Source of the DNA: Girardia tigrina
Lineage: Eukaryota
NCBI GenBank assembly: GCA_001938485.1
Contig: MQRK01246028.1
Location: 1 to 51,806 of the forward strand
Reading direction: 5' to 3'
DNA length: 51,806 bases
The notes under the pieces are model-generated. The model worked only from the letters and a program-made list of their open reading frames with translations. It was not told the DNA's origin and made no database searches. A program made the position numbers and the translations under genes. Positions 1 through 51,806 of this stretch are shown here, piece by piece (position 1 is the stretch's first letter; the number at the start of each line of letters is the position of its first letter).

Positions 1-299
1 TTTTTTTTGTGAAAATTAATTATTGGTAAAAATTTTTATAATTTATTATACACATAAATTATTTTCGTATGTGGAAATTCACGGAAAAAAAATTCGTTGA
101 TTAATGGTCACTACAAATATACTTTTTATTTTTCGTTAATAGACTTACGAATTTTATTTTTTCTGTGGTTATTGTAAGAAGAGTGACCTGATATATTTAA
201 TTTATTTGTTACTCGTTAAAAAACGTTAAATAAATCACTTTGAGTAAATCCCGAGATTTTTTTTAGAAATTATCATATTTGATTAATTATAAAAAAAAG

Positions 300-2360
300 A
301 AAGTAAAGAAAGAGAACAGGTGGATTCCGAAATTGGAAATCGGCTTTAGAAAAGGGAAAATGTTTTCAAAAGCATGAATCTTCTGCTGACCATATCCATG
401 CAATGGAACGATGGAAGGAGAGGCAGCTGCGATGTGAAAGAGGAGAGGAAGTTTGCACTTTGATTAATGAAACACAACTCAAGAACAAACGCTATTATGT
501 CGATGCAATTGTTGACATCGTGAAGTTTCTTGTGACAAATGAATTAGCCTTTCGTGGTGACAGTTTCAGTATAAATGACATTGATGAGGATGAGAAACTT
601 CCAAGTGGTCTCTTTTTACGTCTCTTCGAATACACTGTTAAGAAGAATCCTGATCTGGCTCGAATCATTAAAACAATTCCAACGATTGTTACGTACACAT
701 CACCTAGAATTCAAAATGAAATTATCGCGTTAATGGCATCAATGGTACAAGAGTCAATTGTAAGGAAGTGCAATTCTGTGTACGTCGAAAATTTTACACT
801 GAAGGTGGATAGTACCAAAGATCGAACAGGGACTGAGAATGTGTCGATTGCCATAAGATTTGTCTGAGCAGGACAATCTCAGAAGCACTTAATCTGCATT
901 TCTCGAACAATTTCTCTCAATGGCGATGTAATTTTGACAACTTTAAAAGAGATTCAATTGGATCCTAAAAATATAATTTCTCAATGCTATGATTGAGCCG
1001 CTGTTATGTCTGGACAGCATGGTGGTGTGCAAGGTTTGCTTCAGGAGCGTCTACAAAAAGAAATCCCTTATACCCATTCATTCAACCACAATGTTATTTT
1101 TTTAATAAGAATTACACAATAACTTCGTTTCCCAAAAATATATTTACTAATTAAAACAAATACATAAAAAATGGGAGAATTAATGATGAAATAATTGGAA
1201 CCACATTTAAATAATTTTATATAAATTAATATTTATTTGAATGATTATAATTTTGAATAATAATTTAATAATACTAATATTCTTCCTAACACACAAATTG
1301 CATTTGGTTGTTGTATGTGCTATTTCTGAGTGCAAAAAACTGCAGGATTTCTTCGACACATTCAGAAACTAAAATACATTTTTCTCAAAGCCTAATGTTG
1401 CGGCCATCTATCAAGACGATAAATCGAAGCGGCTCATTGAACATCATTGGACAGGACACCTGCAGACTACACAAGCAATAACAACAAATTATGATACAGT
1501 TGTGGATTTGCTTGAGCTCTGTTCTAATAGAGATTCTCGCTTTTCCATTGATATACATTTGGAAGCTACTGGACTCTTGCATCGAGTCAATGAAGTGGAG
1601 TTTCAGTTCATTGCACACATGGTTCTCTCCTTGCTGACCATCCTCGAACCAGCAAACAATAGCTTGCAGGGTCAAGCAATGTATCTTTGTCATAGAGCGC
1701 ATTCGCAGTCTCTGAAATGAAGAGGAATTCCAAGTTCTTTTTGAGAAATTTGAAGGTAATATTGATATGGGACCGAGACTGAAAAGAAGACGAACTAAGA
1801 TGAACTCACAATTGGAGAATTGTGAGTTGCACATATCACCAGATGTATTACGAAGTCGTTGACAGGACTCTCCTGGAATTAACAAAGCGCTTCAGTGTCA
1901 GTAACAGAAACCTTTCCAAGTCTCTTGCATGTTTAAAGACTAATCACAAAACTTTTTAAATATTGAAGAGATAAAGGCATTAGCGAATTTGTGTGGTGTG
2001 GACCAAAGCAAAACCAAACATGAGTTTGAAACTGCAAAGATATTCCTATTGAAGAGGACTAGTACTGTGTTAAACGTTCATCAGTTAGTGCAAGAACTGT
2101 ACTCTTACCGAGAGGCATTTCCATCTGTGTATCGTCTTGCAGCTTCGGCACTCACTCTCGGTGCTTCAACTGCCACATGTGAGGCGAGTTTTAATAATTT
2201 ATCTCGTGTTCTAACTCCCTTTCGTACATCTATGAACCATTCTCATAAAGCAAACCTTCTATTGCTCTCGTTTGAAAGTGACATCACTAATAACATCAAA
2301 TCTGAGGACTTTATTCGACGGTTTAATGAAATGAAAAATCGTCGACTGCAGTTATTTTGA
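300..2360 (+). pseudogene. Degenerate hAT transposase (ZMYM1/DUF4371-like N-terminal region to hAT C-terminal dimerisation domain)
   Basis: ORF 403-867 has FLVTNELAFRG, YTSPRIQNEII and LKVDSTKDRTGTENVSIAIRFV. Downstream frames give SQCYD*AAVMSGQHGGVQ and YTHSFNHKLHLVVV. ORF 1989-2360 has FPSVYRLAASALTLGASTATCEASFNNL. Many stops and frameshifts. Confidence 0.9.
1092..1291. mobile_element. 200-bp solo-LTR-like insertion in the hAT transposase
   Basis: Ends TGTTA...TAACA, flanked by the 5-bp duplication CACAA (1087-1091, 1292-1296). Removing it restores the codons F-N-H-K-L-H. Confidence 0.85.
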
Positions 2361-2742
2361 GTGACAATAATATTTCATGCATACAATTTCTTAATTCCGT
2401 ATGTAATTGCTGTATTATTTCTATTGGTTAGTACTACACTCATCCTATGTTATAGCAAATCTGTCTGACCGTCTGTACTCTCTATGTTCAATTGTTCATC
2501 GTGCAAACATAATAAAATATGCAGCTACTGAAATTAATTTTTGTCTTTATTTCGGAAAAATGTACGAAAATCATTTCCTATAGGCAATAATGCCGCAAAA
2601 TAATGTCCAGATAAAAGGTCTATTTTGTTTTCCTTAATCATTCGAAATTTAAACATTCAGACTGTGTGTTTTCAAAAAGTATTCATTTATTACACGAGAA
2701 TTACTGCCCCCCTTAATAAGAGTCTGGGCCCCCAACAAAAGG

Positions 2743-3480
2743 TGTCACGGTACGGGCTGATTCTCTGTAACTATTGTGTAACAGTCGTTGTATGCTGTCG
2801 GTCGGGTTCTGTCAGTTGTTTATTCCAGTTGTCATTCTAAGACGGGTGATACGCTTATCTGTGACTGTCATTCGAAACAGTTATTCGGGAGGATGTTTAT
2901 TTCAGTCACCATATGTTATTGTGCGGCGGCTTCAACGATTTTTGTCCATGATGGATTACTGTGTTCAACCGACGGGTATCTACTGTATCGTAACTGCTCT
3001 CCACCACCCTCCTAGATATGGTAATTATTTATTCTAAGCGAACAGTTTCTTACTGACTATTTCAATAGGTCGAGATGTCTGACGCCGATTAACCACTGGG
3101 ACTTGTATCGGTTGTTTATCTTCGATGCAACCTATTATAGCTCTCGGGTCTGTTGCCGATTATGCAAGACCATCTGTGACCTACTGTAATAGCTGGAAAT
3201 CATATGACGGCTGCATCATAATGATTCACGTTCCGTCTGCACTCTTGGGAAATTAATTTTCCTTAATTAATTAATTATATTTTGAAATTTCATTTGTATT
3301 GCAGGGTCCCCAAGGGTCATCACCAGACTTGAAAGCGTATGGATTCCGGCACCGTCTGACGTGATGCCTCTGGGCCTTCCGGTTCTTAGGGTTAATAGTG
3401 TTGGATGGGGCCTATCTAAACTTACTGGGAATAGTCGAGTTAGACTATCCCATTTCTCTTTTCCCAATCCCCGCAAAAGA
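2743..3480 (+). mobile_element. LTR-like fragment (right boundary uncertain)
   Basis: Starts TGTCACG, abruptly after hAT subterminal-like sequence. The segment at ~3370-3418 (GGGCCTTCCGGTTC...ATGGGGCC) resembles the motif in the LTR-like copies at 15.6, 19.8 and 51.1 kb. Confidence 0.5.
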
Positions 3481-6400
3481 TCAGATCGCAACAAATTTTT
3501 TTATCAATTTTCAACAAAAAAAATACATGAAACAATTTACCGAGTACAGGAATTATTTTTTTGAAACAAAACTTAATAATCAATATATGAATACAAAAAA
3601 TGTAACAATGGTGAATAGTATTCATCTTCCCGATAACGATTAACAATATTTTTTTCTTAAAACAAGTAAAAACAAACTTTTTACAAAAAATATAAACAAT
3701 TTAATATATATTATTCTTTTTAATAAATCTGGAACATACTTAGTTTCGTAAAAGATATATCTAAACTTTATATTTTAAAGTTTCCCATTAACCGTAGTTG
3801 ATAAAATCTTAATATATTAAAATAATAATTTTAATTTATCACTGATAAAGGTTTTCAAACGGTGATTTGTAAAGCAACCTAAGTATTACATTACACATTT
3901 AGTATATTTGTTATATTTGGCGAAAATACCTGTAATTTGTATATATTAAATATATACATTCTAAAATCCAAGTCTTTAGCGTTCTCATTCATTTCATTAA
4001 CTAATCTAATTTACAGAATTATAACTTTTGAGATTTGAAATGAAATTTTTTGTAATCACCCAAAATTCATTAGTATGTTTTTATATTTATTCTGACACAT
4101 AAGTCCAGTTTGGGAGCAATGCCGTTTGGGTCACTACCACCAAATGGTTGATCCCCAACTGCATGTAAGTAAAAACAATAAAAATGTAGATAGGAAGTAG
4201 AAACGAATTCGTATTTTTGTAATCATTTTCTTTTAATTAATTTAAATATTGATTATTTTTAATTTCAATTAACCAGAAATAATTATAATAATTTATTTTA
4301 TGATTTAATTTTAATTAGTTTCCTTTAAAAAATAGATAAGTATTTTCTAATTAAAATTTTAAGTTTAGTTTTTTTTCAATTTGTGATTTAATTTTTCACA
4401 ACATAATTCAAATCTCGTCCAAACGAACAATTCCCTAACAGACGAAATTCAATCAACAATTCTCAATTATCGAAGCATTCGGAATTTTTAGAGTACATCC
4501 ATTAACTAAATTAAAACTATTTCAAACTTAGCCATTCCACATCAGATCATACTTTGTTAATCGAATTTATTACTAACAAAGATTCTAATCTTACCCCAAG
4601 TATTTACTTTAATTAACCTTTTCTTCTACTCAAATCTGTTGTTTATGTAATAACTTTTTTGACCTCTTCACTTTACTTTGCTGTAAAAATAATTCTGTTT
4701 ATTTATTCATTACTTGTTAAAGAACTTTTCAATTAATTTTTTTGCACTTGCATTTTTATTGAGTTAGATGTGATTACATTACTTAAAAGTGACCAAACCA
4801 ACTATTAAATTTAGAAATACCAAAGGCGATTTCAGAAAAACAACTGAAAATTTCCACTCGGAAAAGGGAGAAACAGAGGAAATTAGAATTCAGAAGAGTA
4901 TCAGACAGCAATCAAAAGGTCAACAAATCGAGCTGATGGAAAGAGAGATTTTGAACATGAAAAAAACGAATACTGTCAAGACAACGATAAACCGATCTTG
5001 GCATGTCATTGTGTTTTTTCGAGCAGAAACCAAACCATGTAAATTTTATATATAGAAGTGATAAATTTATTAATATAAATAAATGTAATAATTTAAATAA
5101 GTATAATCAATTTGGTGGAAGAGCGAGCGCAGCACGGTCGCAGCTCCCGATTGTCCGGGTGGTTGTTGGTCGACGGGTTTCTTAGTGTACATACATTTTA
5201 GTGTACATAAAATTCTCAGAAAATTTCTTCTAAAAAGAAAAAGATTGATTTAGTTAAACTTTAATTAAACATTAAGTTCAATGTGATATGTGGAAATGAA
5301 TTAATGAAATAACAAAGTTTGTTTAAATAATATCGAATTGTGGTGAATTTAAATATAGCTTGACATTTGCAGTCTTATGGGTTGTTATTAATTATTTATT
5401 ATTATCAGTGTTACATGATAATTACAATATTAAATTAATCTATTTCTTATTAAATGGGTTCGTAAATTTCCTAATTAAATTTCAATCAGAATTTGAAATC
5501 AATATCATAGTTGCGAGTAAAAAAATTAATCAATCTATTATTGAATGCTTTTATAAATTCTAATGTAATTGGAGAATTTAAATCAGAATAAATTAAGTCG
5601 TAAAATTTATTATATAAATCTCTTTTTCAATTTTTTTTCTCGCATACTTGGATATTCAATAAATTGGATTAGCAAATTATATTAAAATGAAAAATCATCA
5701 TAAAAAATTATTTAAGCAAAAAATTGTAAAATAAAGTTAAACTTACTTTGTAAATAATTTTAAATCAATGTGATGAAAAATGTATAAAGGATGTCATGTC
5801 AACAAATATATATTAGTTCCCCAATTTTATAATTCTCATTCAAATAAAATATATGAAAAAATGTATTTTATCGAGCAGGTTTAAGCTTATTATTTTATAT
5901 GAGTTCAACCAAATGGATGAATGGTTAGATGGCGGCCCACATACAGTTAATCGAGAACCATCTCGTTTTAATGGGAATTTTATTATTATTGAACATTCAC
6001 ATTCCAGTTCCTGTTCCAGATCAAGTTCGAGCAATGAGAGGAGGAAGGATCCATCCAACGTTTCTGTCCGAGATGCATCTCGACCCTGTTTGTGACATAG
6101 TTTCAGCCATATCTTCTCGAGTCCAGTTAACTCGGTGACATCTTGCCAAACACACAATGTTCTGCCAGATTCCATTAATGACAAACGATGAAAATTACGA
6201 TCGTCTCATGTTACGGTACCCACAATTTATAAAAGGGACTGTGAGGAATATTTTAAATTTGGTAAGTTTAGTATTTGGAAATGTGTTTCTCCCACCCAGA
6301 TGGAAAATTGATATTTTGGATGTTCGTGATGAATAGTTATTCGAGCATAAATTGCCTTTTAAAATATTTAATCGTTTTAAATTTTAATATCAAAAATTTA

Positions 6401-9038
6401 AAAAAAGTAAATAACTTCTAACTAATTTTTATATTGAGTGAATTAATGTTTTTTCCTTAAATAAAATCATTTTTACAATAAAGTAATGTTTAGATAAAAT
6501 TATTACCTAAATTATAAAATTAGAACTTTAAAAATAAAATCTGAAAATAATGAAAATTTGTTCGATTAATTGTTTATTAACAAGACATTAACACAAATTT
6601 ATTAATTTAGTAAGATGTCAAATTATGAAAGTTTTGTTGAGAATTGTTCAAAAGACAATTCAAATTGTGATGAAAATAAAGTTGTGAAAACCCATATTGG
6701 TGTTCTTAATAGGGGCAAATAATTATTTTTATCTCACTCAAAAGATCGCACAGATACTGCTCATCATCTTTAATCGGTTATTCTGATCGAGTTATTTCAT
6801 TTACATTAAGAAGACTTTCATCTCGATTTTCCTTTTGGAAAAATGTAGGAAACGAGAGAAACTATCGGTTTAATTAGATTCATTTTACGATCGACTAATA
6901 AAATATCATTTGTTGGCTTCATAATTGAATTGAATTTTAAGCATATATATCTGGAAAGGTTGAAATGATTATTATTAATTTTTCGAGAAAATAAGTAAAT
7001 TTAAACGCCTTCAACAGATTTGCCATAAAACTTTACATCGTCAAAAATGGGATAACAATAAGTGAGGAAAATTTCTTTGATAAGAACATTGCCATATAAG
7101 GCTTCAAGATTACAGCTGATATCATTTAATTCTAAAAATTTCCCGTTTTTAATCAATTCAATTAATATTTCAGATGGGCCATGACTAATATTGGTGTTAG
7201 AAACTTCTCTACTTATACTAAACCTGGTAAATTTTGAATTGTAGTCATTTGAACACGCATCTTGTTTATTTGTTACAATTTGACAGCCCATAGCTAGTTC
7301 AACACTCCAGCTATTGGGTCCAACGATTCCCATTATGCAAACTCCAAGATAATATACAGGTACTTGATAAGACCCAATTGGAAAAACATCAGTCAGATAA
7401 TTAAGTGTTTCTCAATAAAAGTCAAATTTTCCGTCAAGCCTTTGGAAAGAAATTGTTTATCCTCTATTTTAACAAATTCACCACGTCTGACAATATCATT
7501 ATATTTGAATTCAAGCAATAACGAACAATTCATCATAATTTTATTTCAAAAACAAAAATGCTCGATCTCACAACTTCCTCAAAATTATAGCAGTTTTTCA
7601 CAATTAATCAAACTGTTTTGGTAATGTCGTAGTCTTAGCTGTTATCTTAGACAGAAAATTAAACCACAAACAATAAAAGATAAAAAGAAATAATGTTCGA
7701 GAACTGGGTATTAATTTAAAGTATGAAGAGTAGATGGATTTGGTAGGTTAAATAATTAAGGGTTATCTGATTGTGAACACCACAAATAAAGAACTATATA
7801 ATCAATAATAATAAAATATATTAATTATTTTATATTAACTAAGTTTATTGAACCAGAATAATATATAAGTACTAGACAACTAAATAATCAACGAGGTAGA
7901 TAGTTCAAATAAATTTTGTGATAAATGTCTACACTTAGGATAGAATTTCTCGAGGAATATATTTTTTTAAGTTTATAATTGATCTTTGGCTATCTTTATT
8001 CGCGAAATATAGGAAATAAAATGATATACGAATTGTATTAGTAACTTCGTACGGGTAATGGAATGTATCAAAATTATTGGGTTGATATTAGAGATAAATC
8101 GAATCGTTATCTTCAAATATCTGATCGGCAAATGTAGATAAAATAGAGTAATTTTACCTGATATCGGGGATGTTCAATTAACAATCAACTATAAATTAGA
8201 ATATTATTTGAGAAAATTTGAGAGATACCGGAAAAGAAATAGAGTTCATAGCTTCATCAAATATCATTTAGCATTTGTTCATTGATTTTTTTATTTGTAT
8301 TTTGGTTCTATATATCTTGATACTTAATATGTTATCGTTTTAAATTTTCTTTTTGTAAATTTCCAAAAAGTTTGCTAACATATAAGATTCGGTATAGACG
8401 CGTCGATGCTCAGATAAATGATGAAAGCGTCTTTCTCTGTTTGCAAATTGTAAGAAACGGGAATCATGATCAATGAATTCTGTCAATCCTGTGATACGTC
8501 AAAAAAATTAAATATTGTCCAACAACGTTTTTAGAAATCGATTAGTTTTAATAAATTCAGTTTCCATTTTTGTTTTTAATATGAATGACGGTTAATTATA
8601 TGATTTGACGAACGATTTTATCGAATTATTTTCGTTGGAAGAAATTATCGATTATATTTTCCTCCAACTGAGGCATTTATGACAATAATTAAAAGCACAC
8701 ACTCAAAAAATTCAAACGAACCAATCAGGTCTAACAACGTAAAAAAACACGTAAAAAACTGGCCAATCACAACGACCTTTAGATAATCACCCCAAATTGA
8801 TTACTATTCAATTTGCTTTTAAATATTATTAAATTAATATTTTTTTCTATTTAATTATTATTTTTCATTTTATTTGTTTAGTTATTTATTTTAATTATTT
8901 TTTTGTTTATTTAAAATATGGAAGAATATTTTACAACAAAATACAATACTACAAATAACATCAAATTTTCCAAACTGATATAAAAAATTATGGAAACATT
9001 TTTTCGATAGAATTTTTTTGCAGTTAAATCATTGAATA

Positions 9039-9740
9039 CCGTAAATTCCGGACTATAAGCCGCACTTAAAAACCTGAAATGAGTCATAATTTAAGAGTCT
9101 ATTGCGGCTTATACGTTAATGTTTTAAGTGCTCAAAAAAATATTTTAAAATAATTTAAATATTTGTTTAAATATTCTTTAAACAAGTCTTAATTCAAAAT
9201 TTTTTACGGTATATTTTTATTTTACGGTTAGTTTACGTTATAATAAATTATTTCAATTTTAGCCATGATCCGATCTTCATATACCTCAAAGTGGAAATTA
9301 AGAGCAATTAAATTAGCTCAATCAAATGGAAATCGTAAAGCTGCATTAGAACTCAATGTCAATGAGTCAATGATCAGAAGATGGAGAAAGCAAGAAGATG
9401 AGTTGAGACAAGTTAAAAAAATCTCGTAAGAGCTTTCGTGGAAACACTCCAAGATGGGCACATCTTGAAGATGATCTTAAGAATTGGGTCTATGAAATGA
9501 GATCAGTTGGTAGAAGCATTGCAACGGTCTCTATACGGCTCAAAGCCAAGACAATAGCTAAAGAATTGTGAATTATGAATTTCTCAGGAGGACAATCTTG
9601 GTGCACCAGATTCATGAAACGAAATAATCTTTCGATTCGGTGCAAAACGACATTAGCCCAACGCGTTCCGGCAGATTTTGAAGAAAAGGCCAGCATATTC
9701 CGTGAGTTTTGTCAAACAAAAATTACAGAGAAGAATATAC
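9039..9740 (+). mobile_element. 5' part of a pogo/Tigger (POGK-like) DNA transposon
   Basis: TA followed by TIR-like CCGTAAATTCCGGACTATAAGCCGCA. From ATG 9265: RSSYTSKWKLRAIKLAQSNGNRKAALELNVNESMIRRWRKQ (Brinker-type HTH), then CENP-B-type HTH ...GGQSWCTRFMKRNNLSIRCKTTLAQ. Frameshift and stop present; truncated before the DDE domain. Confidence 0.88.
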
Positions 9741-12384
9741 ATCATTATAAAGAATTAAAACTGAGAGGAACAACTGAAACCAAAGATATAAAAAGAGTAG
9801 TTACCAATATGTACGAACTACGTAAAATGGAAAGTGAGGAAACAGTGGCAGCGTATACGACGGTAAATAAACAAGATAATTGTAAAACCGTAACTAGACG
9901 CAAAGCTGTACACAACGAAAGAACCCGACATAGACATTACGAACACAACAATAGGAACCAAGGAAATAAAGAATTCAAACTGAAAAACAATTATTACAGA
10001 ACTGTAAAATGTTATGCATGTCAAGAAGAAGGCCACATAAGAAGAGATTGCCAAAATGTGAAGTGTACTCATTGCAACAATGTTATCTCAACAAGAATAG
10101 ATTTAAGGAAAGAGAACAGTACAGTAGAAACAGCGATTGGAAGAGAAAAAATAATGCAGGATACCATAATAGACCTCAAAATCGTCAATACCCAGTTGCG
10201 GAATTGATGAATGCAATGACGACAGCGAATACGAAGAGACTAGATCAAATTAAGGAAAGTTAACTAAAAGGGTCTTCCCAGATAAGAGACAAAGGTATGA
10301 AAATGATCATGGAAATGAGGAGGCACGATCACAAGGAGAGGTGATCAATGTGCTTCATTAAGTGATAAAAATAAGTATGATGGTGTATGTAATTGTGTAT
10401 GTGAATGTGTGTGTGTTTGTATATGTAATTGCATGACTGGAAATAACCCCCTCGAAGTTTGTAAATTTGATTGTTGGAAAGAAGAATGTGAATGAAACTG
10501 TTTTAGTAGTGAAATGGAAGAAAAAAGAAACAAAACGAAGAATGAAGAAATTTTAAAAATAACAAAGCTTAACATTAAATAGGACAAACTGGATAGTAGA
10601 CCAAGTATAGATTTTTACATTAAAGATAGAGAAGTACACTGTCTTTTAGACACCGGTGCTAGAGTAAATGTGATTGACTTAAGTTTAATTAAAAACATAC
10701 CATATTAGGATTACAGAATCGCGAAGACGTTTAGCATGCGCAAATGTTTCGGAATTAATAAATTATGGGACAGTACTCTTGACGATTAAAATTGAAGGGA
10801 ACTAAAAAAATATAAAATTCTATGTTGTCAAAGGAATGAACCCAAGAAATGATAGCAGGAGTGGACTTTTTGGATAATTTTGGGATAAAGCTTATTTAGA
10901 AATCAATACAAAATAGTGATGTATTTATGATAAAGGATAGTCCATCGGATGAAGACAGTTTGAAAAGGATAACGGAGGTACGGTCAATGATCAGATGATG
11001 AACATGATAAAATAGTTTAAGTCGATATTCATGGCAGATAAATGAGATATTGGGAAAACATCATTGACGAAACACAAAATGGAAACTAATGGTGAACCGG
11101 TGTTAGTAAAGCCGTATAGACAACCAATGCATTTTGATGAAAAATTAGACGAAGTTATTAAAAATTTTGAAGAAAATGATATAATCGAAAAATGTAGTTC
11201 ACCATGGAACTTTCGATTGGTATGCGTCTGGAATAGCAGCCGCTCCGGTCACCTTTCAAGAACTAATGGTAAAAATTCTTGGGGAATTGAACTGGAAGGA
11301 AGCAGCCGTATATCTAGATGATATCTTGATATTTTCTAAAGGTAAGAAAGAACATCTACAAAGAATAAAGAATGTGTTTCAAAAAATCAATCAGGTTTGA
11401 GGATAAATCCAGATAAATGTCGATTTCTAGTAGAAAAGACCAAGTTTTTGGGCTACGTAATAAGTAAAGATGGTATAAAAACTGATAAAACAAAGATTGA
11501 TGCGATTAACAAGTTTCAAAACCCATCATGTATTAAACATCTAATGAGCTTCTTGGGTTTGACAAATTATTACAGAAAATTCATAAAAGATTATGTAAGA
11601 TATGCGAAAATTTTAGAAGGCATGTGTGGAAAAAACAAGGATAAGAAAATAATATGGACAAAAGAATGTGATGAAGCTTTTCTGAGATTAAAAGAAAAAA
11701 GGGTTCAAACTCCAATCTTGGCTTATCCAGACTTCGATAAAGAATATATATTGGACACAAATGCAAGTTTCGATACGATTGGACAATACTGTCACAAAAA
11801 GACTCGAGTGGAAGAGAGAGTTATTGCATATGGTTCTCATAAAATGAATAAACATGAACTTGGTTATTGCATTACCAGAAAAGAATTACTAGCAATATAT
11901 TATTTCACTCAGCATTTTAAGCATTTCTTATATGGGAAAAGATTCTTGTTGCGAACAGACCACAAAGCTATAACGATTATGATGACCACAAAGAACTCAA
12001 TAACACAGCAATTTCAAACATGGATAAATNTTCTCAGCGGTCTTGATATGAGAATGGAATACAGGAAAGGTGAAAGACATTCAAATGCAGATGCTATGTC
12101 GAGAAACTCTTGCGAATTATGTAGTCAATGCCAAACAACACATGAAGAAGCGAAAGGAAAGATAAAAACTCGAATTCTAGCGCTACACGAAGAACCAAAT
12201 AGTTTCAAATGGCAGAATGACAATGAAGAAATCGAACAAATCAAGAAAGATTTGAAACAAGGAAGAACAAATAAATGTAAACTGAAAGATGACATCGTGG
12301 CAACGGAAAATAATAAGTACTGGATCCCGAGAACAAATAGAACCGATTTTATTGAAGATATGCATAAGATGTTATGTCATGCTG
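9741..12384 (+). mobile_element. Decayed Ty3/Gypsy LTR retrotransposon gag-pol (runs into gap)
   Basis: Zinc knuckle CYACQEEGHIRRDC. Gag end GNEEARSQGEVINVLH* (10361). Protease LLDTGARVNVI (~10645). RT motifs KPYRQP, GIAAAPVTFQELM, YLDDILIFS, FLGYVIS. RNase H LDTNAS, ELLAI, LRTDHKA, NADAMSR. Start of the integrase Zn finger (HKMLCHA). Domain order PR-RT-RH-IN. Confidence 0.95.
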
Positions 12385-14466
12385 NNNNNNNNNNNNNNNN
12401 NNNNNNNNNNNNNNNNNNNNNNNNNNNNNNNNNNNNNNNNNNNNNNNNNNNNNNNNNNNNNNNNNNNNNNNNNNNNNNNNNNNNNNNNNNNNNNNNNNNN
12501 NNNNNNNNNNNNNNNNNNNNNNNNNNNNNNNNNNNNNNNNNNNNNNNNNNNNNNNNNNNNNNNNNNNNNNNNNNNNNNNNNNNNNNNNNNNNNNNNNNNN
12601 NNNNNNNNNNNNNNNNNNNNNNNNNNNNNNNNNNNNNNNNNNNNNNNNNNNNNNNNNNNNNNNNNNNNNNNNNNNNNNNNNNNNNNNNNNNNNNNNNNNN
12701 NNNNNNNNNNNNNNNNNNNNNNNNNNNNNNNNNNNNNNNNNNNNNNNNNNNNNNNNNNNNNNNNNNNNNNNNNNNNNNNNNNNNNNNNNNNNNNNNNNNN
12801 NNNNNNNNNNNNNNNNNNNNNNNNNNNNNNNNNNNNNNNNNNNNNNNNNNNNNNNNNNNNNNNNNNNNNNNNNNNNNNNNNNNNNNNNNNNNNNNNNNNN
12901 NNNNNNNNNNNNNNNNNNNNNNNNNNNNNNNNNNNNNNNNNNNNNNNNNNNNNNNNNNNNNNNNNNNNNNNNNNNNNNNNNNNNNNNNNNNNNNNNNNNN
13001 NNNNNNNNNNNNNNNNNNNNNNNNNNNNNNNNNNNNNNNNNNNNNNNNNNNNNNNNNNNNNNNNNNNNNNNNNNNNNNNNNNNNNNNNNNNNNNNNNNNN
13101 NNNNNNNNNNNNNNNNNNNNNNNNNNNNNNNNNNNNNNNNNNNNNNNNNNNNNNNNNNNNNNNNNNNNNNNNNNNNNNNNNNNNNNNNNNNNNNNNNNNN
13201 NNNNNNNNNNNNNNNNNNNNNNNNNNNNNNNNNNNNNNNNNNNNNNNNNNNNNNNNNNNNNNNNNNNNNNNNNNNNNNNNNNNNNNNNNNNNNNNNNNNN
13301 NNNNNNNNNNNNNNNNNNNNNNNNNNNNNNNATGTTTATTGATTGATTATTTGAATCTAATGAAATTAATTTAATGATATTAATTTTAAGTACTAATTAA
13401 TTAAAGTTTGATAATTATGAATTTTAATAATATTTTCAGTAAACGATTATAACGATTTTTTAATATTTTAAAAAATAATGTTTATTTAAAAAATTACGTA
13501 ATGTCTTTTTATCCAATAAAATTATGAGAAATTAAAATTTAATATTAGAATTTCCCATTTATTGTTTTTTAGATTTGAATACATTAACAAAAAACTATAT
13601 CAATTAAAGAAATATGACCTCTGAAAATTGTTGTGAAGAATCTGTTTGTGTTGTCAATAAATGTTTGCATTCAAATTGTGATGTTGTTAATAAATAATAC
13701 GAAGTTATTAAGTACTATTTATTACTATTTATAATTTCATTTAAAAAAAAATTCATAGTAAATAAATTATAATTTTATTTAAACTTCATAATAAATTTAA
13801 ATTTTTATAAATTAATTATTTTATATTATATTTTCTTTAAAAATTTTTTTGTCACGCACCGTGTACCATCGTCATGCACAGTGCGTTAACCACGCCTTAT
13901 TCCTTTTTTCACGTTCGACCACGTGTTTTTTATCTTTTTCATATACAATACGCTATACGCCACGCGTTTAATTTTTCATATTTAAACGCAATATTTTACA
14001 GCATAAGTGATTTCAATTAAAAAACTCTTCAGCTACGAACAAAAAGACTCCAATTTTGCGTTGATTTTATGCGCTACTCGAATTATTTTTTGTCAGTTTG
14101 CGTTGAATTTATTATACGAGATCAGTTACCAATTCGCGTTGATCATTCCGCAGCTTTAAATTATATTGTTTGAGATCCATTGCCCTTGACGAGGAGATTG
14201 ATTTTTCTTATCGGTGATGATATATATCCGTAATTTGATTAAACTGTACTTTTAAATAAAATATTTCAAATTTTATAAAATCAATAATTAATAATACTAT
14301 ATCAAAATAATAATCGTTATATTATTAATCTGATAGACGCTTTGAAACGGAGATTTCGAAGCGCTCTAAATACCGCATAACACAAAGGTAATTATTTTAT
14401 TTATTTGACTTGCATTCTTGTAAAATATTGTTATATATAAATATATTGTTGTATATTAAATATTGT

Positions 14467-14468
<2 letters not shown>

Positions 14469-14510
<42 letters not shown>
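14469..14510. repeat. (TA)n microsatellite
   Basis: About 20 uninterrupted TA units. Confidence 0.95.
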
Positions 14511-14515
<5 letters not shown>

Positions 14516-15539
14516 AATAAATTTTTATAAAAGAAATCTTTGTCTTGCATTATTATTAATAAATTATCATTAAAATTTCAAATTATCGATTGATTATTGA
14601 GGTGAAGAGTTAAGAGTAAAAGGTGGAGTCGAAAATTCTTTTGTTAATTCACAGTCGGATGGAAGAAATAAATCCTTGTTACCCAGTGCTTTAACAATAG
14701 TATCAAGATAGGACGCTCATTGTCGGATAGAATCGTGAAATGATTTGGCTAGGAAATACAAACGCCACATCATCATACGTTAAAAGGCTTCTTAATATCC
14801 AAAAGGCGTCAGAGAAAGAATCCATTAACAGTCCCGAGAGTATTAATAAATGCTCACATCGATTAGAAAACGAGACAGTGAATGGTAAGAAAAGTCAGTT
14901 ATATGAGAAATCGCTGTCGGTAAGTCGTAATTAGTACCAGCGTGAGATATGTGGGAACAGTTTTAAAGATATTTAAATGACTCACATGATCCAACTGATA
15001 AAGCGATAGAGAGACAGCTGTGTGATATCTAATGAAAACAATAAATTAATTTTTAGTCTTAGAATTGTGTCTTAATGATATATTATTCAGGAAAGGAAAA
15101 TGTTTAGTCTTTAAGTGATATTTATTTAATATTTTAGTGATCTTTATTTGAAGTGAAAATTTTAATTTTTTTCTTACTAAGTAAATATATTGGTGAAAAA
15201 TGTACAGAAACATAATAAATATAATAAATCAATTCTTAGTTTTAGAAGCGTGCCAATATTTAATGACTACTAGTATTTTATTGATATTTTATTTAGGAAA
15301 TGAGAGTTAAATGATTATTTATATTTTATTGATATTTATTCCAGAAAGAACTTGATCAATACGAGCCGTAAATTCCAGCAAGTTACTAAATAAACATATT
15401 GGTAACAATTCATCTTGTCGGTTACAATAATAAATGTGTTAATAATTAATAATTGGATACATATGACAATCATATTCTTAGAAACCCAGTAAAGTTAATT
15501 TGAGATAGAGGATTATATTATCGTATAAAGCATGAGGGA

Positions 15540-15898
15540 CGCAGTCACTGAGATATACACCCGATAGTTATTAAGATATCTATAAATATGAAATCATTCC
15601 CGATCACAGCTAAGCCAGTTGGGGGCCCATAGCGCGTTCCCAACTTCACTGGACCTGAAGACGCTCCAGACCTGTTACTACTCGTTAGATTGCAGGCGAG
15701 GGAGGCGTGTCCGAACACCTGATAAAAATGTAAATCTTAAATTTATGTTGCGGCCGATATCGCATAAACATTTAGACACCATTAACCAAACAAAAATTAT
15801 ATACAAGAAAGAAAAATGCTGAGCATATAATACATATATTTAAATCGGAAAAATCAGCATTAGGAGTCACGAAGAATTGTCAGGATAATTTCGTAACA
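15540..15898 (-). mobile_element. LTR-like fragment related to copies at 19.6-19.9 kb and 50.9-51.3 kb (inner boundary uncertain)
   Basis: Ends ...CGTAACA (TGTTACG on the minus strand). Carries GGGGGCCCATAG...GACCTGAAG...GCGAGGGAGGCGTGTCCG. Confidence 0.6.
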
Positions 15899-16259
15899 CC
15901 TGATCGTTTCATCGGTTCGTTTTGGTGCCTTCCCTAACAACACAATTAAATGGAATCTACTTAAGTCATTCAAGAGCATACCGAGCTCCGACGGCCGAAA
16001 TTGAGCAGCGTAACCTCTCCATACAGATCTTGATGAGGGCTATCTGTGACGAGGAACCGTTTTATCATCAGACCTTTCTTTGGGAAGTTATGATCCTTTA
16101 AAAGATATACAAAAATTAAATTAAATATAAAGGTTAAGTAGAAAATTTACGTGAGTCAATATTGAAGTTGAAAATCAGCAGACAGTCTATGAATAATCAT
16201 GAATCACTGTGATTCATAGACTTGATGACAATCCGATAGATATGTCATCCACAATCACA

Positions 16260-16775
16260 TACCAGTTATCGCAGTTGAAGAGCCGTATAGTATGCAGACC
16301 TGAAACGAAACATTGATTAGAACAACCACGTAAATAAACAAACCACACCAGCCAACAACAGTCCAAAAATTCAGAAACTCGTGCTGGCAGACGATGATTG
16401 GCTCAGTAGTGAAACACGACAGTATACCCACTGTAGTGATCTACTACAGACCTGTCTGTAGTGCCAGACCCACACCCACGTTATAAATACAACAATTATT
16501 TCAGAGCAAACCAGAACATTAGCATTAACATTAACATTACTACACAAGACAACGTTTAACATTAATTGAAACTACTCCAAACGTCTCAGAACATTTCATA
16601 GAGCCATACAGAATATTACAACGCAAGAATAAGCTGACATGATCGAGAAAAAACCACAGAACTGAATCGAACCGAATTCGAATTTGATCGAGAAGGAACT
16701 CAGAACCAAGGAGACGTGTATTAAAACCCAAAAACGATTCAACGATTTAAAATACTCCTCCGGAAACCGATTATA
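16260..16775 (+). pseudogene. Possible Gypsy integrase C-terminal tail remnant
   Basis: Broken frames with ...HVNK, a low-complexity S/T/N/P tail, and PRRRVLKPKKRFND at the end, a pattern typical of Gypsy pol termini. Weak. Confidence 0.3.
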
Positions 16776-19599
16776 ATGTAATTTGCGAGGCTTTGTTTAT
16801 TGTTATATATGCAATATATTGTTGGTTGTTTAGTATGTTTAATGCTGGGTATAGATAATTTGAATTAACGTTTGAAATAATTATTTTCAAGCAAATATAT
16901 AATTCTGAGTTAAATTAACTTTATTTGAAGGTTGTGTTGCTTGTTCGTAGCTCGAACCCAGCTCAATAATTAATACTGTTAAATTTATTGTAATTGAAAT
17001 CAACAACAAATATTATAGAAATTTCTATTTGATAATCACAAAATATACTCTTCAAATATTGTACAATGATCTTTTAAATAATAATTGAGGTCGAATAATT
17101 GATTGTTGAATGTTTTTGAATTTTTATATTCTTTGTTTTTGTGTTTGCGTTGCCGTTTTGTTTTGAATTTTTNNNNNNNNNNNNNNNNNNNNNNNNNNNN
17201 NNNNNNNNNNNNNNNNNNNNNNNNNNNNNNNNNNNNNNNNNNNNNNNNNNNNNNNNNNNNNNNNNNNNNNNNNNNNNNNNNNNNNNNNNNNNNNNNNNNN
17301 NNNNNNNNNNNNNNNNNNNNNNNNNNNNNNNNNNNNNNNNNNNNNNNNNNNNNNNNNNNNNNNNNNNNNNNNNNNNNNNNNNNNNNNNNNNNNNNNNNNN
17401 NNNNNNNNNNNNNNNNNNNNNNNNNNNNNNNNNNNNNNNNNNNNNNNNNNNNNNNNNNNNNNNNNNNNNNNNNNNNNNNNNNNNNNNNNNNNNNNNNNNN
17501 NNNNNNNNNNNNNNNNNNNNNNNNNNNNNNNNNNNNNNNNNNNNNNNNNNNNNNNNNNNNNNNNNNNNNNNNNNNNNNNNNNNNNNNNNNNNNNNNNNNN
17601 NNNNNNNNNNNNNNNNNNNNNNNNNNNNNNNNNNNNNNNNNNNNNNNNNNNNNNNNNNNNNNNNNNNNNNNNNNNNNNNNNNNNNNNNNNNNNNNNNNNN
17701 NNNNNNNNNNNNNNNNNNNNNNNNNNNNNNNNNNNNNNNNNNNNNNNNNNNNNNNNNNNNNNNNNNNNNNNNNNNNNNNNNNNNNNNNNNNNNNNNNNNN
17801 NNNNNNNNNNNNNNNNNNNNNNNNNNNNNNNNNNNNNNNNNNNNNNNNNNNNNNNNNNNNNNNNNNNNNNNNNNNNNNNNNNNNNNNNNNNNNNNNNNNN
17901 NNNNNNNNNNNNNNNNNNNNNNNNNNNNNNNNNNNNNNNNNNNNNNNNNNNNNNNNNNNNNNNNNNNNNNNNNNNNNNNNNNNNNNNNNNNNNNNNNNNN
18001 NNNNNNNNNNNNNNNNNNNNNNNNNNNNNNNNNNNNNNNNNNNNNNNNNGAAATTTTATTATTATTTTATTATTTATGATTATTTACCATTACGTGATTT
18101 CATGCGAATTAATAAATTTTTATGACATTATATTTAGTTTTATTGCGTATTTATTCGATTAATTAAAATTTTCAAAAAAAAAAAAAAATTTTTAACCGAG
18201 TAAGAAATTACCTAAGTACGTCGTCGTCAGCCGTCTTCGTTCACCCGATGTCCGCCGTTCAGAGGGTCTGGAGCCCGTCGCCTGAGAATCAGGATGAACG
18301 GCCGCCCCTCATTATCCACGTCCAATCGATCGATGAGGCCGATTTTGTCGGCGGTAATTTCGGCGCACCGTGGGTCAGCGCTTGGGACCTGCGCGTATCG
18401 CCCCATCGTGAAATTTAATCAAACTTTTTGTTTGGTTATATAATTGAAATAGCCCACTAAAACAACAATTAATTTTGATTGATGCAATAAATGTATTGAT
18501 GAAATTTTATTATTATGACTCTTAGTGAAATGTGTTTTTGTTAATTATAATTAGGAAAGTATTTTAAGGAAATTTGATTTTATTTTTATAATTAGGGTTT
18601 TAAGTTTGAGGTTAAATTTCAATCGTGTTTAATAACCGAATTTAAACCAAGTTCCGACCTACAAGAATTTAGTAAAGATTTTTATGAATTATATCAAAAA
18701 TTCGATTTTGAACTTTATTTCTTGATTACCTAAAAGTTAAGTTTCTGAATATTTTTAACTGAGATTTTGAATCACGAAAATTACCGAGATATATACGAAT
18801 TAAAATAAATTTCGTCTCTGATGAGGATATTGTAGTCCAATTTTAAAACTTTAAAATAATTTATTGATAAACTTATTACGATTTTGGCGTGTAATTTATT
18901 GATCAATTTTCTTAAAAAACATTTAAGTTATGTACGAATATTTTAGTCTTAATCTTTGTAGATTCAATGGTTAGGAGTATTGAATTTTACCATTTACGAA
19001 TTCTAATATTAATTGAACTTTATCATTTATGAATCTTACAAGAAATTAATAATTTTATTATCGGCTGATTTTTATTATCAGGAATCTTGCTGAGATAAAC
19101 AATAATTCACTATAACGACTTTAGTAAAATACAGATGATTTTTAACGATTAGCTTCTATGACGAGCGTATGAAGTTGAGAAGAATATCCGACAAAACTTA
19201 TTCGATAGTTAGTGTTTAGATTTTGTTGGTATTAACCAGCATAGAAAACCCCATAGCACAAAATAAGTACGCGAACTTACGAGACAACTTAGGGTAGAGT
19301 TTTATAGTATAATGCGCTAGAATGTTTTCGATAATGCTATAGACCAGTAAAATTTTGTAAATTAAGAAATATAAATTCATCGTTCCAAGGTTTCTTTTAT
19401 ATTAGGTACATAACCGCCAATTCAAAGTATTATTATCGAAGTGAGGATTATCGCGAGATTGGCTTGGAGACAAGTGTACAATGGTATAAAATAACGAAAT
19501 AAAGAAAGTTGCTGTTAAGTGTTCAGGCCCGTATTAAGGGTTTTGGGTGATTAAATTCCAGTAACAACGTTAAGGCCGCGCTACTGAGTTGAACTAGTT

Positions 19600-19946
19600 C
19601 AGGAAAGTTGCCGAAACATACAGTGCCACGAGTCAGTATAAACACAACAGCCAAGCGCATTAAGTTGCATGCAGATATAACATTGCCTCAAGCTAACCTA
19701 ACATATCACATACGATAGTAAAATATAAAGAAGTAGAGTCAGGTATAATCATCCCCGAGCGACGCTCGGCTAGGTGGGGGGCCCATCGCCCGTCCTATCT
19801 TTACTTGAACCCGAAGGTCCTCCGGAATCTTCACTGTTAGACAGATGTTGAGCGAGGAGAGACGTCCGGCCCATAAATGAATCTAATGTTTAAACGAATA
19901 TTAAGAATTAGCCTATAGATATTCGAAGTTAGGATCGGGTTGTGAC
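19600..19946 (-). mobile_element. LTR 5' portion, same family as the LTR at 50930 (may extend further left)
   Basis: Reverse complement aligns with 50930-51290, including the terminus GTCACAACCC vs TGTCACGACCC, the GGGGGGCCCAT motif and the CAGTGCC...GCATTAAGT.GCA.GCAG.TATAACATTGCC block. Confidence 0.8.
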
Positions 19947-22124
19947 NNNNNNNNNNNNNNNNNNNNNNNNNNNNNNNNNNNNNNNNNNNNNNNNNNNNNN
20001 NNNNNNNNNNNNNNNNNNNNNNNNNNNNNNNNNNNNNNNNNNNNNNNNNNNNNNNNNNNNNNNNNNNNNNNNNNNNNNNNNNNNNNNNNNNNNNNNNNNN
20101 NNNNNNNNNNNNNNNNNNNNNNNNNNNNNNNNNNNNNNNNNNNNNNNNNNNNNNNNNNNNNNNNNNNNNNNNNNNNNNNNNNNNNNNNNNNNNNNNNNNN
20201 NNNNNNNNNNNNNNNNNNNNNNNNNNNNNNNNNNNNNNNNNNNNNNNNNNNNNNNNNNNNNNNNNNNNNNNNNNNNNNNNNNNNNNNNNNNNNNNNNNNN
20301 NNNNNNNNNNNNNNNNNNNNNNNNNNNNNNNNNNNNNNNNNNNNNNNNNNNNNNNNNNNNNNNNNNNNNNNNNNNNNNNNNNNNNNNNNNNNNNNNNNNN
20401 NNNNNNNNNNNNNNNNNNNNNNNNNNNNNNNNNNNNNNNNNNNNNNNNNNNATACTAGTAATAATAATAATTAAACAAATTATTATAAAAATAATATTAT
20501 TAATAGTTATTATAGCAATATTATTGATATTAATAATAATTTAAATCCTAATAATTTAAAATAATTATAACAGTGATGTCATTATAAAGTTCCTAGACGA
20601 TCATCCACCGTCCCTGAGCAAAATGCTCAAACCATGGACGACCGAGAAGCAACTTAATCATCTTAACTTTTATTTATTTTCAGAGTTATTTCATTATTAA
20701 TTATTAGTTTAGAGCACCCCAACAATATGTATTTGATAAATCGTCTATTCATATTTAAATATTTTGTTTAATAACTAAATAACTTCTGTCCTACAGTTTT
20801 CTTTCAGAGTAACCCTCCTCCGTCGTCGTCCTTGTCGCTGTCTTCATGTGGTATATTCCGAATAAATTATAGGAAGAGCGAGTAATGCGAATATTGAATG
20901 TAAGAAAAACAACCGAGATCATGTTATTAGAAAGATCAAGATTGAATAAAACCCGAGATTTTCCGTAGGACGTAAAAGCCAATCCTTCGTGAGTGAGTAC
21001 TGAGAAATCCCATTTGTCACTATTGTGAATACGAATAATAAATCAGCTACACTGACAGAACCCCAGTTGAAATATAAGCAAGAATTTTAGTGTTGTTGGT
21101 GAATGAACCGATCCGGTTCTTGATTATGAATATATCTGACTGTTCAGAATAATAATTAACAATATATCAATAATTTAGCTTATGAATGGCTCTGATGAAC
21201 GATGACTGATTTAGTTATTTAATTAAAGTTAGTATTTGACGAAAGTGGGAGTCAAACTAAATAAAAAAATATTACTTTTATAAGATGTTTCCAGTTAAAT
21301 AACTGAGGTAAACAGTTACAATGACAATAATTTCTTGAAATAACAATAAAAATTCGTCATTCGAGCATAATTATTGCAATCATAATCAGAAAAATAATTA
21401 GTGATTATAACTATTCGTTAATTGATTATTAAATATGACAACAATGGTAGATAGTGGACAGCAGTAGTACTTTTTTGTTATTTGATGATTAAATAGGACA
21501 ACAGTATTCATAATAGATACCTGTAATAATTTTCGTCGATTGATGACCAAAATTATCAGCAGTTGACAGTGAATAGAAATGATAATATTTTGTAATTAAA
21601 ATAACAGTAAGTAATTTTATATTATAATTTTATATAATTTCTGATCGTTTAGCAATCTATCGGTTTAATTTTGATTTTGTGTTTATTTAGTTCATACTTC
21701 TGTTTTTAAAGACAGGCGAGTTTTTAAAGACAGTTGCAGTTTCAATAAATAATGAAAAATTTCAACTTTAATAAACTGCAAAAATTAAGTTTTAATAAAC
21801 TGACAAATTTCAGTTAATCTCAAATGAAAATTTCGTTGGAATTTCAATTTCATAAAATAAACAATGAAATAATGTTTGGCTCAAGGCTCACTCTGGTTGG
21901 TTAACCAATCGCTACCCACAATTTCATTAACTATCCACACAAATAATCGGCATACACTGACCCCTGCATGAGTACTCAGAAATTAATTTACTAAAAATAA
22001 ACAAATGAATTTCTTCGTTTGTTTAGAAAACGAACAAAGATCAAATTATTTTTAAATTTAATTATTTTACTTTAATAATATTTTTTCTTTTCAAATTCTT
22101 TTAATATTTAATTCTTTATATATA

Positions 22125-22330
22125 TAGTAGAACTTCGTTACAACGGACTCGCTTATAACGGACCTTCGGTTAGTACGGACGAATATTTTAGTTCCGGCAA
22201 AACTATGCTACTTTCAATGCAATATTTGTCGTATATTACTCGGTTATATTATATATTTCGGTTATAACATACCAATTATAAAGTCCGCTGAAAAAAATGC
22301 ACCTGTTAGTACGGAAGTTGCATTTCATGT
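22125..22330 (+). mobile_element. Tigger/pogo-type terminal sequence (MITE-like end)
   Basis: TAGTAGAACTTCGTTACAACGGAC followed by repeated CGGTTATAAC/TAGTACGGA subterminal motifs, directly after a TA run. Confidence 0.55.
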
Positions 22331-22379
22331 GTATGTATGTATTTTCATAAGGTGTAAAATTATCTTTACATTCTTCTAA

Positions 22380-22680
22380 TGTTCAAAGCACGGGATGCTT
22401 GACGTTCACTTGATTCAATGTGTTTCTGAAAGTAATTTTGCACTTTTTCGATATTTTCTTCGGTTCTCACTGTTTTTTCCTTTATCTTCATTTCTTCAAT
22501 GTTGTCGAGAACTGTTCCAAAGTCTTTGAGTTTGCCCTAAGCACGTTTAACAGTTGAATGGTTGATTTTGTAGTGAGATCCAAATTTTTTTCTAAATTCT
22601 GTTACCACTTCCGATGCAGATTGTAGTTCGTGATATTTTAGAACTATGAAGACACGATGCTGGAAACTATATATTTACTC
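22380..22680 (-). pseudogene. Tc1/mariner-superfamily transposase N-terminal (DUF4817-like HTH) remnant
   Basis: Minus-strand fragments SASEVVTEFRK...STIQ...RKKTVRTEENIEKVQNYFQKHIESSERQAS. Confidence 0.65.
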
Positions 22681-23289
22681 ATTTTTAATTTGCTAAAATA
22701 GAAAAATTCACTTTTAAATTTAAATCATAGAAAATAATTGATGAAAAACTAAAGAAAAAGGCACTTTAACAGCCTGAGAACAAAATAAGAAGTTAGGGAG
22801 ACAAAGAAGATACAATAAACAAACAGGATATTAATTAGTATATTGATTTTTTATATTTTTATATAAATTATTGAATGTGTACCAATTGGGCCACCTTGTA
22901 TATTCAGAAACTTACTAGAGCGCAGATATTTAACATCATTCAACCAAATACGTTATAGAAGCAATAATTATGGCATTTGTTCTAGGTTTATTGGAAATAA
23001 AGGTGGTTTATCACAATTAAAAGATATTATAGCATGCCATTGGTACTATAAGCCCTTTTATAACTATATAAATGGGTGCTTTTGAATACAAAATGTCTTC
23101 TGAAAAATGTTTATTCAGCTTATAAAGAAGACTGGTGTTTGCGTGGGAAACTCCAGAGACATACAACAAAATAAGCTACTTTATATCAAAAAGTCTCACA
23201 ATAATTAAGTTTTATTACACATTCAAATCACATTAACTAGACTTTATCATACAGCCTGTATACACTGTTATACAATTATCGTTTATTGG

Positions 23290-23620
23290 TATCACTTCTC
23301 GCATATATCTTTTAATGACAACCATGTATCGATCATACATGCTGTCTAAATTAATATGTTGTCCATCATTTTGGTACGACTTCGTCCGCATCAACATATC
23401 AAAATGGAACTCCTCCAGTTTATTTCGCGATTTTGTTTTTGTTGTTCATGAAACTAAACCCACATTCACCTTCTGTACTTGATGCAAGAAACGTGCAACA
23501 GATATCAAACAGATGCATCAGAGCTTCGAATTGTTCGTAATTTAAAACAAACTGTACAACTTCATCAAAGATCTTTATTAAAACACTTTTTACCTTAACA
23601 ATTTGTCCTTCGAATTATTT
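23290..23620 (-). pseudogene. hAT transposase C-terminal dimerisation domain remnant
   Basis: EQFEALMHLFDICCTFLASSTEGECGFSFMN...SRNKLEEFHFDMLMR matches the hAT pattern SSAxCERGFSxMN...RNxL. Confidence 0.75.
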
Positions 23621-23769
23621 CGATTTTCGACCTGAATTGCCATGAGAATTGCCAAAACAATAAACATCATAATAATTTGAAGCCCGAACAACAACTATTA
23701 TTGTTTATAATGTTTTCATTTTTATTATTTGATTTTTCATGAATTGAATCAATTGTAATAATTTTTATT

Positions 23770-24165
23770 TTACCCATTATTTTCTTACCGACTTTTAAGA
23801 TCAATAATTCCATTATCTATACAACAATAAGTAGATGATAAATTCTGAATTCTGTGAGTTAATCTTTCCACTATATTTCTATTTTACTTAAGAAAAGAGA
23901 AACTCATATGATTATTGTATAGTACGGTGTCCGTACTCTTTCGAAATACTTAAGTACATAGCGATTCGATTTTCTTTCAATTATTACATATGAAAATGAA
24001 ATCTTGTTTTCTGATTCAATTTCAGAAATAAATATCATGTTTGGATGAAGTTCATTCATAAATTAAAAAAATCATCTGTATGGGTTTTATCTTCAAAAAT
24101 CAGGAAAACATCATCAACATATCCAGTGTAAAATAAAGGCACAATATTGATCTTGTGTATAATTT
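23770..24165 (-). pseudogene. Penelope-like reverse transcriptase fragment
   Basis: FYTGYVDDVFLIF, then after a frameshift ELHPNMIFISEIESENKISF, then RKSTDT. This is the PLE RT palm/thumb pattern (RYVDD...HPxIxFTxExE...YRKxTxT). Confidence 0.75.
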
Positions 24166-24514
24166 GAGTGTAATGGGTGCAACGCAACATACATTGGAGA
24201 GATGGTCTGTCATCTCTGTAAATGGGTTCGTGAGCATGAACATTTAAGTGATAGTACTAATATTGCTTAACATAAAAACATTGTAAAACTCCTGTTGAAA
24301 TAAATAATTTTAAAGTTTTATGCAGCAATTTTAAAATTTATTGGAAAAGTCTCGTGTGAGGCATTAATTAATAAAGCAGTTAATCCAGCAATTAATGTCC
24401 AATCAATGGACTCATCAACTTTGTTGAAAGTGTTTACGTAAAATATTAACTGCATAATCATCAAATTAACATATATAAGGTTAACAGGTAGAATAAGAAA
24501 TGCCTGATGATGAC

Positions 24515-24624
24515 TGTGACCTGACAAAACAGCACAGGACAAAACATCACTAGGACAAAACATCACTAAGTTAAAACTTCAATAGGACGAAATATCACAA
24601 ATAACTTTAGGGTTAGGGTTAGGG
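24515..24624 (+). repeat. Tandem ~16-bp GGACAAAACATCACTA-type repeats followed by (TTAGGG)3
   Basis: Four to five degenerate units at 24523-24600 and TTAGGG x3 at 24607-24624. Probably a DNA-transposon subterminal region. Confidence 0.7.
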
Positions 24625-25577
24625 CTGTAGCGAGAGAACATTGTAAAAGTTACTAGGGTCAAGGCTTTAATCCACCGTTTTTATAAGCTACGTTTTTGTG
24701 AAAAAGATAAGAGTGTCTAAATGTTTTCTTCATAAAATGTTAGCAATGTACAATTATCCTCAAAAAATGTAAAATAAAAAAAGCTTAATTAAAAATTGCT
24801 CATTCATTGTGGATGAACTGAAATGTTTGAAAGGTTTGGTGAGTCTGGAAGATAATTTTGTATTAATTAATCAATTGATAGAAAAAATTAATTAGTTCAT
24901 CTTTTGATAGATAAAATTTATTTAGTCCGAATTTATTGAAATTCCCAATTTTTAATGGTAAATGTGGAATTTTCATTACTATTTATTACTTTTATATTTC
25001 ATTTATATATTTTTTAATATTGGTATTTATTTATTTTTAATATTTTACTTGTCTTTTATTTTGTAGACATTTTATATAAAAGTAATTCGGAATTCAAATA
25101 TTATCATTACTTATTTTATCTTTCAATATCTCCATCTCGAACTTTGAAAGAGAATCTGAGATAATTTTAATTCATTTTTTTCATTCTTTTATTATTTCAC
25201 TTTCTATATATATATATATATAATAGATGTCGCCGTAGGGGACTCGGGGAAACACAATTTCCCCAATATAAAAGAAAAGACGACTTCAAAGTCGCCGCCT
25301 CATCACTGGGGGGACTCGGGGTTGTCCTCACCCAGTGTTGAATGGAGAAAATATAAAAATTCCATTTTATTGTAACTGTCATCAGTTGATGCTGTTGATT
25401 GATCTATGCCATTACTCTGAATTATGATAATAATACAGTTATAATAAAATAATAATAATAATAATATTAATATTAGTAATGATGATGATATTAATAGTAA
25501 TAATATTAATACGAACAATAATATTAAATAATATCAATGATATAAAAATAAAAGATTTGGAAAAAAGTTCTAAATAA

Positions 25578-25772
25578 CCAAAAAAAATTTTATTCAATGA
25601 CATGCTTAAAGTTTTTTTTTATATTTTTTAAATCGGTCCTTCCAAAGTCTGGTATGCCGTGATATTTCTCCCCTGTGCTTTTAATTTTATGTCTTGGCGT
25701 GGTAAGTGTATCTAGTAGTTTTTCACCCTTGCTATTTAGAATTGCGATGGACACTAATCCTAAGGTTTTATC
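25578..25772 (-). pseudogene. Second, internally deleted copy of the exonuclease gene
   Basis: 25578-25650 matches ~26458-26530 (3' end, stop, 3' UTR). 25654-25772 matches ~27274-27393. About 740 nt are missing between the two blocks. Confidence 0.9.
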
Positions 25773-26506
25773 NNNNNNNNNNNNNNNNNNNNNNNNNNNN
25801 NNNNNNNNNNNNNNNNNNNNNNATACAAATCGAAAATGATTATTATTAATTATTTATATTGCATATTGCATTGTTGGATCGTAAATATAATTTTACTGTG
25901 AGAGATTAAAAACTCTTGAATTTTTGTCCTTCTATTTTTTTGGGGGGGGAATACGTTTTTTTAAAGTCCTTCAAAAATACTGTGTGAAAAGAGAATTATG
26001 ATTACAGACAAATTTTACATTTATTATTCAGGTAATATTTACTTAATCATAAATGAAAAAGACATTTAATAATTTTCTTTGATTTAAATAACATCCTTAT
26101 GTAAAATAAGTAAAAAAAAGTGACCTAATCTTCATAAAAATGTCTATGTAGAGCTAGGGCTGAATAGAATAAAGTGTACGGTAACGAAGGTTGAGAGACA
26201 CCAGAGGTAGGGGAGTGACCTGTACGACTAACCTCCTTAAATACCGTTCATTAAAGAAGGTTGAAAAATTTGCTAAAAATAATTTGCGAGAAGCCAAACG
26301 TATTTCTAGAAAAACCTTTCTCAAGATTAGAGATTCCCTTTCAAAGTTTTTTTTTAAAGTAAAGCAAAGGCTTTATATATACCCAACTATTGTATATATT
26401 TATTATTTTTTTTATTATTAATTCCCCTTCAAATGATAAAATCAACACTAAATCAACAAAAAAATTTTTTATTGAATGACATGTTTAAAGTTTTTTTTAT
26501 ATATTT

Positions 26507-27714
26507 TTAAATCGGCCCTTCCAGAGTCAGCCGTTCTCCCTTCTCCGCTCGAAAAATCAATTTCTCCAACTGGTAAATTCTTCCCATGACTTCAATCTGA
26601 TTTTGTGGGATTAAATTTGCAATTTGGATTGATTGATCGGCCACCTCTGGTATTGGGGTTTGAGTCCCGAACTCAAGATATTTCTTCCGATGGGTTTGCG
26701 TTCCGACATTAATAATTGAATCTTCTTTAATTCCTTCCATCAGTGTCTCCATTAAGTCTTCTTCTTCTAACAACTGAACCTCTGGATCTACCAATGGGTC
26801 TAAATTTACTTCTAATATCTCTAATTCTTCTTCCAGATTTCTTTTTCTTCTTTTCTCATCGATCAGCATTCTACAATCTGGCATTGTTTTTCTTTTTTGG
26901 GTTTCCACTTCTATGGATTCCCAAATCTTATGATCAATATAATTTGGTTCAATTGCCTTGTAAATATCTTTGATTGTGGTGGCATCCTCCAAAGCATCAT
27001 GGTGTCCCGGGACTTGAATATTTCTATTAAGAATGTTTTTTGCCAGAATTTGCAATTTGAAAACATGCCTCCTTCTTTGGGTTGCTGACCCATCTCATAC
27101 AATGTTCTGGCCGCTGATAAGTCCCTAATTCCTAGCATTCCCTTCTTATTAATATTTAATACCCTCAGTTCTAGTTGGAGATCGTGTCGGACTAAAATTT
27201 TCCCAAAGCACAGTCGCTGGACTTCTTCGATGACTTCATATTCATCCCTCTGCTTTCGCATCATCGGCTCTGTAATGCCGTGATATTTCTCCCCTGTGCT
27301 TTTAATTTTATGTCTTGGCGTGGTAAGTGTATCTAGTAGTTTTTCACCCTTGCTATTTAGAATTGCGATGGACACTAATCCTATGGTTTTATCTATTTGC
27401 CCTGTTGTGAATTCTGCATCCATAAATATTATATTTCCCTGAATTTCTTTCTTTGATAAGGGTTTTCTTATAAAACTCCTCCTCTGACTAAAATCTTCCC
27501 TTGTCGGTTCGTATGACATATTCTCCAATTTTTCCTTATGAACCCTGATTTTCGGGTTATAATTTGGATTTTTCGGTGTCCTCCTAATTTCAATTGCCAC
27601 TAATGCGGGAGCGTTGTAGGCGCGCAAATAAAAATTTAGTTGCTCTTCTTTTAATTTCCAACTTGTGCGCGGCTCCAACACATTTAGTTCGCTTTCTGTA
27701 ACGCGAGATGCCAT
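26507..27714 (-). CDS. DEDDh 3'-5' exonuclease (REX4/ISG20-like) with acidic coiled-coil/TQT tail; one frameshift near 27060
   Basis: ExoI IFMDAEF; YHGIT; ExoII region ILVRHDLQLELRVL (canonical GHxxxxD altered); IRDLS; ExoIII HDALEDA in the second frame (26507-27055). Intronless, ~400 aa if joined. AATAAA follows the stop (~26468-26473, minus strand). Confidence 0.85.
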
Positions 27715-30189
27715 TACTCGCGTAATGATATATATATATATATATATATATATATCGTTGGAATTAAGAAACCTACTTTCGAAGGCCTTCTACTCTATCT
27801 GTTTTCTTCAAACTAACTCATTCTCGATGATAATAACTTATTATGCAAAAATTTGATCGAATAAAACTTTTTAAGATCCCAAAATGAGAAAAAAACGGAA
27901 AATTCAGAGTTCCCGAACAATATTAATTGCAAGATATTTATTTATAAATTATAAGCAGTTTATATTATTTTTTAATGTTTTTTTAATTAAAATTTTTTAA
28001 ATTTATAAAACTTTGTTCGCAAAGTAGAGTTCTGTCTGCATATAGAATAGATATAAAAAATTTAATTTTTGAATCTGTAATATAATTTATATGTGTACAT
28101 AAATAATATGTTAAATAGAAAGCAATTAAATAATGTAAAAAGTTGATAATAAAAATATAAAATTCTTAACAATAGTGAAAATGAACATTTAAAATGAAAA
28201 TTATTCGAACTGAGTCATGTGACTCTATCTGTGCAGTTCTGATTGACTGCACACATTGTTGGTGAATTTCTTTTCGTCAGATTTGTGAAAACGTTATTGA
28301 GAATCAGAATATTTTTTGATTAATTTTGTGGCAATATTTTGGAGCCATTTTTTTACTTTCGCTATTTTTGTATGAGTTTTTTTGTCTTTGAATTTTGTTT
28401 GGTTTGGACAATTCGAATTTTATTTCGTTAGCATCTGAGAAGAAAAAGAAATTGGTTTCTTTGGTATTCGTTGTAAATTGAGAAGAAAGATTGTGATTGT
28501 GCTCAGAGATTTATCAATAAAAATTTCATTTATCATTATTAAAAAAACAATTCGAATTGTAACGACGAATTGTGAAAAGAAATATTGCTTTACAAACAAT
28601 ATGTATGATGTCTTTATTTGGAAAACATGAAATTTTTAATTACAAAGGAAATTTAAACGAAAAAGAGAAGTCATCACAGATTTTTTCATCTTCTTTGTAA
28701 TAAATTTAAGTTTCTTTATAAAACCGATATGTGTCACTGAGAATATTCGTTTTAACAATACTCTAAATCATTTCGAGGTATGATCTCCTCGATGAATGTA
28801 TTCTTTTATAAATGGACCCAGCACAGTGACATCAATATCGAGATCACATTGCCAAATCCACTGCGTAGCCCTACTATCTCCATCCGGTTCTCGGGGCAAC
28901 TCGGAAATCGGCCGGAACAGTAAAGACTTTGTAAAGAATCGATACAAAAGTTTGGTTAATAAATTTTGATTTAAATTTATTTCTTTTTATGGTATGAAAT
29001 AATTTTCTTTTATTGTTTTGGAGGTCACATGAGTTAGAGATGTATCATTGATGACCGCAGTTCAATTACCATCCGATACTAATAACGATCGGGTAGTCAA
29101 GACGGAGATTATAAAATGAAGATTTGACTTAAAAGTATGTTTAAAATATCATTTACGTAATCATTTACGATCTTTTGACGGCCAACGCAGGGGCTGATAG
29201 TGCCTGTCAAAACGGTTCACTATCTGGTAATCGAAGAAGAGGTAACGCTCCATAAAATATCAAGACAGTATCTGCAAAAATTATTCTTGTAAGATATTTA
29301 AAGCCACCTATCAGTTGACAGATTGCAACAGGTGCTTATAGTGCCTTCCAAGACTGTTGACTATCTGACAGTGAAAACGGGATGGTGATCCATTTAAATA
29401 TCTTTAATATCACTAGGAAATGATAAATAAGTTCGTCCATTCACCAGTCTCCGTTTTGAATTTAACTTTTTGTTTATTCTCTTTTTCAATTATCATTGTC
29501 TTATGTTTCATATTCACGTTTCATTACTAACTACTTATTAATTAAGGATTGAATGATAAATTCATTACTTTGAAGTTTGAAGAAAACATAAAAATATAAG
29601 ATATTCTGAAAGAATCAAAGATTTGAAAATTAATAAATGGATAACCATTTAAAATATCCACAGACAAATGAAAGCGTAGCATGCTTTTGAAATATTTCCA
29701 TTATCATGTATGAATTATGATGAGAAACTCGAGGGCGTCTGATTATGTTTACTGGAAGAATTTAAAAGTAACATAATTGGGTCCTATCTTGTTGGGTTAA
29801 TGAAAAAAGATATTTTTGTCAAATGAATTCAGCTTTTAACGAATATGTATATACCATTTTATAAAAGGGTCAATTTTGAAACTATTAATTTAAAATAAAA
29901 TATTATCCGAATACCAAGGGCCATTAAGAAAAAATAGCATAAACATACATTTGAAAGTGGAAAAACAGTAGCAAATAGCGGAATACAAATATCAAACACA
30001 TTTGAAATTGCCGAAGAAACACAAGGCCATGAAAAAAAATTTACGAAAAATAAAGACTGATAATGGAAAATGAAAATGGAACAATAATTTTATCTGTGTA
30101 TTGTAAATATATGCTTTATATGTGATAATTAAATTGTTTGGTTTCTAAAATTTTATTTAATCTTATCTTTTTCTTTTTATACATACTAA

Positions 30190-30629
30190 GGGCCTACAAC
30201 ATTGTCTCTAAGTTTTTTAAGGCCGTTACATGTAACGGGACGTCAAAAACTAGACAACCTGGGCTCACAAAAATTCCCTTATGATGGGGTCGTAATTGAC
30301 GACCTCATGTTAGCGGAATGGCGAGTTAATGACGCAAATTTCATTTAAATTAAACCACATTAAATAAATAATTTCAGGTCCAAAACCTACTGGATTGCAA
30401 TTCAGAAGAAGTGGATGTCAAATACGGAGCCGCCATGATCCAGCTCCACACTCCAAGAATCATCTGTACCAATGCCTTGGAATTCATTATAAACTCCAAC
30501 TGGGCCGATGTTAAAATTGCGGCAATACATAGAAGAGTAGCCGTGTACAACTTCTTGGATACTCTTTACGAAGAAAAGGGTAATAACAAAGAAACGGCTC
30601 AAAAAATATCATTTGATATTCATTGTTAA
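30190..30629 (+). pseudogene. Geminivirus/CRESS-type Rep, SF3 helicase domain only, with a 44-nt intron (30334-30377)
   Basis: Exon 1: GPTTLSLSFLRPLHVT...LDNL...YDGVVIDDLMLAEWRVND (Walker A lacks GKT; Walker B VIDD). Exon 2, in frame after ...TTTCAG: VQNLLDCNSEEVDVKYGAAMIQLHTPRIICTN (KYG/B' and motif C) and AIHRRV (Arg finger). HUH nuclease half is absent. Confidence 0.8.
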
Positions 30630-30747
30630 TTATTTATAATTCAATATTATTTGTTCCGATTATATTGTTTTAACGAGTTAAAAAAATAAATATTATTTAA
30701 CTGAAAAATTATTCCTTTAATCACTTCTTAATAAAATTTATAAAAAT

Positions 30748-31242
30748 ATGGCTCCAAAAAGATTTACTCCAAAAATTCCAAAAAATGAGAACACTTCCTC
30801 CACCTTATCCAAGGAATGTCACACCACCATTAACTAAGAAAAAATTATTAAAAACTCCTGAATTTCTACAGTTAGATAATATATCACGAACATCATCAAC
30901 GACAAAAGTAACTATTGGATCATCACCCAATAAAATATCAACTACTTCATCAAGACAGTCACTAGTACCGCATTACATGCAACCAACAATAAGTAGCACG
31001 AATAAGCAAAGAACACCTCTAAACAGATTAAGACAAAACATAAAAAGTCAAGGACAAAATTTACGATGACAACTTCTTATTTACCGAGGAAAAGGATAAA
31101 AATACGGACTACTACACGAATCACCAACCAACCCTAGAGTAATGGAAAACATGAAACAACCAATACCAACAATTAATATGGACAATATTTCATTAAGAAC
31201 AATTACGCCACAAACAACACCACAAGCAAACAATACCTCATG
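30748..31242 (+). pseudogene. Basic S/T/P-rich low-complexity ORF (frameshifted), function unknown
   Basis: MAPKRFTPKIPK from 30748 shifts into ORF 30785-31069 (PPPYPR, KKKLLK, PHYMQPTISS). Coding-like A/C-rich sequence continues to ~31240. Confidence 0.4.
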
Positions 31243-31283
31243 AATCGCCTAATGTACCTGAGCCTAGGCATCATCAATCACAA

Positions 31284-31310
31284 GTACCATGGTTACCGTA
31301 ACCATGGTAC
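31284..31310. repeat. Perfect 13-bp inverted repeat with a 1-nt spacer
   Basis: GTACCATGGTTAC-C-GTAACCATGGTAC. Confidence 0.95.
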
Positions 31311-31463
31311 ATAACCTTAGAACAAATGATCCGTAATGATCACCGCTGGGAGACATGTCATTTTGAAATAACATCTCGCGACGATCATGACGTAATAGTT
31401 TATTCGGAGAATAAATCTATTCCGTCTAGAACCAATATCATTGTCAGACGAATACCGAACTAA
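31302..31463 (+). pseudogene. DWNN (RBBP6/Mpe1 ubiquitin-like) domain fragment ending in a stop
   Basis: YITLEQMIRNDHRWETCHFEITSRDDHDVIVYSENKSIPSRTNIIVRRIPN* parallels the DWNN C-terminal half (..DLQITN....EY.DD..LIPKNSSVIVRRIP). The N-terminus is lost at the palindrome. Confidence 0.6.
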
Positions 31464-31822
31464 TCTAAATCTACCTGTGAAATACCGTTAGAGAGCTTTC
31501 AAAGGCTGACTGGCATTCAAACGAAAAAAATAAAAGAAGGGAGAAAAAATACTTCGGGCTGTTTTCAGACTATTGATGAACGTTTAACAAGAATAAATGA
31601 AAAATAATTCGGAAGTTCTGTCAGAAAAACTGAATTTAAAACAGTAATTTTCGAAACAGAATGACCCTATTCCACCTGCAACAAAAGTCTCTGTCACTGA
31701 TGCTTGGCCAGAAAAAAAATAATTTTGGTAGTATGTAAAAACTCCTATTGTACTTAAAACGTGCATAGACATTATACATAACATCTGCATAATCATCTAA
31801 TGTACCTAAGCCTAGGCATTAG

Positions 31823-31888
31823 CCATCATGTCAACGTACTGCACCCATCATGGCAACGAATTGCACTCATCATATCAACGTATTGTAT
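31823..31888 (+). repeat. Three tandem 22-bp repeats
   Basis: CCATCATGTCAACGTACTGCAC / CCATCATGGCAACGAATTGCAC / TCATCATATCAACGTATTGTAT. Confidence 0.9.
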
Positions 31889-32028
31889 AGTTAACATTTT
31901 ATAGTATATATCAATATTATATATAACAAAAGTTGTTTTTTACAAGTTTATGAATAAAGATATGTATAACATGACTTTTCAAATACAAGATTTTGAATGA
32001 AGATATAACAATATATTTGAAACACAAC

Positions 32029-32466
32029 TTACATAGTTGTAAACAAAATATAGTCAAAAACACGTGTAACAAAATCCTTATAGTTCAAATCTCTCAAACC
32101 GGTGATTACAATTTTCCCAGAACCAAAAACATTTACACATATTGGATTGAAACAAGTTAATCTCAACGAAGGAAACATTTCAGGTTCATAATGATTCGGA
32201 GTAGTCTTTTTCAAAGCATTGAATTTTATGGGCTCATCATAATCACACGTCACTGCAATAGATTGTATACTGAAATTGGTGATATTGAATGGTAAAGTGG
32301 GTGGATCAATTGGTTGTTTAAAACCCATTATTCGACATTTTCCATTGCGGAAGAATATGATGGTATAATCTGGAAAGTGTAAAACACATTTCCACAGTTT
32401 AGTGTCAAAATGGAGGTCTTTCAGACAATTTTGAGTAAATCCTTTGTAATTGATATTACGCAGCAT
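32029..32466 (-). CDS. Minimal, divergent TATA-binding-protein-like protein (145 aa, intronless, intact)
   Basis: Two TBP half-repeats: TIIFFRNGKCRIMG and IQSIAVTCD..PIKF...YEPEMFPSL...VNVFGSGKIVITG (compare TBP YEPELFPGL, LIFVSGKVVLTG). Confidence 0.88.
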   Translation of the reverse strand: MLRNINYKGFTQNCLKDLHFDTKLWKCVLHFPDYTIIFFRNGKCRIMGFKQPIDPPTLPFNITNFSIQSIAVTCDYDEPIKFNALKKTTPNHYEPEMFPSLRLTCFNPICVNVFGSGKIVITGLRDLNYKDFVTRVFDYILFTTM

Positions 32467-32504
32467 TTGTTAAAAATGAATGTCACTGTATCCATCATAA
32501 TTCA

Positions 32505-32530
32505 AATTCCCGCCTTGTGTCTATTTATAC
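32505..32530 (-). promoter_or_regulatory. Putative promoter of the TBP-like gene
   Basis: Minus-strand GTATAAATAG (32521-32530) ~55 nt upstream of the ATG, followed by an E2F-like GGCGGGAA. Confidence 0.45.
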
Positions 32531-32729
32531 AATTGATACATTAAAACAAATTAATAACAAGCCTTAGTTTTGCTATTTTAAAAGTAATAAGTAATATTAT
32601 TGTTATAGTTTTTTTTCTTTTAATGCATCAAATAAAGTAAATACAATAAACGTTATGAGATATCGCAACATTCAGACATTTTGTCATTATTTCAAAATCC
32701 GTTTGACAAATTAAGTTGCTCCTGCTGAA

Positions 32730-34072
32730 ATGAAGTGGAAGTTTAAAACCTTTAATGGTGAGTATGGAAGAATCGATATTGTGAAATTACTATTATCAAG
32801 ACATTGCTGTGTGGAACCTCTTGCAACTTTTCATGAAACACCGTTACATTCTGCATGTAAATATGGACACAAAAGTATTGTTGACTTATTATTGTCATTC
32901 AACTGCAATCCTGATGCCGAAGACATATATAAAAGACAACAAATACATCATGCTTGCCGTAATGGTCATCTGAGTATTGTGAAATCGTTGATCTCGAAAG
33001 ATTGTGACATAAATGGTGAAGATGAACGTGGTAATACAGCAATTTATCTAGCTTGCAGCAGCGGTAATTTAAGTCTTGTGGAATTATTAATTTCGAAAAA
33101 TTGCAACATTCCTGTTGTTGCGGCAGCATCGCAGTGGAAGCTTATGTCATATCTTGACCTCCTGTGGGTCACCAAGGGGAGAGGAACGTTTTCGATCACG
33201 TCATCGTCATTTTTATTATCATTTATATTTTGGCTAAATTTCCTATTTTAATTATTTTTATTTTCGATAATATTTTTAATTTTATTATTTTTATTTTTAT
33301 TATTTTTATTAAAAATAAATATAAATAAATATAATAATTACATAAGGACATAGATTCATTAATCGTCCGAAGGCACCGACCGATTTGGGAATATCTGAAC
33401 ACTTGATCTTTCTTTCGCAATCATTAGAACCACTTGAGGAGCCACATATGAAATAATCTGGTTGAAATAATTTCCCAAGAATCGAATTCAGATCGTAATC
33501 GAGAGTGGTACAATTCAACTCAACCATGACGCTGATCGGCGCACACTCTCCATGAACTCCCGAAGTAACGTAAACGTCGTATCTCTGCAATCGCGAATCA
33601 CTGTCGCTTTCGTGAACACCAGTGGTCGGTTTGACTGGTGATTATTTCCCAAGACTTCGTTCCCATACTGTTTCTACAACCTTGAAAGATTCGCATTAAT
33701 TCATACCATTTATCATGAATTTCTTCACAAAATTTGATATACAATCTCCGATCGATAATTTTTACATGATTATTTTCAAACGTCTTTACAAAATAATCCG
33801 CATTTAAGTCATAGTCGAATAGCATGAATAATTCTTTGGTAATAATCAAATCAATGTCTATTTTCATCAAGATTTTTTATTATATAACAATCACAATTTC
33901 GTCAAATTTCTCCGCAGTTACCGTGAGNNNNNNNNNNNNNNNNNNNNNNNNNNNNNNNNNNNNNNNNNNNNNNNNNNNNNNNNNNNNNNNNNNNNNNNNN
34001 NNNNNNNNNNNNNNNNNNNNNNNNNNNNNNNNNNNNNNNNNNNNNNNNNNNNNNNNNNNNNNNNNNNNNNNN

Positions 34073-34108
<36 letters not shown>

Positions 34109-34977
34109 AATCATTAAACAAAATAAACATCTTTTTGACTATAAAAATATTTAAGAGATTTTTTTCTTTTTAACTTAATTTACTTTAATTTACGAAAACA
34201 TAAAAATTTACTTATTTTTTTAGAATTCCAAATTTAACGAAATTCTAAATTTAACGAAACCGAACACCTGTCAAAAATGAAAAGGATGAATCGATCATGC
34301 ACTTTGCTTGTTGTGGGGGTAATCTGAGTATTGTAGAATTATTAGTATCAATGAAATGTGACATTCATGTCAAAGATAAATTTGGAATGTGGCCAATTCA
34401 CTATGCATCTCAAACCGGCAATCTGAGTATTGTAAAATTATTGATTTCAATGGATTGTGACATTCATGTTCAAGATAGAGAAAGAAATCAGGTCACACAT
34501 TACGCGTGTTGATCGGATAATGTTGAACTTGTTGAATTTTTGCATTCGAAAGGCGCAGAATTAGAAGCTGAAAATTCGTACAAACAGAGACCGCTGCATG
34601 AAGCATGTAACTGGGGCTCTAAAAATTTAGTTGAATATTTATTATCTAAAGGATACGATATCGAAGTGATGGATAATGAAAATATGAGATGAATACATTA
34701 CGCATGTGAAGACGATTCAACTACTGATATTGCAGAATTATTGATATCTCACAATTGTAACCTTGAATGTAAGATTGAGGACGGAAACAGACCGATACAC
34801 ATTGCTTGTAGAAATAATGATACAAATCTTTTAAAGTTACTTTTAACAACCAATTGTCAAATAAATACGAAAAATTATGATGGACATAGGCCACTTGATT
34901 TATTAACTTACCGTGATAGAGATGATCTTGTCGAATTACAAATGCAAAACATTATTATGCAAATCACAAACCTTTAA
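32730..34977 (+). pseudogene. Intronless ankyrin-repeat gene (~10 repeats) split by an insertion, with two in-frame TGA codons
   Basis: Repeated TPLHSAC/IHHAC/PIHYAS/PLHEAC...G.L.IV.LL..... units. Removing 33116-34271 restores CNIPVKNEKDESIMHFAC. TGA at 34510 and 34690. Confidence 0.92.
33116..34266. mobile_element. TG...CA-bounded insertion (solo-LTR- or Ginger-like) with 5-bp target-site duplication
   Basis: Ends TGTTGCGG...CCGAACA. CCTGT is duplicated at 33111-33115 and 34267-34271. Contains a gap, a TA tract and two short unassigned minus-strand ORFs. Confidence 0.85.
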
Positions 34978-35344
34978 TGAACTTAACCAAGTAACTGAAG
35001 AAAAGGAGATTGATGATGAGACAGTTAATGGACCTAACCAATTAACTGAAGAGATAAATGCTGATCAACCTAATCTAGTCGAACCAGTCAGACCAGTAGG
35101 GCGGCCTAGACTAGTCAGGCTTCCTAGGTTAGTTGGACAACCAATAGTAGCCAAGGCTAGCCAGACAACCAAGGATATCCAGGCCTCAATTGATGAAGAC
35201 TTTGTTAGTCAGGATAACCAAGTTAGTTATTTTCAACCAAAACAAAGAGATGCTGCACAAACATTTTCCTCACCATGGGTTTCTACATCAACAACATATA
35301 GAGGATATCAGATTAACTTGTTGAAATATCGAAAAATCAATTAA
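34913..35344 (+). CDS. Low-complexity ORF overlapping the ankyrin 3' end; AT-hook-like RPVGRPR
   Basis: Open 143 codons with a NQ(V/L)TEE duplication and a GRPR core. May be a frameshifted ankyrin tail. Confidence 0.3.
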   Translation: MIEMILSNYKCKTLLCKSQTFNELNQVTEEKEIDDETVNGPNQLTEEINADQPNLVEPVRPVGRPRLVRLPRLVGQPIVAKASQTTKDIQASIDEDFVSQDNQVSYFQPKQRDAAQTFSSPWVSTSTTYRGYQINLLKYRKIN

Positions 35345-35659
35345 ATTGAGGGATCCGGTATATGTTAGAAAGAGCAAATTTAGCTATTGTTGAGGTTTTT
35401 AAAAAAAATTTTTTATTGAAGCTTAAAGCTCCTATTTCGGTCATCCCAGGGGATGAGGAACTATTTCCCCTCATTCCCTGAGATGGCTCCGAATTTTGGG
35501 AGCCTATAATTTTACCTGTAAATTATAATAAAAAAAATAATAAATAAAAAAATATATATTTATAAAATTAAATATATAAAAAAAATAACTACAAAAAAAT
35601 CTAACCTTTCAAAATTTGTAAATAATGAAAATTGTGGGAAATATTTCCCTTTTTGTTGC

Positions 35660-35905
35660 TTCGGCCTATCAGCCGACCAATGGAAATTGGCATTAGGCCA
35701 TTGGTCGGTAGGCTCATTAAAAAATCGAATGCCTTAATGACATAATTTGATTTATTTACGGCTTTAATGGCCTAGTGGAAAATTCACGGCCTTAATGGCC
35801 TTTGGTGATTTACGGCCTTAATGGCCTTTATTCCTTTTTAAAAAAAGAATTCTTTTTAATTAAAATAGTTATTTTATATATATGTAGCTCTAGTATAAAT
35901 AGAGC
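35660..35905 (+). promoter_or_regulatory. Hairpin + repeated GGCCTTAATGGCC motifs + TATA-containing mini-hairpin
   Basis: CCGACCAATGG/CCATTGGTCGG inverted repeat (~35673-35707). Three ACGGC(C/T)TTAATGGCCT copies (35758-35827). GCTCTA-GTATAAA-TAGAGC (35887-35905). Confidence 0.6.
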
Positions 35906-36049
35906 AATATTTTTATATATAAAAAAAGAAGGAAAATTAAAAAAGTAAAAATTTTGAAAATCAAAAAAAATAAATTCCTGTATAGAATCTGAGAATCAAT
36001 TTAATATATTCTAAGCTGTATAGCATCTTATAATCTCGCCTCCAATCAT

Positions 36050-36520
36050 TCAAAGTTGTACAAACCTTTGCTCAAGATTGTAATTGTATATTGAAATAAA
36101 CGATTATCGAAGAAACTTTGTTATTTATTGGAGTCAAAGAGTTCATCGAGTTTAGACGTTGGGTCAGATAATTGAGCGCCGAACACCAAACAAATCCTTC
36201 TGATTTTTGTGTTCAAAATCAAATTTAAATTAAATACCCAACACTATCATGTAAAGGACATTAGTGATCGCAATAATGATCTTTTGAATATTGCCCTACA
36301 AGTTGGAACAAGACCAGATGGGAAGCTGAGTGAACATAGAGAACAATATTTTCGATCAGATGATGGATTAAAATTCAGAGATTTTATGGGTCATGAAAAA
36401 CCAACAATGGAATTGTCTAATTATACTATGGCATTTATCAAAATATGCATACAAGGAAGAAAAGAAAGAAATGGTGAAAATTATCCAATATGGAAATTGT
36501 CAGAAATTCGTTGTATTTAA
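36050..36520 (+). pseudogene. Degenerate small gene; C-terminus reminiscent of viral OB-fold ssDNA-binding proteins
   Basis: ORF 36209-36520 ends AFIKICIQGRKERNGENYPIWKLSEIRCI. A protein-like upstream frame (LLFIGVKEFIEFRRWVR) is interrupted by stops/frameshift. AATAAA at 36539. Confidence 0.3.
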
Positions 36521-39500
36521 TTGTTGTATTGTTGTGTTAATAAATCTTGTAATAATTTAGTTCATAATTAACCCGAATTGGCCAGAGGAAAAACTTGATG
36601 CGATACATCGATATTTAATTTCAAGGATAAGACATGATAAAAAACGATATTAATGCAAGTAAAAAATTAGTACCTGCAAAACAGTACCAATTTAATGTAG
36701 ATTACTAGTTCTTATTATTTATTTGTTTAAATGTTATAATTTATATTACATAAAGTCAAGGGCGGATCCAGGACACAAACTGTTAATGAACCGAGTTTTG
36801 ACTACAAAATGTGTTAAAATAAATAAAATGGTATGACATTAGGTAACATGTTATATTAAATAAAAACAATCAAACTAACGGAAGGATAAAAATGAGTAGA
36901 CTCAATCACAATAACATGAATATCTAAAGGTCATTGGGAAGATGCTCCGAACAGAACGAAAATAAAATAAATTACTTTGTCCAGGGGGGTTTAGAAATGG
37001 ATTGTTTTACTTTTGGATCATACTTTTTGGATTTAATTTTTGATATATGAATTCCGACAATTAAGTCTAAGTTGAAAAATTAGTTAAGGAGACGATTATT
37101 CGAAAGCCGATGTTTCTTGATATTAAAAATAATGTTTTGTAAAAAAATTAGATTCTTGATTAGTTTTGAGTTTCATTGGAAATTTGATCGGGAACTTGAA
37201 CTTCTTAAGATCACAATGAAATTTACATTCGTTATCACAAAGAAAATATTCGTGGTAAATAATTATTCTTCTTTTTTAATTTACTTTTATTGATTTATAA
37301 TTCTTTAATTATAATTTCTGATTATTATAATTATATTTTATACTTTCTGATGCGAGGGTGGGAAAGATTTCCTTGATAATTCTTTCTTTTACTTCATTAT
37401 TTCTTTCTTTTCCTTTCACCCTTTAGATCATTAACATACACCAAAAAGAAATAAATGAATAAATATATAAAAAAATTCACATCTACCAGTAAAAATAAAA
37501 AAAATAAAAATTTACTTTTACATATATATATATATATAGTATTATATTAAATATTAGAAGTAAACATTGTAAACTGAAGCCTATCGATCTTAAAATTTAG
37601 TTAAAAGAAATTTTTGAAAATAACAATCAAATAAGTGAATTAAATAGATTTTAAAACATATATTATATTTCGTTATATATCATCAAAATGGTGATTTCCA
37701 TACACTTGCTATTTGATCGTGTCATCAATTTGTTCTCAATTCATTTTAAATTTCTATATTGTAATTGTTTTACATTTAAATAAATATTTTAATCAAAAAG
37801 AGGTCGTTAATATTTTATTTTTTCTTAGCAACGTTTCACATACATAAAAAGTAATCCCACAATTTTTTTGTGATTTTATAATGTTATTATTCCAATTGAT
37901 ATTCCATACGATATACTAGAAAAGTTTGATCAAAATGGGATAATGGATTTAAAGTTTGATAAATGCTGTTAAAATAAAGTTTCACTGAAAGATTGATACT
38001 AATTAGATCAAGAATCGGGATTAAAATATTTGATCGACTATTGCTGCTATTAAGCCATCCGACCAGATGGAAAGCAACAAACTATTGTTAAATAATACAA
38101 ATAATTTCTATATTGTAGGTTTTTTAAATAAAATTAGTATAAAAGTTTTATTTTTTATAATTTTTGTCAAGTTAAGTTGTACTTATCAAATTTAAAAAAC
38201 TGTTTAGACATGTCAGATTAATTATCTTTTGTTACCAAGAACACCTATAAAACTATCATTAAAACTTCATCCAACAGTAATCACCCGAGGATTGCGAATT
38301 TCCAGGTCAAGACAAGACTAAAAAAATCAGGGTACCGATTTTCTCACAAGAAAATATCTCAATTGACAGTATCCAAGGATCAAAATCAATTAAGTTTCTT
38401 TTTTAATTAATTAATATTATAAATTATAATTATAAACTTCATATTTGACGATAAACTTTCATGGCCGGTAAAAAAGATAATTACTATTTCTGTGGTAAAT
38501 CAAGCGAATTAAACGGAAACCAAGAAAATTGAACAAGTCACGAGACAGCACGGATTGATAAAAAAACTATTATTTCCGACCGAAATAAGACAATAATGAC
38601 TGGTGTACAACCGACGACTTTTATAGAATCAACACGACTTGTTAATGGTAATGACTAATGAGAGAATTTTGTTTCTTCGATGTTCCATAAATTAAAATTA
38701 TTCTCTTAATAAATATTTGTTTGTTTAATACTTTCTTCTTTAATTAATTAATATTATAAATTATAATTATAAACTTTTATTTTTCGTTCTGAGATTCTGT
38801 GAGTTTTTTCGCTCGCCTCAATGCCGGCACAATGAATAGGCCAGAGACCGAGTTGAAGAAAGTTTTATTATTAATTTAAAGAAACAAGATTTTTAATTTT
38901 TTTCAAAAATAAAACGATGTTACTTAAAGATGTATCATAATAGAAAATTATCAATCCCGATTAAATACTAAAATTCAATGTTCATCATCAATAAAGTTTA
39001 TAAAATTATGATAATTATACTCAAAAATGAAATATTTTTAGATATTTTCAAACTTTCAAGGTATGTTCAAAAACAAGACAATATTTCATTTCATAAAATT
39101 TTTTTCAAAAATAATTAAAGAATTGAAAATTTTTCTCTTTATTTGATAATACCTTTGTCATGATTTGCTTTTAAAAACAAATGATTGATTTTAATGTCCA
39201 GGGTTATTTTACTCATTCCTATAATCTCTTGTGGGAAAAAACTACTTTCCAGCGGTTTTAGATGTGGATACATAGCTTCGACGACCGGGCTAACTGAACA
39301 GGGCACCGAGCTATTTAGTCAAAAATTTTTGAACAGGTACAATTTTTTTGGGATTTCCTAGTGATCCTAAAGTTTGAGAACATAGAAAGACATAAAAATA
39401 TTCCACTTAATCGAGCGGTTATTTAACCACATTGGCCGGTCCGATTAGGCAACTTGTGAAGGCCGAGTTATGAAACGAAAATTGATAATGTAAATCGATT

Positions 39501-39599
39501 ATAAATTGGAAATTGTGATCCATTGAAAGTCAAACTCCAGAAATCTGCACAGTTCTACCGATAATTATATCGTATTTCAAATGGGAGTCTGATCAGTAT

Positions 39600-40506
39600 A
39601 AAACCAGTAGAATTCCCCCCAGACAAAATTTCAGTTGATCTTTGTGGTTGAGGTGCTGGCACCCGGGCTGAGCAATGGTGGCCAGCACCTCATTATTGTG
39701 CGGGAAGTTGCTGAGCGAAGAAATCGAACTTTCGGTTGAGTGGGTGCCATGAACCGGTCGATAGACACCGATCGGCGCGTCGATACGTTTAAATTTTCAC
39801 CCCGTCGGTGAAGGCTTCTCGACTCGTTTCTCCGGCTCTGTTGCGGTCGATGCCGCTCGGAATGGCGGTTAGTGAGACCGGCTCGTCGGTAAATGACCCG
39901 AATGCGAAGCCAATGGGATCGCGTAGATCTCCGAAATGACGCATGATGCTTTGCGTTATTATTTTTAATTATTTCAAATTAGGAAACAGACATGGTCGAG
40001 AAGAAATGTATTTATTTAATTAAATTCAAAATTGTGTGTGTGGTGCTCCGGTCAAACGAGCGAAATAAAAAAATGGATTTTTTTGTGTTTAAATTAACTT
40101 ATGTAATAATAGTCATGTGCACAAAATTTGAATTCGATTTGCGAATAATACAAAATAAATAGTTATTTCTTGTCCCACATATTATCTTATTCTTTTAATT
40201 CGAATTTTAAAAAATGAAAGCGATCCGCATCGCCGTACCACACACCCAGCCGCCTCACACATCTCGGCGGCGCACGGCGGAGCTCCGCGACCGCATCAAT
40301 ACAACATCTGGGCCGCGGATTGATTAGCCGACAAGACAATCTGCCGCTTCAAGCGGATCCGGCGGTCACTGGGCCAGTAACGTGGTACGGGAAGCTGCGG
40401 CCGACCGAATGGGGGTTCCTTACTCGACAAGGCATCCTGCTGGGAGAAACTCGGTCCGATCGGTTACCGGCGTCCACCGAACTGGCCGATCAATCCCATC
40501 GTAACA
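39600..40506 (-). mobile_element. GC-rich LTR-like segment abutting and truncating the hAT transposase (left boundary uncertain)
   Basis: Ends ...CGTAACA (TGTTACG on the minus strand) exactly where Buster-type coding sequence begins. Two GC-rich hairpin-dense blocks. Confidence 0.55.
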
Positions 40507-42470
40507 AATATTTTGTGTAACAAAATCTTAAGCAATGATGCTATGAAACCATCCAAACTGGAGGATCATCTGAGAAGATGCCACCCTGATAAAACATGTA
40601 AAGATTTATTATACTTTACAAATCTGAAAGAAAAATTTCAGAAGAGAAGTACGATGGACAACATGCTCGTTTCAACTTCAAGAGACAATGACGGTTTGCT
40701 AGCATCTTATAATATCTCACTACTCATAGCAAAATCAGGAAAACCTCATACTATCGGGGAACAGCTGATTCTGCCAGCTGTTAAAGAGGTTTTAAAAACT
40801 GTTCTACACCAGTCTGCGCATGATATACTCAAAAGAATTCCTTTGAGCAACAACACAGTTCAAAGACGTATTGATGAAATGAGGATGATGTTGAAGATTT
40901 CTTATTTACTTACCTACAAACGAATCATTTCTCAATTCAGTTAGACGAGTCAACTTTGCCTGGTAATGAAGCACTATTATTGACATATGTTCGTTTTATT
41001 ATTAACCAAGAAATTCAAGAAGAACTTCTTTTTGCGAGGACTTTGACGACAGACACTAAAGGCGAAACAATATTCAATGTTCTGAAAGATTATTTGAGGA
41101 TAAAATCGATCCCTTTATCAAATATAATATCGGCAGCAGTAGATGGAGCACCAGCCATGTTTGGACGCTATCGCGGTTTTATAAGTTATTTAAAACAAAA
41201 TGTACCTGGGGTGTTTGCAATTCACTGCATCATTCATCGACAACATTTAGTAGCTAAAAATCTGAATGCCAGATTATATGAATCTCTTCAATTCGTCATA
41301 AACGTAGTGAACAAAATACGTGGCAACGCATTAAATTGTAGATTATTTGAGCAATTGTGTCCTGAAAATGACGAGGAATTTAAGAGATTACTCTTCCACA
41401 CTGAAGTGCGCTGGCTTTCTAAAGGATTATGCTTGACAAGATTTTATTCACTTTTTGAAACTGTTTTACAATTTTTGGATACTAAAGATCCCCATTTGAA
41501 AGAGAACTTAATAAGATGTAAAACTGACATTGCTTATTTAACATATTTGTTTACCAAATTTAATGAATTTAACTTGCAGTTACAAGGTGACAATCTGAAT
41601 TTAATAAGAGCAAAGTCTATCATTGCAGCGTTTCTTGGCAGGCTTAAACTAATGGACAGCGTGCATGTGGGCAATTTCCCAAGTTATCGTTGATAAACGT
41701 CCAGGATAATGATGTTTTAGTCTACGTTTAACATTTAAATACCCTTCACACAGACTTTACAACCAGGTTTGAAGATGTTTTGACTATGGAAATATCACCG
41801 TGGATTATCAACCCTTATTGTGACTTTGAAGAAAGGAAGGTCATATTGCAAGAACTAATCTCAATTAGTACTAATGAAGAACTGAAGGTTGAGTTCAAAA
41901 AGGGGTATCAACAATTCTGGTTACAGAAAAGTATAACTGCTGCTTATCATACGTTATGGACTGTGTTAGAAAGTTTTTGATAGCTTTTCCATCTTCATAC
42001 CAAGTGGAAAGAGGTTTTAGCGTGGTTACCAATATGATTACGAAAAATAGAAATAAATTAGAAATCGTTGAACGTGGAGATTTAAGACTCCACCTGACTA
42101 ATTTGAAGCCACGAATTGAAAAATTGGCATCGGAGCATCAGGTTCATCCCTCTCATTAACAGCATTATATGTATATTAATTTTATTTAAGTGACTATTTT
42201 TTTACTTTGTATCGTTCCAAATTCAAATATGTAGTTTAATTCTGTGTTGTCAATAAAATATGAATAAAACTTGTATGTTTTTCATTTTTTCTTATTGCTT
42301 AATATAAATAAATAAATTGATCAATAAACCATAAAGATGGACAGTAATGTATCAGCTGTCAAAAATATATTTGAAGTTATTAAATTTACAAAAGATTTAA
42401 CTGTAGGGGTCTACGGAAAATAAAAATATCGGTAAGTGGTCTACGGGACAAAATAGTTTGGGAAACACCG
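40507..42470 (+). mobile_element. hAT Buster/Charlie-type transposon (ZBED8/SCAND3-like transposase), 5'-truncated, frameshifted, 3' TIR present
   Basis: LCNKILSNDAMKPSKLEDHL, KPHTIGEQLILPA, PLSNNTVQRRI, QLDEST, DGAPAM, HCIIHRQHL, HTEVRWLSKG, FPSSYQVERGFS, RGDLRL. Terminal GTTTGGGAAACACCG at 42456-42470. Confidence 0.95.
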
Positions 42471-43019
42471 ATCTATATTACACAGTTATAAATACAAACA
42501 ATTAAGCAAAAATTAAAAATCGAAATCGACTGATTTTACATTATAATACAGTCGCTTGCAATTAAGAGTTAATAACCTACCTTCGATAATAAATTACATA
42601 TAAAAATTGACAATCTAAAAAAATAACTAATCAGAAGTCATAAAATACTTTTAAACAGACATTAAAAATAATTTATCGCATTTAAGAATATTCTTATTTA
42701 CAGAAAATAAATTTCTAACTCTCAAACACCCAAAACACATACAAATACACATACAAAAAAAACTTCACACCAGATTTTGTAAAATTGAAGAGTGAATCCA
42801 GAGAAACAAATTTAAATTTAAAATATAATCAAAGATTATAAGTTTTCGCCTGTTAGTAGTGCCGATGACATAGAAATAATGTATTTTATTGTTAAATATG
42901 ATATTTTATCAAATAATTATTGCAGCATATCCGAAAACAGCCAAAAAACGGAGCTGTCGCATAAAAAACTCGAAAATCGTAATTTTTATTTTCTATTTAT
43001 AATTGAAATAATAAATTAA

Positions 43020-43860
43020 TTGCAGAATACGTAAAATTGACAAAGAAAGGCTCATTAGAGCCTGCAATATGACAGATAAATATTTGAAATTAGTAAGGTA
43101 GCTGGATATCTCTCAATCAACAACCAAGAAGATCATTTATATATATATATCAATCGGAAAACAAGCAGGACTAAAAAATCCATTATTAACGACGAAATTA
43201 TTCGATATATGAAGGAAACACAAAAATTGGCTTTGGATATATTGAAGAAAACAATGAAATCAATATATCGGAATACATAATTTCCAGATTCATCACTAGT
43301 AAATTAATAACCGTGAAGAAGATCAAAGGCTTCGTCCAAGACAGAAATTCAGATGAAGTGAAGAATTATTGATTTCAATATGCCAGATAATTTATTAAGG
43401 AAGGTTAGCGAATGAGTCAATGTATTGACATTGACAAAATCGGATTCAATCAGCTGATCAGCCTCGAATTCGGTCGTTCAAAGAAAGGTAATCAGTCGAA
43501 TATCGTCATTCCCACAAACATGGTCAAAAATATGTCTCTCATAATGCCAATGGGCAGGAAGGGTCCCATCTGCTATTCAAATTACAGTGTCATTGTGGAT
43601 CATACCAAGTATTAATCATTTATAAACGATTTATCGAGTATCTTTCCTGGGACACCACATTATTTAATCCAGGATAATGCGAGAATCCATTTCAATATTA
43701 CTTCCATTCATGAAATAGAAAATTCGACACCTCATTCATCATTTCACAATGCAATTGACGCAATTTTTGGAAAACTGATGGGGAACGTCAGAACAGAAAT
43801 AACAAATCGTGTAGGTCTCCAGGTACTAAACCATCATTAAAGACTTGTTGTTTTGCAGAA
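43020..43860 (+). pseudogene. IS630/Tc1-type DDE transposase remnant
   Basis: ITVKKIK...RNSDEVK, IDIDKIGFN (cf. IDETGFN), GRSKKG, LIQDNARIH, TPHSSFHNAIDAIF (cf. PYSPFLNPIEEVF). Several stops. Confidence 0.8.
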
Positions 43861-44906
43861 TAAAATCGAGGTTGTGGTGGCAAAAGAAGGAACTGATATA
43901 TGACGAATTAATATAGTCATTCAAATAAATTATTTCTTGACTACCTTATGATGAATGAAATTCACGACGATTGATTGAAAAATGTATTTTATTGCATAAA
44001 AAATTTATTGTTAATAAATATTTTAGAAAAATCTTACTTTTTTTAATTTATAAAACTTATTTATCAAGCTAATTCAGCAAAATTCAAATAACGCTATTTT
44101 TACTTAAATACTGGGTAACTAGGGTTAACTGCATGACACAGTAGGACATTCATTTTAGAATGGCAGTATTAATATAAAGAGGCTAAAAATAAGCATAAAA
44201 AAACTTTAAATACATACAAATTAAATTAAACAACTCTAAATACTTATTTTTTATAGGTAGTGGTAAAAAAAACGTGTCTAATTACCCATTTAAACTTTAA
44301 GTGAAACTATGAAATTAAAAAATGTTTTCAAACTTGTCTTTGCAAATATTTTAAATAATTTATCATTATTTGTCTGAATTTTTAAAAAAAATTAATTTTT
44401 TAAAAAATAATGTTATTATTATTTTTTAAAAATAAAAATAAAAAAACATTTAAAAATTAAGTATTTAAAAAATATTGGCAAAATTATGAAAAAAATCAAT
44501 GATAAATTTATTTATTTAAATCTTTATATTTTTAATGTTTAGTTGTTACTGTAAAAACGCCTTTACGGTGAAAAGCGAGAACTATATCGCTAACTTAAGT
44601 AAATTTAACAAAATAAAACAAAATTTAATATTAAATTTATAATATTTATTTGAATATAAATAAAAATAGAATATTGAAAAGAAGGAAACAACAATGTCAC
44701 AAACAATGAGAGCGATGGGTCAGTATGAGATTGAACTAAAATAAATAAAATTACTCTAGTAGTGTTGTTAGGTTAAGTCGTAAATGAATAATTTTATTTG
44801 AAGATTCTGTAATGAACTTGAGTCTCGATTAATTGTTTTTTTCTTGATAAATGAAATGTTCTTTTCTTCGGAATATAGTTTATTCGAAATTTTCACTCAA
44901 TATGTA

Positions 44907-45046
44907 CAGTAGAACCTGGCTATTCCGGCATGTCAGGTGATTTTAAAATATGTCGGAATAGAGAATCAGAACAAATACCGTGATTGAAAAATGGTAATTT
45001 TCGAACATGCCGGATTACAGAGAGACGGATTAGACAGATTCAACTA
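44907..45046. mobile_element. ~140-bp Tigger/pogo-type MITE
   Basis: Imperfect TIRs CAGTAGAACCTGGCTATTCCG / CGGATTAGACAGATTCAACTA, TA on both sides. Confidence 0.7.
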
Positions 45047-45519
45047 TAATGGTAGATTGGATTTATTTTGGCATGGAGGTGATTATTAATATAAAACACA
45101 ATCTCGAGAATATCAAATTTTTAGTAAGTTTTTAATAATAATCAAATATGATTTTTTATTGATTAATTAAATTTTATATTTCAAATTATAATTTTATATT
45201 CGTTCATATTCCATAGCAAATTATCATTGGTATGGGTTAATTTTAAATACTATAAATATATTATAAAATATATAATAATAAAAATAATAAGGATAATTAA
45301 TGCAATGCATATATACGTGTATACACATATATAAACATAGTAATAACAATGGTGTTATTTTTTTCATGAATTCTTCATTGACGACTGAACAAAAATCATT
45401 CGTCACCAAATTGATTGATATCAGACCACCTGACATACTGTATTGAAAAAGTAAAATTTTAATTTGAATAAATAATTTTCCGCTATTTTTTAATTTTCGG
45501 AATTTACCTACTTTCTTTG

Positions 45520-48381
45520 AATGGATAACGAGACTCCTGATGAGAGTCAAAAAGCCATAATATAGAGAAAGGCAAAAATGTTATCGAGAATGCCAAAAGG
45601 AGAACTTAGAAGAAATTAGACAAGCTAAAAGGCAAAAACAAACGGATTATGAGGCTACGTCGTGACGATGAAAACCCAGAGCAACGTCAAATTCGACTCA
45701 ATGCCCTCGCTCTTGCAAATCGTCTTTTATTTTATTTGCGTCTACTATTGCTGCATGTTAAAGGACCAAAACGTTTTGAAGATATAAGAACACACGAAGG
45801 GATAGTTTATCCATCATTCAAAGCTGCTGCCCTTGCTCATAGATTTCTTAAGTCTGATCAAGAGTACATTCGATGCTTGGAGGAAACCGTTAAATTTCAA
45901 ATTCCACGACAACTTCGCGGCATATTTGCGTGTATTTTATGCTTGTCAACCTGCACAACCTATTGAGCTTCGAGAAAAATTCCAAAAAGATTTTGCGTTC
46001 TATTTCTTACGTTCAATGGATATTCATAATGCTCATAATTATGTATTGCACGCTGTTGAGAATACTTTTAGGTGCATTGAATGAGTTGTCAATATTTTGG
46101 CCTTCCAACACCTCAAGGCAATCCTCCAATTAAAGACTCTCTAAGAAGCATTCATCGCCCAAAGAAATATTGAGAAATTCGACGATAAGCAGCAGGAGGC
46201 TTTTAATGAAATAAGAGATGCTCTAGATTCAATAGTTTCCTATTGTTTTTATCTTGATGGCACATGGGGATCGGGAAAATATTTCTATATACAACGATTT
46301 TATCGTTCGTTAGAGGTCGTGATTAAAAGGCACTTCCATTTGCAACTACAAGGATTGCAGTAACTCTTTTAAAAGAAGGAAGAACGGTTCAAAGTGGATT
46401 CAAGCTTCCTGTACCTCTTGATCAATCAGTCACTTGAATACGACTCGATTCCAAAGAAACTGAACATTTGCGATATGCTGCATTAATTTCGATAGATTTG
46501 ATTACCATGCTCCCGAAGGATGGATTTCGCTGCAGGTTGCTGAAATAAATAATGAAGAATGAAATTCTTTTTGGTGACAAAGTATTTGTTGTTGGTGGTG
46601 ATTTTTGTCAAACACTTCCTGTTGTGTTTCATGACAATCATGCCGAAATTATTGAGCGTTGCTTCAAACCAAGCCCAATATGGCCCAATTTCAAACACCT
46701 GTAACGAACAACAAATACGAGATGCAAAATCAAGAACATAGCGAAATACTGCTTAAAGTAGGCGAAGGAATACATATAAAATTTCCATCTCTTCGCGATT
46801 CTGATCTCTTGCAAATAGCACCGCAGATGATCGAGAATTGTGATCTTATCGATGGAATTTTTGGAGAAAACCTATCAACAATAAGCACCGAAGAATTATC
46901 AAAGAGTAGTTGTCATAGGTAAAAATGCACAAGCGCTTGAAATCAACAGAGAAAAAATTCAGAAATTGCGTGATCGAATTAAAATATACTATAGAGCAGA
47001 TTCAGTTATCTCAGATGATCCTTCAGATGCTCTCAATCTGGGCGATATGTTTGCAATTTGAATCCTAAAAAGGGACTTTGTAATGGTACTCGCATGATAG
47101 TCGAAAACTTTTCACGAAGCACCATTACTGCTCGCATTATCGCTGAATGTAATCGAATAGATTTAATGATTATACTAAGAATTATACTTGCCCCAAGTGA
47201 CAAAAATTTGGTATTCATCCTAAGACGACGACGATTCCCTGTACTCCCAGCATTCGCAATAACAATTAATAAATGTCAAGGGCAAACATATGAAAAAGTT
47301 GGAGTTGATATCGAACAGCCAGTATTCGGACATGGTCAATTATATGTTGTATATTCACGTGCTCGCAATGCTAACAAAATTAAAGTCAAAGTTACACAAT
47401 TACCAAATCACGGAACGTTGATGAAGGATGATCGTGAATTCACACGTAATGCTGTTTTCAATGAGATTTTTCAAATGTAATTCACTGAGCATGGCTGAGC
47501 AATAAAAAAGAATTATGAATGACATTTGAATTTATGAAGAGACATTTGATTTTTGGACATTTGTTTCATTTGTACATAATAGTTTTTCTTTTTCACATAG
47601 GTATCATGCCTAATTCCTTAGTATTAAGTTTAGAAATATGTCTTAAATACTAATTCATTAGTAATGCCCAATATTTTTTATTCTTTCTACTAGATATAAA
47701 TTGACTGTAAAATTTTCGAAAAATTCGAAAACATTAAGTCAGGTTTTTTTAAATTAAAATTCGATACTCAAAGGGTTAAACCATAGAGAACTAATTAAAT
47801 AACTGTTTCGCGAAATTGAAAATTTTAGGAGAATATGTTGAAGTTCATGTTTCAAGTAAGAAATGCTTTGAATTTTATTAATTTGCCTCATCAGATTCTT
47901 CATTTTAAATCAATACATAGCCTTATTACCACATTGGAAAGAAGGGAAGTCACTGCGCATCATTTGATATTGATCATTTAAGCAACTATCGATACATCGG
48001 TAATTCCAATAAAATTCCTTCATTTTTGATTTGAAGCTAATTTAAATCTTGATTAGATGTCTTTAAATATGATGTGGACTTTTTATTATCTGCCAGTGAT
48101 CAAGTTGAATTATGACTTCAAGTATTATGGGATGAAGAATTCGAAACAGATCATATCAACATTTCATTAGAATCTTAATTGGGAATGTTTGATGAAGAAC
48201 AAAATGATGAAGAGCACTTAGAAAAAAATCAAAATCAGGATGATATTGGAAATTATCGTGAATAAATTTGAAGTAATCTTTCTCAAAAATAAGGCATATA
48301 AAATAGCAGTGCATATTTTTACTGTAAAAGTAAAAAATTTACTTTTCACGGGCCATCGTGACGGGCAAAATTTTACTAATA
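45520..48381 (+). mobile_element. Decayed, internally deleted Helitron (Rep-helicase remnant with PIF1 motifs; probable 3' end)
   Basis: FYLRLLLLHVKGPKRFEDIRT, PRQLRGIFACIL, FYLDGTWGSGK, FGDKVFVVGGDFCQTLPV, GLCNGTRMIV, FAITINKCQGQT, FGHGQLYV.YSR. Small hairpin CACG-GGCCAT-CGTG then ...ACTAAT at ~48347-48381, resembling a Helitron 3' terminus. Confidence 0.92.
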
Positions 48382-50915
48382 TAAATATAGTAACAACATT
48401 GGTGTTATTACAATTATTATGTAAAAAAATGAAGCATGACATTTTTGGTTAGGCAGTTTCGGAACCAGAACAGTTCGGTATGGCTGTTAAAATAACCTCA
48501 TAATCAACGTAATATATTTTATTATTTTTGTTCCGTACGAACACGAATACATTCGCGATAAATAAACTTTCACAAAATCACTGACAACAACAATGACGCG
48601 TTTAAACAATGCTAAATAAAACAATAATTATAAAGTACAAACATAAACATACTTATCAATCACCCTGTATATATTAACTCCCTATTTTAAAATACCAAAA
48701 AAATTATTTCAAGTGCCGTAATGTTTCTAAAATGTTATAAATATCTTATTTAATGCATGACAATTTAATCTATGCTCTCGTTTTCTTTTAGATTTTGTTT
48801 TGAGAATTTGTTTTAACTAATTTGTTTGAAATTTCAAAACCCTACAAAATTGGTTAGACGTACTACACCAAATGAACGTTCCCAGATAGCTGCACGTTAT
48901 GAAGTTTGGAGATACATTGTTCAAGATTGGGAAGAACCATTACGGAAAACATGCTAAAATTATTTTTCTTCCAGTTTCACTATACTTCTTCAAAGCAGCA
49001 CTATTTGAGAGAATTTTTTTTCATTTTTTCCCATTTATGAAACTTCGATGAATCGTAAATATGGTTGTCAAAGAATGAAAGTATACACTCCTTTCTATAT
49101 GGTGTTTCCTTGATCTATATATGTTAAGACTTCTTAAATGTAAAAGTTTTTTAATCATATTAATGGTGGTAAAAACTTATAAATTAAAAAGACATTAATT
49201 CTGTATATTCGAGCAAAATTATTATCAATTGTATTAATCTTTTTGCATAATTAAATTATCTGAATAACTTTTATTGACAATATTGGTTAAGGTACAAGTT
49301 GAGGCCTAATGAAACGTTTATGAGTTATTTGTTAAATCCATTTTTAAATAAATTCATGATACCCTAAATTTGGTGCCGCGAACCGGGACCAAAAAATCAT
49401 GTGCGCGTTTTCTTTTTAATAATTAATTAATAAGCAAATTTTATTTATTGATTTTTTTGTTTTTTTATTTTTATGGTTTTTGTATTTTAAATAGCATTAA
49501 ACAAATAGATTACTTAAAAAAATTAATATTTTTATCTTAGTATTTACTTTTATGATGTGAGAAGCCTAGAAAATTATGTTTCGATTTTTCAAATTATTTT
49601 TTGTTAAAATTCTTTATTTATATTATATTTGTATTTATTCAAAAATAAAATTTACTCACATAGACATGATGTATTTATAGATTATATGAAAAATAAAGTT
49701 TAAATTTAAAGATTGATCGATAAATCGATCACAAAATAAAGAATTTATAATTATTAAACTATTAAACTCCCTCAGATGCCGGATTGATGCATTATACATC
49801 GTTAAAGAGGAATTTCATTGTATGTATGCCAACATTGATTAACTTATTTTTTAATATATTCAAATTTGAAGATTTGTAATTCGTTCTCAATCAGCTAAAA
49901 TTAGTTGCGGATCACTTACGATAAATCTAAAATTACTTAAATTTGTTGCGAAATAATTGTAACTTTATTTATTCTATTTCATCTATCAAAAATTATTCAT
50001 TTGATAATTGCAAGTCAGCATTATCGACGATAAAATATTGTTTGTCCCGAATTAATCAATTCGATTGTGAGTATATTTCTTATTTCTAATTTGAGTCTTT
50101 CCTCATACGGGTTCGAAGGATTGATCTATCTATTATTAATTGTGTGTCACTTTTGATATCTCTATTTAGTATATTTTGTGTTAAATTAATTGTTAAATAT
50201 TATTTCGATATCTAAATTAATGTTATTTATCTTATTTTCTCATTAATAATCCATAACAATATCAATTAAAGTAAAATTCATTGACTGACTTCATTAGTCT
50301 ACTAGTATTCCTTTGCCGTTCTTAACTGCAAGTGCCAAAACTAAGAAATGCTTTTCAGGGAAAAATTTATTTGCATAGTGGCAAGGAAATTTTTTATTGC
50401 GGCCAAACTGCATGTGGTTGAAATGTTTGGTGGTTGTCCAGAAATTTGAGTATTTTATACCCTATTTAGAAAGAAATAATAACCTTTTTATGGCCATCAT
50501 TATTTGCCAATTGTTGCAGTACCATATTTTCGGTATCTGTATAATATCTTAGCAGCGGAAATTGTTAATATCATTTATCGAGCCAAAAGAAATTATAGGG
50601 ATCTACGATCCTGTCTATATCTATAAAGGTAATTATACAAAGAAATAATGAAAACGGATGTGCGAAAATCAAGAACTTATGATTTTTTCCCATTTCTTTA
50701 GTCTCCACTCGAATTTTGAGATACAAATTCTACTGCAGACTCTGTGACAACTGATGATGCTAATATAATATTCGACAGGTTTTCGAACATATTTAAATGA
50801 TTTGAATCTTAATTTCGCAACTATAGATTTAAATTCAATATTTGTATGAATGCTTTGGGTTTTTTCTGCATGTATTATTGTATGTTTGTGTGTAATTTTT
50901 TCGAATACCACTTTC

Positions 50916-51806
50916 AGTGAGGAGAGTATTGTCACGACCCTTTTGTTCACAACATTTTAAGTGCTCGGAGCCCCCAGTGGTTGGTTAAGGGTCAACCACA
51001 ACCCAGTATTACTTTATTACTCAATTATAACTCTGCGCATTACTTGTTCTATTATAGGGTCGGACGCCTCTTCTCGCTCGACATCTGCCTGGCAGTGCTG
51101 AGTCTGAAGGGCCTGCGGGTTCGGATAAAGATGGGATGGACTATGGGCCCCCCACCTAGCGGAGTGTCGCTCGAGGATGATTTATGTTTTATTTTTATGT
51201 AGCATGAGACTTACGGCAATGTTATAACTGCGTGCGACTTAATGCATCGGTTTTTTATGTTCTATTAACTTGCGGCACTGTGTATGTCGTTGCGTAACTA
51301 GAAGAAGTATTGTATTAGGGTACATTGTCATCATGTCGTATAGGGACTATCATCAGCTATTGATATTCGTTGTCGTACTATTAGAGAATCGACAGTCAGT
51401 AACAGCTTTATATAACTCCATTCAATCTATTGCGGGTCTATAACTCGCTGAATTTCTAAACCTCCGCTAGTCCGTCCCCATTATATGTTTAGGACAAGGT
51501 TATCCGTAGGTAAATCCTTCACGGTTCACGTTAACTATTTTACTTTACCGATTCCCTTAAAGTCAGTATCGGGATAAAATAACGGACAATTGTTAGAAAT
51601 AAACTTTCAACGGTACTCATTACCTATGGTTGTAGATCATTTATAAAATCGCTGCTGACAAAATAAATTTCAATTTAAAATTTCCATTTCTAAGAGAAAC
51701 CACACGGTTATAAATTATAAATTTAAGAAGAATTGTTACTGATTTAATTACTATACTCTATCCTCAAATAAATAGTACGAATTTTAATTCCAAATTTGAT
51801 CAATTG
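50916..51806 (+). mobile_element. Polypurine tract and start of a 3' LTR (probably continues toward or past the window end)
   Basis: AGTGAGGAGAG directly before TGTCACGACCC (50930). Homologous in reverse to 19600-19946. Confidence 0.75.

Follow-up and report, generated by a model that had tools for sequence, protein, structure and literature searches.

A gene for a shortened TATA-binding protein (TBP) lies in a 51,806-nt stretch of the Girardia tigrina genome (contig MQRK01246028.1, positions 1 to 51,806, hereafter called the window), and the question arises as to whose initiation factor it encodes, and for which promoters. From sequence alone, it had been read as a TBP mimic encoded by an element.

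The ORF is intron-free and its 145-aa product, hereafter mini-TBP, corresponds to the TBP core alone. Pfam assigns TBP (PF00352) to residues 64 to 125, which cover repeat 2 only (E 2.3e-13; 50.2 bits for a cut-off of 22.9), and hhalign matches the protein to TBP with a probability score of 99.4. An AF2 model built from a 51-sequence alignment (pLDDT 95) aligns with yeast TBP (7o4i_O) over 145/145 residues (Z 13.7, rmsd 2.6); its Z scores against yeast 7o4i_O, human 5fur_A and Sulfolobus 1mp9_B are 13.3 to 13.7, and the next unrelated fold scores 7.1. In this model mini-TBP has the two-repeat saddle fold of TBP over its whole length. The comparisons with TBP that the sequence-only reading had proposed (HHpred, AlphaFold) thus agree with its description of an intronless TBP-like ORF with both half-repeats, no N-terminal extension and a retained YEPEMFP stirrup in a complete repeat 2. 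Repeat 1 had been described as short and devoid of its stirrup; the stirrup is indeed missing, but the loss is larger. Four strands are present in the model, whereas helices H1 and H2 are absent together with S2/stirrup, no helix of four residues or more is found before residue 82, and the hhalign alignment has a gap at H2. A search of the Atlas with the ORF returned generic TBP clusters alone, and in BFVD, TBP-like proteins of giant and other large DNA viruses match it, with a best E of 2.5e-7 among the matches listed.

Which surfaces of TBP are kept? Three of the four intercalating Phe have an equivalent (F39, F98 and F114), the fourth being missing, and the second central Asn of TBP is replaced by a near-invariant S69. 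In the 51 aligned sequences, residues E94, P95, E96, F98 and P99 of the acidic repeat-2 stirrup are at least 90% conserved. The positions matching yeast I194, V203 and L205 are R102, C110 and N112, each also at least 90% conserved; N112 is invariant, and R102 and C110 are near-invariant across the family. N6 and R45, on the DNA face of repeat 1, are likewise conserved, in a region where the register relative to TBP is less sure and varies by method. In PMC1636458, I194, V203 and L205 are described as determinants of TATA specificity in yeast TBP, the C-terminal repeat recognizes the TATA box's 5' half, and selections with a TBP variant disfavour C at positions 6 to 8. The conserved residues and the model support a protein with its TFIIB-side stirrup kept, its DNA face apparently changed to a polar one and its repeat-1 surfaces apparently lost. 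At that level, this agrees with the earlier suggestion of a protein that may retain TFIIB binding with altered DNA or TFIIA contacts.

The genome searched (1.43 Gb, AT-rich) is a fragmented assembly of 255,254 contigs. It contains at least 150 copies of mini-TBP (152 matches from the 150 scored of 1561 candidates), in a unit of about 8 kb with the order TIR, PolB, ORF X, divergent TBP, TIR. The ends of the element read AGTAGGGG...CCCCTACT, with AG...CT termini, long TIRs and 6-bp TSDs. Nine contigs are bounded by TSDs matching at five or six of 6 positions. Six of them are of the replication type (6/6 in C249606, C232877, C196640, C250128 and C241883, 5/6 in C248235) and three of a capsid type described below (6/6 in C222231 and C203575, 5/6 in C223974). 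TBP is present in four of the six replication-type contigs, C196640 and C250128 being PolB pieces without it. The PolB is of the protein-primed type, with DNA_pol_B_2 and Endonuclease_7 domains in a sister copy. For ORF X, the model (pLDDT 92) reaches VIA Z scores of 8.0 to 8.4 with three phage SSBs, near the tool's caution level, and Foldseek gave no match in the PDB at E 0.001; its identification as an SSB therefore stays a prediction. Helitron, LTR and Penelope origins, considered on the basis of a hairpin and tandem pieces, were dropped when TIRs, TSDs and PolB were found. That mini-TBP is a gene of a Polinton-type element is, to our mind, virtually certain, and the earlier claim of an element-encoded TBP is borne out. 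The outer 30 bp or so of C250128, C241883, C196640 and C223974 differ from copy to copy, but a given copy has the same sequence at either end; one of these end-to-end matches includes changed terminal bases. Such matching ends would fit end-to-end correction during protein-primed replication.

The copies fall into two subfamilies, A, to which the window copy belongs, and B, whose TBP is 144 aa long and about 65 to 69% identical to that of A. In one B copy (L300:5743-7494, contig C212755), the 3' end of the TBP gene is partly duplicated in tandem. Selection was analyzed on full-length, in-frame copies picked by protein score, with duplicates dropped: 36 of subfamily A and 18 of subfamily B. Pairwise dN/dS, over pairs that are non-independent, is 0.28 within A, 0.52 within B and 0.25 between A and B. 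Variants common to at least four A copies are 28 silent versus 10 amino-acid-changing, whereas those confined to one copy comprise 53 silent and 156 changing ones plus 6 stops, and lie near the site ratio of 3.7. These sequence comparisons support purifying selection on the family, and the pattern would be that of an element gene selected during its spread and neutral once inserted.

The copy in the window is a remnant (Table 1). Four segments of it align with the element (31227-31318, 31733-32757, 34968-35386 and 36244-36561), and they are separated by foreign inserts, three in all. ORF X, the neighbor of the TBP gene, is broken by two of the inserts, and PolB is absent from the window, with none after position 36561. 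A 173-aa ankyrin ORF (32730-33251) is a chance fusion of insert sequence to ORF X codons.

Table 1. Features of the mini-TBP element copy in the window
Feature	Position	Strand	Remark
Inner 90 bp (approximately) of TIR	31227..31318		Perfect hairpin at 31286-31312; outer TIR and terminus absent from window
Third foreign insert, 414 bp	31319..31732		Interrupts the element match
Subterminal block 3' of TBP gene	31733..32028		Common to the PolB end, partly to the capsid element
Mini-TBP gene, subfamily A	32029..32466	-	Open frame of 145 aa; in 9 codons, private changes of the amino acid
Spacer between divergent TBP and SSB genes	32467..32654		Contains TATAAATAG and the E2F-like word
E2F-like word TTCCCGCC	32507-32514		Present in window letters, variable among copies
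TATAAATAG	32521-32529	-	Present in window letters, copy-specific
ORF X 5' remnant (predicted T7 gp2.5-like SSB)	32655..32757	+	Holds a stop, ends at the insertion
Foreign ankyrin-repeat insert, itself interrupted	32758..34967	+	Direct repeat of 12 bp (32746-32757, 34968-34979)
ORF X middle piece	34968..35386	+	Matches other element copies
Second foreign insert, within ORF X, 857 bp	35387..36243		Gap when aligned to other copies
ORF X 3' piece, OB-fold part	36244..36561	+	Last element-matching bases

The TBP gene of the window had been singled out as the only clearly undamaged gene of its surroundings, which is misleading. Of the 36 A copies compared, a sample biased by the choice of best hits, 26 are free of stops, and the window copy has accumulated nine private amino-acid-changing codons for two private silent ones. 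This number of changing codons is the joint second highest of the 36 copies (median 5), and some of the changes, at positions 24 and 49, affect family-conserved motifs or their immediate surroundings. A special preservation of this copy is not supported. The window copy is decaying, and is itself most likely inert. Its two proposed promoter words fare no better: the letters are present in the spacer, but TATAAATAG is found in one of 36 A copies (that of the window) and in 0/18 B copies, and GGCGGGAA in 14/36 A copies and 0/18 B copies. These counts rule out both words as conserved signals, and a role as functional promoter is unsupported.

The mini-TBP family is wide. With a limit of E 1e-10, HMMER finds 71 proteins in a set of 50%-identity representatives, short forms of 100 to 230 aa making up the majority, and a metagenome scan gave 120 relatives, of which 80 were kept. 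In IMG/VR, where the queries were the ORF, two capsid proteins and alignments of the family and of the ATPase, one partial TBP hit was obtained and no other relative. In three metagenomic relatives (L138, L140 and L192), TBP and PolB share a contig with ATPase, rve integrase and capsid genes, which is evidence at the level of the contig. Among the relatives, Pfam recognizes rve and Pox_A32 domains, the DJR capsid scores 0.98, and an adenain-like protease has an E of 5e-5. On L140, a gene for a ubiquitin-conjugating enzyme lies at positions 225-722 of this TBP-bearing, adintovirus-like contig.

Homologs of the integrase, ATPase, capsid and protease genes of the relatives sit in TIR-bounded elements of the host genome, with 714 and 782 candidates for capsid protein and ATPase, respectively. 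These genes form a unit of about 9 kb, in the order TIR, ATPase, integrase, penton, hexon, protease, DEDD-like gene, TIR; the names penton and DEDD stand for resemblances, and Pfam assigned no family. The TIRs of the replication and capsid elements are 79 to 90% identical. PolB of the mini-TBP family was found together with its capsid genes in 0/64 regions and 0/9 TSD-bounded copies. Four separate gene-to-end junctions recur. A TIR follows TBP within 1.5 kb at 16/24 loci (6 too-short loci dropped) and precedes the ATPase gene at 19/23 (7 too-short loci dropped). PolB is followed by the subterminal block or TIR at 21 of 30 loci, by the SSB gene at three, by TBP at one and by capsid genes at 0/30; the other five have nothing there or are too short. 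The DEDD-like gene, last of the capsid module, is followed by the subterminal block or TIR at 8/8. Composites of the pieces also occur (L382, C245630). One long element had been suggested by the penton gene of C245630, and was rejected: this penton comes from a distinct Polinton family, whose PolB and TIRs are not those of the mini-TBP element.

Which promoters could such a protein serve? We scored ATAAAC 15 to 62 nt before gene starts, taken as first ATGs, in metagenomic loci L131-L199, several of which share samples (69 of 80; ten weak hits and L130 were left out). It precedes 61/93 starts of virion genes, with most occurrences between -31 and -45, versus 3.5% of random windows. By gene, the counts are 21/22 for ATPase, 7/8 for PLA2, 10/13 for penton, 6/9 for hexon and 6/9 for core-like genes, and lower for DEDD-like (7/14), integrase (4/12) and protease genes (0/6). 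Replication-side starts have it in 2/59 (TBP), 3/18 (SSB) and 1/3 (PolB) cases, and unassigned ORFs in 26/117. In the Girardia tigrina genome, the box is found at 25/29 ATPase loci and 2/5 hexon loci; one capsid piece has 15 occurrences in sense and 0 in antisense orientation, and one replication piece has 2 and 1, respectively. Nine regions of other Polinton families without a mini-TBP hit have it before 0/44 ORF starts, a control that consists of two or three families of one genome, with regions that may be incomplete and some starts that belong to non-Polinton genes. The link between mini-TBP and ATAAAC is a correlation inside one clade. The box contains a forkhead-like core, and a host factor could read it.

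Mini-TBP is probably a late-gene promoter factor of a Polinton, which would read ATAAAC and recruit host TFIIB and RNA polymerase II. The replication piece would be expressed early by the host machinery, and mini-TBP would then act in trans, by binding the ATAAAC boxes of the capsid piece. Its re-specified DNA face would read (T/C)ATAAAC, and host TFIIB and Pol II would be called in. TFIIA, TAF1, Mot1 and Brf1 dock on the TBP surfaces that are lost from repeat 1 of mini-TBP, and loss of the helices may free it from host TBP regulators docking there. The capsid piece, in turn, would supply integrase, and perhaps particles, to both pieces. In the four runs examined for expression, the contigs were of uncertain type and covered many copies.

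Several other scenarios are considered. A host origin, as retrocopy of host TBP or domesticated host TRF gene, might be suspected for an intronless gene, all the more as the host has other intronless TBP paralogs: it has ordinary TBPs of its own, and its two-repeat TBP genes (L211-L221) are of five kinds or more, three with introns and two intronless and multi-copy. In a tree of 53 rows, however, a 100/100 branch parts 25 mini-TBPs from 5 host TBPs (3 of them single exons) and 23 other TBPs; the tree informs on this separation alone. Mini-TBPs group with viral homologs, at least 150 copies lie inside TIR elements, and the window copy decays. The two outcomes that the sequence-only reading had named as fatal to it, a recent neutral retrocopy and a conserved single-copy TRF gene, are both at odds with these data; a host origin is scarcely credible, and is refuted for the family. 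Of the two initial alternatives, private initiation factor and decoy, the former is the best reading and the latter a weaker rival. A decoy would bind host TFIIB or block host TATA promoters, ATAAAC being read by host TBP or another factor; the stirrup on the TFIIB side has persisted where other surfaces have disappeared, and the tie between protein and motif is a correlation, as a decoy would allow. We nevertheless consider it unlikely: the DNA face shows invariant new polar residues rather than drift, and the motif, whose sequence and distance from the start are TATA-like, is avoided before the TBP gene and absent from the control Polintons. Mini-TBP could also bind TIR repeats or the origin, rather than promoters, as a replication or packaging helper acting with the SSB, whose gene it adjoins in both subfamilies and many relatives, on a piece devoted to replication. 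Conservation of the TFIIB stirrup and a promoter-positioned motif that tracks with virion genes make this very improbable.

The way in which the two gene sets are held together is a separate matter. We propose, tentatively, a bipartite (possibly multipartite) Polinton virus, with replication and morphogenesis segments that share termini and insert separately, and in which the smallest working TBP core would license the other segment via a private ATAAAC code; both pieces were seen as integrated, decayed copies only. Alternatively, mini-TBP may be the late factor of an undivided Polinton, and the two pieces deletion derivatives multiplied by a full-length helper. The relatives carry both gene sets on one genome, many copies show further deletions and inversions, and short contigs hide long elements. 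Moreover, in short contigs of subfamily B, TBP and SSB lie directly before the ATPase gene, heading the capsid genes (L301 and L277; SSB only in L346), and so an undivided helper may exist. Against this, PolB and capsid genes never occur together in the regions and TSD-bounded copies counted above, the four junctions are fixed and recurrent, and the shared variants of TBP-A are mostly silent, so that the replication piece appears selected for its protein while spreading. An undivided element is possible, if rather doubtful.

How does mini-TBP compare with known systems? It resembles cellular TBP and TRF by its saddle fold over the full length, its complete repeat 2, its YEPExFP stirrup and its three intercalating Phe equivalents, and differs by being some 35 aa shorter, by polar DNA-facing residues, by a separate tree group and by its mobility. 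The TBP-like proteins of giant and large DNA viruses are also viral versions of the fold; they are longer, and at most 18% identical among the matches listed. Many of these viruses encode their own RNA polymerase. Herpesvirus late promoters have a TATT box, and the counterpart of this nonstandard TATA-like late box would here be ATAAAC before virion genes, as known from sequence alone. KSHV ORF24, of the beta/gamma-herpesviruses, is a TBP mimic for the late genes of a virus without its own RNA polymerase (PMC7498053), a role that mini-TBP would share. ORF24 is large, makes direct contact with Pol II and is one of six proteins in a complex, whereas mini-TBP is a bare core of 145 aa with the TFIIB stirrup, and lacks a Pol II-binding N-terminal domain of the herpesvirus type.

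The element itself is akin to Polinton/Maverick elements and Beta-type adintoviruses as described in PMC8502044, with long TIRs, AG...CT ends, a 6-bp TSD, and genes for a pPolB with endonuclease-VII-like domain, an rve integrase, an A32-like ATPase, a DJR capsid and an adenain-like protease. It differs from usual Polintons in having its gene sets on two separately inserted elements with common TIRs. In the text covered of that paper, TBP figures among the labels explained under Fig. 5, with no family, structure or promoter given for it, and the one supplementary file has no match to TBP or TATA. A PolB system distributed over segments with similar terminal inverted repeats is found in bidnaviruses and Drosophila Vesanto virus (10.1101/2020.10.16.342956); these bidna-like viruses are described as ssDNA, whereas the element here has integrase, TSDs, DJR capsid, protease and TBP. 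In the literature covered, part of the field including recent Polinton papers and taken as text without figures, neither such a promoter system nor a split Polinton was found. Both are apparently undescribed for this family, and the figures of PMC8502044 may bear on their novelty.

A TBP of 145 aa and its matching word make testable, with one small protein and a short DNA, how a Polinton that has no RNA polymerase may activate its particle genes. Mini-TBP, devoid of both helices in repeat 1, is also a natural test of the TBP surfaces needed for initiation, and, together with ATAAAC, it could form an orthogonal TBP-promoter pair. If true, a split double-jelly-roll Polinton would extend genome segmentation to the Polinton group.

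Other elements were encountered during the analysis. At least two other Polinton families (C232772, C246857, C215858 and C212335; L065-L080) are present, with 1684 penton-like candidates, many of them open frames; L065-L080 have no mini-TBP hit and no ATAAAC. The TIR family of the mini-TBP element also bounds cassettes in which a putative CRESS-like Rep, so named for its motifs, is accompanied by a small ORF and by an SF3 helicase of parvovirus/papillomavirus-like type (L227:1-4774 on C218521; C230445, C231829, C233049, C243127, C176067 and C198715). These cassettes form tandem arrays of diverged copies, and adjoin TBP-B, SSB and a PLA2-like gene, or a related PolB. In the window, a degraded piece resembling CRESS-like Rep helicases lies at 30190-30629 (+), some 600 bp past the TIR remnant. 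An intronless, frameshifted ORF resembling RNase T/DEDD exonucleases is found at 26507-27789 (-), with a partial second copy at 25576-25853. Mobile-element pieces occupy positions 403-867, 9575-13346, 40381-41693 and 45649-47480, and are hAT-like (DUF4371), Gypsy-like and Helitron-like.
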